DNA of 64,000 nucleotides, taken from an uncultured Collinsella sp. (GTDB lineage Bacteria; Actinomycetota; Coriobacteriia; Coriobacteriales; Coriobacteriaceae). Where the stretch lies: positions 236-64,235 of the forward strand of contig CABQHT010000003.1 in the NCBI GenBank assembly GCA_902464035.1, in the 5' to 3' direction. This document shows positions 1-64,000 of the stretch, one piece after another. Positions within the stretch are counted from its first letter, which is position 1, and every line of letters begins with the position of its first letter. The notes below the pieces were generated by a model that searched no databases, had not been told where the DNA came from, and saw only the letters and a program-made list of their open reading frames with translations. Made by a program: the position numbers and the translations under genes.

Positions 1-173
1 CCGAGCGCATCGCTGCGCCTCTCCGTATTGTATAGACCGATCCAGCCCCCGAGCTCCTCGATGAAGCGGGCGGGGATCCAGTCCGACCAGTCCCTGCCGT
101 GCCAGAACTCCCTCTTGAGCAGGCCGAAGAAGCCCTCCATCGCCGCGTTGTCCGGGCTGCAGCCCTTGGCGGA
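1..173 (-). mobile_element. IS3-family transposase fragment (integrase core C-terminal part), truncated at its 5' side and continuing off the window edge
   Basis: Minus strand reads SAKGCSPDNAAMEGFFGLLKREFWHGRDWS...YNTERRSDAL, matching the IS3 'G-DNA-E-FF-LK-E...YN-R' motif; similarity stops abruptly near 173. Confidence 0.85.
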
Positions 174-286
174 CTGGATTGGCTACACTGATGTGGACAG
201 TTCCGGGAGGGGCGCAAGAGACGGGAAGGCCGTGTGCGCGTTCCTGCGCGAGGGCCGCGGGGAGAGGCTGCCTGGGTACGGCGCCT

Positions 287-427
287 GTCAACTCGGTCTA
301 CGTCTTTGATGACCGGGTCGTACTCAATATCAACTTCACGGATGATGCCAAAACGGTCACCCGTGAGGAAGTGTTGGGTTCGAGTGCTGTGGACAATGTT
401 CCAGCATGCTGGGATCGAACTCGCTAG
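287..427 (+). pseudogene. C-terminal remnant of a large serine (site-specific) recombinase running into an att-like site
   Basis: VNSVYVFDDRVVLNINFTDDAKTVTREEVLGSSAVDNVP resembles large serine recombinase C-termini; no N-terminus is present. Confidence 0.6.
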
Positions 428-848
428 CCGGAATCACACGATACCCGTGACGCAGCAGCAGATCGACGAAAACGCCGTCGCCCGCTGTGAGGGCGGCACT
501 GAATGTTCCGTCGTAGATGCGGCCTGCACCACACGAGGGACTACGGTCCTGTAGGATGCACGCGGCGATCTCTCTCGGGCCGCCCGCCTGCTCGCACATA
601 TTAAGCGCGCGTTGGGCACCCAGGCGAAATTCGCGATCGACCGAGATGCCCTCGCAGGTACGAACCTCGCCGTTCACAATCTCAGACGGCTTGCGCGGCG
701 TGGGCAGGCCACCGAAGACCTCGGGGCACACCAGTAAGACCTCGGTCCCCGTGCGCTCGCAAGCCTCGACCAGCTCGCGATGGTAATTGTCGAGCCCGTT
801 ATACTTACAGCTTTCACCCATCAAACAGGCACTTACCACGATCTTCAT
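357..848 (-). CDS. DUF523 family protein (2-thiouracil desulfurase TudS-like)
   Basis: MKIVVSACLMGESCKYNG, VCPEVFGGLPTPR and SPSCG motifs; SD GAGGAG upstream of ATG 848. Confidence 0.9.
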   Translation of the reverse strand: MKIVVSACLMGESCKYNGLDNYHRELVEACERTGTEVLLVCPEVFGGLPTPRKPSEIVNGEVRTCEGISVDREFRLGAQRALNMCEQAGGPREIAACILQDRSPSCGAGRIYDGTFSAALTAGDGVFVDLLLRHGYRVIPASEFDPSMLEHCPQHSNPTLPHG

Positions 849-866
849 ATAACAACTCTCCTCACG

Positions 867-905
867 CAAAAACGCCCCATTTGAGATGGACACTCAAATG
901 GGGCG
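867..905 (-). terminator. Rho-independent terminator downstream of ftsH
   Basis: 13-bp stem CGCCCCATTTGAG/CTCAAATGGGGCG followed by a T run on the minus strand. Confidence 0.8.
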
Positions 906-926
906 ATTGACACAGCGCAACTAGTA

Positions 927-2834
927 TTACTGCTGCTTTGGCATCAGCGGATTCTCGCGCGTGAGAAGATTCATAAACTCCTCGCCCGTGATCGTCTCCT
1001 TCTTGTACAGATAACGAGCCAGCTCGTGGAGCTTAAACTTGTTCTCCTTGAGGATCTGCAGGGCACGATCGTGCGCATCCTCAATCAGCTTGGCGACAAT
1101 CGCGTCCACGCGCTCGGCCGTACCGGGAGCGCAGGTAAGCGACGTGTCCTGGTTAAGGTACGCGTTCTGGACGGTACCGAGCGCCATCATGCCAAACTCA
1201 TCGGACATACCAAAGCGTGTCACCATATTACGGGCGAGCTTAGTGGCCTGCTCGATGTCGTTGGCCGCACCGGTCGTCATCTCGCCAAAGATGAGCTCCT
1301 CGGCAGCACGTCCGCCGCAGTAGACGGCGAGCTTGTCCAGAACCTCCTGGCGCGTGGTCAGGAAGCGCTCGTCCTCCTCGACCTGCATGGTGTAGCCCAG
1401 AGCACCGCTCGTGCGCGGCACGATGGTGATCTTCGTGACCGGCGCAGAGCCCTTCTGACGGGCGGCAACGATGGCATGGCCGATCTCGTGGTAAGAAACG
1501 ACCTGCTTCTCGTGGTCGGACAGCACCGTGGACTTGCGCTGCTGACCGGCGATGACAACCTCCACCGACTCCTCAAAATCGTCCTGCGTGGCGCGCTTGC
1601 GACCCTCGCGGACGGCACGCAAGGCGCCCTCGTTGATGATATTGGCCAGGTCGGCGCCCGAGGCACCGGGCGTGGCACGGGCAATCGCAGTAAGGTCGAT
1701 CGGCGGCTGCGTCTTCACGCTCTTGGCATGCAGCTCAAGGATGTTCTTGCGACCGGTCAGGTCGGGCAGCTCAACGGGGATGCGGCGGTCAAAACGACCG
1801 GGGCGCAACAAGGCCGGGTCAAGGCTATCGGGTCGGTTGGTAGCAGCGAGAACGACAATACCCTTGTGGTTATCGAAGCCGTCCATCTCGGTCAGCAGCT
1901 GGTTGAGCGTCTGCTCGCGCTCGTCGTTGCCACTAAAGCCGCCACCATCGCGCTTCTTGCCGATGGTATCGATCTCATCGATAAAGACGATGCAGGGAGC
2001 CTTTTCCTTGGCCTGCTTAAACAGGTCGCGTACCTTAGCGGCGCCACGACCGACGAACATCTCGACGAACTCGGAACCCGAAATGCTAAAGAACGGCACA
2101 CCCGCCTCGCCGGCAACGGCCTTGGCAAGCAGGGTCTTACCCGTACCCGGGGGGCCGACAAGAAGAGCACCGCGCGGCAGCTTAGCGCCGATCTCCTCGT
2201 AGCGCTGCGGCTTCTCCAGAAAGTCGACGACCTCCTTGAGGGACTCCTTAGCCTCTTCCTGGCCAGCGACGTCCTTAAAGGTCACGCCCACATCCTTGGA
2301 GGCGATCACGCGCGCGCCGGACTTGCCCAGTCCACCGCCGCCAAAACCACCGCCGCCAAAGTTCATCGACGGACCGTCATCACCCATGGCCTTCTTCATG
2401 CGGCGGTTGAGCCACCAGCCGATCAGGAAGAAAATCGCCATGGGAAGAATGAGGGTGAGCAGGTAGTAGGTCATCAGACCCGAGTTCTTATCGGGAACGA
2501 CTGACTCAAGCGAGGCGCCAGATTCAAGCACGCGATCGGTAAAGCCCGCGTCATTCGGCACGCCGGTCGTCTTGTAGGCGATGTTCTCGTCCTCGCCCTT
2601 CTTGGTGTAATAAATCGTGTAATCGTCCGTGTTGTACTCGACCTTGTCGACGCTCTTCTTATCGAGCGCTTTGACAAACGTCGAATAATCGGTCTTCGTA
2701 ATCTGCTGCGTGTGACCGATGTTGGGGAACAGAACGGTCGAGAGCACGAGGTAGACGACGAAGGCGATGAGCACGTAGAGGATCATATTCCGTCTACGTT
2801 TGTTGTCATCCATCTCCATCTGCTTGAACTCCAT
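927..2834 (-). CDS. ftsH: ATP-dependent zinc metalloprotease FtsH
   Basis: Two TM helices, Walker [17 protein letters not shown] motif, HEIGH zinc motif. Confidence 0.97.
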
Positions 2835-2911
2835 CTACTGGGGTTGATAATGGTAACTAGAATACCCAACCCGGCCGGCGATAAACCGACGCCGAGCACG
2901 AAAGGACAGAG

Positions 2912-3397
2912 ATGGCATCACTGGAAGTCGGCAAGGTTCAGATCTACACGGGCGACGGCAAGGGCAAGACGACGGCTGCGCTGGGGCTCGCACTGCGCGC
3001 CACGGGCTATGGACTTAACGTGCTTATGCTGCAGTTTGCCAAGAAGCTGCACTGCGCCGAGCACGATGCCGCGCCGCGTCTGGGGCTACGCATTGTGCAG
3101 GCCGACCGCGATACGCCCGAGACTTGCGCCGCGCAGATCATGGAGCTCGCACGCAAGCAGATTAGCCAAGTCGACGTTCTGATTCTGGACGAACTTGGCG
3201 AGGCCATGCGACGGGGCTTTGTGACGCGCGAAGATGTCGAAGCGTTGATCACAATGAAACCGACCACCACAGAACTCGTGCTCACCGGCCGCGGCTTGCT
3301 GCCACTGGCCGATCTCGCGGACCTAGTAACCGAAATGCGCCCCATCAAACACTACTTCGACGAAGGCCTCCTAGCCCGCCAAGGCATCGAATACTAG
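2912..3397 (+). CDS. cobO: Cob(I)yrinic acid a,c-diamide adenosyltransferase (CobO/BtuR type)
   Basis: VQIYTGDGKGKTTAALG, LILDE, ELVLTGR, ADLVTEM and GIEY end. Confidence 0.92.
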   Translation: MASLEVGKVQIYTGDGKGKTTAALGLALRATGYGLNVLMLQFAKKLHCAEHDAAPRLGLRIVQADRDTPETCAAQIMELARKQISQVDVLILDELGEAMRRGFVTREDVEALITMKPTTTELVLTGRGLLPLADLADLVTEMRPIKHYFDEGLLARQGIEY

Positions 3398-3419
3398 CCA
3401 TTGGGGACGTCTCCAATGG

Positions 3420-4769
3420 CTAGGCGGTGGCGCGGCCGAGCCAGTTGCCGCTGTGGTGGTAGATGGTGAACATCGTGGCCGTGATGAACCAGGTTACAGG
3501 GTAAACCAGCAGCAGGTGCTCAAGCGACGGATCGAACGGCATAATCGCAAACACCCAGATCACCCTGAGCACGACGGTGCCAAAAATCGTGAGCAGCATG
3601 GGCTGCAAGCTCACGCCGGCACCGCGAATGGAGCCCGACGCGTTTTCGATAATCGAGAAGATCGCGTAGAACGGCGCGATAAAATGAAGAATCGTCGTGG
3701 TGTACGCCGAAATCGAAGCATCGTCGACAAACAGACGCGACAACGGACCCGAGAACACCAGCAGCACGGCAGACAGGCCACCAATGAGCATGAACGACAA
3801 CACGAGCGACGTATGGTAGCCCTTGCGCATGCGCTCGTAGTTGCGCGCGCCAAAGTTCTGTGCAGAGAACGTGGCGATCGACACGCCAAGTGCCTCGGTA
3901 ACCATCCAGACAATGCCATCCAAACGGCCCGAAAGACCCCACGCCGTGGTGACATCGGCACCAAACGAATTAACCGACACCTGAATCAAAACGTTGGAAA
4001 TCGAATACGCAGCAGACTGAAAGCCAAGCGGCAGACCACACGAGATCATGCTCTTACAAATGCCAGAATCAATGCCGAGTTTGGACAGTGAAAGCCGCCA
4101 CGCACCCGGTGCGTGCATCATACGAATCACGATCATCGTGGCGTTGGAGCAAATGGTCAGCGCCACCGCGATGCCGCAGCCCAGCGCTTCCATGTGCAGC
4201 ACGGCGACAAAGAGAATGTCGAGCGCCACGTTGACGAAGCAGCCGGAGGCAATAATGACCGCCGGACCGCGCGTGTCGCCCACGGCGCGCAACAACGCCG
4301 TCCCCATATTGAGCAGCAGCGCCGCAAACATGGCGGCAAAGTAGCAACGGGCATACGCCACACCCTCAGCCAGCAGCTCATGCGGCGTATTCATCAACAC
4401 AAGCATCGGCTCGACAAACACCATGCCCAGAATGGAAATGACAACGCCGCCCGCCAGCGCGAGCGTCATGGCCGTATGGACCGATCGGCTCAGTCGCTCA
4501 TCATCGTGCTGGCCAAAATACTGACCGGTAATGACCGCGCAGCCGGCACCGACTCCAACGCAAAAACCAATGCAGAGCTCCGTGAGCACCATCGTGGCCT
4601 GAATGCCACCCAGCGCGAGCTTGCCGCCAAACTGACCGACGATATATGTACCGATAAGCGTGTAAGCCTGCTGAAAAAACGAACTAAAGAAGATGGGGAC
4701 GCACAGCGACAGCAGCTGCTGCCAAATGACACCCTGCGTTACATCGATAGCCGTAGATTTCTTAGCCAC
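3420..4769 (-). CDS. MATE family efflux transporter
   Basis: About 12 TM helices, GQYFG / AQNFGA repeats, LRAVGDTRGP. Confidence 0.92.
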   Translation of the reverse strand: MAKKSTAIDVTQGVIWQQLLSLCVPIFFSSFFQQAYTLIGTYIVGQFGGKLALGGIQATMVLTELCIGFCVGVGAGCAVITGQYFGQHDDERLSRSVHTAMTLALAGGVVISILGMVFVEPMLVLMNTPHELLAEGVAYARCYFAAMFAALLLNMGTALLRAVGDTRGPAVIIASGCFVNVALDILFVAVLHMEALGCGIAVALTICSNATMIVIRMMHAPGAWRLSLSKLGIDSGICKSMISCGLPLGFQSAAYSISNVLIQVSVNSFGADVTTAWGLSGRLDGIVWMVTEALGVSIATFSAQNFGARNYERMRKGYHTSLVLSFMLIGGLSAVLLVFSGPLSRLFVDDASISAYTTTILHFIAPFYAIFSIIENASGSIRGAGVSLQPMLLTIFGTVVLRVIWVFAIMPFDPSLEHLLLVYPVTWFITATMFTIYHHSGNWLGRATA

Positions 4770-4894
4770 ACGCCCTCCCCACAAGCGTACGTCAAACAAC
4801 AAAACATCAATTGAACGGCAAAGCCAATATCAGCTTAGCACCGACCGACGTCGGCCGAAACGCCCCGAACCAGAGCCCGGTGCGAAATATCTGC

Positions 4895-5809
4895 CTAGTG
4901 ATACAGCCCCGGCTGGTAGTGGTACTCGTTGCTCACATGAGGGCACAGCTGCCAAAAGGCGACAGCACTTGCCGCGGCCACGTTGAGCGAATCGACCCCG
5001 TGCGCCATCGGAATACGCACGGCGCGGTCGCAGCCTGCAATGGTCTTGGCGCCCAAGCCAGCACCCTCGGTGCCCATAAAGATTGCCAGGCGGTCAATCT
5101 CCTGCAGCACGGAATCGTCCAGCGACACCGAATCATCCTTCAACGCCATGGCGGCACACGAAAAGCCGGCATCGTGCAGCGCCGCCAGCCCATCATGCGG
5201 CCATACGCGCGCCTCGCTGCCAATGCGCGTCCAGGGCACCTGGAACACCGTGCCCATGCTCACGCGGGCCGAGCGACGGTACAGCGGATCGCAGCAAGTG
5301 GGGCTCACCAAAATGCCATCGATGTTCAGCGCGGCGGCCGAGCGGAAAATCGCGCCCACGTTTGTGTGGTCGACAATACCCTCAAGCACGCATACGCGCA
5401 CCGGACGCTCCCCCGCCGCCTCGACGACGCCGCCCAAGAACTCATCGACCGGAATCTGACGCGGGCGACGGAACGCCGCGAGCGCACCGCGCGTCACGTT
5501 AAAGCCCGTCAGCTGCTCCATGAGCTCCATGGAGGCCACGAACACAGGAACCGGACCCGCGCCCTCGCGTACCGCCAGGCACTCAAACAGCGGCATCATC
5601 TGATCGAGCCAGCGCTCACCCAACAGAAAGCTCACCGGCTCGTATCCGGCGCGCACCGCACGCTCTATGATCTTGGCACTCTCGGCGATAAAGATGCCCT
5701 TTTGCGGCTCCAGCACGCAGCGCAGCTCGCGCTCGGTCAGTCGCACGTAGGCATCGAGCCGCTCGTCCTCGAGCGAATCAATTCGCAGAACCTCAACGGC
5801 ATCAGTCAT
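4895..5809 (-). CDS. TrmH/SpoU family RNA methyltransferase
   Basis: DHTNVGAIFRSA, GTEGAGL, IPM-GVDSLNVAAA SPOUT motifs. Confidence 0.93.
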   Translation of the reverse strand: MTDAVEVLRIDSLEDERLDAYVRLTERELRCVLEPQKGIFIAESAKIIERAVRAGYEPVSFLLGERWLDQMMPLFECLAVREGAGPVPVFVASMELMEQLTGFNVTRGALAAFRRPRQIPVDEFLGGVVEAAGERPVRVCVLEGIVDHTNVGAIFRSAAALNIDGILVSPTCCDPLYRRSARVSMGTVFQVPWTRIGSEARVWPHDGLAALHDAGFSCAAMALKDDSVSLDDSVLQEIDRLAIFMGTEGAGLGAKTIAGCDRAVRIPMAHGVDSLNVAAASAVAFWQLCPHVSNEYHYQPGLYH

Positions 5810-5918
5810 AGCAGCCAGCCCGCACCCTTCTTACAGCAGCATCAATATCAAACGAGGCGACGCTAGGCGCCGCCCCTCAATCATTCCAACCCGATAATAC
5901 CGTGGGCAAATAGGAGAT

Positions 5919-6437
5919 TTACACCTCAACGCGACGATACGTCACGAACTCATAATCGAGGCCTTCGTCACCCTCGCCCGCGGCAATCGTGGCAACCCCT
6001 TCGCGCTGCGCAACTTCCCACGCGGGATCGGCGTCCAAGTCGGGAAAGTACGTGTCCACGGGATGGACGCAGTGGTTATGCGTGACCTTGGCCTCGACGC
6101 AATACGGCAAAAACTGCCGATAGACATCGCCGCCACCGATAACCCACGCAACGGGCTCGTCGGCAACCGCGGCGAGCGCCTCATCGATGCTATGCACCAC
6201 GTCGACGCCCTCGGGCGTAAAATCCTCGTCGCGCGTGAGCAAGATATTGCGACGATTCTTGAGCGGACGTCCACCGGGAAAACTCAGCAGCGTCTTGCGT
6301 CCCATGATGACCGGACAGCCCTTGGTGCACGCCACAAAATGGCGCATGTCGGCGCGATTGGACACGACCATATCGCCCTCGCAGCCAATGCCCCAGTCTT
6401 CACACACGGCGACGATGGCAGAAAGCTTACACGTCAT
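5919..6437 (-). CDS. folA: Dihydrofolate reductase
   Basis: AIVAV-WGIG, VIMGRKT, PLKNRRNI, WVIGGG, DTYFP; directly downstream of thyA. Confidence 0.93.
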   Translation of the reverse strand: MTCKLSAIVAVCEDWGIGCEGDMVVSNRADMRHFVACTKGCPVIMGRKTLLSFPGGRPLKNRRNILLTRDEDFTPEGVDVVHSIDEALAAVADEPVAWVIGGGDVYRQFLPYCVEAKVTHNHCVHPVDTYFPDLDADPAWEVAQREGVATIAAGEGDEGLDYEFVTYRRVEV

Positions 6438-6446
6438 GCCCACCAC

Positions 6447-7295
6447 CTACACCGCGATGGGGATGTTCTTGACCTGCGGGCCGTGCTCATAGCCCTCGAC
6501 GATCAGATCATCGGTCGTAAACGCGTAGAAATCATGCACATCGGGGTTGAGCGTTACCTTGGGAGCCGCAAACTGCGGACGCTCGATAAGCTCGCGGACG
6601 ATATCGACATGACGGTCGTAAATGTGGGCATCGGCAATCACATGCAGCAGCTCGCCAGCGATCATATCGACCGACTGCGCAACCATCATCAGCAAAATGG
6701 CGTACTGGCACACATTCCAGTTGTTCGCAGCCAAAATATCCTGGCTGCGCTGGTTGAGAATCATGTTGAGCGTCGGTTTGTCATCCTGCGGGCGCTGCGT
6801 CACGTTATACGTCACGCTGTAGGCGCACGGATACAGGTGCATCTCGGACAGGTCGCTAAACACGTAGGTATTCGTCATAATGCGGCGGCTGTACGGCGTG
6901 TTCTTAAGGTCGTACAGCACACGGTCCATCTGATCGAAGTCACCCTCGGCATAATGGCTCTTTTGCCCAATCTGATACCCGTAGGCCTTGCCGATGGAGC
7001 CGGTCTCGTCGGCCCACTCATCCCAAATGTGGCTGTTGAGATCATGCACGTTATTGGACTTCTTTTGATAGATCCATAGGATCTCATCCATGGCAGATTT
7101 AAGGGCCGTACGACGCAATGTAAGCGCCGGAAACTCCTCACGCAGGTCGTAGCGTGCCGTGACGCCAAAGTTTTTAATGGTATAGGCAGGGGTGCCGTCC
7201 TCCCACACCGGGCGGACCTTTTGGCCCTCGGTGGTGGTGCCATGGTCCAGAATATCGCGGCACATGGTTACAAACTGTTGATCAGCCTTGCTCAT
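6447..7295 (-). CDS. thyA: Thymidylate synthase
   Basis: Start MSKADQQF with SD AGGAGG; LYPC catalytic Cys, QRSQD, AHIYDRH, IPIAV end. Confidence 0.96.
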   Translation of the reverse strand: MSKADQQFVTMCRDILDHGTTTEGQKVRPVWEDGTPAYTIKNFGVTARYDLREEFPALTLRRTALKSAMDEILWIYQKKSNNVHDLNSHIWDEWADETGSIGKAYGYQIGQKSHYAEGDFDQMDRVLYDLKNTPYSRRIMTNTYVFSDLSEMHLYPCAYSVTYNVTQRPQDDKPTLNMILNQRSQDILAANNWNVCQYAILLMMVAQSVDMIAGELLHVIADAHIYDRHVDIVRELIERPQFAAPKVTLNPDVHDFYAFTTDDLIVEGYEHGPQVKNIPIAV

Positions 7296-7378
7296 TGACC
7301 CTCCTGTCAGTCGCCTATAAGCGAGATTCATTGTAGCCCAGGCGCACGCGGCCCCACAGCCCAAACATAAGCCCTCAT

Positions 7379-7447
7379 TTTCTGACATATGCCAGAAATT
7401 CCTTGCGCAAATCTGCGCGTTCGCTATTCTATTGTTGACATATGTCA
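7379..7447. promoter_or_regulatory. Two copies of palindromic operator TGACATATG(T/C)CA between thyA and the DUF134 gene
   Basis: TTTCTGACATATGCCAGAAA at 7379-7398 and TGACATATGTCA at 7436-7447. Confidence 0.55.
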
Positions 7448-7461
7448 GATAAGGAGTGCAC

Positions 7462-8226
7462 ATGGCAGGAAGACGCGAGAAACTGCGCCGCGTCGGGATC
7501 ATCCCCGAATACCGCGGCTTTACCCCCGACGGCCTTGCCAGCGGAGACGCCATCGACATGACAATCGACGAGCTCGAAGTCCTACGCCTGTGCGACCTGG
7601 AAGGCCTCAATCAGGAGGCCGTCGCCCAGCACATGGGCATTGCCCGTGCCACGGTGGCGGCTATTTGCAGCCGAGCGCATCGCAAGGTGGCAAACGCGTT
7701 GGTCAATGGTCGGGCGCTCATCATCGAAGGCGGCAGTATCGCGTACTCCCCCATCACCACAACAACGGCCGCATGGCCAGCAAAGGAGGTCGACACCATG
7801 AGGGTGGCAACCACGTACGACAACGGCAACATCTTTATGCACTTTGGCCGCAGCGAACAGTTCAAGATCTACGACATTCAGGATGGCAAGGTACTCAACG
7901 AGCAGGTCGTGGGCACCGGCGGCACTGGTCACGGTGCATTGGCGGGCCTGCTTGCCAACGGCGGCGTCGACACGCTCATCTGCGGCGGCATCGGCGGAGG
8001 CGCTATCAACGCGCTTGCCCAAGCCGGCATCACGGTATACGCAGGTGCCCAGGGCAGCTGCGACGCTTGCGTCGAGGCCCTTATCGCCGGCACGCTCGCA
8101 CAGAACGGCGAAGCCACGTGCGGCTGCCACGGTCATGACCACGACCACGCCCACGAACATGGCGAGCCCTGCGGCTGCCACGGCCATCACGAGCACAAGG
8201 GCCACGAGGGTTGCGGCTGCCACTAA
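7462..8226 (+). CDS. DUF134 HTH protein fused to a NifB/NifX (FeMo-cofactor-binding) domain with His/Cys-rich tail
   Basis: DELEVLRLCDLEGLNQEAVAQHMGIARAT (DUF134); HFGRSEQF and LICGGIG (NifX-like); CGCHGHDHDH tail. Confidence 0.88.
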   Translation: MAGRREKLRRVGIIPEYRGFTPDGLASGDAIDMTIDELEVLRLCDLEGLNQEAVAQHMGIARATVAAICSRAHRKVANALVNGRALIIEGGSIAYSPITTTTAAWPAKEVDTMRVATTYDNGNIFMHFGRSEQFKIYDIQDGKVLNEQVVGTGGTGHGALAGLLANGGVDTLICGGIGGGAINALAQAGITVYAGAQGSCDACVEALIAGTLAQNGEATCGCHGHDHDHAHEHGEPCGCHGHHEHKGHEGCGCH

Positions 8227-8273
8227 CGACACGGCACTGCGACCTCAGGCCGCTCAATCAAATAAAAGCAGCG

Positions 8274-8306
8274 AAGGCCGCCTGGGACATAATCCGGGCG
8301 GCCTTT
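8274..8306. terminator. Hairpin terminator between convergent DUF134 gene and ffh
   Basis: AAGGCCGCCTGG / CCGGGCGGCCTT stem. Confidence 0.6.
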
Positions 8307-8331
8307 GCCATATCAAGCTGGAATTACAGCT

Positions 8332-9807
8332 CTATTTCTTATTACGCATCTGCGCTTCCATCTGGCGTAGCAGTTCCATATCGGACTTGGGACCGCCCGT
8401 ACCCAGGCCGCCCATGCCGCCCAGACCCATAGCGTCCAGGCCAGGGATATTGGGCATGCGCATCTTCTTGCCCTTCTTTCCCTTTTTGCCCTTTTTGCCG
8501 CCGGCCTGTGCCTGATTGGCCATCGTGCGCATGCGCCCCATCATCTTATTCATCTCGCCCCACTGCTTCATAAGGCTGTTGACCTCGGTGGGGGTTACGC
8601 CGGCTCCCTTGGCAATGCGGGCGCGGCGCTGGCCGTTGATGATGGAGGGACGCAGGCGCTCCTCCTTGGTCATCGACATGATAATGGCCTCGTTCTTATC
8701 GAAGATGCCCTCGTCCAAGTTGCCGCCCATCTGGTTGAGCGCGCGCTGGCCACCGGGGAGCATGCCCAGGATACCCTTCATGCCGCCCATCTTTTTGACG
8801 GCCTTCATCTGGTCGAGCATGTCGTTCATGGTGAAGCCCTCGCGCAGCATACGCTCGGCAGCCTCGAGCTGCTCGGCGTCGGCGGCCTCCTGAGCCTTCT
8901 CGATGATGCCGACGACATCGCCCATGCCCAAGATGCGCTTGGCCATGCGGTCCGGGTAAAACGGCTCCAGCGAGTCGGGCTTCTCGCCCATGCTCACAAA
9001 CTTGATGGGCTTGCCGGTCACCTGACGCACCGAAAGTGCGCCACCACCACGGGCATCGCCGTCGAGCTTGGAGATAATCACGCCATCAAAGTCGGTGCGC
9101 TCGGCAAACGTCGAGACCACGTTGACGATGTCCTGGCCGGTCATGGCGTCGACGACCATCAGCACCTGGTCGGGCTTGACGGCCTTCTTGATATCGACGG
9201 CCTCCTGCATCATCTGCTCGTCGATCTGAAGACGACCGGCGGTATCGACAATCACCACGTCGCGCAGGTGGTCGACGGCCTCCTGGATGGCGCCCTTTGC
9301 AATATCGATCGGGTGCGCACCGTCGCCGCGGAAGACCGGTACGCCGATCTCACCACCGAGCGTGGCCAGCTGGTCGGCAGCGGCGGGACGGTAGACGTCG
9401 CACGCGGCGAGCAACGGCGAGCGGCCCTGCTTCTTGAGCAGGTAGGCCAGCTTTACGGCAGCCGTGGTCTTACCGGAGCCCTGCAGGCCCACGAGCATGA
9501 TGACATTGGGAATGCGGTTGCTAAAGACGAGCTTGCTCTCGGTTGAGCCAAGCATCTCGGTGAGCTCGTCGAGCACGATCTTGACGACGTTTTGCGCCGG
9601 CGACAGCGACTCCATGACCTCAGCGGTCATGCAGCGTTCCTTGGTCTTGGCAACGAACTCCTTGACGACCTTAAAGTTAACGTCGGCCTCGAGCAGCGCC
9701 ATGCGAATATCGCGCATAGCCGAAGTAATATCGGCCTCGGTCAGCTTACCCTTGCCGCGCAGGCGGTCAAATGTGTCGTTGAGGCGATCGCTCAGAGAAT
9801 CAAACAC
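8332..9807 (-). CDS. ffh: Signal recognition particle protein
   Basis: GLQGSGKTT, DTAGR, KLDGDARGG, Met-rich M domain. Confidence 0.98.
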   Translation of the reverse strand: MFDSLSDRLNDTFDRLRGKGKLTEADITSAMRDIRMALLEADVNFKVVKEFVAKTKERCMTAEVMESLSPAQNVVKIVLDELTEMLGSTESKLVFSNRIPNVIMLVGLQGSGKTTAAVKLAYLLKKQGRSPLLAACDVYRPAAADQLATLGGEIGVPVFRGDGAHPIDIAKGAIQEAVDHLRDVVIVDTAGRLQIDEQMMQEAVDIKKAVKPDQVLMVVDAMTGQDIVNVVSTFAERTDFDGVIISKLDGDARGGGALSVRQVTGKPIKFVSMGEKPDSLEPFYPDRMAKRILGMGDVVGIIEKAQEAADAEQLEAAERMLREGFTMNDMLDQMKAVKKMGGMKGILGMLPGGQRALNQMGGNLDEGIFDKNEAIIMSMTKEERLRPSIINGQRRARIAKGAGVTPTEVNSLMKQWGEMNKMMGRMRTMANQAQAGGKKGKKGKKGKKMRMPNIPGLDAMGLGGMGGLGTGGPKSDMELLRQMEAQMRNKK

Positions 9808-9817
9808 TGGTCACTCC

Positions 9818-10735
9818 TTAGTTGGACTCGCCCACCAGGGCGCGGCAGAAATCTTTGGCGTTAAACTCCTGCAGGTCATCGACCTGCTCGCCCACGCCGA
9901 TGCGCAGGATCGGGAGCTTGAGCTTCTCGGCCACGGCCATGGCGATACCGCCCTTAGCCGTGCCGTCGAGCTTAGTCATGATAATACCGTCCAGGCCCAG
10001 CGCCTCGTTAAACTCGAGCGCCTGGTTCAAACCGTTCTGACCAGTGGCGGCATCAATCACGAGCACGACCGAGACCGGCATGGGACCGGCGGCCATATTG
10101 GCGGCGCGCTTACGGGTCACATTGACCACCTTGGCGAGCTCGCGCATGAGCTCGGGGCTCGTGTGCAGACGGCCGGCGGTATCGATGAGCACCAGGTCGC
10201 TGCCGCGCTTATCGGCCTCGTCGAGCACGTCATAGCACACGCTCGCCGGATCGGAGCCGCGGTCACGCTTGATAACCGGTACGCCGGCACGCTGGCCCCA
10301 CACATCGAGCTGCTCGATGGCGGCGGCGCGGAAGGTGTCGGCCGAACCGATCACCACGTTCTTGCCGCGGGCGGCCATGGCGCTCGCAATCTTGCCGACC
10401 GTGGTGGTCTTGCCGGCGCCGTTGATGCCGACAAACAGCACGCAGCTCGGCGTATCGGAAAACGGATCGCGCTCAACAGGCACAAAATGGCCCTCGAGCT
10501 GCTCGGCCAGGGCGCGGCGAAGCTGCGGGGCGGTCTTGAGGTTCTTCTTGGCCGCGGCGTCGCGCAGGTCATCGGAGACCTGAATGGCGACCTCGGCACC
10601 CATGTCACCCATGACGAGGGTGTCCTCAAGATCCTCCCAAAAATCCTCGTCGACCTCGCCGCCAAAGTAGAAGACCTCGTTGAGGGCCTCGCGGCTGCGC
10701 TCAAGTCCGCGCGAAAGTGCGTCAAAAAATCCCAT
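9818..10735 (-). CDS. ftsY: SRP receptor FtsY
   Basis: GINGAGKTT, DTFRAAA, DTAGR, TKLDGTAKGG. Confidence 0.97.
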   Translation of the reverse strand: MGFFDALSRGLERSREALNEVFYFGGEVDEDFWEDLEDTLVMGDMGAEVAIQVSDDLRDAAAKKNLKTAPQLRRALAEQLEGHFVPVERDPFSDTPSCVLFVGINGAGKTTTVGKIASAMAARGKNVVIGSADTFRAAAIEQLDVWGQRAGVPVIKRDRGSDPASVCYDVLDEADKRGSDLVLIDTAGRLHTSPELMRELAKVVNVTRKRAANMAAGPMPVSVVLVIDAATGQNGLNQALEFNEALGLDGIIMTKLDGTAKGGIAMAVAEKLKLPILRIGVGEQVDDLQEFNAKDFCRALVGESN

Positions 10736-13700
10736 TATGCATTCACGACCTTTCCGGTTTCGCGATCGAGTTTTTGCGAGACGACGCGACTGACGCCGTC
10801 GGCTTGCATCGAGACGCCGTAGAGAACGTCAGCATCCTCCATAGTACGGCGCTGATGCGAGATTACCAAGAGCTGCGTATCGGAACGCAGCACATCGAGG
10901 GCGCCGATGAGCTTGGACAGGTTGGCGTCGTCGAGCGCCGCCTCGACCTCGTCCAGCACATAGAACGGCACCGTGCGCGTGCGGTACACGGCAAAAAGCA
11001 GGGCGAGCGCCGTCAGGCTCTTCTCGCCACCCGACATGAGCATCATCTTGGTGATGCGCTTGCCTCGCGGCTGCGCCACGACCTCAATGCCCGTCTCGGC
11101 CGGATGCTCGGGATCAGTCATCTCAAGATGGGCTTGACCGCCCGGGAAGAGCATGGCGAAAATCTCGCGGAAATTCGCGTCAACCTTCTCAAACGTCACC
11201 AGGAACGCCTTGCGCATCTTACGGTCGATCGCCACGGTGATCTTGGTGAGCGCCTTGCGCGCGCTCTCAAGATCGGCCAGCTGCTCCTCGATGTAATCGG
11301 CACGGCGCTTGAGCTGCTCGTACTCCTCCATGGCGACCTGGTTCACAGGACCCAGGTTGTTGATCTGGCGCACGAGTTGGTTAAGCTCGCGCTCGGCGGC
11401 GTCGCGATCGGTGGGTGCCGGCAGCATGAGCGCTTCCTCGAGCACCGTGGTACCGTCGGCGGTGATGGCCTTGATGGCTGCCTCGACCTGCACCTCGAGC
11501 TTGCCGCGCGCCACCTTGAACTCATTTTGCGTCGCGGCGGCAACATCGACCCTCTCTTTGGCGCGGGCGACTTCGGTCTTGGCGTCCTCGATGGTCTTCT
11601 TAAGTGAAGCCGAGTCCGCCTCCTCAAGCGTTGCCTGATCGCGCAGGCGCGCAGCCCAGTCCGAGGCGCGCTCCAGCAGGGCAGAATAGCGCTCGTGCAT
11701 GGGATCGACGCGAAGGCGCAGCAGCTCGAGCGAGCGCGAGGCCTGACGCGTCCCGCGGATACGACGGTCGATACCCTCCAGGCGATGTTCAAGATCGGGC
11801 ACGCGGCCCTTCAGCGAACGAAGGCGCTCGCTCGTCTGAGCCAGGCGCACCTTAGCGTCGGCGAGCTTACCGGCGGCCTCGGAGTCATCGCGCCGAACGC
11901 GATCGAGCTCGTCGTTGGCTTCGGCAATCTGCAAGCCCAAGTCGCTCGCCTGCGCACGGGCCTCGTCACGCGAACGAGTGAGCTCGTCCACGCGCGGACG
12001 CGCAGCGCGAACGGCCTCGGCGGCCTGCTCGCGGCGCTTGGAAATCCGTACCCGCTCGACCTCGGCATTGTTGGCACTCTGCTCCAGGCGGCCGATCTCG
12101 GACAGCAGGGAGCGACGCTCGCCCTCAAGACGGGCGATCTCGCCGGCAGCATCGCCCTCGGCAGCACGGGCCTCCTCAACGGCAGTGTTGGCCTCGACGA
12201 CCTGATCCGAAACATGCTCAAACACGGCAGCAAGATCGGGCTCCAGGCCTTCCAGCTCGCGGATACGACGCTTGCGCTCCAGGGCGCCCGAAGCCTCGCC
12301 GGCATCAAGCCCCACGCGAACCAGGCCGCCGCAGGCAACGCGTGCGCCATCGGGAGTCACATAGGTCACGCCATCAACGACCGGCGCGGACAGCGCGGCA
12401 GAAAGGTCATCGACCACGTAATAGCCGCCGAGCAATGCCTCGACGACCGGACCGTAGCCCGCACGCACGGACAGGCAATCAACAAGACGGGTACCGGCGG
12501 CACCCTCGGCAGCCGCAGAGCCACTCACGCTGCGCGTCACCAGCAGCGCCTCGCCCGAGGCCTTCTTCTGATCCAGGGCAGCGCGACCGGCGCGCTCGAG
12601 TGCGGCAGCGTTATCGAACAATAGGGCATCGATATCGCCGGCAAGCAGCTGCTCAACCAGGTCCTCAAGCTCACGCGGCGCCTCGAGCACATCGCCCAGA
12701 CGACCCGAGACATCGTCGCCCAGCGCGCCCACCAGACGGCTCACGAGCGGCGAGCTGTCTGCCATGCGGGCATCGAGCTTCTTTTGGCTGGCAAGCTCCG
12801 AGCGAACCTCGGACAGCTTGTTGCGCGCCTCGCTCTCGCGGGCACGCAGGTCCTTGAGGGCAGCGCGTGCCGTCTCGGTGGCCTCGCGCGCATCGCTCTG
12901 GGTCTGACGAGCCGCCTCAAGGGCGCTCTCAAGCTCCTCAGCACGGTCGCGGCGGCTATCAAGCGATGCTGTGACCTCCTCGAGCTGTTCATCGATCTGC
13001 TCCAGGCGCGAGGCATACATGTTGTCCTCGACCTCGGCATTGGAAAGCGAGTCCTTCACCTTGGCGAGCTCGAGCGCGGCGTTATCGGCCACACGCTGGA
13101 CATCACGCTGCTCGCGCGTGAGCTGCGAAATCTGATTGTCAAGCGCAACGCGACGCTCGTGGAGCTCAGCGGCGGCAGGGCCGGCGGCGTCAACGTCGTC
13201 CTGGGCCTGCATATGCGCGCCAGTCACTTCCTCAAGCTGGGCTCGTGCATCCTCGAGCTCCTCGACCACGCGACGTCGCTGATGCTCGGAGCTCGAGATC
13301 TGGCCGCGCATGTCGGACAGGCGAGACACCATGTTGTGGCCCTTTTCCTCGAGCAGGCGCATATCGGAGTTAATGCGACCGACCACATCTTGCATATGGC
13401 GGCGCTGCTCGCCCAAGTCGCCCACAAATAGGCCCTTTTCCTCGAGCATGACCTGAAGCTTTTCGAGCTCGCGCTCCTTTTCACCTAAGCGGTATTGCGC
13501 AAGCTCGAGCTCGGCAGCGCCCTCCTTGGAGCGGCTTTCCAGGTCGTTCCACTGCGACTGCAGCGAACGAAGCTCGTCGACGGCCAGCATCTGCGTAAGC
13601 TCGTTCGCGCGCGAGGACAGCTCTTTGTACTTGCGCGCGCGATCGACCTGACGCTCCAGCGGCCGCAGCTGACGGGCGATCTCCTTATTGATGTCGCGGG

Positions 13701-14271
13701 CACGGGTCAGGTGCTCGTCCATCGATTTAATCTTTTTGAGCGCACGTTCCTTACGACGCTTGTGCTTGGAGATGCCGGCGGCCTCCTCAATGAGGGCACG
13801 GCGCTCCTCGGGGCGGCTCTGCAAAATGGCATCGAGCTTGCCCTGGCTGATGATGGAATGCGTATCCTTGCCCAGTCCCGAATCGTGCAGGATGTCCTGG
13901 ATGTCCATCAGGCGGCACGGGCTCGAGTTGATGAGGTACTCGCTTTCGCCCGAGCGATACATGCGGCGGGTGATAGCCACCTCGTCAAAGTCGACAGGCA
14001 GCATATGGTCCGAATTATCGAGCACCAGCGTGACCTCGGCCACACCCACCGGCTTGCGCGCCGACGAGCCCGAGAAGATGACGTCCTCCATGGCCTGGCC
14101 GCGCAGCTGCTTGGCGCTCTGCTCGCCCAGGACCCACAGAATCGAGTCGGATATGTTCGATTTTCCCGAGCCGTTGGGACCGACGATGACGGTTAGGCCC
14201 GGCTCAAACGTCATATGGGCGCGGTCGGCAAACGACTTGAACCCTTTGAGCGTGAGGGACTTGAGATACAC
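10735..14271 (-). CDS. smc: Chromosome segregation protein SMC
   Basis: GFKSF, GPNGSGKSN, long coiled coils, MSGGEK, LDEVEAALD. Confidence 0.97.
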   Translation of the reverse strand: MYLKSLTLKGFKSFADRAHMTFEPGLTVIVGPNGSGKSNISDSILWVLGEQSAKQLRGQAMEDVIFSGSSARKPVGVAEVTLVLDNSDHMLPVDFDEVAITRRMYRSGESEYLINSSPCRLMDIQDILHDSGLGKDTHSIISQGKLDAILQSRPEERRALIEEAAGISKHKRRKERALKKIKSMDEHLTRARDINKEIARQLRPLERQVDRARKYKELSSRANELTQMLAVDELRSLQSQWNDLESRSKEGAAELELAQYRLGEKERELEKLQVMLEEKGLFVGDLGEQRRHMQDVVGRINSDMRLLEEKGHNMVSRLSDMRGQISSSEHQRRRVVEELEDARAQLEEVTGAHMQAQDDVDAAGPAAAELHERRVALDNQISQLTREQRDVQRVADNAALELAKVKDSLSNAEVEDNMYASRLEQIDEQLEEVTASLDSRRDRAEELESALEAARQTQSDAREATETARAALKDLRARESEARNKLSEVRSELASQKKLDARMADSSPLVSRLVGALGDDVSGRLGDVLEAPRELEDLVEQLLAGDIDALLFDNAAALERAGRAALDQKKASGEALLVTRSVSGSAAAEGAAGTRLVDCLSVRAGYGPVVEALLGGYYVVDDLSAALSAPVVDGVTYVTPDGARVACGGLVRVGLDAGEASGALERKRRIRELEGLEPDLAAVFEHVSDQVVEANTAVEEARAAEGDAAGEIARLEGERRSLLSEIGRLEQSANNAEVERVRISKRREQAAEAVRAARPRVDELTRSRDEARAQASDLGLQIAEANDELDRVRRDDSEAAGKLADAKVRLAQTSERLRSLKGRVPDLEHRLEGIDRRIRGTRQASRSLELLRLRVDPMHERYSALLERASDWAARLRDQATLEEADSASLKKTIEDAKTEVARAKERVDVAAATQNEFKVARGKLEVQVEAAIKAITADGTTVLEEALMLPAPTDRDAAERELNQLVRQINNLGPVNQVAMEEYEQLKRRADYIEEQLADLESARKALTKITVAIDRKMRKAFLVTFEKVDANFREIFAMLFPGGQAHLEMTDPEHPAETGIEVVAQPRGKRITKMMLMSGGEKSLTALALLFAVYRTRTVPFYVLDEVEAALDDANLSKLIGALDVLRSDTQLLVISHQRRTMEDADVLYGVSMQADGVSRVVSQKLDRETGKVVNA

Positions 14272-14281
14272 GGTTCCTCGC

Positions 14282-15007
14282 TTAAACAGGCTTCTTGTTG
14301 AGAATCACGCCGTTAGTGGTGTAACCCATGCGGTCGAGCGCCTCGAGCGCAGCGGCTCCCTCGGCCTCCTTCTTGGAGGAACCGGTGCCGCGGCCCTGGC
14401 GAATACCGTCGATGAGCACCACGGCGGTAAAGGTCGGTGCGTGCGCCGGGCCTTCAGAGCCAACGAGCTTGTACGCCGGAGGCTCGTGGCCATCGGCTTG
14501 CACGCACTCCTGCAAAAACGACTTGGGGTTCGCAGGATGCTCGGCACGCTCGGAGGCCAGATGAGGCTTAAGCGTACGGTGGATGAACTCCGCAGCCGCA
14601 TCCCAGCCAGCATCCAGATACAGCGCGCCCACGAGCGACTCATAGACGTTCTCGAGCGCCGAGTGCAGGCCGCGCGCGCCGGTACCGGTCTCGGAGGCAC
14701 CAAAGATGATGATGTCGTCGATGCCCAGCTCATGGGATACCTCGGACAGCGTGGCACCCGAGACGAGCGACACCTTTAGGCGCGTAAGCTTGCCCTCGTC
14801 AAACTCGGGATAGGACTCAAAGAGCGAGCGGGCAACCACGGCACCCAAAATGGAATCGCCCAAAAACTCAAGACGCTCATAGCTCGCCGAGACGGGCTGA
14901 CCTTCCACGGCAGAGGGGTGCGTGAGCGCCGCGCGCAGCAGCACCTTATTATTGAACTCGTGGCCCAGGATTTCCTGGGCGCGCGCGAGTCGTTGAGATA
15001 AAGCCAA
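14282..15007 (-). CDS. rnc: Ribonuclease III
   Basis: ERLEFLGDS signature and C-terminal dsRBD. Confidence 0.97.
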   Translation of the reverse strand: MALSQRLARAQEILGHEFNNKVLLRAALTHPSAVEGQPVSASYERLEFLGDSILGAVVARSLFESYPEFDEGKLTRLKVSLVSGATLSEVSHELGIDDIIIFGASETGTGARGLHSALENVYESLVGALYLDAGWDAAAEFIHRTLKPHLASERAEHPANPKSFLQECVQADGHEPPAYKLVGSEGPAHAPTFTAVVLIDGIRQGRGTGSSKKEAEGAAALEALDRMGYTTNGVILNKKPV

Positions 15008-15010
15008 GAC

Positions 15011-15253
15011 TTAGGCCTCCCTGGCGTTTTCAATAGCGTCGACAGCGTCGGCGACAGAGTTGAGCGACAGCAGGGTCTCGTCATCGATCTCGAGGTCGAA
15101 CTCGTCCTCGATGGCCGTCACCAGCTGCAGACGCTCGAGCGAATCGGCATCGAGATCGTCAAAGGTGGTCTCGTCGCTAATGTCGGCGACATCGACACCC
15201 AGCACATCGGCGGCGACTTCGGCGATCTTATCGAAGATTTCGGAGCGGTCCAT
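15011..15253 (-). CDS. acpP: Acyl carrier protein
   Basis: Acidic 80-aa protein with DLDADSL phosphopantetheine site. Confidence 0.93.
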   Translation of the reverse strand: MDRSEIFDKIAEVAADVLGVDVADISDETTFDDLDADSLERLQLVTAIEDEFDLEIDDETLLSLNSVADAVDAIENAREA

Positions 15254-15377
15254 AGCGCTTCCTCTCGTATTGCGTGAACATCAACGCGCTGGCGCCGCAA
15301 GCACAGCGCCAAGACACGGTTTTGATTCTACCCCACGACGCAGGCCGCGAGGCACATAACGGCGCTCTAACTCGCTC

Positions 15378-16397
15378 CTACAAAACGATCCCGTCCATAG
15401 AGTTGGCGACGTTCTCGACCAGTCCGGCGCGCACGGCCTCCGCCGCGGCGAGCGTACCGTTTTTGACGGCCTCGACCGAGGTGGCACCGTGGCCGATCAG
15501 GACCACGCCACGCAGACCCAGCAGAATGGCGCCGCCCTTAGCATCGCCCGAGAGCTTTGCCTTGATCTCGCGCATCTGCTTTTTGATGAGCAGCGCGGCA
15601 ATCTTGGTGCCGAGCGAAGACATAAAGGCACCCTTGAGCTCCTGCAGCAAAAACTTGGCAGCGCCCTCGGTGGCCTTGAGTGCGATGTTGCCCGACATGC
15701 CGTCGGCGACCACGACGTCAAAATTGCCCGACGTAAGATCGGTGCCCTCGCAGTTGCCCACAAAACCGGGAACAGCGGCCTTCATGGCCGGGAAGCACGA
15801 CTTGGTAAAGTTGGAGCCCTTCTCGTCCTCGGTGCCGTTGGCAAGCAGGCCCACGCGGGGATGCTCAATGCCCAAGACGACGCGCGCATAGGCAGTCCCC
15901 ATCTGGGCAAAACGCACCATATCGTCCACCGTGACATCGGGGTTGGCACCCATGTCGCACAGGACCGTCAGGCCGCCGGCGCGGTTGGGCAGTGCATTGG
16001 TGAGACACGGACGCACCGGCTGTTTCTTGCCCTCGGCCTGATACCTAAATGGCGTCACGTAGGCGGTAGCGGCAGCAGTCATGGCGCCGGTGGAGCCGGC
16101 AGAGAAGAAGGCGTCCGCGTTACCCTTCTTGATAGCGCGGCAGGCAAGCACGATCGAGGACTTGCGCTTGGTCATCACGGCTCGAATGGGATCGTCATCC
16201 ATGGCGATGACATCGGGCGCTTCCAAGGCCTCAACGCGAGCGTGAGCCGCGGCAAAGGGGTTCACGATCTCTGCGGGACCGACGGCCAAGACCTCGATAT
16301 CGGGATCCGTCGCAAGCGCCGCCTCGATACCGTCGAGGACAACCTGAGGCTTCTCGTCTCCACCCACAACGTCTACACAAACGCGAACGTTACTCAT
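15378..16397 (-). CDS. plsX: Phosphate acyltransferase PlsX
   Basis: VDVVGGD, SAGSTGA, DMGAN, GNIALK, IGHG; rpmF-plsX-acpP-rnc context. Confidence 0.95.
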   Translation of the reverse strand: MSNVRVCVDVVGGDEKPQVVLDGIEAALATDPDIEVLAVGPAEIVNPFAAAHARVEALEAPDVIAMDDDPIRAVMTKRKSSIVLACRAIKKGNADAFFSAGSTGAMTAAATAYVTPFRYQAEGKKQPVRPCLTNALPNRAGGLTVLCDMGANPDVTVDDMVRFAQMGTAYARVVLGIEHPRVGLLANGTEDEKGSNFTKSCFPAMKAAVPGFVGNCEGTDLTSGNFDVVVADGMSGNIALKATEGAAKFLLQELKGAFMSSLGTKIAALLIKKQMREIKAKLSGDAKGGAILLGLRGVVLIGHGATSVEAVKNGTLAAAEAVRAGLVENVANSMDGIVL

Positions 16398-16414
16398 ATA
16401 CATACTCCTTATAC

Positions 16415-16444
16415 AAAAATGGCCGACTCATTGAGCCGGCCATT
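16415..16444 (-). terminator. Terminator-like hairpin after rpmF
   Basis: AATGGCCG / CGGCCATT stem with T run on the minus strand. Confidence 0.55.
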
Positions 16445-16484
16445 GTGGTTCCAGTTGGAACGGCATCGCATCCAGAGTATACAG

Positions 16485-16664
16485 TTACTCGGTAACGATA
16501 ACCTCGCGGTCCTTGTAGAAACCGCAGCTGGGGCACACGTGGTGCGGGAGCTTGACAGCACCGCAACGGGGGCACGTGGACTGAGCCGCAGCCGAGATCT
16601 TCATGTTGGCGGAACGGCGGGTGTGAGTGCGGATACGACCCTGCTTTTGTTTAGGTACGGGCAT
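16485..16664 (-). CDS. rpmF: 50S ribosomal protein L32 (absent from the ORF track)
   Basis: Manual translation MPVPKQKQGRIRTHTRRSANMKISAAAQSTCPRCGAVKLPHHVCPSCGFYKDREVIVTE*, with CxxC...CxxC. Confidence 0.96.
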   Translation of the reverse strand: MPVPKQKQGRIRTHTRRSANMKISAAAQSTCPRCGAVKLPHHVCPSCGFYKDREVIVTE

Positions 16665-16728
16665 AGTGACCTTCCTTATGAACTATCCAGTGTGGCGATT
16701 ACGCGCAAGTAGCGATACTACCACAGTT

Positions 16729-17283
16729 TTACTCGTCAAGCTTGAGATTCTTTAATGCTGCAAATGGATTTTCCGTGGCAGCGGCCCATTCGGCCTCTGC
16801 TTGAGCGGCGCAATCGCATTGCTCGACGTTGAGATTGATGCCGCAAGTGGGGCATAAGCCGCGACAATCAGGCTTGCACAGGACAACGAACGGCGTATCC
16901 ATGACGACGGCGTCGTTGATGGGCTCACCCAGATCGACGATGCGATCCTCGCCCAGCAGCTCGTAGCCATCTTCGTAGGCCTCGGGGTCCTCGGGCTCGT
17001 TAAAGAGATAGAATTCCTCGATCTCACCGGCAATATCAAACGAAGCGGGCTCCAGGCAACGGTCGCACTCACCGGTTGCGCGCGCGCGGACCATGCCCGT
17101 AAGCAGAACACCGGTGCCGGCGTTGGTAAAGACTACATCGTAGTCAATGCCGTCCTGCAGCTGATACTCCTTCTCGCCCACCGTATAGGTGGCGACATCG
17201 ACCTTGCCGGTCAGCGGATACGAGTCTCCGGGAAACTCGAGCTGCTCGGAAAGATCGACGGTAACGCTCGGGAACTCAGCCAT
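16729..17283 (-). CDS. DUF177/YceD family protein
   Basis: CDRCL and LCKPDCRGLCPTCG motifs; upstream of rpmF. Confidence 0.92.
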   Translation of the reverse strand: MAEFPSVTVDLSEQLEFPGDSYPLTGKVDVATYTVGEKEYQLQDGIDYDVVFTNAGTGVLLTGMVRARATGECDRCLEPASFDIAGEIEEFYLFNEPEDPEAYEDGYELLGEDRIVDLGEPINDAVVMDTPFVVLCKPDCRGLCPTCGINLNVEQCDCAAQAEAEWAAATENPFAALKNLKLDE

Positions 17284-17780
17284 TACCACTGACCATTCTG
17301 CTGGGCGGCACCCTCGTTGAGCTGCTGACGGCAACGGGTCACCGTGCCGGTCAGGCTCTTGAGGTTCTCCTCGAGGTGCGTAAAGACCTGCTCGGCGTAG
17401 TCCTCGGCGGCATAGCGCGTCTCGCGCTCATACTGCTGGGCACGGTCGCGAATATCGTCGGCCTGCTGCTGCGCTAAGCGGACGATCTCCTGCTCACCGG
17501 CAATGGTGAGGGCCTGCTGCTGAGCATCGGCGATGATGGAATCGGCCTGAGCGGCGGCGGAAGCCATAAGCTCCTCGCGCTCCTTGAGGATACGGCGGGA
17601 CTTCTGCCATTCCTCGGGATAGCTCATGCGGATCTCGTCGAGGATGTTAAAGAAGACGTCGGCATCGATAACCTTCATCTGGGCGTTCTTGCCGAACGGC
17701 GTCTTAGCCTCTTCGATGAGCCCCTCGAGCTCGTCGACAAGACTCACGATCCTGTCGCCAGGAAAATTCTCGCCCGGCAT
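17283..17780 (-). CDS. Conserved coiled-coil protein (DivIVA/ATP synthase b-like) between coaD and yceD
   Basis: Ala/Gln/Glu-rich helical sequence in a conserved gene position. Confidence 0.8.
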   Translation of the reverse strand: MPGENFPGDRIVSLVDELEGLIEEAKTPFGKNAQMKVIDADVFFNILDEIRMSYPEEWQKSRRILKEREELMASAAAQADSIIADAQQQALTIAGEQEIVRLAQQQADDIRDRAQQYERETRYAAEDYAEQVFTHLEENLKSLTGTVTRCRQQLNEGAAQQNGQW

Positions 17781-17848
17781 CCGGTCTCCTTTCATAGGTA
17801 ACATATCATCGTGTTAGTTTACCACATGCCACCAGGCATTAAAAAACG

Positions 17849-18346
17849 TCACGAAAAGCGATGTTTGAGCGCCTTGACCACATTGGGCGGAACAAAATTA
17901 GAGACGTCGCTACCGAGCGAGGCAATCTGGCGAACCACCGAGCTCGAGATATAGCCGTACTGCGGCGCACTCATGACAAAGATGGACTCCAGCTCGTTAT
18001 CCAGGCGGTAGTTGAGGTCGGCCTGCTGCAGCTCGTACTCAAAGTCGGTCATAGCACGCAGACCCTTGACCACGGCTCCTGCTCCCTGTTCGCGGGCAAA
18101 ATCGACCAAGAGGCCGGTGAAGGGCAGAACCTCTACGCCGTCAATATCACCGAGCGCCTCACGGGCCAGCGCCACGCGCTCATCGAGCATAAAGGTGGTG
18201 CCGACGCCGTTTTTTCCCTGCGACTCGGCAACGGCCACGATCACGCTGGGGAAGATGCGGCGGGCACGGCGAATCACGTCGATGTGGCCAAACGTGATGG
18301 GATCGAAGGTGCCCGGGACGATTACGCGGTTAATGGTGTCACTCAT
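17849..18346 (-). CDS. coaD: Phosphopantetheine adenylyltransferase
   Basis: PGTFDPITFGH, KGLRAMTDFEYE, ISSS. Confidence 0.96.
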   Translation of the reverse strand: MSDTINRVIVPGTFDPITFGHIDVIRRARRIFPSVIVAVAESQGKNGVGTTFMLDERVALAREALGDIDGVEVLPFTGLLVDFAREQGAGAVVKGLRAMTDFEYELQQADLNYRLDNELESIFVMSAPQYGYISSSVVRQIASLGSDVSNFVPPNVVKALKHRFS

Positions 18347-18968
18347 GGGCATCCTCCGTGGGTGCGTCGCTATCGTTGTCATCATCCTCGCCGTTGCCAA
18401 CCCAACGAAGCAGGTCGACCGAGGTAATGCCGTAACGCTTCTCGCGCACGATCTCAAAGCCTGCCGGATGCGCACCCGCATCGGCGGCAGCGTGCTCAAA
18501 CAGCGCGTAGGCACCCGGTACCAGCAAGCCTTGCTGAGCTAGGTTTTGCAGTAGCTCCTCGACCGGCTCGGCGCCAAAAGCATAGGGCGGGTCGAGCAGG
18601 ACCAGGTCAAAGGGACCGCCCGGCACGCGGCCGCGCGAAGCGCTTGCCAGCACGTCGCCGCCCACCACACGCCAACGCGCACGGTCGCGGCAGAGCGACT
18701 CGATATTCTTGGTAATCAGACGAGCTGCGTTGCGATCGATCTCGAACGTGGTGAGCGAGCGGGCACCACGCGAGAGCATCTCGATGCCCAAGGCACCGGA
18801 GCCGCCAAAGGCATCCAGCACGCGGACCTCGTCCAGATCGAAGTCGAATGCCGACATGACCATAGATGCGCACGCCTCGCGAACGCGATCGGTCGTGGGG
18901 CGGGTGACATCGCGACCACGGGGCTCCTCGATCTTACGACCGCGCCATTCGCCGCCGATGATTCTCAT
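18339..18968 (-). CDS. rsmD: 16S rRNA m2G966 methyltransferase RsmD
   Basis: MRIIGG, RPTTDRVRE, DAFGGSGALG, LDPPY. Confidence 0.94.
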   Translation of the reverse strand: MRIIGGEWRGRKIEEPRGRDVTRPTTDRVREACASMVMSAFDFDLDEVRVLDAFGGSGALGIEMLSRGARSLTTFEIDRNAARLITKNIESLCRDRARWRVVGGDVLASASRGRVPGGPFDLVLLDPPYAFGAEPVEELLQNLAQQGLLVPGAYALFEHAAADAGAHPAGFEIVREKRYGITSVDLLRWVGNGEDDDNDSDAPTEDAHE

Positions 18969-21142
18969 CCTCCGCTGACCTCCTTAAAGATGTGTCGATA
19001 CCGCATGGCGACCGCATCGCGCAAGGGGCGCGTCGCCACGGAGTCAAGGTTGCAAGCATACCGCAAGAGCTCGACCGCGTCCAAATGGGCCCACTCGATC
19101 AAGTCCTCGTCGGCGTCCAGGTCCACAAAGCGCAAGGTCACGCCGCCATGCTGGCGGTAGCCAAGAATCTCGCCCTCGTGGCGCAGACGCAGGTCCATCT
19201 GGGCGAGCGTAAAGCCGTCCGAGGTCTTCTCGAGCGACTGGAGGCGTTCCTGTGCCGCCGACGCGCCGCCGTTGCCCTTGGAGTGCGTCATGACCAGGCA
19301 CGTACCCGACACGCTGCCGCGGCCTACGCGCCCGCGCAGCTGATGCAAGGCCGCCAACCCAAAGCGCTCGCCATTCTCGATGACCATGACGGTGGCGTTG
19401 GGCACGTCGACGCCCACCTCGACCACCGTGGTCGAGACGAGAACATCGATCTCGCCACGCTTAAAGGCATCGATGACCCGATCCTTCTCCCCCGCAGGCA
19501 TGCGACCATGAAGACGCTCGATGGTAAGCCCCGGTAATGCCAGACGAAGGCGATCGAGCTCGGTCGCCGTGTCATGCAACGGCACAGGCACGGTCACGCG
19601 GCCTTCGTCGTCGCGAGCGATGCCGGGTACGTCTTCGAGCTCATCGGCCGAATCGCTCGGCTCCACGAGCGGACAGATCACGTAGACTTGTTGCCCCTTT
19701 TCGTGCGCCTCGCGAATGGCGCCATAGGCCAGGTCACGACTCGACTCGGTGAGGACGCGCGTCGTCACGCCGGCACCCGGAACGGGACGATGGCGGATGA
19801 TGCTCGTATCTAGGTCGCCGTACACCGAAAGCGCCAGCGTGCGCGGGATCGGCGTGGCAGTCATGACCAGCAAGTCGGCACCCGGGCCTTTTGCGCGCAG
19901 AGCGTTACGCTGGCCCACGCCAAAGCGGTGCTGCTCGTCGATCACCACAAGCGACAAATGCTTGAACGTGACGTTCTCCGAAAGCACCGCATGGGTACCA
20001 AAGAGCACATCGAGCTCGCCAGACTGGAGCCGGGCATGAATCTGTTCACGTTCGGCCGCCGACGTGGCGCCCGTCAGGAGCGCACAGGTCATGCCAGCCT
20101 GCGAGAGCAAGGGGCCGGTCTTATCGGCATATTGACGCGCCAACACGCCCGTGGGCGCCATGACGCAGGCCTGAGTGCCGCTATCGGCCGCAACCGCCAA
20201 CGCGCAGGCGGCAACGGCGGTCTTACCGGTACCGACGTCGCCCAGCAGCAGACGATTCATCACGCGACCGCCATCGCACATGTCATGCAGGATGTCTTGA
20301 AATGCCGCCTCCTGTTCATCGCTCAGCGAAAACGGCAGGGCCTCCTTGAGCGCAGCAAAATGCTCTCCCGCGGCATGCGCATAAGGCACTACGTCGACCA
20401 TACCGCCATCGTTGCGCAGACGCAGCGCGAGCTGCAAGCAGAGACACTCCTCGTAGGCAAGACGCCGGCGTGCGATGTCGCGCTCGGCCATGCTCGAGGG
20501 AAAGTGGATCGAGCGCAGCGCACGGGCATTGCTCATGAGCTTCCGCTTTGCGCGCAGCGGCGCGGGAATGGGATCGAACGGATTGGCAGCCACTTCGAGC
20601 GCACCGCTCACGATACGGCGCATCCATGCCTGACTTACGCCATCACTCACGTAGTGGACCGGCAAAATGGTACCCGCGGCACGCCCGTCCTCGAGCTTTT
20701 CAAAGTGGGGCGAGGCCATCTGCTTAAAACCGTAGGCAAACTCGACCTTGCCCATCACGGCCAGGCGGTCGCCCTGCTTAAGCTGTTGGGCAATCCAAGG
20801 CTGACGGAAAAAGGCAACCTGCAGCACGCCTGTCTCGTCCACGAGCGAGACCTCAGTCACCTGCATACGCGGACGGGGCTGCTTTTGGACAATGCGATCG
20901 ACCGTGGCGATGATGGTGCACACGGTACCGATGGGCGCCATCTCGATGGACCACGAGCGAGTGAAGTCCAGGTAGCGATGAGGAATATGGAGAAGGAGGT
21001 CCCCCACCGTCCGAATTCCCAGACGGCGAAGGGCCTCCTCACGTTTACCCGAAACATATTTGAGTCGCGCGATATCCTCGTCGAGCGCATTGCTCTGGGC
21101 AAAACGCTCCGAGACGCGCGGCACGGAGCACAGCTCGGACAT
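18965..21142 (-). CDS. recG: ATP-dependent DNA helicase RecG
   Basis: GDVGTGKT, DEQHRFGV, MTATPIPRTL, LHQLRGRVGR. Confidence 0.97.
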   Translation of the reverse strand: MSELCSVPRVSERFAQSNALDEDIARLKYVSGKREEALRRLGIRTVGDLLLHIPHRYLDFTRSWSIEMAPIGTVCTIIATVDRIVQKQPRPRMQVTEVSLVDETGVLQVAFFRQPWIAQQLKQGDRLAVMGKVEFAYGFKQMASPHFEKLEDGRAAGTILPVHYVSDGVSQAWMRRIVSGALEVAANPFDPIPAPLRAKRKLMSNARALRSIHFPSSMAERDIARRRLAYEECLCLQLALRLRNDGGMVDVVPYAHAAGEHFAALKEALPFSLSDEQEAAFQDILHDMCDGGRVMNRLLLGDVGTGKTAVAACALAVAADSGTQACVMAPTGVLARQYADKTGPLLSQAGMTCALLTGATSAAEREQIHARLQSGELDVLFGTHAVLSENVTFKHLSLVVIDEQHRFGVGQRNALRAKGPGADLLVMTATPIPRTLALSVYGDLDTSIIRHRPVPGAGVTTRVLTESSRDLAYGAIREAHEKGQQVYVICPLVEPSDSADELEDVPGIARDDEGRVTVPVPLHDTATELDRLRLALPGLTIERLHGRMPAGEKDRVIDAFKRGEIDVLVSTTVVEVGVDVPNATVMVIENGERFGLAALHQLRGRVGRGSVSGTCLVMTHSKGNGGASAAQERLQSLEKTSDGFTLAQMDLRLRHEGEILGYRQHGGVTLRFVDLDADEDLIEWAHLDAVELLRYACNLDSVATRPLRDAVAMRYRHIFKEVSGG

Positions 21143-21151
21143 AGGCAGAGC

Positions 21152-22813
21152 CTACTCGATCGAGAAGATCACGGGATAGAGCGGCTGCTCACCACGATGG
21201 GCGTCGACCTCCAAATCGGGCTGAGCCTCCTCGATAGCGTCGACGATCTCCTGGAAGGCCTCGTCGGACAGCTCCTCGCCGGCCAGAATCGTCAGCGCGT
21301 CGCCCTCCTCTTCCTCCTGCATGCGGTTGATGCAGTCGAGCGTGACCTGTTTCACGTCGGAGCCGACCACGTCGATGGAGCCGGCAATGATACCCATGAC
21401 GTCACCGGAGTGAATCGGAGAGCCGTCGGAGGCGCTGGAATCGCGCACGGCACGGGTGACCTCGCCATCGCGAACCTCGCTGATGGCGTCGACCATGGCG
21501 GCAACGGCGTCCTCGAGCTCGGAATCGGGCAGGACCGCGAACAGCGCGGAGAAGGCCTGCGGGACGGTCTTGGTAGGAACGACGGCGACCTTCTTGTCGG
21601 TGCAGGCGGAGGCAGCGGCCTCGGCAGCCATGCGGATGTTGCCGTTGTTGGGCAGGATGATGACCGAGGTCGCGTTGACCTGGTCGACGGCGCCCAGCAG
21701 GTCGGCGGTCGAGGGGTTCATGGTTTGACCGCCCGACACGATCACATCGACGCCGAGGGACTTGAGGATGTCCGCCTCGCCGGAACCGGCGGCAACGGCG
21801 ACAAAGCCCAAGGCCTTCGCGGGCTCGGCGGCCTTCTCCTGGTCCTCGTGGATCTTAGCGGTACGGTCGTGGGCCTCCATCTCCATGTTGTGGATAAAGA
21901 CCTCGTAGATCTGACCAAGCTGCAGCATGTGCTCGAGCACCAGGTTGGGGGTGTTGGAGTGCACGTGGATCTTGTAGTCGGGATAGGCGCCCACGAGCAG
22001 CTCGCAGTCGCCCATGGAGCCCAGGAACTTCAGGCACTCGTCCTCGTCAAAGGGAGCGTCGGCCTTAAAGAGGAACTCGTTGCAGTAGCGAAACTCCGAG
22101 CCCTCCCAGTCGTCGTTGGCCTCAATTTCGACGCGATCGAGGGCCGCGTCGCGTGCAGAGCCAGCGGAATCAAACGTGGCGGAGAAATCCTCGACAACGG
22201 TGCCGCGGCCAAGAGCGGCAGCAACAAAGTTCTCCAGAAAGATGGCAAAGCCAAAGGCTCCAGAGTCGACTACGCCGTTCTCCTTGAGGACAGGCAGCAG
22301 GTCGGGCGTACGGGCGACGGACTGATAGGCCTCGACGACGATGGCGTCGAGCGCGTCCTCGGCCGAGAACTTCTTCTTCTCGCACTCGTCGGCCTTGCTC
22401 GAGACATCACGCAGGACCGTGAGGATCGTGCCCTCGATAGGCTTACGAACGGCCTGGAAGGCGACCTTGACGGCACGACGGAAGGCGAAGGCGATGTTGG
22501 CGGACGTAACGGGTTCGTCGGCAGAGACGAGGCCCTCGGCCACGCCGCGCAGGATCTGCGAGGTGATAACGCCCGAGTTACCGCGAGCGCCCATGAGGGA
22601 GCCATGGGTGATGGCGCCGGCGATGGCCTCCATGTCGGCGTCGGCGGGAAGCGCAGAGAGCTCCTTGGTCACCGAGGCGAGCGTGAGCGACATGTTAGTG
22701 CCGGTGTCGCCGTCGGGTACGGGGAAGACGTTAAGCTTGTTGATCTCCTCGGCCTTGTCGGAAACGGCAGCCGCAGCGATCGGAAAGCAGGTGCGAATGG
22801 TCTTTGCAATCAT
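21152..22813 (-). CDS. DAK2 domain fusion protein (fatty acid kinase FakA/YloV-like)
   Basis: NVFPVPDGDTGTNM, GARGNSG, GGQTMNPS. Confidence 0.93.
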   Translation of the reverse strand: MIAKTIRTCFPIAAAAVSDKAEEINKLNVFPVPDGDTGTNMSLTLASVTKELSALPADADMEAIAGAITHGSLMGARGNSGVITSQILRGVAEGLVSADEPVTSANIAFAFRRAVKVAFQAVRKPIEGTILTVLRDVSSKADECEKKKFSAEDALDAIVVEAYQSVARTPDLLPVLKENGVVDSGAFGFAIFLENFVAAALGRGTVVEDFSATFDSAGSARDAALDRVEIEANDDWEGSEFRYCNEFLFKADAPFDEDECLKFLGSMGDCELLVGAYPDYKIHVHSNTPNLVLEHMLQLGQIYEVFIHNMEMEAHDRTAKIHEDQEKAAEPAKALGFVAVAAGSGEADILKSLGVDVIVSGGQTMNPSTADLLGAVDQVNATSVIILPNNGNIRMAAEAAASACTDKKVAVVPTKTVPQAFSALFAVLPDSELEDAVAAMVDAISEVRDGEVTRAVRDSSASDGSPIHSGDVMGIIAGSIDVVGSDVKQVTLDCINRMQEEEEGDALTILAGEELSDEAFQEIVDAIEEAQPDLEVDAHRGEQPLYPVIFSIE

Positions 22814-22840
22814 GAGTATTTGAATCTCCGTTTTCGGATG

Positions 22841-23197
22841 CTAGTTCAGACGGCTCTTGAGCGCGTCGATGTGGATGCCGATCTTAAGGCTGGCAGGATC
22901 GATCTGGGCGATCTCCTGCAGGGTGAAGGCAACGGAGCTCGAAAGATTGTGGCAGACGGACTTCATGTTGACGCCGTTCTCGAGCACGACGTGCAGATCG
23001 ACCGTGAGGCCGTTCTCGTCGGCGGAGACAAGTACGCCCTTGCGGAGGCGCTGGCCGGCAAGCAGGCGCACGCTCTCGGCGCCCTGGAGCTGCTCGGCCA
23101 TACCGACGACGCCGTAGCACGTCATCGCGGCATAACCGGCAATATCGGCAATTACGTCGTTCGAGACGCTCAGGCTGCCGTTGATGGTCTCAGACAC
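22841..23197 (-). CDS. Asp23/Gls24 family protein (YloU-like)
   Basis: VIADIAGYAAMTCYGVVGM; upstream of the DAK2 gene. Confidence 0.9.
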   Translation of the reverse strand: MSETINGSLSVSNDVIADIAGYAAMTCYGVVGMAEQLQGAESVRLLAGQRLRKGVLVSADENGLTVDLHVVLENGVNMKSVCHNLSSSVAFTLQEIAQIDPASLKIGIHIDALKSRLN

Positions 23198-23355
23198 AAG
23201 AATCTCCTTTTCTGGTGCTCGCAGCACCATGTCGTGGGAGCAATCATTCCAATATTTTACAACGACCGCGCCATGTTGAGGTGGTGGGTCGCGGGATTAC
23301 ATCCTCGACACGAAATGTTGATACGGTAACGTTCGCCACAGGCGATCGCGGCATG

Positions 23356-23385
23356 AAAAAACCCGCCGCATATGCGGCGGGTTTT
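23356..23385 (-). terminator. Terminator after the tRNA-Asn pair
   Basis: AAAACCCGCCGCATATGCGGCGGGTTTT palindrome with T run. Confidence 0.85.
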
Positions 23386-23391
23386 ACAACC

Positions 23392-23466
23392 TGGCTCCCC
23401 GGGTAGGACTCGAACCTACAACAGCGCGGTTAACAGCCGCGTGCTCTACCATTGAGCTACCGAGGA
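23392..23466 (-). tRNA. tRNA-Asn (GTT), copy 2 in transcription order
   Basis: TCCTCGG TA GCTCAATGGTAGAGC A CGCGGCTGTTAACCGCG CTGTT GTAGGTTCGAGTCCTAC CCGGGGAG CCA cloverleaf. Confidence 0.97.
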
Positions 23467-23500
23467 ATTTAAAAGCCCAACGAGAAGGGCTGGAAAATTC

Positions 23501-23575
23501 TGGCTCCCCGGGTAGGACTCGAACCTACAACAACGCGGTTAACAGCCGCGCGCTCTACCATTGAGCTACCGAGGA
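23501..23575 (-). tRNA. tRNA-Asn (GTT), copy 1 in transcription order
   Basis: Same cloverleaf with encoded CCA; two differences from the other copy. Confidence 0.97.
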
Positions 23576-23761
23576 ATAGGTGCGTGCTCTCAAGCAACGA
23601 AGTTTATTATACGGACGATTGGGCGAAGGGCAAGAACTTTTTTAAGAAATTTTCTCGCCTTGATCCCTTGGGGACGGCCTAACTGCCGGCACCGGCAACG
23701 GAAACGCCGATGTTTTGACAATGCCAGCGAGCGGGCACCAGAGCGAACAAATTGGCATGAA

Positions 23762-23872
23762 AAGAGGACGGCATAGACCTTCTGGTCATGCCGTCCTCTT
23801 TGAATGACAAGTTGTCGCTCTGGTGTCCGCGCAGCGTCGGCCAGTTACGGCGTTTGGTAAAACGCCGTAACT
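23762..23872 (-). terminator. Two tandem hairpins downstream of rpoD
   Basis: AAGAGGACGGCAT/ATGCCGTCCTCTT (23762-23800) and AGTTACGGCGTTT/AAACGCCGTAACT (23843-23872). Confidence 0.7.
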
Positions 23873-23873
23873 A

Positions 23874-25217
23874 CTAAGACTCGATATAGTCTTTCAGCTT
23901 GCTGCTGCGGCTCGGGTGGCGGAGCTTGGCCAGGGTCTTGGACTCGATCTGGCGGATACGCTCGCGTGTGACGCCAAACTCGCGACCGACTTCCTCGAGC
24001 GTGCGGGGATGTCCGTCGACGAGACCAAAGCGCAACTCGATAACCTTGCGCTCACGATCGGCAAGCGAATCGAGCACCTGGGTGAGCTGCTCCTGCAGCA
24101 TGGAGAAGCTGGCGGCATCGGGCGGGACGATAGCCTGGGAGTCCTCGATGAAGTCGCCCAGCTGGGAATCCTCTTCCTCGCCGATCGGGGTCTCGAGCGA
24201 CACGGGCTCCTGCGAGATCTTCTGGATCTCGCGGACGCGATCGGCGCTCATGTCCATCTCGGCACCGATCTCCTCGGGGGTCGGGTCGCGACCCAGGTCC
24301 TGAAGGAGCTGGCGCTGCACGCGGACGAGCTTGTTGATGGTCTCGACCATGTGCACGGGGATACGGATGGTACGGGCCTGGTCGGCAATAGCGCGCGTAA
24401 TGGCCTGACGGATCCACCACGTGGCGTACGTGGAGAACTTGAAGCCCTTCTGGTAGTCGAACTTCTCGACGGCGCGAATCAGACCGAGGTTACCCTCCTG
24501 GATCAGATCCAGGAACAGCATGCCACGGCCGACATAGCGCTTGGCGATGGAGACGACCAGACGCAGGTTTGCGCTGATGAGCGCCTGCTTGGCCTCAAGA
24601 CCAACGTTCTCAATACGCGTAAGACGACGCATCTCGGCGCGGGTGAGCTCGATCTCGCCTGCCTCGGCAGCCTCAAGCTTCTCGGTAGCCTCGAGACCGG
24701 CCTCGATCTTCATGGCCAGATCGACCTCTTCAGATGCGGTCAGCAGGTCGACCTTACCGATCTCCTTGAGGTACATACGAACCGGGTCGCCGGTCAGCAT
24801 CACCGTGGAGGCATCGATGCCGCGCACGCGCGAACGCGAACGAGACGTGCGCACGGTGCGCTTCTTCTTGCTCTTGGAAGAGCCCATCTCGGCATCGGCC
24901 TGGCGGGCCATCTTAAGCTCGTGATCGTCAAGCGAGCCGGAATCGTGCTCTTCGTCGTCATCAAAATCGTCGGTATCGTTATCGTCATCGTCGACGTCCA
25001 TCGGGGCGTCGTCGTTTCCGCTCGCGGAGATAATCTGGATGCCGCTGTTGCGCAGCGCGGAATACACCGCGTTGAGCTGCTCATCAGAGACATCGATATC
25101 CTTCAGGGCGACCTGAATCTCGTCCTCGGTTACCGAAGTCCTGTTTGAGCCGTTGCCCATGAGCTTTGCAACGTAGGATTCCAGCCCAGTACCCGTGCTC
25201 TCAGTCTTTTTTGGCAC
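23874..25217 (-). CDS. rpoD: Primary RNA polymerase sigma factor SigA/RpoD
   Basis: [44 protein letters not shown]. Confidence 0.98.
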
Positions 25218-25327
25218 AGATTCTCCCTTCGTAGTCCACAGGACTCAATACTTTAGCACACACATTGACGTCTATACCCAAAATAAAGACAGGATATAGG
25301 CGAGAATACGCTGGTTGACCACAACAT

Positions 25328-27457
25328 CTAGGCCTGATCGGCACCTGCGCTCTCCAAACCGATCAAACGGAACGGGTCGGCCACGCCGCCGATCGACTTT
25401 TGGAGCTCGCGCTGGCGCTGTGAATCTTGCACTGCCTGCATCGTCAGCACGCGACGGGCCTCATCGTCGAGTGAACGGTCCTGACGCAACTTGGCCTGCG
25501 CGGCTCGCATGCGACGTTTGATGGTGTAGAGCTCGAGCGTATCGAGCATAAAGACGATGTTCGTCTCGGTCGGGTGCTTGCTCGTTGCCGAGATGCGCCC
25601 GGCGCTGACAAGCGACGCCGCCTCGGGACACACCGCGCGTGCCGCATCCATGCAGGCCGCAGGATCGGTGCCCGGGGGCGTCGCAAGTACGGCCCACGCA
25701 ATGGACTCGTGACGCGGGTCGACCCACTCGATAGAACAAATACGATCGGCATACGTGCGGAACAGATCGGGGTAGCTCGTGAGCATCGTCAGCAGCTCAC
25801 GCTCCCCCGCCAGGGATTTCCGCTCCAGATCGGTCAAAACAATCGGCATCGACGGAGCTGCCGCCGCGCTTGAACTATCGGCAACGGTCGCAACGCTTTC
25901 CATCCCCGCTGGCACATCAATTGGCGGCAGGTCCTCGTCGACCTCCACCGGCGCGACCCCATAGGCATCAAGCGGAACGTAGTCGTACGGGTCCTCCTCG
26001 ACCGGTGCGGACACCGGCGGCGTCGCACCCGCGGCCCAGGCACCGCGACCGGCACTGCGCGCACCAGCCGCACCGCCGCCCGAGCTTCGTCCCTGCGAAC
26101 CGCCCGCGCGCTCAGCTTGCGCGCGCTGACGCTCGTAGCTCTGCTCACGCCGGCGCTCGGCATCCTCGCGCTTGGCGACATCGCGAAACACACGGCCCGA
26201 ACTCGCGCGCACGGTCTCCAGGTCCAAACCCAACAGATCGGCAATCTGGATAAAGTACGTGTCGATCATATAGCTGTCGCGCAGCGGATAGATGAGCGTC
26301 AGCGCGTCCTCGAGCGCCTTGGCGCGACCGCCCGGTGTGGTAATGTCGCTCGAGTCCTGCAGCGAGCGATAGACAAAGTCCATGAGGGGCTCGGCGGCAT
26401 CAATGCGCGCCTGAAGCTCCTGGCCGCCATGCGCCGTGATGAACTCCATGGGGTCGTTGCCGTCGGGAAGCACCACGCAGCGCAGGTCCATCGAATCCTG
26501 CTCGATAAACTGAATCGCGCGGCGCGCGGCCTTTTGACCGGCGGCGTCGCCATCGAACATATATACAATGCGCTTGGCAAAACGGGTGAGTGTCTTAACG
26601 TGATGTTCCGTCAGCGCCGTGCCCAGCGTGGCGACGACGTTTTTGATCCCTGCCTCCCAGCAGGCGATGCAGTCGGTATAGCCCTCCACCACGATGGCGG
26701 TATCCTGCGCAACGATAAACTCCTTGGCCCAGTTAAAGCCATAGAGATTTCGCTTTTTATGAAACACGCTCGTCTCGGCGGTGTTGAGGTACTTGGGCTG
26801 GCCATCGCCCATGATGCGCCCGCCAAAGGCGATATTGTGGCCCTGCTCATCAAAGATGGGAAACATCACGCGGTCGTAAAAGCGGTCCGCGAGCTGTCCG
26901 CGCCCACGGCTCACGGCCACGTTGGCGTCAATCATCTCCTGCGGGGTAAAGCCCGCCTGAGACAGGTGCGAAACCAGCGCGTTGCGACCCGGCGCAAAGC
27001 CCAGGCAGTAGCGTCGACAGACATCTCCGCCCATGCCGCGGCTGGCAAAGTACTCGCGCGGACGGCTGTCCTTACCGCGCATAAGCATGGTGTGGTAGAA
27101 CTGAGCCGTCTCGGAGCACAGGTCATAGATGCGGGCACGCTTGGTGCCACGATCGCGCTGCGCACCGGTATCGTGCAGTTCAATGCCCGCACGATCAGCC
27201 AAATAGCGGATCGACTCGGGAAAACTCAGGTTCTCGCGCTTCATGATATAGGTGAAGACGTCGCCGCCCTCGCCGCAGCCAAAGCAGTGCCACACCTGCG
27301 TGGCAGGGATAATGTGAAACGATGGGGTCTTTTCGCCATGAAACGGGCAGCAGCCCCAAAACTCATGGCCGCGGGGCTTGAGCTCAACCGTTTCCTGCAC
27401 GATGGCAACCAGGTCCGACGCAGCGCGTACCTGATCTTTTTCCTCATCGCTAATCAC
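25328..27457 (-). CDS. dnaG: DNA primase
   Basis: CPFH...CFGC zinc finger, KYLNT, VEGYTD, FDGDAAG Toprim motifs. Confidence 0.97.
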   Translation of the reverse strand: MISDEEKDQVRAASDLVAIVQETVELKPRGHEFWGCCPFHGEKTPSFHIIPATQVWHCFGCGEGGDVFTYIMKRENLSFPESIRYLADRAGIELHDTGAQRDRGTKRARIYDLCSETAQFYHTMLMRGKDSRPREYFASRGMGGDVCRRYCLGFAPGRNALVSHLSQAGFTPQEMIDANVAVSRGRGQLADRFYDRVMFPIFDEQGHNIAFGGRIMGDGQPKYLNTAETSVFHKKRNLYGFNWAKEFIVAQDTAIVVEGYTDCIACWEAGIKNVVATLGTALTEHHVKTLTRFAKRIVYMFDGDAAGQKAARRAIQFIEQDSMDLRCVVLPDGNDPMEFITAHGGQELQARIDAAEPLMDFVYRSLQDSSDITTPGGRAKALEDALTLIYPLRDSYMIDTYFIQIADLLGLDLETVRASSGRVFRDVAKREDAERRREQSYERQRAQAERAGGSQGRSSGGGAAGARSAGRGAWAAGATPPVSAPVEEDPYDYVPLDAYGVAPVEVDEDLPPIDVPAGMESVATVADSSSAAAAPSMPIVLTDLERKSLAGERELLTMLTSYPDLFRTYADRICSIEWVDPRHESIAWAVLATPPGTDPAACMDAARAVCPEAASLVSAGRISATSKHPTETNIVFMLDTLELYTIKRRMRAAQAKLRQDRSLDDEARRVLTMQAVQDSQRQRELQKSIGGVADPFRLIGLESAGADQA

Positions 27458-28457
27458 GGATGCTCACCCCCTGCTCACCCAAGTTATGACGGATATCGTC
27501 GATATTACCCTCGACGGTCGCGATCAGGTCGTCCAGGGAATCGAACACGCGAGACGGACGCAGCCAGCGCGTAAACGCCAGCGACACGGAAGCGCCATAC
27601 AGGTCGCCCGCATAGCCGATCAAGTTGGCCTCGAGATGCGCCGAGGCGGCATCATCAGCATAGGTCGGCGGCAGGCCGACGTTAACGGCAGCAGGCCATA
27701 CGGTATCGTCCACCAGCACCAGACCCTCATAGACGCCATCCGCAGGCACTTGGATGCCGTCGGGTACCTGGATGTTTGCCGTGGGAAAGCCCATGTCGGA
27801 GCCCTCGTGACGGCCAGCCGCCACAACGCCGCGCAGCATATAGGGACGGCCGAGAAGCTCGGCAGCCAGCTCCACATGACCCTGAGCCAGCTCATGGCGG
27901 ATGCGCGTGGCACAGATGGTCTGCCCGTTAACGCAGAGCAGGTCGTGACCGTAAACGTCAACCCCATGCTCAGCGCCCCAGGCGCGCATCTCGGCAACGC
28001 CCGAAGCGCCGCCACGGCCGAGCCTAAAGTCGCTGCCTACACGAATGGAGCGAATGTCGACAACGCGCGACAACAGCGCCAGAAACCCGACATGGTCGAG
28101 TGCCGCCACGGCGGGTGTAAAGGGAACGGCCACCACCGCATCGACCCCGGTTTGAGCCAGGGCATGCAGGCGGTCGGCCGTCGTCATCAATTTTTGAGCA
28201 GGCGAAGGGCTCACCACGACGTCCGGATCAGGATCGAAGGTGACCACGACCGCTTTGCTGCCGTGATCATGCGCATCGCGAATAACCGCGTCGATCAACT
28301 CTTGGTGCCCACGATGCACGCCATCAAACACGCCAATGGCGATCGACGCGGCACCCAAGAACTCGCACCCATCAAATGCATCGGCAGAAACGATACGGGC
28401 CTCATCCAACTCGCCCGCGAAAAAGATACGCGCGAGCTCGTGGGGCGCCAGCATCAT
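27450..28457 (-). CDS. ribF: Bifunctional riboflavin kinase/FAD synthetase
   Basis: GVFDGVHRGH, GFPTAN, NVGLPPT. Confidence 0.95.
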   Translation of the reverse strand: MMLAPHELARIFFAGELDEARIVSADAFDGCEFLGAASIAIGVFDGVHRGHQELIDAVIRDAHDHGSKAVVVTFDPDPDVVVSPSPAQKLMTTADRLHALAQTGVDAVVAVPFTPAVAALDHVGFLALLSRVVDIRSIRVGSDFRLGRGGASGVAEMRAWGAEHGVDVYGHDLLCVNGQTICATRIRHELAQGHVELAAELLGRPYMLRGVVAAGRHEGSDMGFPTANIQVPDGIQVPADGVYEGLVLVDDTVWPAAVNVGLPPTYADDAASAHLEANLIGYAGDLYGASVSLAFTRWLRPSRVFDSLDDLIATVEGNIDDIRHNLGEQGVSIRD

Positions 28458-29386
28458 CGAACACCGCCAATCGCCTGCGGAAAGACGTGATCCATCACAA
28501 AGCGGCCGCCCTCGATACGAGCAAGCGCCTTGAGCCCCCCATCGAGCACGAGCGCGAACGGTGCCTTCGCCGTATCGAAGTCCGAAAGCGCGCGTTCAAC
28601 GGGAATGCGGCGACCACAAAGCAGATCGTCTGCAAGATTACCCGGCAAATCGACACGCGTGGCGCCAAGGGCGGCGATGGGATCCAGAGCAAAGCCGGCC
28701 GCGGACTCGGGAGAAAGCTCCTCGACCGCATGACAGGCGCCAATGGAAACAACACCGGAGGCCGTGCGGCGCAGCGCGGAAATATGCGCAGCACTATCGC
28801 AAGCGCGGCCCAGGTCGCGAGCGAGCGCGCGAATGTAGGTGCCCTTGCTTACCGAAAACGCCACGGTCCAGACGCACGTATCACCTTCGCCGCCCACGGC
28901 GATCAGGTCGGCGGCATAGACCTCGACAGGGCGCGGAGGTAGGTCCACCGCATTGCCCTCGCGAGCAGACTTGTAGGCGCGGACGCCATTGACCGAGATG
29001 GCCGAAAACGCTGGCGGCACCTGCATCTGCGGGCCAAGCATAGCGGCCAGCTGCTCACGGGCGTAAGCGAGATCGCGCAGCTCGGGGGCAACGGGCACCG
29101 TACGGACGGCCTCGCCCTCGGCGTCATCGGTATTGGTCTCGACGCCAAACGAAATGTCGGCGACATAACTTTTGGTATCGAGGGTTAGCATACCCAGCAG
29201 ACGGGTCGCCTGGCCCACGCCCACCACCATGACACCCGAGGCCATAGGGTCGAGCGTACCGGCATGGCCGACGCGTCGCTCATGGAGGGCGCGTCGGCAC
29301 TGCGAAACCACGTCGTGGGACGTACAGCCCACCGGTTTATCGACGGCGAGCAGCATATTCAATTGAGAAGGCGTACGACGAGCCAT
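28454..29386 (-). CDS. truB: tRNA pseudouridine(55) synthase
   Basis: VGHAGTLDPMASG, SKGTYIRALARD. Confidence 0.97.
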   Translation of the reverse strand: MARRTPSQLNMLLAVDKPVGCTSHDVVSQCRRALHERRVGHAGTLDPMASGVMVVGVGQATRLLGMLTLDTKSYVADISFGVETNTDDAEGEAVRTVPVAPELRDLAYAREQLAAMLGPQMQVPPAFSAISVNGVRAYKSAREGNAVDLPPRPVEVYAADLIAVGGEGDTCVWTVAFSVSKGTYIRALARDLGRACDSAAHISALRRTASGVVSIGACHAVEELSPESAAGFALDPIAALGATRVDLPGNLADDLLCGRRIPVERALSDFDTAKAPFALVLDGGLKALARIEGGRFVMDHVFPQAIGGVR

Positions 29387-29401
29387 GTACCATCCAAAAT
29401 G

Positions 29402-30445
29402 TTAGAGCTCGACGGTCACCGAAGCGGGATCCTCCCCTACCAGCTCGGCAAGCATGGGGAGTGCCGCGGTGAGCGTCTCGAGAATCGTTCCGTTGTTAGA
29501 GAAACCAGCGGCCGCGGGATGCCCGCCACCGCCAAAAGCAGCAGCGATCTCGGAAACATTGAGGTCGCCCTTGGAGCGCAGGTTGCCGCGCACCTTGGTA
29601 TCGCCCTCAATGCCCTTTAGGAACAGGCAGACCTCCACACCCATCACCGAACGCACCACATCGACCAGGCCGTCGCACTCGTCCGAAGTGACGCCGCAGG
29701 CCTCGAGGTCGCTCTGGTACGCATAACTATATGCCACACGACCGTGCGCCACTGTCTTGATGCGGCCCATAACGATGGACTTGAGATGCAAGAACTCTAC
29801 GCGCATGCTCTGGTAGACCTCGAGCGCAACGCGCGCCGGATCGGCACCGTGCGCGACCAGGCGCGAGGCGGCATGGAACGCGGCGGCATCGGCGTTTTGA
29901 TACTGAAAACGACCGGTATCGGTCACCAGGCCGCACAGCAGGCAGGTCGCGACACCATCGCGAGCCACAATGCCGCAATTGTCCAAAAAGCGGTCGATGA
30001 TCATGGCGCAGGCCGCGGCGTCGATGCACCTCAGGCTCAACTCGGCAAATTCCTCGCGTGCCGGATGGTGATCGAAGCACACCACATGCGACGAGCGGCG
30101 GAGCACCTCGGCGGAGTTGTTCAAACGCTCGACGACTGGCACGTCCACCGAGATAAACAGGTCCGGATTGCCAGTATACGCAGATGCCGGCACCAGACGG
30201 TCGGCACCCTCCATAAAGCGGTAGATGCGCGGAACCGGGTCATCGTCTGCCAGCAGCAGGGCAATGTCCTTGTTGGGGAAAAACTTCATAAGCGAGAGGC
30301 CCAGACCCAGCACGGAGCCCAGGGCGTCACCATCGGGAGACGTATGTCCCGAAATCGCAATGGAGGACGCACCCTCGATAAGCTCGAGGATGCGTCGCTG
30401 AATATCTGCAGACTCGCACGATGCGAGGTCGGCGGAATTACTCAT
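29402..30445 (-). CDS. DHH family phosphoesterase (NrnA-like)
   Basis: HTSPDGDALGS, DHH, TDTGRF, GGGHPAAAG. Confidence 0.93.
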   Translation of the reverse strand: MSNSADLASCESADIQRRILELIEGASSIAISGHTSPDGDALGSVLGLGLSLMKFFPNKDIALLLADDDPVPRIYRFMEGADRLVPASAYTGNPDLFISVDVPVVERLNNSAEVLRRSSHVVCFDHHPAREEFAELSLRCIDAAACAMIIDRFLDNCGIVARDGVATCLLCGLVTDTGRFQYQNADAAAFHAASRLVAHGADPARVALEVYQSMRVEFLHLKSIVMGRIKTVAHGRVAYSYAYQSDLEACGVTSDECDGLVDVVRSVMGVEVCLFLKGIEGDTKVRGNLRSKGDLNVSEIAAAFGGGGHPAAAGFSNNGTILETLTAALPMLAELVGEDPASVTVEL

Positions 30446-30848
30446 CTAAAGCTGCCTCCTGGGCGGCATCCGCTATGGGATAGCCGTCCTCGTCCTTTTC
30501 GATCGCAAGCGTGGCGGGAACGTTTTCCAGCGCACGCGTGATGCGCTCGGCCTCATCGGTCGAGCGATCGATGCGAAAATCGAGCTCGGGCGTGACACGC
30601 CAATCGAGCGAGCGGGCCAGCAGGCTACGGATGCGGCCCTTGGCGCTGGCGAGCGCCTCCATGACCTCGTCGTAGCGGCTCGCGTCGCACGACACATACA
30701 CACGCGCGAACGAACGGTCCACCGCGACCTCGACCGCGGTCAGGGTGACCAGGTCGAGACGCGGATCGGAAACCTCAAAGAGCAGGATATAACCGAGCTT
30801 CTCGCGAAGCTGCTCGCCCAAACGGCGGGTTGCCTGCGTTTGCTTCAT
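30438..30848 (-). CDS. rbfA: Ribosome-binding factor A
   Basis: DPRL, TPELDFRID; downstream of infB. Confidence 0.95.
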   Translation of the reverse strand: MKQTQATRRLGEQLREKLGYILLFEVSDPRLDLVTLTAVEVAVDRSFARVYVSCDASRYDEVMEALASAKGRIRSLLARSLDWRVTPELDFRIDRSTDEAERITRALENVPATLAIEKDEDGYPIADAAQEAALDE

Positions 30849-30859
30849 AGCGCTACCCC

Positions 30860-33574
30860 CTACTCGGTACGGGCAACCTGGTCGATGCGGTAGCCCTCAA
30901 TGGTGTCGCCAGGCTTGATGTCCTGGAAGTTCTCCAAGCCAATACCGCCCTCGGAGCCGCTCTTGAGGCTCTTGGCCTCGTCCTTGTAGTGGCGCATCGA
31001 GGCGATCTTGCCGTTGAAGACCACAATACCGTCGCGCACCAGACGCACGGAATCGGTCGCGGCGATCTCGCCCTCTTCGACGCGGACACCGGCGGCGATA
31101 CCGACCTTGGGCACCTTGAAGGTGTCCAGAACGGTCGCGGAACCCGTGGAGACCTCGACCTCGGTGGGCTTGAGCATGCCGATACGGGCTGCGTCGAGGT
31201 CCTCGAGGCACTTGTAGATGACGTCGTAGCAACGGATCTCGACACCCTCGCGCTCGGCAGCGGAGCGGGCCTTGCCGTCGGGACGGACGCCAAAGCCGAT
31301 GATGATGGCGTTGGAGGCGTCGGCCAGGACGACGTCGGTCTCGTTGATGGCGCCAACGGCGGAGTGGATCGTGTTGATGCGCACCTCGGACTGGTCCATC
31401 TTGTCGAGGGAGTCCTGAAGGGCCTCGATAGAACCCTGGACGTCGGCCTTGATGATCAGGTTGAGCTCCTTGACCTCGGCATCGGCGATGGTCTCGAAGA
31501 GGTTCTCGAGCGTCACGTGCTTCACGCGGCTCTGCTCCTCGATACGGGCCTTGAGCGAACGCTCATCGGCCAGGGCGCGAGCCTCGCGCTCGTCCTCGAA
31601 CACGCGGAACTCATCGCCGGCGTTGGGGACGGACTGCAGGCCCAAGATCTCGACGGCGTCGGAGGGACCGGCCTCAGTGACGGCGTTGCCCTTGGGGTCG
31701 AGCATGGCGCGGACGCGGCCGTAGGTAAGGCCGGCGACCAGCGTATCGCCCACGTGCAGGGTACCGCGAGTCACGAGCACGGTGGCAACCGAGCCGCGGC
31801 CCTTGTCGAGCTTAGCCTCAAGGACGTTGCCCGAAGCGAACGTATCGGGGTTGGCCTTGAGCTCGAGCACGTCGGCCTGGAGCAGGACGGTCTCGAGCAG
31901 GTCGTCGATACCGATCTTCTGCTTGGCCGAGATATTGACGAACATGTTCTGTCCGCCCCACTCCTCGGGGATGATGCCGTACTCGGTGAGCTCCTGGCGC
32001 ACGCGGTCGGGGTTGGCACCCGGCTTATCGATCTTGTTGACGGCGACGACGATGGGGACGCCGGCTGCCTTGGCATGGTTGATCGACTCGATGGTCTGGG
32101 GCATGACGCCGTCGTCGGCGGCCACGATCAAGATGACGATGTCGGTCACCTTGGCGCCGCGGGCACGCATCGCCGTAAAGGTGGCGTGACCGGGGGTATC
32201 GATGAAGGTGATCTTGCGGTCGTTGATCATGACCTGCGAAGCGCCGATGGCCTGGGTAATGCCGCCCGCCTCGCCGGCAGCGACGCCGGTATGACGGATG
32301 GCGTCGAGGAGGCTCGTCTTGCCGTGGTCGACGTGGCCCATGACGGTGACGACCGGGGCACGCGGCTTAAGGTCGGCGGGATCGTCGTAGAACGAGAAGG
32401 TGTTCTCCTCCTCGGGGGTGATGATCTTAATCTGACGGCCCAGGTCGTCGGCAACGAGCTCGACGAGGTCGTCGGACATGGACTGCGTCATGGTAAGCGG
32501 CGTGCCCAGCAGGAACAGGCGCTTGATGATGTCGTTGGCCGGAACGTCGAGCGCCTCGGCGAGCTCCTGGACGGTAACGCCCTGGGAGACCTTGATGGCG
32601 TCGAGGTCCTCGGGGTTCACGCCCTGGGCCAGCGCCTCCTCAATCTTGCGCTCTTCCTGAGCCTTTGCGGCCTCGCGCTCGCGCTTCTCCTTGCGCTTTT
32701 TGCGGCGACCAGTGGACTCGCGAGAGGCCTCCTCGACGGCGGCACGAGCCTCCTCGAGCACCTTCTCGCGGCTGTACTCCTCGGCCTCGCGAGCCATGCG
32801 GCTGTAGTGGTCCTCTTCGTTGTTGTGACCGCCCTTGCGCTTCTTGCCCTTGCCCTGCTTGTCGGGGTTGGGGAAGTCCATGCCGGCAGCGACGTTGTTG
32901 CTGGCATTGGTGCGATGACTGTGGGGACGGCTCTCGGAGGCGTTGCGCTCGGAGTTGTTGTCGGAGGCGTTGCGATCGTTACGACGGCCACCGCGACGGT
33001 CGTTGTTGCCGCCACGACGGTTGCCGCGCTCGGCAGCGCGCTCGGCCTTGGCCTTCTGCTCGGCGTCCTTCTTCTCCTTGAGCACGGTCTCCTGTGCGGC
33101 GATCTGGTCGAGCAGCGAGCGGAAACGCGAACCGGAATCGGAAGCGGGAACGGCGCGGCGCTGGGCCTCGCGGGCAGCCTCCTCCTTCTCGCGGGCAAGA
33201 CGCTCCTGCTCGGCCTTCTTCTTGGCCTCGGCCTCGGCGCGGGCGGCCTCCTCGGCAGCCTGGGCGGCTGCGAACTGACGGCGCTCCTCCTCGCGTGCCT
33301 TCTCGGCAGCGATGCGCTCGCGCTCCGCCTCGGCAGCGCGTGCTGCCTCCTCGGCGGCGGCTGCCTCCTCCTCGGCCTGCTTTGCGGCCTCGACTTCCTT
33401 GGCGCGGGCCTCGATCACCGAGGCGAGCTGCTTGCGGACCATGGCGACGTAGGCGTCCTCCAGGGCGGAGGAAGCGGACTTAGCGGGAATCTTCATTTCG
33501 GCGAGATGACCCATCAGTTCCTTGGAGGTCATGCCGAACTCTTTGGCCAGGGTGGACACACGGACTTTTGCCAT
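30860..33574 (-). CDS. infB: Translation initiation factor IF-2
   Basis: [24 protein letters not shown]. Confidence 0.98.
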
Positions 33575-33665
33575 ATGACTTCACCTACCCTTTCTGGCAC
33601 CTTGGGTGCCTAGAGACTGAACGAGCGTGGGGTATGCGCTGGGACCTGCCCGGCGCGACCGCGCG

Positions 33666-34913
33666 CTAGATCAGGTCCTCCGCATCATCGAAGGCGTCGG
33701 TGTCGTGGACACCGCAGAAACGGGAGCCGGGACGGGCCTGGTTGCGGCACTGGATGCCGTCCTCGGACACGAACTCGCAGCGACGGACGTCCTCGTCCTC
33801 CTCGTCACCGATCAGGTCGGCGGCGGGCTCCTCATGAACGGGAACGTTCTTGAGGATGTCGGCGGCAAGGGTCTCGGACTTGATGTCGATGTGCCAGCCG
33901 GTCAGGCGCGCGGCGAGGCGGGCGTTCTGGCCCTCCTTGCCGATGGCGAGGGACAGCTGGTCGTCGGGCACGATAACGCCGGCGTAGGCCTTCTCCTCGT
34001 CGATAAGGACGCGGGTGACCTTAGCAGGCGACAGGGCGTTGGCGACGTAAACGGCCGGATCGGCATCCCACAGGATGACGTCGACGCGCTCGCCACGGAG
34101 CTCGCCCACGACGGCGCGAACACGGCTGCCCTTGGGGCCGACGCAGGCGCCAACGGGATCCAGGCGATCGTCGAGCGAGTGGACGGCGACCTTGGAGCGC
34201 TGGCCGGGCTCGCGGGCGATCGACTTGATCTGGACGGTGCCCTCATAGATCTCGGGCACCTCCTGCTCAAACAGACGACGCATGAGCTCGGGGTGGGTAC
34301 GGGAGATGACAATCGGCGGACGGCTGTGCTCGCCACGAACCGGCTGCAGGTTGGAGTTGGGGTCGCGAACGTCGATGATCACGGCCTTGATGTGCTGATT
34401 GTGCAGGTAGCGCTCGCCCATCGGACGCTCGTTGCGCTCGTTCTCGTAACGGCGCTGGTCGAAGTGCGGAAGCTCGGCCTCGACGCCCTCACGAATCTTG
34501 ACAATCGTGAAGTCGGGTGTGGACTGCAGCACGGTACCGCTGATGAGGTCACCGATACGGCCGGAGAACTCCTCGTAGATCTGCTCGCGGGCGGAGTTGC
34601 GCACGATGGCGTTGATCTCGGCCTTGGCGTGCTGGGCGGCGATGCGGCTCGTATTCTTGGGAGTGACGTCGATCTCCTCGAACTCGGTGAAGTTGCCCTC
34701 CTCGTCCATGGAATCGTCGATCGGCTCCAAACGGTAGACGTAGATCTTACCGGTGGTGCGGTCGATGGTCACCTTGGCGCCCCACTCAAGATGCAAGATC
34801 TCGGCATAGCTCTTGGCGAGCGACTGCTCCAGGCGGTCGATCAGGTAGAGCTGGTCGATGTGCCTTTCCTGGCAAAGCTCCATCAGGGCGGTCATCATGT
34901 CGGATGCTGCCAT
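33666..34913 (-). CDS. nusA: Transcription elongation factor NusA
   Basis: S1 and KH domains: [35 protein letters not shown]. Confidence 0.97.
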
Positions 34914-34914
34914 C

Positions 34915-35409
34915 TTACTTTCCTTCCTTCGCGGGCTTGAAGTCATAGGTGGGCTTCAACTTACACTTTTTAACATCAGAGAAATCGAGGGTAACGGACT
35001 CGCCGTCCTCGAGCTCGAGGGTCACGTCGGTCTCGGTCGCAGCGGCAATCTTGCCGGCGTACTTGCGACGGCCCTCGGTGGCGGTGGAGGTGAGCTCGCA
35101 GTTCTCGCCCACAAAGCGGGCAAAGTCACGCGGACGGCGCAGCGGGCGCGCCATACCCGGGCTCGACACCTCGAGCGTATAGCTCGAAGAGATGGGGTCG
35201 AGCTCCTCAATCACATCGCCGACCCATTTGGTGTTGGCCGTGACGTCATTGAGCGACAGGCTCTGGCCCTCGGCACCCTCGATACGCACACGCACGCAGG
35301 GGGCCTTGGTGGCACCCACGAGCTCAACGTCGACAATGTCGACATCGTGCTGGGGAGCAACGGCCTCGAGCGCGTCGATGATCGCCTGCTCGGTCTTGGT
35401 CTTGACCAT
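34915..35409 (-). CDS. rimP: Ribosome maturation factor RimP
   Basis: YTLEVSSPGMARPL; first gene of the nusA-infB operon. Confidence 0.94.
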   Translation of the reverse strand: MVKTKTEQAIIDALEAVAPQHDVDIVDVELVGATKAPCVRVRIEGAEGQSLSLNDVTANTKWVGDVIEELDPISSSYTLEVSSPGMARPLRRPRDFARFVGENCELTSTATEGRRKYAGKIAAATETDVTLELEDGESVTLDFSDVKKCKLKPTYDFKPAKEGK

Positions 35410-35429
35410 TGCGGCACCTCCATCCATAC

Positions 35430-35463
35430 AAAAAAGAAGCGGGGCCGAAACCCCACTTCTTTC
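35430..35463 (-). promoter_or_regulatory. rimP-leader attenuator hairpin
   Basis: Minus strand AAAGAAGTGGGG-TTTCGG-CCCCGCTTCTTTTTT about 20 nt upstream of the rimP start, the position of the known rimP-leader terminator. Confidence 0.7.
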
Positions 35464-35602
35464 AATTACAACTTCATTTGCAAGCAAACTATACCAATAC
35501 CTGCACAAACGTGCAACCACAACACAAACCCGCAGGTCAGCGTGAGCACAGGTTCTCCACAAGAAATGGATAATTGGTTGTTGACGCAAGTATCCATAAC
35601 CA

Positions 35603-35640
35603 AAGCGAGGGGCGACTCCCTGCGGAATCGTCCCTCGCTA
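35603..35640 (-). terminator. Terminator downstream of leuS
   Basis: AGCGAGGGGCGA / TCGTCCCTCGCT stem. Confidence 0.65.
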
Positions 35641-35666
35641 TTTGATGTCAGCTATGCACGCAGCGC

Positions 35667-38243
35667 TTACTTGACGACCAGGTTAACCAGCTTGCCGGGC
35701 ACGCAGATGGCCTTGACGACCGTCTTGCCCTCGAGCCACTTGGCAACGGCTTCCTCAGCGGCAGCCCGCATCTCCTCGTTGGAGGCGTCGCGGGCGACGT
35801 CGATGCGGCCACGGACCTTGCCGAGCACCTGTACGACGATCTGCACCGTGTCCTCGATGGACTCGGCCAGGTCGAACTCGGGCCAGGCGGCGGTGTAGGC
35901 GTTGCCCTCGCAGCCGAGTGCCTCGTGCCACAGCTCGTCTGCCCAGAACGGGCAGATGGGGGCAAGGACGCTCACGATATCCTTTGCCACGCCGTGGCAG
36001 AGTGCCTTGTCACGGGAAGCGCCCTCAGTAGCGTTGAGGTAGGCGCTCGCCGCGTTGACGAGTTCCATGACGGCCGAAATCGCAGTGTTGAACTGGCCGC
36101 GGTCGAAGTCCTCGGTGCACTTGGCAATGGTGCGGTGACGCTCGCGATAAAGCTTCATCGCGAGCTCGTCGAGCGCGGACTTGTCAAAGGCAACGTTGGC
36201 GTCGCCAGACTGGACGAGCTGCCACACGATACGCCAGGCGCGCTTGATGAAGCGGTTGGCACCCTCGACGGCCTTGGGATCCCAGTCGAAGTCCTTCTCG
36301 GGCGGGGCGATAAACAGGATCGCCAGACGCATGGTGTCGGCGCCGTAGGGCTCGATGACCGAGCTCGGGGGCACGACGTTGCCCTTGGACTTGGACATGG
36401 TGTCGCCGTTCTCGTCCTTGACCATGCCCTGGCACAGCAGGTTGGTAAAGGGCTCGTCCACGCTCAGCAGGCCCAGGTCGCGCAGCGCCTTGGTAAAGAA
36501 GCGGCTGTAGAGCAGGTGCAGAATGGCGTGCTCAATGCCGCCGATGTAGTTATCGACGGGCATCCAACGGTCGGCGGCCTCCTTAGAGAAGGGCAGCTCG
36601 GTGTTGTGCGGATCGGTATAGCGCAGGTAATACCAGCTGGAGCAGGTGAAGGTGTCCATGGTATCGGTCTCGCGCTTGGCCGGACGACCGCAGACCGGGC
36701 AGGTGGTCTCGTAGAACTCCTTGCACTCGGCGAGGGTCTCGCCGGCGCCCAGGTCCAGGTTCTCGGGAAGCGTCACCGGCAGCTGGTCCTCGGGCACGGG
36801 CACGATGCCGCAGTGCTCGCAGTGGATAGCCGGGATGGGGTTGCCCCAATAACGCTGGCGGCTGATGAGCCAGTCGCGCAGACGGAACTCGACCTTGCGA
36901 CGGCCGCAGCCCATGGCCTCGAGGTCGGCCACGATCGCGGCCTCGCCCTCGGAGTGCTTGCCACCGCGCATGCCGGTGTACTTGCCGGACTGGACGAGCG
37001 TGCCCTCGGCAGCGTGGGCGCAATCCCAGTCGACGGTCTCGGCATGGAAGGTATCGATGGTATCGCCGCTGGCCTCGACGGCAGCGCGGTCGTCATCGTC
37101 CAGGATGATCGGCACGATGGGCAGGTCGTACTTGCGGGCGAACTCAAAGTCGCGCTGGTCGCCGCAGGGAACGGCCATGACAGCGCCGGTGCCATAGTCG
37201 GCCACGACGTAGTCGGCAACCCACACGGGGACCTTCTCGCCGTTGACGGGGTTCACAACATAGCGGCCCGTAAAGGCGCCGTGCTTCTCGAGGGTGCCCT
37301 GGGCACGCTCGACGGCAGAGATGTGCTTGGAGTCCTCGACGATCTTGGTGACTGCCTCCTCGTACTCCGTGCCCTCGACAAGCTCGTGCAGACGAGCGTA
37401 CTCGGGAGCCAGGACAAAGAAGGAAACACCAAAGAGCGTGTCGGCGCGGGTGGTGAAGACGGTGATCTTGCCCTCGTCGCCCTCGATGGGCTCGCCATCC
37501 TTGTCGCACAGGGTAAAGTCGACCTCGGCGCCCTCGGAGCGGCCGATCCAGTTGGCCTGCATCTGCTTAACGCGCTCGGGCCAGCCGGGGAGCTTCTCCA
37601 GATCGTCGAGCAGCTCCTGAGAGTACTCGGTAATCTTGAAGTACCACTGCTCAAGGTCGCGCTTCTCGGGCTCGGTGCCGCAGCGCCAGCACTTGCCCTC
37701 GGTGACCTGTTCGTTGGCCAGAACGGTCTTGCAGTTAGGACACCAGTTGACCGGGTTCTTCTTACGATAGACCAGGCCCTTTTCCCACAGCTTCTCAAAG
37801 ATCCACTGACCCCAGCGGTAGTAGTCGGGGCTGCAGGTCTTGACCATGCGATCCAGATCGTAGGAGAAGCCCATGCGCTTCATCGTGGCGAGCGCCTGGT
37901 CCATGTTCTTGTACGTCCAAGCGGCAGCCTGCGTGTTGTGCTTGATGGCGGCGTTCTCGGCAGGCAGGCCAAAGGCATCGAAGCCGATGGGATGCAGCAC
38001 GTCGTAGCCGCGCATGCGGGCCTGACGGGCCATGGCATCGCCGATGGTATAGTTGCGCGCGTGGCCCATGTGCAGGTCGCCCGACGGATACGGGAACATC
38101 TCGAGCACGTACTTCTTGGGCTTGCTGTCGTCGGTGTCGACGGCAAAGAGGTTGGAGTCCTCCCAGGCCTTCATCCACTTGGACTCAATGGTCTGCGCGT
38201 CGTAAGCAGGGATCTCGTCCTTATGATCTGTGCAATCGCACAT
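35667..38243 (-). CDS. leuS: Leucine--tRNA ligase
   Basis: [13 protein letters not shown] (HIGH), [17 protein letters not shown] (KMSKS). Confidence 0.98.
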
Positions 38244-38266
38244 ATCAGCTCCTTTAATCTTTAATG

Positions 38267-38385
38267 GGGTCGGTCGGCTTAGCTTTATTCGCTACTGCGG
38301 ACAGTCCTGCGCAAGACGAAGAGCACATTAAGTGCTCTTCTTTGCGTGCGGAACTTGTAGCGAACAAAGCTAAGCCGCCCGACCC
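38267..38385. repeat. ~120-bp long imperfect hairpin (REP/MITE-like) immediately upstream of leuS
   Basis: GGGTCGGTCGGCTTAGCTTTATTCGCTAC pairs with GTAGCGAACAAAGCTAAGCCGCCCGACCC (27/29); inner stem GAAGAGCAC/GTGCTCTTC. Confidence 0.7.
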
Positions 38386-38421
38386 TAAGGTTGACTCGCA
38401 TGATGATAGCAAATACAACAA

Positions 38422-38453
38422 GCGAGATGCCTGCGACTTACAGGCATCTCGCT
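38422..38453. terminator. Hairpin downstream of guaB
   Basis: AGCGAGATGCCTG / CAGGCATCTCGCT stem. Confidence 0.6.
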
Positions 38454-38510
38454 TTATCTAAATAACGTGGCTGAAATTCAACCTTTTATTTGTTGCCCGC
38501 CACTGGTTTG

Positions 38511-38614
38511 GCGGGTTTTCCAAGTGCCGCAGATTGCCGTGAAAGAGGAGCGACGCGTACTTTGGTACGCGAGCGACGGTTTGAGGTCCAAGGTGCGGTG
38601 CTTGGGAAAGCCGC
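38511..38614. repeat. ~100-bp element with imperfect terminal inverted repeats and central CGCGTAC-N4-GTACGCG palindrome, abutting the guaB stop
   Basis: GCGGGTTTTCCAAGTGCCGCA ... TGCGGTGCTTGGGAAAGCCGC ends. Confidence 0.55.
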
Positions 38615-40126
38615 TTATCGATAAGACACAGACTGCTGAGAATCCTTTACGACAACGTCGTGGGCGCCGCCTTCGACGATCGAGGTCGAGCTTACCAGTG
38701 TCAGGCGTGCCTTTTCCTGGAGCTCGGGGATCGAGAGGGCACCGCAGTTGCACATCGTGGACTTGACCTTGTAGAGCGTGCCGCCCACGCCGTCCTTGAG
38801 GGAACCGGCGTAGGGAACGTAGGAGTCAACGCCCTCGACGAAGCTGAGCTTCGCGGCGCCGCCCAGGTCGTAGCGCTGCCAGTTGCGGGCACGTGCAGAA
38901 CCCTCGCCCCAGTACTCCTTCATGTACTGACCGTTGACGTTGACGCGCTCGGTCGGGCTCTCGTCGAAGCGGGCGAAGTAGCGGCCCAGCATCATAAAGT
39001 CGGCACCCATAGCAAGGGCGAGCGTCATGTGGTAGTCGTAGACGATGCCACCGTCGGAGCACACGGGCACGTAGATGCCGGTCTCCTCGTAGTACTCATC
39101 ACGAGCACGGCAGACGTCGATCAGCGCGGTGGCCTGGCCGCGGCCGATGCCCTTGGTCTCGCGGGTGATGCAGATGGAACCGCCGCCGATACCGACCTTG
39201 ATGAAGTCGGCACCGCAGTCGGCCAGGAAGCGGAAGCCCTCGGCGTCGACGACGTTACCGGCGCCGACCTTGACGTCCTCGCCGTAGTTGGCGCGAATCC
39301 ACTCGATGGTGCGCTTCTGCCACTCGCTAAAGCCCTCGGAAGAGTCGATGCACAGGACGTCGGCACCGGCCTCGATGAGCAGCGGCACGCGCTCGGCATA
39401 GTCGCGAGTGTTGATACCGGCGCCGACCATGTAGCGCTTGTCGTTATCGAGCAGCTCGTTGGGGTTGGTCTTGTGGCTGTCGTAGTCCTTGCGGAAGACG
39501 ATGCCCATAAGGTGATCGTTGTCGTCGACGATAGGCAGAGCGTTGAGCTTGTTGTCCCAGATGACGTCGTTGGCAACCTTAAGGCTGATGTTCTTGTCGC
39601 CCACGATAAGCTGCTCACGCGGGGTCATGAACTCGGAGACCTTCTTCTGGTGATCATCGCGGCTGGGGCGATAGTCACGGCTGGTGACGATGCCCAGGAG
39701 CTTGCCCTTGGGGGTGCCATCGTCGGTGACCGGCATGGTGGAGTGACCGGTCTTCTCCTTGAGCTCGATGACCTGTTCCATGGTCATGTCGGGGGTCAGC
39801 GTGGAATCGGACTGAACAAAGCCGGCCTTGTGATCCTTGACGGCCTTGACCATAGCGGCCTCGGACTCGGGGGTCTGGGAACCGTAAATGAAGGACAGGC
39901 CACCCTCGGTAGCGAGCGCGACACCCATGTCGACGCCCGAGACGGACTGCATGATGGCGGAAACCATGGGGATGTTCAGGGTGATTGCCGGCTTCTCACC
40001 GCGCTTGAAGCGGGTTAGCGGCGTCTTAAGAGAGACGTTGTTGGGGATGCACTGCGAGGACGAGTAGCCAGGGACCAGCAGATACTCCGAAAACGTGTGG
40101 GACTCACCGGGAAAGAACGTAGCCAT
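38615..40126 (-). CDS. guaB: IMP dehydrogenase with CBS domains
   Basis: [23 protein letters not shown] catalytic Cys, SDGGI. Confidence 0.96.
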
Positions 40127-40319
40127 GTTTCTCCTTTTTCCATGCGACCGGTCGGCTGCAGGCCTCGTAGGACCCAGCCCAACCTTGGGCGCCCAATACT
40201 GGGGAAGTATCTTAACGCACTTTGACTGCTACAATGCATGATTTAAGAAGAGCACACGAGGGTTTGACGCAGGCTTTGCGTTTGCCCAGCAAACACTTTA
40301 GCAGGGAGACGTGGAGCAC

Positions 40320-40667
40320 ATGGAGTACAAGACGACGGCAAAGCTGGTCATTCAAGCGTGCGACAAAGACCTGCCGGGCGTGTTCGGCCACGGCTGCGTC
40401 TTGCTGCTGCAGGGTATTGCCCGCGAGCACTCGCTCAACCGTGCCGCCAAGAGCATGGGTATGGCGTATTCCAAGGCCTGGCGCATTGTGAACGAGGCCG
40501 AAGGACAGCTGGGCTGCAAGCTCATCGAGCGCGACGGCGCCCGCGGATCCACCCTCACCCCCGCCGGCGAGCGAGCCATAGCGGTCTACGAGGAGCTGCA
40601 GACAGAAATCAACAACGTCATCGCCTCAAAAGCCGACGACCTCATCGCCAGCATCAACGCAAAGTAG
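40320..40667 (+). CDS. ModE-like winged-helix (LysR-HTH) regulator, DNA-binding domain only
   Basis: SLNRAAKSMGMAYSKAWRIV...GSTLTPAG. Confidence 0.85.
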   Translation: MEYKTTAKLVIQACDKDLPGVFGHGCVLLLQGIAREHSLNRAAKSMGMAYSKAWRIVNEAEGQLGCKLIERDGARGSTLTPAGERAIAVYEELQTEINNVIASKADDLIASINAK

Positions 40668-40714
40668 TCTATTTGGTCTGATTATTGATCCGCCGCACGA
40701 ACGAATTAAGACGC

Positions 40715-40878
40715 GCGCCATAGAATGGGCCTATCTACTACGTTTAGTTGAACACCCTCTACCACACCAGATTTCGTGAAAACAAAACCGCTGGTAGACA
40801 GCTTGCCAGTTTTCAAAAAAGGCAGGTATGGTCGACCCCTAAGGGTTAAACGTAGTAGATAGGCCGTTTTCGTGGCGC
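40715..40878 (-). repeat. Inverted-repeat element with perfect 19-bp arms and the same internal core as the 53-58 kb repeats
   Basis: GGCCTATCTACTACGTTTA (40728-40746) / TAAACGTAGTAGATAGGCC (40847-40865); minus-strand core GTCGACCAT...TCTACCAGCGGTTTT...GGTGTGGTAG. Confidence 0.75.
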
Positions 40879-40956
40879 AGTCCCCCACGGCCCAGTCACA
40901 AAGTAGCTAAAAAAGCCCGTCCCAAAAAGACTACCCCGAGACAAGCCCCAAAATAG

Positions 40957-41949
40957 CTAATTGCGGAGGGCGTTGTCTAGGGCGGACGCTACAACCAGGG
41001 GGTTGTCGGTACCGGCGAAGAGGCGAATAGTGCTCCCCTGCTTGCCGCGTGGGGCCGAAAGGCGTGTCGTTGCGCCGCCGGCGGGCGACGTGCGGAACCC
41101 CCCCGGCAATGTGTCGAACAGCTCGCCCGCACTTCGCTCGATAAGGTCAAACTCAACTGCCGGGCCAAAGCCGTGCTCGAGGATTCCCGTTGCAACCGCA
41201 TGGTCGGGATGCGAGGTCAGCCCGGGATAGCGCACGTTGCGTACCATCTCGTTGGCGGCCAGATACTCGGCCAGCGCACGGGCGCGGTCGAAGTGGGCCT
41301 GCATGCGAGCGTCGAGCGAAGACAGCCCCCGCTCCAGCACACCGGCCTCGTCAGCAGGCAAATCAAGCTTGGCCAAGCCACAGCCCTCAAGCAGGGCATG
41401 CGTGCACTCGGCAGCGGCATCCACACGATGGCGTTTAAGCTGCGAGCGCGCCACCGAAGCGGCAACGAGCTTGCACGGAGCCTTACCGGCGCACACGCGA
41501 TCGAGCGCCTCGAGCGACAGCACCGCACCCAAGCGCAACGGATCGCACCCAAAGACGCATGCTACGGTGTTGTCCACAACCAGCAGCGCATGGGCCTCAC
41601 GTGCGGCGCGTCCTAACGCGCGCAGATCGGGCACGCGCAGTCCAAACCCGCCAATAGAGTTGACGAACCACCACAGGTGCGGCCCATCGACCTCAAACGA
41701 AGCATCAAAGCCCTCGGACGCAGCGGCAAACGCCGCAACCGACGGCTCCCCCACCATAGCCACGCCGCAGCAATCAAAACCGCAATCAAACGCTTCGGCA
41801 AAGTCATCAACAAAGGCCACCAAGCGATCACCGGGCAGCACAATCCCCAGCATCGACAGCGCCGCCGGCACATGCGAGGCCGAAACTAGACGCGCCTCAC
41901 GCGCGCCGGCCCTTGCAGCCCAGGACTCTTCTAGCTGTTGCACGTCCAC
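40957..41949 (-). CDS. Divergent Cys/Met-metabolism PLP-fold protein (cystathionine gamma-synthase-like), probably lacking the catalytic Lys
   Basis: LLVVDNT, GLSSLDARMQAH, VRYPGLTSHPDH, IRLFAG motifs. Confidence 0.75.
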   Translation of the reverse strand: MDVQQLEESWAARAGAREARLVSASHVPAALSMLGIVLPGDRLVAFVDDFAEAFDCGFDCCGVAMVGEPSVAAFAAASEGFDASFEVDGPHLWWFVNSIGGFGLRVPDLRALGRAAREAHALLVVDNTVACVFGCDPLRLGAVLSLEALDRVCAGKAPCKLVAASVARSQLKRHRVDAAAECTHALLEGCGLAKLDLPADEAGVLERGLSSLDARMQAHFDRARALAEYLAANEMVRNVRYPGLTSHPDHAVATGILEHGFGPAVEFDLIERSAGELFDTLPGGFRTSPAGGATTRLSAPRGKQGSTIRLFAGTDNPLVVASALDNALRN

Positions 41950-42031
41950 GCGACACCATCCCTTACATAAAACCAAACCAAGACTAGCCCACCCAGGTCG
42001 AGAAAACGTCAGCGCAAGCAGCGTCGAGCGG

Positions 42032-42055
42032 TCCGGCGTTCGTTAGAACGCCGGA
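42032..42055 (-). terminator. Hairpin closing the pel operon
   Basis: TCCGGCGTTC-GTTA-GAACGCCGGA, 6 nt after the DUF4956 stop; no strong T tail. Confidence 0.55.
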
Positions 42056-42061
42056 ACAAAA

Positions 42062-42727
42062 TCACCCGTGATATTCGCCGTTGTATTGGATGAGCGTCAG
42101 GTCTTCCACGCCGTCGAGCGAGCGGATGGCGTCGGCATAGGGCATATCCACACCGTCCGAGAACACCTCGACGGCCATCTCGACCTTGTCACCGCGCATC
42201 GTCTTGGATTTGACGGTGAACTTGGTGCGCCCAAATGCGCGCACGATATCGTCGCCCGTGGTCTGGCCCGTATAGTGGATGACCATCATGTACACGCGGG
42301 CCTTGTCCTGGTGCGTAGCGAAGCCGGCGATCATCACCACGATGGCTACAGCCGTAAGCCCCACGAGTGCGTACATGCCGGCACCTGCCGTAATGCCCGT
42401 GGTAATGGCCCAAAACAGATACAGCAAGTCGAGCGGGTCCTTTACCGCCGTACGGTAACGCACGATGGACAGGGCACCGACCATACCGAGCGAGATGACC
42501 ACGTTGGTCGAGATCGCGAGCGTCACCATGCACGTCAGCACGCACATGCCCACGAGCGTCACGGCAAAGCTGCGCGAATACACCACGCCGGTAAAAAAGC
42601 GCTTGTACACGTAATAGATCAGGATGCCCATGGCGAGCGCCACGAGCAGCGACAAGCCGATCTTGGCCGGGTCGACCTGACCAAACGCCTCCAAGACGGA
42701 GTTCTTAAAAAAGTCCCTGGTGCTCAT
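42062..42727 (-). CDS. DUF4956 family membrane protein (MgtC/SapB-like)
   Basis: SLGMVGALSIVRYRTAVKDPLD signature; 4-5 TM helices. Confidence 0.9.
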   Translation of the reverse strand: MSTRDFFKNSVLEAFGQVDPAKIGLSLLVALAMGILIYYVYKRFFTGVVYSRSFAVTLVGMCVLTCMVTLAISTNVVISLGMVGALSIVRYRTAVKDPLDLLYLFWAITTGITAGAGMYALVGLTAVAIVVMIAGFATHQDKARVYMMVIHYTGQTTGDDIVRAFGRTKFTVKSKTMRGDKVEMAVEVFSDGVDMPYADAIRSLDGVEDLTLIQYNGEYHG

Positions 42728-42730
42728 GGT

Positions 42731-43522
42731 CTAAATATCCCCTCGGTTCTCAAAATCCGATTCCCAGTAGTTAAAGCCGCGAAGGTAGGAGGTCTTGTCG
42801 TAGCACAGGCAGTACTTGGAGACCGCCGTGAGTTCGGCCGCGCCCGGTGGCACCATATCGCGCACGAGCTGCGGGCAAAACTCCGTAAACTTGACCTCCA
42901 TAACCAGCTTGCCCGGTTCCAAGACCGGCAGGGCGGGCAGCGTCGCGTCAAAGATATCGAAGCTCCCCACCGCGGCGCGCACGTTCATGTCAAACGTAAT
43001 GCGTACGGTGCCCTCGTCCATCACCCACGGCTCGCGCTCGTAATCCACAATGGTGCGCGGGCGCATCATATTGCAGATGCACTCGATGTAGAACTCGCGG
43101 CACAGCTGGTGTGGACTGCGCAGCAAAAAGTCGTAGTCGCCAGCCAGGATCTGCTCAAACTCGCCACGCGTGAGCGGCGCGTCTTCCTTGTAAATCCAGC
43201 TGCCGTACTTCTTTTTGCGCTCGAGCTTAATCACCTTGTCGCTGCCGTTATAGATGCGCACGCGATACTTTTTGCGCATGAGAATACCGGCGTCTTTTTC
43301 CTCGTAGGCCGAGTTGCAGTAGTCGTCAAAGTACAGGCTGCGAATGGTATAACCGCCCGCCTGCGCATGCTTGTCCAGCTTAAACACCGGCGCCATGCGA
43401 CAGGCAAGCGCGGCGTGCTCGCCCTCGTTAATGAGATATTTGAGCTCGTGGCGGTAACGCTCCTGCGTGGCACGCACAGGCGGAGCCGCCAGGCGCTCAA
43501 GCAGCGCGCTAGCCCTCCTCAT
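42731..43522 (-). CDS. VTC (polyphosphate polymerase / TTM) domain protein
   Basis: RHELKY, IRSLYFD, KYRVRIY, YEREP, RITFD, MEVKF, SKY motifs. Confidence 0.9.
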   Translation of the reverse strand: MRRASALLERLAAPPVRATQERYRHELKYLINEGEHAALACRMAPVFKLDKHAQAGGYTIRSLYFDDYCNSAYEEKDAGILMRKKYRVRIYNGSDKVIKLERKKKYGSWIYKEDAPLTRGEFEQILAGDYDFLLRSPHQLCREFYIECICNMMRPRTIVDYEREPWVMDEGTVRITFDMNVRAAVGSFDIFDATLPALPVLEPGKLVMEVKFTEFCPQLVRDMVPPGAAELTAVSKYCLCYDKTSYLRGFNYWESDFENRGDI

Positions 43523-45278
43523 ACGTGTCCTCCACGACCTTGCCGCCGTCTTGCACGTAGAAACACTTCATGCCGTACTGCTTGCCATCGTCGGTCACGT
43601 AGTAATCAAACGCATCCTGCGTATAGCCGTCGGAGTTGGTGGCGCGCACACGCACAAAATACTGGCCGGTGTCGGGCGCATCACAGGTCACCTCGGGCAG
43701 CAGCACGTCCTCAGCCTTAAAGACCACGTCGGCTATGGCGTAGTCGCGCGCCAGCTCCACGGTGTAGCGAATGTCGCGCGCCTCAAAGTCGTATGCGGCG
43801 TCCCAGTTAACGCGCAGCTTACCGTTGTCGATCTGCGGCGCGCCTATGTAGAACGGCATGGGCTTCTTATAGCTCTCGCGATAGCTTTTGTAGTTCTCCT
43901 CGATCTCGGATGGGATCGCCGCGGCGATCTGCTCGTACTCATCCTTGGTCACAGGCAGATGGTCGATATCGGGAGACGCAAATACCAACGACTCGGTCAC
44001 TTCGCGGTAATGCTTGATCATCTTGGTCAAGCGCTCCTCGGTCAGGTACGAGCGCACGTCCTTGACGGCGTCGTCGAGCTCGCTGCGGAACGACTTACTC
44101 TTTAGAGCGCGCCTGAACAGAACATTGACCCAGTAGTTGCTAACGCCGCGCTCCCAGCTCGAATAATCCGTATGATCGTGGAGCTCGAGCTCACGCTTGC
44201 GAAGCATACCGTCGTTATCCCAATCCAAGAAGTACCAGACCTTGGAATTGAGTGGGCTATACAAGTAGAAGTTGCGGTTCTGCGTGTCGCAGTTGCCCGT
44301 CAGGAGCTGAAACGCCAGCCAATAGACCAGGTTCTCGATATCGAAATACTCGGCAAGCACATCGTCGATTTTTTGCGAATCATCGTTGAGCGCATCGAGC
44401 ATCTCAATGAGCTTCGAATGGTCGGAATCACCCTTCGTTTCCAGCAAATAATCAAAATCTGCCTGGTTGAACGTTGGATCATCGGCCATTTTGATAATGT
44501 CCTTGTAGCGCTCAAACTCAAAGTTATTCACCTTATACAGGTGCCCGCTCTTATCGAGCCCATGTGCCTTAAGCGCCGTCTTGTTAAGCTGCTCCACCTG
44601 CGTAAACAGGCCGTAGTCCTCAAAGGTGTCGTTAGATTTTTCGGTCTGGTCGCACACCCACAGGTGCACAAACTGCGTGCGTAGGCCCATCATCTGCGGG
44701 ATACCGCGGATAAGGTCATAGGCCATCTTATTGCGAAAGCGCAGGCCCTCGCTCATATGCTTATTGAGCGCGATGGAACGCTGCTGTCGCCATGTACCTT
44801 TTCCGCGCTTAAGCTCAACCTTATAGTTCTTCTGAACGCCCTTACTCGAGGACTGACCACGCACCTGCACGGTGGCGTTGGGCGCTTCCTCGCCGTAACC
44901 GACCTCCCCCGCCACGGGACCTTTATCGTCGCCCGGCTGAAGTAGACCCAAAACCTGATAGCGCTCGACATCCATAGCCTGATAGTCATACACCGAGTAC
45001 GTATTGATCTCGGCCCACGAATGGTCGGTATTCTCGGAGCTGTTGCCGCGAGAGACCGTCAGATACATGCACACGATGCCCGAATCGTCGTAGACCTCGT
45101 ACAGGTCGTCCTTATCGCGCAGGTGCTTGGTATCGCTGGATGCATCGGCCTTTTTAATCTTGCCCTGCTTCTTGGCCTTTTTGGTCGAGGATTCGTCCTG
45201 CGACGAGCAGCCCGAAAGCAGCAGCGTGCCGGCAGCCGCCTCAATCAGGCGGCGACGCGATATCATCCTATCGGTCAT
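43509..45278 (-). CDS. CotH family kinase, predicted Tat-exported lipoprotein with C-terminal FN3-like domain
   Basis: SRRRLI twin-Arg and LSGC lipobox; VRGQSS...KNYKV, YGLFTQVEQ, NFYLY...WDND motifs. Confidence 0.88.
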   Translation of the reverse strand: MTDRMISRRRLIEAAAGTLLLSGCSSQDESSTKKAKKQGKIKKADASSDTKHLRDKDDLYEVYDDSGIVCMYLTVSRGNSSENTDHSWAEINTYSVYDYQAMDVERYQVLGLLQPGDDKGPVAGEVGYGEEAPNATVQVRGQSSSKGVQKNYKVELKRGKGTWRQQRSIALNKHMSEGLRFRNKMAYDLIRGIPQMMGLRTQFVHLWVCDQTEKSNDTFEDYGLFTQVEQLNKTALKAHGLDKSGHLYKVNNFEFERYKDIIKMADDPTFNQADFDYLLETKGDSDHSKLIEMLDALNDDSQKIDDVLAEYFDIENLVYWLAFQLLTGNCDTQNRNFYLYSPLNSKVWYFLDWDNDGMLRKRELELHDHTDYSSWERGVSNYWVNVLFRRALKSKSFRSELDDAVKDVRSYLTEERLTKMIKHYREVTESLVFASPDIDHLPVTKDEYEQIAAAIPSEIEENYKSYRESYKKPMPFYIGAPQIDNGKLRVNWDAAYDFEARDIRYTVELARDYAIADVVFKAEDVLLPEVTCDAPDTGQYFVRVRATNSDGYTQDAFDYYVTDDGKQYGMKCFYVQDGGKVVEDTYEEG

Positions 45279-46812
45279 CAGGACCTCCCCAATGTTTTAG
45301 ATACACGCAAACCACCGTGCGCTCAAACGCACCATGCGGTTCGCCCTCAAGACGCCGCCCCTCGTAGCGCTGCTCGGCACGATCGAGTATGTGGCCCAGC
45401 TCGGTAAACCAACCCTCTTTGTCGGTCGCCACAATGGGCTGCTGACTCAGGATACGATACGGCAAGTTGGCAGTATAGGTATCGAGCCGCATCAGCGCCA
45501 CGACAAAAAACACTGCCGCGCCCAGCAAAAAGCCAAAGCCGTAAAACTGCTGCGGAAAAAACTGCGAGACAACCGTTGCCAGCCCCGCCACACCCGCGAA
45601 CAGCCCCGAGGCCAGCACGGCGCCCTTGTAGTCGGTAAAGTACAGCAAGATGAGCAGAATCGTGTTGCCCACGGCATACAGGCCATAACCCACGCACAGC
45701 GTGCGGAAATACCCGTGCATCAGGTTGTTAAAGCCGAGCGGCAGGGCCGAAAGCACCGTGGTCTCGAGCGAGATCACCGCCGCCGTCACAAACAGCTGCT
45801 TGAGCGCGCAAAACCGCAGTTCCCGATTGAGCGTAGCGAGCATCTCCTCCTCGGCCACCATAATGTCGCCCACCACGCCGCCGTCGTTAAACAGGCTGTA
45901 GTACTCGCGGTAGCGCGGATAGAAATTGACCTCGACCGACACCACAAAGTTGACGGTCGTGACGAGTATCGTCAAAAAGGCGATGAGCGCCGGAACGTCG
46001 TGGTAGGGCGCGCCGTAAAACAGCCCCTTGACCTGCACACCAATCGGTCCTGCCCAAATAATGACCAGGTGGGCAAAGAGTCCCAAATTGGTGAAGAGCC
46101 CTGTGAGCGCGAGCGGCATAAACTGGTCGAGCCAATGCAAAAAGCGCCAGGGGCTGCAATCGTTCTGCGGAAAATAGCTGTACAGCAGCACGACGTCCCA
46201 AACGAGCATGACCCCGTAACCCAACGCAATGCTCGCAAGTAAGCCCTCGACGGGCGGCAGGCACAGCGCTAGAGCTCCCAGAGCGCACAGGCACGCCACG
46301 CCAATGGCGGCGGCGAAGCTACACAGAATGCCCTGATAGTCCTTGATGGCCGTGAGGTAGCTCATGCCGTTCCAGTTGACAATCATGATGTTGAACAGGA
46401 ACAGGCACAGCAGCCCCTGCAGCAGTGTGGCGCCCGAGAACAGCAGAAAGATGCCGTAGAGCACGGTACCCGCGACGAGCATGATGGCATTGGAGCCCCA
46501 AAACGAAGGCAGGATCTCGTCCTCGCGCTCGGCAAAGAGCATATCGGCCAAAAAGCGCGTGACCGGCATGGAGAAAAAGCTCGTCAGCACGAGCGAAGCC
46601 AGCAGCGTGTACGTCACCATGCACACCAGCAGGTCTTGGTTGGCACGGTCCACGCCCCACGCGCCGCACAGCATCAGAATGCCCACCTGCAGCAACACGC
46701 CCAACAGCATGGGGCCCGTGCACACAATGCCGGCGTAGCCATAGGCGCGCATCGTCGCAAACAGACCCTTACGCTTAAACAGACGCTTGAGCTCAAATCC
46801 GATTCCGGCCAT
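45268..46812 (-). CDS. pelG: Pel exopolysaccharide transporter PelG
   Basis: MAGIGFELKRL N-terminus, VEVNFY, multi-TM. Confidence 0.93.
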   Translation of the reverse strand: MAGIGFELKRLFKRKGLFATMRAYGYAGIVCTGPMLLGVLLQVGILMLCGAWGVDRANQDLLVCMVTYTLLASLVLTSFFSMPVTRFLADMLFAEREDEILPSFWGSNAIMLVAGTVLYGIFLLFSGATLLQGLLCLFLFNIMIVNWNGMSYLTAIKDYQGILCSFAAAIGVACLCALGALALCLPPVEGLLASIALGYGVMLVWDVVLLYSYFPQNDCSPWRFLHWLDQFMPLALTGLFTNLGLFAHLVIIWAGPIGVQVKGLFYGAPYHDVPALIAFLTILVTTVNFVVSVEVNFYPRYREYYSLFNDGGVVGDIMVAEEEMLATLNRELRFCALKQLFVTAAVISLETTVLSALPLGFNNLMHGYFRTLCVGYGLYAVGNTILLILLYFTDYKGAVLASGLFAGVAGLATVVSQFFPQQFYGFGFLLGAAVFFVVALMRLDTYTANLPYRILSQQPIVATDKEGWFTELGHILDRAEQRYEGRRLEGEPHGAFERTVVCVYLKHWGGPDDR

Positions 46813-46815
46813 CGG

Positions 46816-48243
46816 CTACACCCCCTTCTTGGGCAGGTTAAACGCGCGGGCCGTCTCGGCGTACAGCGCGCGGTAGTTGGCGAGCATCTGCTCGTGCAGA
46901 TAGTAGGTCGCCACGCGACGCTGACCGCGCTCCCCCATCTCCAGACGGCGTGCACGGCTCGCGCACATGCGCTCCATGGCGTCGGCCAGGCCCTTGCGGT
47001 ACATGGGCGGGCTCACAAAACCCGCCACGCCAAAGTCATCGCCCGGGGCGCCTTCGAGCAGCTCGCGGCAACAGCCCACCTCGGTCGTCACGCAGGGGCG
47101 GCGCGCTGCAAGCGACTCCAGCACGCTGAGCGGCTGGCCCTCGGAGATGCTCGTCAGAATGGTAAAGTCGAGCTTTTCCATGTACTCGACCACGTTGACG
47201 CGCCCGGTAAAGATCAGATCGCGCACGCCCAGGGTATCGACCAGCGCGTGGCACTCGGCACCGTACTCCTCGTCGTCCACGCCGCCCATGATGTGCAGGC
47301 GCACCTTGGGCAGGCGCTCGTGCAGCTCAAAGAAGGCGTAGATCATGGTCTTGACGTCCTTGATGGGCGCCAGACGCACCACGGCGCCAATGTCCACCCA
47401 GCCGTCATCGGACTTAAGGGGAATGTCCTTAAAGCGGTCAAACTGGATGCCATTGGGAATGACCAGGCACTTGGATGCGTCGCAGCCCATGTCGGTCTGC
47501 GTCTTGCGGGCGTTGTGGAACAGGCTCGTCACGCGGAAGGCGCGGCGGTAGATCTCCTCGGACAGCACGTAGAAAAAGCGAATCCAGCGGTCCTTAAACG
47601 AGGGCACCACCCAGTCGGCGCGAATGATCTCTTCCTCGCGCTCGCGCGTGTAGATGCCGTGCTCGGTCAGCAGCACCGGCGCGTTGTGAACGCTCGAGCC
47701 CAGACAGGCAAGCAGACCGCCGTAACCGGTCGAGATCGCGTGGTACACGTCCGCCACCGGCACCTCACTGCCCAGCAGGTACAGCACGGGCAGTAACATA
47801 GAGCGCATGGTGTGGAAGGCATCGGCAAACGGAACGTAGGGGTACTCGGCCAGGCACACGTCGCGGAAGATGTCCATAAACGCGCGACTCTGTAAAAACG
47901 AGAGCGGGTGAACACGGCGACGCTGGAAGATGTCGAATAGCACGTCCCAGTCCGGGTTGGAGAGCGACACCAGACGGCGCAACGCCTCGCGCTCACGAGC
48001 GTTAAAGCTGGCTTCGTGCTGCTCGCCCGAAAGACGAAGGGCGTCGTCCAAAAACACCTCGTGCACCTCGACGACGTTCTTGGGCAGCTCGTAAACAAAC
48101 TTGCCGCGGTCGGCGGCATGCGCGCCGATCACCCACAGCACAAACTCGTGCTCGGGCATGGATTGGATGTAGCCGTGCATCCAGGTGGACACGCCACCGT
48201 GCACATAGGGGTAGCAGCCCTCGAGCACCAAGCAGATTCTCAT
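46816..48243 (-). CDS. pelF: GT4 glycosyltransferase PelF
   Basis: EGCYPYVHGGVSTW, TEHGIYTRERE, PIKDVKT, SISEGQPL. Confidence 0.95.
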   Translation of the reverse strand: MRICLVLEGCYPYVHGGVSTWMHGYIQSMPEHEFVLWVIGAHAADRGKFVYELPKNVVEVHEVFLDDALRLSGEQHEASFNAREREALRRLVSLSNPDWDVLFDIFQRRRVHPLSFLQSRAFMDIFRDVCLAEYPYVPFADAFHTMRSMLLPVLYLLGSEVPVADVYHAISTGYGGLLACLGSSVHNAPVLLTEHGIYTREREEEIIRADWVVPSFKDRWIRFFYVLSEEIYRRAFRVTSLFHNARKTQTDMGCDASKCLVIPNGIQFDRFKDIPLKSDDGWVDIGAVVRLAPIKDVKTMIYAFFELHERLPKVRLHIMGGVDDEEYGAECHALVDTLGVRDLIFTGRVNVVEYMEKLDFTILTSISEGQPLSVLESLAARRPCVTTEVGCCRELLEGAPGDDFGVAGFVSPPMYRKGLADAMERMCASRARRLEMGERGQRRVATYYLHEQMLANYRALYAETARAFNLPKKGV

Positions 48244-50120
48244 CGGTCGCCACCCTCCCTGCGCTCAATCGTCACCGTTTTGTCCGTCGCCTTGATCAGG
48301 TACAGGTTGCCCGTCAGATGCGTTATCTCGCCACCGGACACCGAGCCCGGCTCGCCGTTATTGGCACGGAACATGAACCATGCCTCGTCATGGAAGTTGC
48401 CCAGGCTGAGCGTCCAGGCATCGTCGCTCGTATCCACGTTCACCGTCACGGACGAATAACGCTGTATGGCACCCGAGCACTCTGATCCCGTCTGGTGGCG
48501 CAGGTCGGGCGCCGACGTGGTAAGCCAGTCCAGGTAGTCGGTCAGGCCTCCTTTGTAAACCTCCCATCCCTCCTTGGCGCCGCGGTCGGGATCCAGCAGG
48601 TCATCCGGGTGCATAAAGTGCGTGCTCACGTAGTGCATATTGAGCTCGGACACCGCAGCCAAACGCATGTAGGTATCGTCGACCATGCCGCCCGAGACAA
48701 TGCGCGGCTGCTCCACGATGCCATCGCTTGCCACGCCAAACTCCTGCACGTAGGGCAGATCGGTTCCGTCCTCAAAATACGTACTGGCAATGGTCTTAAT
48801 GCGCGACACGTCCTCGCCAATGATCTTGCGGGCGCGGGCCGAAAGGATATTCGACGGCGGCACATAAACCGAGCCGTGCGCATTGGGCAGGACGTCGTCT
48901 TGGAAGGCGATGAGCTCGTTGAGCGCCGCGACGAGCGTGTCCTTGTTCTTCCACGTTTTGTAGCCATACAGCGTGCCGTAGTCGGTATCCGAAAGCGCGA
49001 GCGGCTGATGGTTGTAACCGTGAAAGCCCAGCTCGCCGCCCATCTGCAGCAGCATGCCGCCAAAGTAGCGGAACTGCGTGGTGTCCGCCTGACGCACCGG
49101 CTCGACCTGGTTGACCACGTCTTCGTAGTTCTCGATCATCACGCCCGTGTAGCGAATGTCGTACTTCTGCGCGAGCTTTTGCAGATCGGGCCACCACACC
49201 TTGGTATAGAAATCGGCAATGGAAAGGCCATAGTCGCGCTTGATGTAGGTGCCGTCGCCCGAGGGCACGGGGCTCGGAAAGTCGTCCAAGTAGAACACGG
49301 CGCTGTTGATGACCGGGTAGGCTGTGGCATCACCCAACAGGCTGATCGCCGCAGCGTAAAAGCCACGCATGACCTTGCTGTAAATGCCAATGTTGCACAC
49401 CACGGTATGTCCGCTGCCACAATCGCTCGACCAAACAAGGGGCGCGCCCGTATCGCCGGTTTTGGCCCACACATGCGCCGTCTCGCGCAGTGAAACCAGC
49501 AGCGACGATTTAAAGGGATCCGAGAGCTCGTAGCGTTGGCCACCGCCCAGCATAAAGTCTTTACTCGGGACGATGCTTTCGGCAGTGGTGTACTCATAAC
49601 CCACGGTATCGATACCCAACTTGGGCGCAATCGCCTGCAAGTAACCGGAGTTCTCCGGGGTCATGGCGAGCATCAGCGAACCGCCGGCGCTCACCCAGCT
49701 CATAAGGTCGGTGAGGTGCGTGCCCAGCGCGTCGAGTGAGGGCATCAGTACGATCACGCGGTCAAACGACGTAAGCGAGGGAATCGCATCCGCGCTATCG
49801 GTGGCGATATCCACGTCACGATGTGCGATCTTCATATCGAGCAGAATCTGGTCGAACTGCTCCTTGACGTCCTCGACGCCGTCCTGGTCCGAGTCACTAA
49901 TGACCAGGCACGTAGGCTTTTGGCCAAAGATTGCCGAGCTTGCGGGCTTGGCATCAGTGGCGGCAAGCATGCCAAGCTTGTGCTGCCCTGCGCTGTATTG
50001 CACGCCGGCGCGCTCAATCAACAGGACAGCGGCCATGGCGATAAAGACCGTCCACACCACGAGCAGCCCCATCCAGCGAAAATGGCCCGCACGGTCGCGG
50101 ACATGTTGCACCACGCTCAT
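48240..50120 (-). CDS. DUF2194 polysaccharide deacetylase-like protein (Gram-positive PelA-DA)
   Basis: N-terminal TM; FYLDDFPSP, GFHGYNHQPL, YVPPSN, HFMHPDD. Confidence 0.88.
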   Translation of the reverse strand: MSVVQHVRDRAGHFRWMGLLVVWTVFIAMAAVLLIERAGVQYSAGQHKLGMLAATDAKPASSAIFGQKPTCLVISDSDQDGVEDVKEQFDQILLDMKIAHRDVDIATDSADAIPSLTSFDRVIVLMPSLDALGTHLTDLMSWVSAGGSLMLAMTPENSGYLQAIAPKLGIDTVGYEYTTAESIVPSKDFMLGGGQRYELSDPFKSSLLVSLRETAHVWAKTGDTGAPLVWSSDCGSGHTVVCNIGIYSKVMRGFYAAAISLLGDATAYPVINSAVFYLDDFPSPVPSGDGTYIKRDYGLSIADFYTKVWWPDLQKLAQKYDIRYTGVMIENYEDVVNQVEPVRQADTTQFRYFGGMLLQMGGELGFHGYNHQPLALSDTDYGTLYGYKTWKNKDTLVAALNELIAFQDDVLPNAHGSVYVPPSNILSARARKIIGEDVSRIKTIASTYFEDGTDLPYVQEFGVASDGIVEQPRIVSGGMVDDTYMRLAAVSELNMHYVSTHFMHPDDLLDPDRGAKEGWEVYKGGLTDYLDWLTTSAPDLRHQTGSECSGAIQRYSSVTVNVDTSDDAWTLSLGNFHDEAWFMFRANNGEPGSVSGGEITHLTGNLYLIKATDKTVTIERREGGDR

Positions 50121-51022
50121 CGTGCCTCCTCCCCATCGCGCCAAAATGCCAGCTTCTCGCGGTTGTCGGCATTCAAATACACATGCTGCTTGTCGATCGC
50201 GTCGATCACCTGTTGCACGCCCTCGCCATCGTGGCGCGTCACGGCAAGACGCAGGCAAAGCATCCACGCCTCCTGTTCGTCCGGCGCATCTGCCACAAGC
50301 TGCGTGGTCACGGCCTCGGCCTCGTCCAGCTCGCCAGCATCGGCCAACGCCGTGGCGTAGCGAATGCGCAGCGCCGTCCCGTCCTCGCGCTCGCAACGAC
50401 GCGCGAGCAGGCGGGCATACTGCTGGCGCTGAATCTGCGCCACGCGCCCCTCGGCCAGACCAGAGGCCAAATAGTCACCAAGGTAGTCACAGTACTCATC
50501 CAGATTTTGCGCGCTGGGATCGGCCTTAAACGCACGCTCCAGCTGCTGCAGCTTGAGGTCGGACTCCTTGGAGATCTGCGCCACGGCCGTCGCGGCATAG
50601 TGCGCGACCTCGACGTCATCGTTGAGCTTAGCGGCCTGGAGCTGCGCCAGATAGGCGCCCGGGTCCTCGGTGAGCATAGAGAGCATAAGGCGCCGGCGGT
50701 CGCCCGCGTCATTGACGATGAGCGCCTCCTCGAGCGGCACCACGCCGGCATCGGCCTCGCGGCGCTGAACCTGCACGCCGCGACGTATATCGTCCTGTAA
50801 GCGAAGCGATTCCAACGCGCTGGCACGAGACGCGTCGCCACATGCCTGGTCGCGTGCGCAGAGCAGTACCACCAGCAACGGGCCCCACAACGGCACGAGC
50901 ACCATCACGGGCAGCATGTGTCCGCGGACCGGTAGCAGGCCCACCTTCATAAGCGTCCAGAGCACCAGGCACACCAGCGTGTGGATTATCAATAAGAACA
51001 CGGCGGCAACAAGCGAGATCAA
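50117..51022 (-). CDS. PelE-like membrane-anchored TPR/helical protein
   Basis: Two N-terminal TM helices; VVPLEEAL, NDDVEVAHYAATA; position between pelD and pelA. Confidence 0.8.
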   Translation of the reverse strand: MISLVAAVFLLIIHTLVCLVLWTLMKVGLLPVRGHMLPVMVLVPLWGPLLVVLLCARDQACGDASRASALESLRLQDDIRRGVQVQRREADAGVVPLEEALIVNDAGDRRRLMLSMLTEDPGAYLAQLQAAKLNDDVEVAHYAATAVAQISKESDLKLQQLERAFKADPSAQNLDEYCDYLGDYLASGLAEGRVAQIQRQQYARLLARRCEREDGTALRIRYATALADAGELDEAEAVTTQLVADAPDEQEAWMLCLRLAVTRHDGEGVQQVIDAIDKQHVYLNADNREKLAFWRDGEEAR

Positions 51023-53157
51023 GCAGCATCCCCCTCGCCATCGGAGCCGGCGGGATCAATCTGCCGCAGCAGTGCCACAGCGCCCTCGCCGTCGACATGC
51101 TCGACGGCAATCTGCTTAGAGGCCATGCGCTTGCAAATGACGGGCAGGTCGGCCTCGGTGGCCTGACGCATGAGCAGATACAGCGTGTCGCCGACCAGGC
51201 CCGCGGCATCGCTCTCGCGGATCGCCGACCCAATCGCCCCAACCAGCTCGCCGACGGGCTCCATGCCCGGAACCACGCGCAAGAGCAAATAGCTCCCCAT
51301 CTTGCTGTCTGCAAGCGCCTGCTCGGTGGCAAGCTCGCGACCGAAGGCATCCTGCTTAAGCACACGCGTGCCCGCAATGCAGCGCTTGTCCTGCGCCACG
51401 GCCTCGTAATCGAAGGCGCGGCCCAGCGCGCTTTCAACCAGACCGCACAAAATGCGGAACAGGTTTTGGTAATAGAGGGTCATTTGGCTCTCGGCCACGC
51501 GTCGCACAAAGATAAAGATCGCCGGTGCCCCGTCGCGCTCCATCACGTAGGCAAACATGGGCAGCCCCGGCACCAGCTTGCGGTTCACCCACAGGCCCGA
51601 GTGGTCCACGCCCTCCATCATGGCCTTAAGATCGTCGAGCGCCAACGAGCGCAGCGCATCGGAAGAAATTGCCGGGCTCGCGGCGACCAGGCGCGTAAAC
51701 GCCCCACCCGAAACGTGGTAGATCGTCACCGAGTCGTTTTCCAAAATCTCGCCGAGCAACTCGCAGCACTTACGGTAGATATCGCGCGGGTTGAGCACGT
51801 CGAGCTCCTGCGTCACGGCAAAGATCTTGCCAAAGCTGTCGTGGCGACCCACAATCTGCCGCTTGTAGGCCTGTTTATCCTCAATCGCGTCGTGGTAGAG
51901 CCGGCCCAAAAAGTCATTGCGGTTGCGAACGAGCTCGTTCTCGGCGCGCTCGGCCTTGAGCGCCTCGCGGTTGCGCAGCTGCACATAGCCGCATACGGCG
52001 CCCACCACAAAGTAGGCGATGAACGGCAGCCAGTTAGAGGGCTCGTAGAACAGTCCCTGGAAGGTATAGCCATACTGGGTAAAGTAGCTCGCAGCCAGGC
52101 CAATCGAGGCCAGCAGCGCCGCGACCAGGCCAAAATCGAGCCCGTAGAGTGTGCCGATCAGTACCACATACAGCAGGCGGTAGTCGAGCACGTTAAGCTG
52201 TGCCGACTGGGAAAACACCCGCTCCAGGCACTCAAAGAGCACCCAAGCAAGCGCGGTCTCTGCGCATGTGACAGGCAGCGTGTGCTCGCGCATACGGTCG
52301 ATGGCATGGCGCAGCGGGTGGCGCCTGCCCGCGCGGGACTGCTCCCAGTGGGCATGTATGGTCGAAAGATCGGTGAGCACGTCGTAGCGCTGGAACCAGC
52401 CATAGCGCTTGCGGATGGCATCGCTCGGCGCCACGGAAGCTTCCGCGTCGTCGCCATAGGTTACGTCCAGCCCCGGGAACAGGCCCTGCAACGCCTCGCC
52501 CAAGTCGCCCACCGTATGGGAGAAGCAATCCGCAACGTCGAGCTCCTCGAAGGCGGCGTCCCAGCTATCGAAAATGCGGTGCACCAGAGCGGCCAGCTCC
52601 TCGGCGCACAGAGCCTGCAGCGGAGACGCCGCGCTGCCCTTTAACGCGACCGAGCCGCGCGAGCACGTCTGAAACAGCGGCGTCATAAACGGATCTGCCA
52701 ACGCAGGCGACGCGGTATACAGATACGGAACGCACAGAATCTTTGCTTGGATGCCGTCGCGGGCCGCATAGTAGCGGCACAGGTCGTTGGCCGCGCGGGC
52801 AATGATGCCCTTGCCGGTTTGACCCGCGGCATCGACGTCGCCATCCGCCCCTGCCGGCCCCGTCACAAACAGCAGCTGGATCTGGCGGTCCATGCAGGCA
52901 CGAAAGACCGAGCGCAGCAGCTCGATGTCGCCAAAGGTCTCGGTATGCGGCGTGAGGTAGGTAGAGAGATAGACCACGCGATCGAACTCGTAGGCCTGGT
53001 CCAGGTGTTGCAGCAGCTCATTCCAGGACGAGGGAGCCGGCGACCCATCGCGTTGGGCGTCGCTCGCAGCCACAACCTGAACATGGTCCCCCGGGAACGC
53101 CTTGGCGCAAAAATCGTCATCGACATACGAAGTATTGCCAACAACCAGCACTTCCAC
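51019..53157 (-). CDS. PelD-like protein: degenerate SDR/epimerase domain, DUF4118-like TM region, GAF and degenerate GGDEF domain with RxxD site
   Basis: N-terminal Rossmann-like fold, LDYRLLYVVLIG TM region, DSFGKIF, IRESD near the C-terminus. Confidence 0.8.
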   Translation of the reverse strand: MEVLVVGNTSYVDDDFCAKAFPGDHVQVVAASDAQRDGSPAPSSWNELLQHLDQAYEFDRVVYLSTYLTPHTETFGDIELLRSVFRACMDRQIQLLFVTGPAGADGDVDAAGQTGKGIIARAANDLCRYYAARDGIQAKILCVPYLYTASPALADPFMTPLFQTCSRGSVALKGSAASPLQALCAEELAALVHRIFDSWDAAFEELDVADCFSHTVGDLGEALQGLFPGLDVTYGDDAEASVAPSDAIRKRYGWFQRYDVLTDLSTIHAHWEQSRAGRRHPLRHAIDRMREHTLPVTCAETALAWVLFECLERVFSQSAQLNVLDYRLLYVVLIGTLYGLDFGLVAALLASIGLAASYFTQYGYTFQGLFYEPSNWLPFIAYFVVGAVCGYVQLRNREALKAERAENELVRNRNDFLGRLYHDAIEDKQAYKRQIVGRHDSFGKIFAVTQELDVLNPRDIYRKCCELLGEILENDSVTIYHVSGGAFTRLVAASPAISSDALRSLALDDLKAMMEGVDHSGLWVNRKLVPGLPMFAYVMERDGAPAIFIFVRRVAESQMTLYYQNLFRILCGLVESALGRAFDYEAVAQDKRCIAGTRVLKQDAFGRELATEQALADSKMGSYLLLRVVPGMEPVGELVGAIGSAIRESDAAGLVGDTLYLLMRQATEADLPVICKRMASKQIAVEHVDGEGAVALLRQIDPAGSDGEGDAA

Positions 53158-53299
53158 CGTGCGCTCCCCTCCCTTTAGATCTCAATCATGTTAAACATGC
53201 GTATTGTACGCTGCTCGCGCATATGTCCAAAATCTTTAAGGGTGATTTAAGAACATCTTTAGACCGTGCGAGCGCGCCAAAATAGGATAAAAGGCATCA

Positions 53300-53565
53300 A
53301 ATCCGGAAGTATGCGGCAAAATCGGAACAGGTCGACCATGCCGAGTAGCGACAACGCGTCTACCTGCGATTTCTTTGCGCAAAAATGGTGGTGTGCTCGG
53401 GGGTTCCATAATTTGCCGCATACTTCTAACGGTCGATTTCGGAAGTGCGGGGAAAATCGAAAAACGCCGACCAGACCCCTGTTTTGTGCTTCCGCGACCT
53501 GCGGTTTTGTTGCAAAAAATCGAGTTGTGCTCGGAGGTTTTCGATTTTTCCCGCACTTCCGGAAT
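53300..53565 (+). repeat. Double-hairpin repeat copy 1 (unit A plus unit B)
   Basis: Unit A arms GAAGTATGCGGCAAA/TTTGCCGCATACTTC; unit B arms GGAAGTGCGGGGAAAATCG/CGATTTTTCCCGCACTTCC. Confidence 0.9.
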
Positions 53566-53840
53566 TACAGCCTGGATCGAGAGCTCTAGCGACAATGAGG
53601 GCATCCGCGACAACATCCAGTTGTCACGGACGTACCGAAATGTCCATCTAAATAAAACTAGGGGATGCCCTCCGTTGGGAAGGAACCCCCTCGCAAAACT
53701 ATAGCCATCAGTAGGCTTCGTTTTTTATTTATGCAAGCATACCTCAACCGTCGCACGTCTTACAACGAGAGCGGCAACATGCCGTGCATAGTCGATGAGC
53801 GAAATGTCAGCGAGCCGAGTTCAAGTCGGACAAGCACGTG

Positions 53841-53930
53841 TCAGTAAAGTTACATGCGAGCAGAAAACCGTCGGATATTTTGCCCTTTCCTAATTGAGAT
53901 GTAACTTTTGACTGGCCAAAACTTACATCC
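53841..53930 (+). repeat. 90-bp secondary repeat copy 1
   Basis: TCAGTAAAGTTACATGCGAGCAGAAAA...AATTGAGATGTAACTTTTGACTGGCCAAAACTTACATCC; similar to 58267-58356. Confidence 0.85.
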
Positions 53931-54164
53931 GGATCTTCAAGGCTTGCCAGGCATGTTAACCACAAAATACAGAAAGGCGACCATCCAAAAGAACAGCCGC
54001 CTCTCCACAGAACGTAGGCCCGTAGGTTGACTACGTCAATACCGCTAATTAATGCTAGTATCCCATTCAGGTCCCATAGGGTCAATCCAATTCAAGAAAA
54101 CGAACAGACCGGCATGCAGCATCTTCCATGAACCCCACGCCCCAGCAAGCCTGATTGAACTCGA

Positions 54165-54832
54165 CTATCCAACCAGATACGGCACTATCACGTCGAATAT
54201 CTCGCCCACCTTGGTTGCAGGGTTTTGCGCAGACGGCTTGATGTTGCATAGTCCCCTATGGTGCGCGATGAGGCGCCCCGCACGTCGCAGCGCTTCGGCA
54301 CGCTCGCCATCCACTGCTCCGAACAGCCCGTCCAGGTTCTTTCGATACTCGATATTCAGGTCCCTGGACATCGCCTGAGCGAGGGCACGCTGGCACTCCG
54401 CGGCCGTCATGGGAGCAGTCGTATAGCGAAGGTGCAAAAGGAGCCACAATTCAAAGCAGGGGTTCGACCACAGCGCATGAAACGTCCTTGACCCATCGGA
54501 GAGCTCTGCACATTTACGCTCCATCGCATCAAAATCGCATGCAGGGAAGTCGTCCTTATCGAAGACGAGCCACACGTGATCAAATGTCTCAGGCGCATAG
54601 CGACAATGTTCAACGGCGAAGTCGAGCAGGTCAAGCGTATGTTGCCAGTTCCCTTAACGACAACGGCGACCTTTCGTTCGTTTGCCGTGCCCAAAGCGGC
54701 ACGCACGCCCTCAAAGTAGCGAGGCTCAGTCTCTTTACCCTTGGTCACCACGAGGTGGCGTGTCATCTGGACCATGCGCGGGCGCCCCTCGCGCTTGCCG
54801 CTGCGCCAGCCCCTCGACTTTTTTGCCGCCAT
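54165..54832 (-). pseudogene. RloB/AbiLii family Toprim-like protein, frameshifted
   Basis: VVTKGKETEPRYF, WLVFDKD, SNPCFELWLLLH and QNPAT motifs split over two frames; 1-nt loss near 54644. Confidence 0.85.
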
Positions 54833-54833
54833 G

Positions 54834-56051
54834 CTAATCCCACTCCTCGATGCGGGTTAGATACGGGTCGGCCCCGTAGCGGCCGGACAGGTACTGTTTG
54901 TCGAAGGCCGCGTTCTTGCTCACCAGGTTGCCGTTCGCCTCGTGGATGTCGGCAAGCGACCATAGCTGGCTGGCTTCCCCTTCACCGCGCGCGGTAAACC
55001 ATATCTCGTCGCGGCGAAACACGTCGTTTCGCATGGTTGATACGTCCTGGGACGAGAATATGAGCTGCGCGCCGCTCTTGTTGACTTCGGGGTCCTTAAA
55101 CAGCAGAATCACGTAGCGCAGGAGCTTCGGATGCAGTTTGGCGTCGAGCTCGTCGACAATAACGGTGCCACCACACTCGAGCGCTGCCATCAGATACGCA
55201 GCCAACCCAATGAGCTTCTGGGTGCCGGCAGACTCCTCTGACAGACGCAGCTCATAGGGTTTTCCGCCCACCTCGTGCCTGACAAAGACGCGCTGACCGC
55301 GCCACTCCGGTGCCCTCTCCACCCTAAAGCCATCGATACGAACGTCAACAGCAAGCAGGAAACGCGTGACCTCGGGAGAGTCGCCCTCGTCAAGCAATTG
55401 CTCGAGCATCCGCTCCAGGTAGGAACTGTTGTAGTTGAGGAACACAGCGTCGAGAAACCAGCTGGCAGCCTCTTGGACCGCCGGCGTATCGAAGTTGATG
55501 CAAAGGAATGACAGGTACGGCAGGCTCGGGTTGAACTTAGCGGCGGTCACGAGCTTGCGCAACGTAGGGCCAAGCTCGACTTCTGTGCCCTCGCGCTCGA
55601 ACAGCATCGCCGTGCGTGACGCGCCCAATTTACGTCGCCACAACCCTTCGGACACGATCTCGTCGGCGTGAACGGAAAGGGCATAGCGGTATTCATGCTC
55701 ACCTGCGCGGTAGTAGAGCTCGAACTCCGTGGGCTCAGTGGCCGAGACGTCATCGAACTCGAAAGCCGAACAGCGAGCCATCGACGGACGCTCGCCTTCA
55801 GGAGCGCCAGCACGGGCGGACAGCAGCCTAACCGGTCTGGCAACCGCCGAACGCACGTAGTCGAGCGCCTCGAGTAGGTTGGATTTGCCACCAGCGTTAG
55901 GCCCGTACACCGCAGCCACCGGCAGGAAGCTCTGACCGTCAGGCCACTCGACAAGGGAACGCTCAAACTCCCGCATCGGCGTAGCCTGCATGGATAGTTC
56001 CACCTCATCGCGATAAGATCTGTAATTCCTGAAAGTGAACTGGCAAAGCAT
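54834..56051 (-). CDS. AAA_21/ABC-type ATPase (RloA/AbiLi-like)
   Basis: FRNYRSY, GPNAGGKSN, EESAGTQK, VDELDAKLHP, FRRDEIWF, YLSGRYGA; start MLCQF with SD GAGG. Confidence 0.9.
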   Translation of the reverse strand: MLCQFTFRNYRSYRDEVELSMQATPMREFERSLVEWPDGQSFLPVAAVYGPNAGGKSNLLEALDYVRSAVARPVRLLSARAGAPEGERPSMARCSAFEFDDVSATEPTEFELYYRAGEHEYRYALSVHADEIVSEGLWRRKLGASRTAMLFEREGTEVELGPTLRKLVTAAKFNPSLPYLSFLCINFDTPAVQEAASWFLDAVFLNYNSSYLERMLEQLLDEGDSPEVTRFLLAVDVRIDGFRVERAPEWRGQRVFVRHEVGGKPYELRLSEESAGTQKLIGLAAYLMAALECGGTVIVDELDAKLHPKLLRYVILLFKDPEVNKSGAQLIFSSQDVSTMRNDVFRRDEIWFTARGEGEASQLWSLADIHEANGNLVSKNAAFDKQYLSGRYGADPYLTRIEEWD

Positions 56052-56173
56052 CGTCCTCAACATTCCTATCAGTGTTTTGAAAACATATTTCAGAGTTTTT
56101 CTTTGATTATAGACTCTAAATATAGTCAATCAAGAGCTTAAAGCCTCAGATGATATAAGGCGCTAGGCACTGA

Positions 56174-56438
56174 ATTCAGAAGTATGCGGCAAAATCCCGA
56201 CATGCCGACCATACCCAAAAGCGGCAACGCTTTTGCCTGCGGTTTCTTTATTCGAAAACGGTTGTGTGCTCGGGGGTTACGGAATTTGCCACATACTTCC
56301 GTTCAGCGATTCCAGAAGTGCGGGGAAAATCCGAGATCCGCCGACCAGACCCCGGTTTTGCGCTCCTGCGACCTGCGGTTTTGTTGCCAAAAACCAGGTT
56401 GTGCTCGGCGGTTTCCGATTTTCCCCGCACTTCCGGAA
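56174..56438 (+). repeat. Double-hairpin repeat copy 2 (unit A plus unit B)
   Basis: Same arms and core motifs as copy 1, same orientation. Confidence 0.9.
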
Positions 56439-56494
56439 AACAACCGCGACCATGGCATTCCCGCCACCTAAAAGTTCAACAGTCAGCGTATGGC

Positions 56495-56947
56495 TTATTC
56501 ACTTTGAAAGGGCACATCGCAATCTGCCGCCAGTTCGGCAGGAAGGACAGCGGGCAGCGTAAGCGCCCCCATAGGCGAAAGCCCAGTAACAACCATCAAA
56601 TAGCTCTTCGCATGGGCATATGCCATCGAAATGGCATTTGAAAGAAGGTAGTGACGCGCCTCGTCATCGGGAGGGTTCATTGGCATTTGCGCTGAAACCG
56701 AGATGGATACCGTAACGCCAGCGTGCATCTTCTCCTGTGCACCTTCGTCTCTGTCAAGAAGGCTGCCAATTACGCACATCTTTAGACTTGCGCGTGCATC
56801 ATTACCTTTTTTCGAAAGATGGACATCTTGGTAGCTAACGTCAACTTTTAATTCCATGTTATCCGAGGGCGAATCCTCGATATGGAAATCGGAGTCAACG
56901 ACGAACAAATGAACGACTTGAATCGGAGCAATAAAATCCCTACTCAT
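56495..56947 (-). CDS. SecB-like chaperone (TAC system)
   Basis: 150 aa, beta-rich; C-terminal NAISMAYAHAKSYLMVVTGLSPMGALTLP resembles the SecB helix-PPL motif; third gene after toxin and HTH. Confidence 0.7.
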   Translation of the reverse strand: MSRDFIAPIQVVHLFVVDSDFHIEDSPSDNMELKVDVSYQDVHLSKKGNDARASLKMCVIGSLLDRDEGAQEKMHAGVTVSISVSAQMPMNPPDDEARHYLLSNAISMAYAHAKSYLMVVTGLSPMGALTLPAVLPAELAADCDVPFQSE

Positions 56948-57357
56948 GCCGCCAAACCTCCAGGAATCATTTCGAACTTCGCTTGCGAGGACGGACGCTC
57001 GCTGCTAAAAGACCATTGCTTACGCAGGGATTCGCCGGGCAAGAGAAACGGGAGCTCTTTGGAATAGCTAACGGTAACCTTAGGAACGATCCTAATACCC
57101 AAAGCAAGCTCGAACCTAGCGATCGTTTTCAGCGTCATATTGGGCTGAGAATTCAGCAGCTTCGAAAGCGACTGAAGGCTCACGCCCATACGCTTTGCCA
57201 AATCGCTTTTGCTTAAACCCAAATGCTTCATCTCGCGATGAACAATAAACTCGATATCTAGCGCGTGTTCATAAGCGCGTGTTTCGCTAGTTTCTGTCTC
57301 GGCGTAAAAATCAGATAAATCTACTTTATTCATTGTGTTCTCCGTTTCGAAAGCCAA
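56944..57357 (-). CDS. XRE/HigA-like HTH antitoxin with C-terminal extension
   Basis: LSKSDLAKRMGVSLQSLSKLLNSQPNMTLKTIARFELALG HTH followed by a ~45-aa tail. Confidence 0.85.
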   Translation of the reverse strand: MAFETENTMNKVDLSDFYAETETSETRAYEHALDIEFIVHREMKHLGLSKSDLAKRMGVSLQSLSKLLNSQPNMTLKTIARFELALGIRIVPKVTVSYSKELPFLLPGESLRKQWSFSSERPSSQAKFEMIPGGLAA

Positions 57358-57366
57358 GTATAAAAG

Positions 57367-57780
57367 TCAACGCTCAGATTCCAGAAGCTGACATGCTATT
57401 ACGGCTAATCGCTTGGCCCGATCAATTTCCTTACTGATATTTCCCGATCCCCGATGTCCTTTAAACCAAAACAATAGAACAATTTTGTCTACGCCCTGGC
57501 ATATGGCATAAATCATCTCTCGATTTGCCCCGTCAAACCCTTTTAGTTCATAGAGGCCAATCTTAGAATCAATGCATCTTAGCTTTGAGGTCCCACTGGC
57601 AACCTTTAACCCATAATCATAGATTTTTGAAATCTGGACGATCATTTTACGAGCGGCAATTTTACGCTTAGGGTCTGACATCATCTTCTGAAATTGAGAG
57701 TTGTCGGAAGAAGTCGTCAGCTCCCAAAACGGGCGGCCCTTGGGGTCTCTATATTCGTCAAGTTCATATCCTTCTGCCAA
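57367..57780 (-). CDS. RelE/HigB-like (Gp49-type) toxin
   Basis: YELDEYRDPKGR, LYELK, IVLLFWFK, KEIDRAKR pattern; upstream of the HTH gene; TTG start with SD GGAGG. Confidence 0.72.
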   Translation of the reverse strand: MAEGYELDEYRDPKGRPFWELTTSSDNSQFQKMMSDPKRKIAARKMIVQISKIYDYGLKVASGTSKLRCIDSKIGLYELKGFDGANREMIYAICQGVDKIVLLFWFKGHRGSGNISKEIDRAKRLAVIACQLLESER

Positions 57781-57797
57781 AGGCCACCTCCCATTTC

Positions 57798-57831
57798 TAG
57801 TTACACTTAACTTATAAGTTAAGTGTAACTA
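57798..57831. promoter_or_regulatory. Perfect 34-bp palindromic operator upstream of the TAC operon
   Basis: TAGTTACACTTAACTTATAAGTTAAGTGTAACTA is its own reverse complement. Confidence 0.8.
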
Positions 57832-57906
57832 TTTAAATACAAATAACAAGGCATAAACTAGACTCCGCAGCCCCAAATCGAAAAACAATCCAACCAAGTG
57901 GTGCTC

Positions 57907-58093
57907 AATCCGGAAGTATGCGGCAAATTCTAGACATGCCGATCACACTGGATAGCGGCAACGCTTTTACCTGCGGTTTCTTTTCATGAAAAGGACGATG
58001 TGCTCGAGAGTTCCGAAATTTGCCGCATACTTCCGACGGACGATTCCGGAAGTGCGGGGAAAGTCCGAGATCGGTAGACCAGGCCCCTGTTTT
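57907..58093 (+). repeat. Double-hairpin repeat copy 3 (unit A plus truncated unit B)
   Basis: CGGAAGTATGCGGCAAATT/AATTTGCCGCATACTTCCG; unit B similarity ends after GACCAGGCCCCTGTTTT. Confidence 0.88.
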
Positions 58094-58266
58094 AGATATC
58101 CTCGACAAGCCCCTTAAACGCGAAAACCGCCTTTCGGCGGTTCCCGCGGACCAAGCCGGACGTACCGTCGCAAGGCCTCATCACAATTCACACTCTAAGG
58201 AAATGAACAGTCGCGGTCAATCTTCAGCAAAGAATCCGTTGCGAATTAGAGCCAGATAAATGAACA

Positions 58267-58356
58267 TCAGTAAAGTTACATGCGAGCAGAAAATCACACG
58301 CAATTTCATCTTTTCTCAATTGAGATGCAAGTTTTGACAGGCCGAATCTTACATCC
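58267..58356 (+). repeat. 90-bp secondary repeat copy 2
   Basis: TCAGTAAAGTTACATGCGAGCAGAAAA...AATTGAGATGCAAGTTTTGACAGGCCGAATCTTACATCC. Confidence 0.85.
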
Positions 58357-58544
58357 AAACAAAAAAGAGGGCCGACGCATCAACCCTCTTCAGGTGTCGC
58401 CCGAAGGCTTCCACCGCAATTGGTTTAATTCTAATCGATATCAATTGTTTGTCCACGATCGCGCCAACCAGAAGAAACCGCTCATACTCGACCATTCCAT
58501 TGCGGAAATGGCGCTTAGCCAGCACGTCACACATTGCATGCATG

Positions 58545-58583
58545 AAAAAAGGGCAACACTCTCTTGTGGAAAGCGTCGCCCTT
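58545..58583 (-). terminator. Rho-independent terminator downstream of the Abi gene
   Basis: Minus strand AAGGGCGACGCT...AGTGTTGCCCTTTTTT. Confidence 0.75.
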
Positions 58584-58697
58584 AAAGCTCCCTAAGAACT
58601 TTTGTATTGCAGGACACATGCTACACCATCTCAATGAGATGGTGTAGCATGTGTCCTCGACCACCACAAAAACATCATCTCATATGATACATGAGGC
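58545..58697 (-). ncRNA. Candidate structured RNA downstream of the AbiF-like gene
   Basis: Perfect 23-bp-arm palindrome at 58611-58657, small hairpin at 58584-58603, then the terminator. Confidence 0.4.
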
Positions 58698-59660
58698 TCA
58701 GGCAGTCGGGTACCATACATCGATCATACCTTTGAAAAAGCTAAAAGAAGATTTTACAGGGTCATTTTTATCGTAATACTGAGCATTGCGATACATACGG
58801 TCAATAGACTGGTGAAGTAGAACGCCCTTTGCCGCAACAACGCCAGGAGATGCAATCAGATGATGCAAGTAAAGAGTCGTCGAAATTTGCTGAATCCTGC
58901 CATTGCTCAACTTCGTTGAAAGGGTGATATCCGAATAACCGACAGCACGTAAGGCGTTTTTAACATTTCGACTGATCTCATGAGAAGGATTTCCTCCTTT
59001 AAGGTCATCGATAATACAATTATTATGTCCGCAGGCATTACGAAGTGCTTTGACGCTTTGAAGTTGATAGTACCGAGTTTTAAGCTTTTTATCTTGATCT
59101 TTATTCGCAATAAATAAAAGAAATTGGTTAAAGGTGCCAAAAGGAATAAGCTCAACAAAAGCCCAGACCGGATAACGATAATCAGGGTAATCGGCAATTA
59201 TTTGGTTTGTGTAACACCCATTTGCGCCTCGGTTGATTTCCGATTTAACCGAATTTGCTATTTGCCCATTTTTCAACTTTCGATCTTTAGAGGAGATGTA
59301 TTTCTCGACAACTGAATGCCCGTCTTCTGAATGGGCTTCCAAATACCTCAGCAATTGAATTTTGGAATAGTGCTCGACATCAATTGCGATCGAAAGGAGC
59401 ACTTGCCGAAATTCATAGTCGATGATTGCAAGATCGCAAAGCATTCCAAAGTCCAAGTTGATGAAGAGGCCGTCGTTCGGACCGCCCACATACTTTGGAA
59501 AACCTTTTCGAAATAGATTAATACGAAAGAAATTATTATTCGCCTCAAGATACCGTTCAGCATTATCCTTCGAAGTGAGCTCGAATTTAATGCCCTCCGA
59601 TTCAAGATGCTGAACTTGCTGAGCAGGAGTCAGCCATGGCTTGGGTCGAAATTCATCCAT
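58698..59660 (-). CDS. Abi family (AbiD/AbiF, Abi_2) HEPN protein
   Basis: KPWLTPAQQVQHL, YLEANNNFFR, DYEFR...IDVEHYSK, PVWAFVELIPFG, and LRNACGHNN (RX4H). Confidence 0.9.
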   Translation of the reverse strand: MDEFRPKPWLTPAQQVQHLESEGIKFELTSKDNAERYLEANNNFFRINLFRKGFPKYVGGPNDGLFINLDFGMLCDLAIIDYEFRQVLLSIAIDVEHYSKIQLLRYLEAHSEDGHSVVEKYISSKDRKLKNGQIANSVKSEINRGANGCYTNQIIADYPDYRYPVWAFVELIPFGTFNQFLLFIANKDQDKKLKTRYYQLQSVKALRNACGHNNCIIDDLKGGNPSHEISRNVKNALRAVGYSDITLSTKLSNGRIQQISTTLYLHHLIASPGVVAAKGVLLHQSIDRMYRNAQYYDKNDPVKSSFSFFKGMIDVWYPTA

Positions 59661-59809
59661 GCAGCCTCCCGCATGTCTACGAATTATTTAACAGCCGAAT
59701 CATTGTACAACTTAATGATCTTGTAACTTCTATGCACTGCATGGTCCACGGCTTGCCGGGAGCACCGAGCAAAACACATCTCCCCCACTCTTTCAGCCAG
59801 GAACCGAAC

Positions 59810-60622
59810 TCATCTAGGCCAAGAAATCCTAATTCGATTAATTGTATTGTTAACCGTTGATTGCAGAACATTATCTTGCTCGTCAAAAGTCATTGGAAAA
59901 TACTGAAGGTAACGGTTACCAAGTATGTCCGAGTAGGCAATAAGGATGCGATAACCAGCTTCCATCATCGGCTTTGTTTTGCCCTCAAAATAGATGACCA
60001 ACTCACTCTCCCCACCCACCGGAAGCTGCCGAGTTTTACCCCAATCAATCTGGGGGCTCCCAGAATGCAGCAAGTCATTTCTTCTAGCAATTCCAACCCT
60101 AACGTTAACCGCAGGTCCAGCCCCTATACTGGACACTACATAGCGATTGGCGGCATGTTTGGGCTCAGGATTAGCACCACAAGGGACAGCCGGATCGCCG
60201 TTACTAATTGAAAGGCGGTCTACGCAGTCCAAAACGCCGGATTTATATTCGTCGTCTTTGGGATCGTCTTCGGTAAATATGCTGTGAACAAGACTATTCT
60301 TCGTCAACCGAAAAGGCTTAGCAGACAAACGGGTCAGGGCAATACACGGAAGAATGCTCATCACGTCAGAATGTCTCCGGTCTTCCCTCCCAGCCCGCAG
60401 CGAGAAATACAGTACCGCAATGGCCGAAATTGAACCGACCAACGCGCCGAGCTATCCAAGTAGGCCGTTGGCATCCCATACGGGACACAGCCATTCAACT
60501 GGAGCGTCAATTGAAAATGTAAACTGGATGACTATCAGCAAAAATACAGACAGGACCGCAACACAAGCGATAAACGCTTTTATTAAATCAAATACAGAAG
60601 GCTTCCTCTTGCCCCAGCGCAT
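59810..60622 (-). pseudogene. Two-TM membrane protein interrupted by an in-frame TAG at 60452-60454
   Basis: SD GAAAGGAG with ATG 60622 gives MRWGKRKPSVFDLIKAFIACVAVLSVFLL...NGLLG*LGALVGSISAIAVLYFS, in frame with ORF 59810-60442. Confidence 0.75.
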
Positions 60623-60762
60623 CCCAACCAAACTCCTTTCATAAAACAGGGTTATAGATAGTTATTAATCCGTAATCAATGACCGCATAGCTCCAGCATC
60701 GAAAATTATTATTGATGCCCTCTTTAAGCTCATATTTATCTTATGAGCTTCGAATCTATGCC

Positions 60763-62211
60763 CTAAGAAAGAAAATCAGCTCTAAATCGACCCTCAGAAT
60801 ATTGAAAAGCCACCTTCGCTGGGAAAAAAGAATCAAAGAGAGCGGCATAGGAAAGCACGTCCTCAACCCAATTCACTAGACTAGCGGGCAGCAGGCGGGC
60901 AGTTTCATGCCCGTTGTCAGAAATTAGAGCCATAGGGGCCCCGTCCTTGGCAAACATAACCTTTAGCACCGTATAAATTCTTGGCTGATCAGTGATTCTA
61001 AGGCGAGGGCGAAACAGATTGCTGGGATCGCTCGAATGGCTCACCCATAAAGGATCATCATCCATTACGCGGAAGTGCTCCGAAAGACTCACGCAACATG
61101 AGGTGTTGAAATATTCCGAGATATTCTCGCCCACCTCACGAAGCTGAGAAGCATTTTCAAAACTGTTGAGGTAGTTAAGAAGCGAAAGCAAAACCACAAG
61201 GTCATCTGAGTAGCCGCTAGCATAAAACTTGTACCAGCATTGATCATACTGGATCAGTACTCGTCGTAACTTTTTATACAACGCGAGCCGTTCGTCATTT
61301 AGCTTGAACCACTCTATATCAAAGAGCTTCTTTTTGAGCTCATCTTCTTGCGATTGATAGGTTTGCTCATCACGGATGGCTTTCATAAGCTTTGCCACAA
61401 TCCCAACAAGCATATCGGACATTCTAATGCCGAAACACCCTGTCGAGTCAGCTTGACGCACCCCGCTAAAACCCAACTGCTCTGCAGCGATCCTGGTTTT
61501 CTCTTCACGATCAATTACAAGCGAGTAGCTATCGACTTCATTATGCTCACTCAGATATAGCGCGAATCCAGACAGAGCGGAATGATATTCCCACTCATAA
61601 TTCTCCAGCGGATCCGCGCATTCAATGACATTCAAAAGCAGCTGACACTGATCAATTTCAGTATGCTTAAGCTCGAGATTCGTTTTGTCTAGCTCAATTC
61701 TTTTTCGAAGAAAATCCCGTAGCGCAGTCAGCAAATCATCGGGAGATCGGTATAACGACTCAACCACTTCAATAGGCCTATATTGAACTAGTAGCTTTGC
61801 AAGAGAGTACTTTAGCGAATCGGCATTAAACCAAGGGTTATTTTGATATTGGCTGAATAACTTATCGATTAGCCATTCAGCCTTGCTTGAAAAGGCGCAA
61901 TAAACATATATGTCTTCATCAAACAAGTCGAGGAAATCGCTTATCAGGCGTGCATTGTTCGAGGATAAAGATTTAAAACCGTATTTAAAGTGACTCTTTT
62001 TAAGAACGGTACTCTTTAACTCTTTAGCGTTTGGAGAGAGGTACTTATTTTCAAACTCAGAGTATTTGACTGCTAGATCTTGCTCCCGGTGAACGTTCCA
62101 TCCAACTATTGCAACTACAAATCCATCGTAAAATTCATCGGCAGTGATCGTCCTGAGATTTAAAAGGCGACTATGCTGACTTTCGTCATAGTAAAAAGCG
62201 TAATTAGGCAT
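60763..62211 (-). CDS. DUF3800-like (RNase H-fold-like) protein
   Basis: N-terminal FYYDES, KELKS, VIDREE, ADS...GIRMSDMLVG motifs; low GC. Confidence 0.7.
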   Translation of the reverse strand: MPNYAFYYDESQHSRLLNLRTITADEFYDGFVVAIVGWNVHREQDLAVKYSEFENKYLSPNAKELKSTVLKKSHFKYGFKSLSSNNARLISDFLDLFDEDIYVYCAFSSKAEWLIDKLFSQYQNNPWFNADSLKYSLAKLLVQYRPIEVVESLYRSPDDLLTALRDFLRKRIELDKTNLELKHTEIDQCQLLLNVIECADPLENYEWEYHSALSGFALYLSEHNEVDSYSLVIDREEKTRIAAEQLGFSGVRQADSTGCFGIRMSDMLVGIVAKLMKAIRDEQTYQSQEDELKKKLFDIEWFKLNDERLALYKKLRRVLIQYDQCWYKFYASGYSDDLVVLLSLLNYLNSFENASQLREVGENISEYFNTSCCVSLSEHFRVMDDDPLWVSHSSDPSNLFRPRLRITDQPRIYTVLKVMFAKDGAPMALISDNGHETARLLPASLVNWVEDVLSYAALFDSFFPAKVAFQYSEGRFRADFLS

Positions 62212-62262
62212 CTCTGACCAATCTCCGATTCGCGAATGATCATCACAATAGAAACGAATTGC

Positions 62263-62620
62263 CTACATCTTCCCAGTATCGGCAAGGCGCCAAAACTACT
62301 TGCCCAGGGCCGTCAGCTCGCAAGCCCTGGACTCCATGGCAGCAAAGTACATATGCTGAACGCCTTAAGCAATAGTACTCCCTAACACTTTTGAAGAAGA
62401 CATCTGTCTAGTTGATTTCGTCAAACGGTATCGAAAAAGTCGAGCTGCCCAACGCGCTGAGCATTTGCACGCCCGAGCACGACCGAATATCGCGAGCTGG
62501 CACCTACGGTATTACAATTGGCCACTGAGGCCGACGTGGATCCCGGTGTCCTTTCATTGCTAGCAAGCCACACCGAAACGCTGCCGCATGTTGACCCCGT
62601 CCATATAAACCCCGGCGCCG
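62263..62620 (-). pseudogene. Degraded C-terminal remnant of a caspase-like (C14) protein
   Basis: Manual translation HMYFAAMESRACELTALGK*FWRLADTGKM* with stops and frameshifts; TPGS segment upstream. Confidence 0.55.
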
Positions 62621-62624
62621 AGCC

Positions 62625-62831
62625 AAGGGCGCCAGAAACAGCAGCGCGTAGGCCGCCTCCTCGGGCATCCCCTCGACGTCCTCCCAGGAGATGCCCCGCC
62701 CCCCTCGCGGCCTCCAGCACGTCTTGGACGCTGTGCTTCGAGACGTGGGCGGTACGGGCGATCGCGTTCTGCGACAGCCCGTTCACCGACCTCAGCCTCA
62801 GGACCTCCCTGGCCCTGATCCTTCTCGCCAT
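62625..62831 (-). mobile_element. IS21-family transposase (IstA) N-terminal fragment, frameshifted and truncated
   Basis: MARRIRAREVLRLRSVNGLSQNAIARTAHVSKHSVQDVL, then GISWEDVEGMPEEAAYALLF in another frame. Confidence 0.75.
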
Positions 62832-63124
62832 GTGGAACCTCCTCGTTCTCTGGACTGCATGGCAGCCCGAGCGTAACGGGGATGCGCGGGAGGACGTTTA
62901 ATGGCGGTGCCAAATGGCAATAATTGTCCGGGTGGGCGGTGATGCTGATTCACAATATAGGTGGTGTCGAAAGGGCCTAGGGCTCGCCCCTCCCCAACAT
63001 CCCCCCAGAAAGTTCGCTGATGTTGACTGGGGTTCCCGTAAAATAAACCGCAACAAAATATGTGCGGAGTGCTGGCCTGGAGCTGCCTTCGGACCCTATT
63101 GGCTGCTTACCGAGAGGCTCCGCT

Positions 63125-64000
63125 ATGAAACGACCCCTTTACTACCTGCTCTGCGCGATCGCGTGCTCGTCCATGCTCAGCGCAACGATGCCCATGGCAG
63201 CCATTGCGGAAGCCATCCAGCCTCAGGCAACCGTAGAGCAGCAGGCGCAGGCCGGCACCGCAACCAGCGACGCGGGCGAGGCCGAGAGCGACGCCAACAC
63301 AAGCGCGCCCGTGGCAAACGCAACGACCAACAACACCGCCACACCCAGCAGCACCACCGCAACCGCCACACCCAGCAGCACCACCGCAACCGCCACGCCC
63401 GGCACCACCGCCGCAACCGGCACCCCCGCCCCATCCCTCCGAGCCCAAACCAACGGCACTCCCGAAGCGATCTCCGCCACGGCACAAACCACCTACGCAC
63501 ACTCCGCCACGGCAACCCAAAACGGCGTCACCTTCACCGTCTCGTGGAACGACGCCCCCGCGGGCACCGCGACGACCTTCCACGTAACCCAGACCAACGG
63601 CTCGTCCCAGGCCAAGGCGCGCATGGACGTGCCCACCTATTGGGACGGCGGCGGCCAGGAAAGCGTCTGCGACCCGTCGCGCCCGGCATGGGCCAGCTAC
63701 TACAGCTTGGGCGCCGCGGGCCACGACTTTACCTTCGACTTCACGGCGTCGGGCACGTACCGCATCTACTTCTACTTTATGGACAACAACAGAAACGACC
63801 CCCAAAACGACAAGGGGATCTACTACCTGCGCACCACGGCGGAGACGACCGTAAACGACGCCGCCCGCCCAAGCGTCACGCAGATCGTCAACAACGCCGT
63901 GGACCTGTGCAGGCAAGAGACAAACGGCTCGGAATACGACATGGCGCTGTGGCTCCACGACTGGACGCTCGACCAGCTGAAGTACGACCACAGCCTCAAC
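63125..64000 (+). CDS. Secreted/surface protein with transglutaminase-like domain (partial, runs off the window; absent from the ORF track)
   Basis: Signal peptide MKRPLYYLLCAIACSSMLSATMPMAAIA, Thr-rich linker, Ig-like FTASGTYRIYF, SEYDMALWLHDW...YD transglutaminase-like start; no stop. Confidence 0.8.
   Translation, partial: MKRPLYYLLCAIACSSMLSATMPMAAIAEAIQPQATVEQQAQAGTATSDAGEAESDANTSAPVANATTNNTATPSSTTATATPSSTTATATPGTTAATGTPAPSLRAQTNGTPEAISATAQTTYAHSATATQNGVTFTVSWNDAPAGTATTFHVTQTNGSSQAKARMDVPTYWDGGGQESVCDPSRPAWASYYSLGAAGHDFTFDFTASGTYRIYFYFMDNNRNDPQNDKGIYYLRTTAETTVNDAARPSVTQIVNNAVDLCRQETNGSEYDMALWLHDWTLDQLKYDHSLN
63335..63415 (+). repeat. 27-bp coding tandem repeat x3 (TATPSSTTA)
   Basis: ACCGCCACACCCAGCAGCACCACCGCA twice plus one degenerate copy. 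Confidence 0.85.

Follow-up and report, generated by a model that had tools for sequence, protein, structure and literature searches.

A/B inverted-repeat elements at a defence-module hotspot in Collinsella and their likely partner nuclease

The same-orientation repeats that lie between defence modules in a 64,000-nucleotide stretch of DNA from an uncultured Collinsella sp. (hereafter, the window) are neither attC sites nor defence-specific. They are built from A and B elements, which differ in arm type and belong to a family of ~125–150-bp inverted repeats that is spread across the genome and shares a fixed-spacing core. With moderate confidence we favor the explanation that A and B are non-autonomous REPIN/BIME-like elements of Collinsella with a nuclease partner, and that as direct repeats they serve as homology for module swapping.

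Three copies are present in direct orientation (plus strand), two of them full A+B doubles and one truncated. Copy 1 consists of an A element (53300..53427) and, ~10 bp past it, a B element (53438..53565); copy 2 of an A element (56173..56303), immediately upstream of rloA, and a B element (56310..56440); and copy 3 of an A element (57907..58038), upstream of the toxin gene, and a B element (58044..58093) of which the left part alone is retained. Copy-versus-copy identities of 81.4%, 78.1% and 79.7% (BLAST, E 2e-68 to 7e-37) confirm the three diverged two-unit copies, the third truncated, that were described in the initial annotation. An assembly artefact is unlikely because the copies are just ~80% alike and because most of their neighbors recur elsewhere: those of copies 1 and 3 and of the rloA side of copy 2 were found again in other genomes, and the junction of copy 2 with the toxin-antitoxin-chaperone (TAC) module was seen in the window's genome only. 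A second repeat, S, missed earlier, is an imperfect inverted repeat with two copies in the window (53841..53930 and 58267..58356, both plus strand) that are 80% identical to each other; S lies past B elements in many relatives and is present in one of five near-complete genomes.

Within each A or B unit, inverted arms and inner half-sites enclose a ~50-nt unpaired center. Folding of the five full units gave z values of −3.6 to −7.3, with none of 200 shuffles equally good. The term double hairpin used in the initial annotation overstates the structure, since the center is unpaired and compensatory change was found in 0 of 23 pairs when 20 A units were compared. We rejected a structured RNA family on that count and because an Rfam search of the repeats returned no credible match, just one chance microRNA match. 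Promoter and terminator scans gave the same counts as in shuffles.

The first gene of a pel-type operon, here called pelD (51019..53157, minus strand), is the fixed left anchor of the hotspot; the identity of PelF (46816–48243) was confirmed. Between copies 1 and 2 lie rloB/abiLii (54165..54832, minus), which has lost one base near codon 64, as comparison with an intact relative established, and is split as a result, and the AAA ATPase gene rloA/abiLi (54834..56048, minus; AAA_21 1e-26, PADLOC AbiLi 1e-79). The TAC module between copies 2 and 3 comprises a SecB-like chaperone (56495..56947, minus; Atlas 0.95), an HTH antitoxin with a C-terminal extension (56944..57333, minus) and a RelE/ParE-like toxin (57367..57780, minus; Atlas 0.98); Pfam matched the HTH alone and neither the chaperone nor the toxin. 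An Abi_2 (AbiD/AbiF-like) gene (58698..59660, minus) follows copy 3. Pfam, PADLOC and Atlas thus bear out the minus-strand modules first proposed from the sequence (RloAB/AbiL-like, TAC and AbiF).

A and B elements each have outer arms of ~17 bp and, at fixed spacing, inner half-sites and a central motif that is asymmetric. In the window's genome inverted arms (13 or 14 of 14 matches) flank 19 of 48 core-motif matches; of 150 random positions, none has such arms. Fifteen copies with other arms lie among the housekeeping genes of this genome, and a member with different arms lies between housekeeping genes in the window itself (40715..40878, minus). In relatives, single A or B elements occupy sites beside core genes. 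The family therefore shows the features by which REPINs are recognized: two conserved inverted ends with a spacer, an extragenic location and dispersal. A strict pattern gave 0–6 copies per arm type, counts that are too low because the strict B pattern misses the B units of the window's own genome. The geometry of A+B doubles is fixed (264–274 bp), and all those seen lie in accessory regions rich in defence genes, so that the genome-wide scatter that the initial annotation took as grounds for refutation applies to single elements and the wider family, yet not to the doubles. Element-precise copying is indicated by sister copies L147 and L093, in which similarity ends within 3 bp of both element ends. 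Element-less sites in the window's genome resemble deletions, with a target duplication at none, and among the sites compared we found neither a clean empty site nor a target-site duplication.

At the hotspot, elements occur in 30 of 35 pelD loci of relatives, all within 5 kb. They mark 21 of 98 variable adjacency types and 0 of 26 fixed ones, a zero that is partly trivial because fixed adjacencies are mostly operonic; among the variable junction types, elements are found at 20 of 55 near pelD versus 1 of 43 beyond 4.5 kb. Across 38 distinct A+B doubles, 11 classes of left flank and 10 classes of right flank were joined in 16 combinations; a single left class occurs with three different right classes, and a single right class with four left ones. 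Because the two flanks assort freely, the repeats act as crossover points for a small number of modules, with homologous recombination as the probable route. Within the doubles, the left part tracks the left flank (0.81 vs 0.75), and for the right part the match is likewise closer on its own side (0.84 vs 0.80); this gradient is confounded by kinship and is not clear for single B elements. In ten pelD–B loci the removal of A runs precisely from one shared arm start to the other. Sister copies bracket single modules (the L260 group and L147), and elements also stand at the ends of accessory modules at the glf/polysaccharide locus and the tRNA-Val island. Homology ends at or inside the repeats, with cargo between sister copies, as the initial annotation had anticipated, and modules are indeed gained, lost and swapped; a dedicated integron-like array is not supported. 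The outcome that the initial annotation named as refuting its proposal is half borne out: singles and the wider family are scattered, and most variable pel junction types have no element.

One locus encodes a ~357-residue AbiEi-like/Vsr-like (DUF559-type) nuclease, with an element directly upstream of the gene. Two alleles of the nuclease differ mainly in residues 1–73; an A element is upstream of every A-allele gene (80/80) and a B element of every B-allele gene (8/8), so that a change of arm type goes with a change in the first ~73 residues. Beside each of five orthologues that are more distant lies an element of equal size but with other arms. Among 23 homologues more distant than these alleles, 16 have long inverted repeats no more than 450 bp away, compared with 53 of 400 control genes (p 5e-9). 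The A/B cis pairing represents a single orthologous locus, and tight linkage alone could therefore explain it. In a trans test at two unlinked core sites, with allele labels read by hand and three ambiguous genomes excluded, arm type was not tied to the genome's allele (41:15 vs 14:11, p = 0.20). Core-site occupancy tracks presence of the nuclease gene weakly (p = 0.06 after excluding 14 repeat-less genomes, p = 0.001 including them). A genome scan for the nuclease recovered the locus of one allele only, and a word-index protein search near-identical copies only. In the window's genome the nuclease gene has been deleted (a remnant lies on C26), as have the core-site elements.

The structure model of the nuclease has a pLDDT of 94.9. 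Residues 204–324 of the model match I-Bth0305I (Z 10.2, rmsd 2.4, 95 aligned), NGO0050 (Z 8.9) and Vsr (Z 8.5), and D251, E266, H273, D282 and R285 are nearly invariant amongst 84 sequences. Residues 1–199 match AbiEi with a Z of 7.4 (rmsd 3.7), which is within the range of chance best matches. Foldseek returned no match at E ≤ 0.001, either for this model or for a first one whose N-terminus was unreliable. This enzyme is a candidate for involvement in module swapping.

We propose that the first ~73 residues of the nuclease read the element arms, and that the enzyme may spread or maintain the elements by making cuts that are then repaired through recombination. Elements have settled in one orientation at accessory-module ends (pelD, the glf/polysaccharide locus and the tRNA-Val island), where the ~80%-identical direct repeats could offer homology for recombination during horizontal exchange; such recombination would swap, add or drop between one and three of the modules closest to pelD. 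Because the cognate nuclease gene has been lost here, the three-copy run would now be changeable only by host recombination or an incoming outside enzyme. A bolder version, which we consider rather doubtful, is an integrase-free cassette system in which the Vsr/homing-endonuclease-like enzyme would cut A/B and drive defence-module swapping, an exchangeable N-terminal segment would set arm recognition, and A+B doubles would be addressable by either allele.

The elements might instead be passive markers, REP-like sequences that pile up in accessory DNA, where AT content is higher and selection weak, and travel with the modules while swapping proceeds via other homology (pelD, S, and fragments of cell-wall genes). 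Consistent with this, 77 of 98 variable junction types have no element, including 42 of 43 beyond 4.5 kb; TAC and pelD adjoin with no intervening element (8/8 loci aligned and 4/4 public sequencing runs); other shared linkers recur; and several duplications run 30–174 bp past the element. Public runs each cover at most 7% of the stretch. We nevertheless regard this as unlikely, since flanks that are unrelated on either side come together at the element in 16 combinations, the orientation is the same in 47 of 47 matches, and the removal of A at the pelD–B loci was exact.

Less probable still is a dedicated site-specific system in which circular defence cassettes would be excised and integrated at A+B sites, whether by the nuclease or by a recombinase encoded elsewhere. 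The fixed geometry and accessory distribution of the doubles and the bracketing of single modules fit such a system, as do the PADLOC matches of 24 of 49 hand-picked element neighbors and the six tyrosine and two serine recombinases elsewhere in the window's genome. Against it, the attC ends RYYYAAC...GTTRRRY gave 0 matches on both strands of the three copies, in agreement with the initial annotation; the IntI profile TIGR02249 gave nothing over cut-off on the genome (87% complete; best 71 of 265 bits); no recombinase was present among 72 hotspot proteins, drawn from 160 candidate cluster representatives of which others were covered in separate sets; no pair among 58 pel loci differed by exactly one cassette plus one repeat; and runs reach three blocks at most, with a sugar-uptake operon likewise bracketed. 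We also rejected a recombinase linked to the hotspot elements, none being found in these searches, and the one Y1 gene of the window's genome has no such element within the 3.2 kb examined; the co-occurring enzyme is the Vsr-like nuclease rather than the recombinase or HUH/Y1 protein that the initial annotation suggested looking for. Least probable, and in our judgement very unlikely, is that the elements function chiefly as operators: bound to the arms, the AbiEi-like protein would repress both the gene that encodes it and the adjacent hotspot defence operons. Promoter inverted repeats are bound by AbiEi-family antitoxins (PMC7319586), and four genes (the nuclease gene, rloA, the toxin gene and pelD) begin immediately beyond the A-left arm and are read away from it. 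However, the AbiEi side of the fold match is residues 67–195, outside the winged-helix DNA-binding domain, the nuclease residues are conserved, one core site has its element between converging genes, and elements remain in genomes that have lost the nuclease gene.

Two alleles alike except for ~73 residues, each with its own arm sequence, constitute a natural specificity swap, which bears on whether DUF559-type nucleases are the enzymes of such palindromes. The preferred REPIN/BIME-like reading points to a means by which this actinobacterium, common in the gut, could rearrange its anti-phage modules at a hotspot without a linked integrase, and the elements are a marker for finding candidate defence genes. 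A literature search, with most subscription journals outside its scope, returned no paper on the repeat–nuclease pairing or on integrase-free module reshuffling.

As in integron arrays, direct repeats lie between defence and toxin-antitoxin modules whose order and content vary among strains. Unlike in those arrays, the modules here keep their upstream regions, repeat blocks number three at most, most junctions are unmarked and A/B elements occur at core sites too; with attC ends and IntI absent and elements at just 21 of 98 variable junction types, we rejected an integron/attC array. The elements also differ in size and layout from the 28-bp XerC/XerD sites that flank Xer/dif (pdif) modules. 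The likeness to REPINs and BIMEs (PMC3116915, PMC8266576) lies in the conserved inverted ends with a spacer, the extragenic location and the tandem higher-order forms. In those accounts genomes hold several arm groups, each beside its own single-copy RAYT (TnpA-REP) gene, and here too each arm group adjoins its own enzyme gene. That likely partner is an AbiEi-like/Vsr-like PD-(D/E)XK nuclease, whereas RAYT is a HUH (Y1) tyrosine transposase, and we therefore rejected a RAYT reading. Moreover, the spacer here is of fixed length and unpaired, copies per arm type number 0–6 (an undercount) compared with hundreds for REPINs in those accounts, and the REPIN terminal tetranucleotide GTAG/CGTC has scattered internal occurrences only, with none in copy 2. 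The main text of Di Nocera's REP survey (PMC3733652) has no mention of Actinobacteria, Collinsella or Coriobacter-, and its supplements may list such repeats.

AbiEi/Rv2827c antitoxins (PMC7319586) resemble the partner in that inverted repeats precede the gene and that its 199 N-terminal residues are similar to the AbiEi C-terminal domain; they differ in that the partner has no winged-helix match, no AbiEii toxin partner was seen, a nuclease is fused, and the inverted-repeat spacing is ~100 bp rather than 3–13 bp. Judging from the structure model, I-Bth0305I, NGO0050 (DUF559) and Vsr would share the catalytic fold and the acidic/His motif with the partner protein, which differs from them in being encoded by a free-standing, palindrome-flanked gene and in having an AbiEi-like N-terminus. 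E. coli BIME-1/RIB has inverted arms and a fixed-length linker whose asymmetric motif is a possible binding site for a DNA-bending protein of the host; the elements described here share the arms and the fixed linker with its asymmetric motif, in unrelated sequence.

The three repeat copies that the initial annotation had described beside the pel operon are present, at 78–81% identity and well beyond chance (BLAST E values down to 2e-68). Copies 1 to 3 are A+B doubles, the third of them truncated, A and B being two arm types of an inverted-repeat element of ~125–150 bp. The A and B units in the window fold with z-scores of −3.6 to −7.3, the A unit is homologous to the B unit, and copies from relatives align nearly without gaps. 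Outer arms, two inner half-sites and an asymmetric central motif are conserved in both, about 50 nt at the centre are unpaired, and a search for compensatory changes in 20 A units found none in 23 pairs. Because of this conservation, the unpaired centre and the lack of compensation, protein-binding sites on double-stranded DNA fit these elements better than does a selected hairpin. Copies 1 and 3 are each followed by another repeat, S (53841-53930 and 58267-58356), which has imperfect inverted arms of its own; S was seen in accessory regions only, often after B. The defence modules assigned between and after the copies were correctly identified, except that rloB (54165-54832) is frameshifted by a one-base deletion, which is either a real inactivation or an assembly error.

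Within this genome (2.15 Mb in 154 contigs, 87% complete) A and B are confined to the window, apart from one half-element on contig C97 that adjoins DUF3990, HTH, Fic and nucleotidyltransferase-like genes. The core motif marks a wider superfamily: inverted arms stand at a fixed distance around 19 of its 48 matches in this genome versus 0 of 150 random positions, and, among the matches listed, 15 of those 19 lie outside the A/B location, among housekeeping genes and with three other arm types. Two further long palindromes occur between housekeeping genes in the window; that at 40715-40878 belongs to the same superfamily, and that at 38267-38385 is similar to one that relatives carry near rpsL. 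Elsewhere in the window, 23391-23577 holds a tandem pair of near-identical 78-bp tRNA-like copies. The repeat was found in 137 of 151 genomes across the genus and, across the order, in the same family only (33 of 48; none in other families). Near-complete relatives carry single A or B elements at fixed core sites: one separates an alpha/beta hydrolase gene from a DUF362 gene, one precedes the rpsL cluster, and one adjoins a gene for a 3-hydroxyacyl-CoA dehydrogenase. One core site holds A or B depending on the genome (39 A, 11 B), as does another (42 A, 26 B). This genome has lost its core-site elements, and at one site only the end of a B arm is left.

A protein search found pelD, the fixed left anchor of the hotspot, in 86 of 150 relatives, and from it we drew 40 pelD loci in list order so as to avoid repeat-based choice, skipping loci already sampled or near contig ends. 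A or B was present in 30 of the 35 loci having at least 3 kb, in identical orientation in all 47 matches. When these 40 loci were combined with 17 repeat-selected loci and the window (58 pel loci), every element lay within 4.9 kb of pelD, the window copies being the most distant. Elements occupied 0 of 26 fixed versus 21 of 98 variable gene adjacencies, the latter dividing into 20 of 55 near pelD and 1 of 43 beyond 4.5 kb. Adjoining modules, identified with PADLOC and Pfam, include AbiL-like pairs, MqsRA-SecB, SIR2, IetAS, AbiD and AbiH, together with retron-type reverse transcriptases and Schlafen-like genes; some recur at a glf locus and a tRNA-Val island, and PADLOC matched 24 of 49 hand-picked neighbour proteins. 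Two unannotated low-GC genes at 59810-62211, of 210 and 482 aa, recur in relatives' hotspots and are candidate defence genes; the 482-aa protein has a weak PADLOC PDC-S51 match. In one relative's locus (L093:6971-10626) a sigma/anti-sigma pair, which in other genomes seems to be flanked by another inverted-repeat pair, has an additional A element and a DUF6273 gene upstream of it. The pel region itself (51019-53280) has only ~75% DNA identity to relatives versus 90–98% at core loci, which suggests that the operon has been exchanged horizontally.

Flanks are shuffled around the elements. Among 38 distinct A+B doubles, 11 classes of left flank and 10 of right flank are joined in 16 combinations, and doubles with only the left flank in common are closer at their left ends, those with only the right in common at their right ends, as expected for crossovers inside the element; kinship confounds this flank-identity gradient, and for single B elements the pattern is indistinct. 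In ten pelD-B loci A has been lost precisely between common arm starts. Sister copies bracket cargo, their similarity ending at the element ends in the window and in relatives' loci L147 and L093 and extending 30–174 bp past the element in L034, L098, L146, L148 and L260. At a core site in L146 a 7.9-kb PTS/glycoside-hydrolase (sugar-uptake) operon (3916-11945) lies between two B copies that are within a 315-bp direct duplication. Two genomes (G077 and G097) have an IS110-family element inserted at the same base of the B central motif, which suggests that it targets these elements; the insertions, in oriented copies, are at L267:801-2490 and L276:1364-3057. REPs reportedly serve as targets of some insertion sequences.

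The elements are likely to act as crossover points, and the proposal that the repeats are recombination sites for cassettes survives in this weaker form, as flank shuffling at variable junctions. Three results speak against a strict cassette model: no element separates TAC from pelD in any of 8 loci or 4 public runs, no two loci were seen whose only difference was one module with one repeat, and no linked recombinase was found. As for an HUH/Y1 gene accompanying the repeat, the single RAYT-like Y1 HUH gene of this genome (C7:19564-20366, between Fe-S cluster genes) has no family element nearby.

Another A/B site lies ~50–60 bp upstream of a gene for a 357-residue protein with weak, below-cut-off matches to DUF559 and REase_MTES_1575. 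In a structure model built from 84 sequences (pLDDT 94.9), residues 204-324 match the homing endonuclease I-Bth0305I (Z 10.2), NGO0050 (8.9) and Vsr (8.5), and residues 1-199 match AbiEi residues 67-195 (Z 7.4). The putative catalytic residues hardly vary among the 84 sequences. MTES_1575 has been described as a Vsr-fold domain (PMC3710099), and predicted inversion targets as enriched in DUF559 genes (PMC9881135). The family numbers 3437 representatives at 50% identity, with 1–11 matches per genome across 151 genomes. Two alleles occur at this locus, with most of their differences in residues 1-73. This genome keeps only a remnant of the gene, on C26, together with four paralogues (C16:~32170-33300, C61:~2050-3170, C92:2773-3810 and C138:455-1612). 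The C16 and C61 paralogues have long flanking palindromes of their own, and other arm families come after the C138 type in relatives.

An A element stands upstream of the A allele in 80 of 80 loci and a B element upstream of the B allele in all 8 examined. Because these loci represent one orthologous site, tight linkage suffices to explain the pairing, and arm type at unlinked sites showed no association with the resident allele (p = 0.20); site occupancy was weakly associated with presence of the gene (p = 0.06). Beyond these loci, five distant orthologues have elements of the same size with other arms, and a long inverted repeat lies within 450 bp of 16 of 23 more distant homologues across the order versus 53 of 400 control genes. 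In those homologues that are flanked on both sides, the arms agree. On balance we consider elements and nuclease probably true partners.

Homing endonucleases spread through cut-and-repair. The elements may spread likewise, with the N-terminal part of the nuclease recognising the arms. By analogy with BIME-1, the central motif may be bound by a DNA-bending protein of the host. Modules would be exchanged through homologous recombination between the ~80%-identical direct repeats, and the nuclease may stimulate this in strains that still have its gene; that the nuclease actively drives the swapping seems unlikely.

A literature search, with most subscription journals outside its range, found no paper on the elements, the DUF559–palindrome partnership or the hotspot. 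We class the A/B system as one of the repeat-plus-cognate-enzyme kind and not as an integron. Its element–nuclease pairing follows the same logic as that set out for REPINs and RAYTs (PMC3116915, PMC8266576), but the probable Collinsella partner enzyme belongs to another class.
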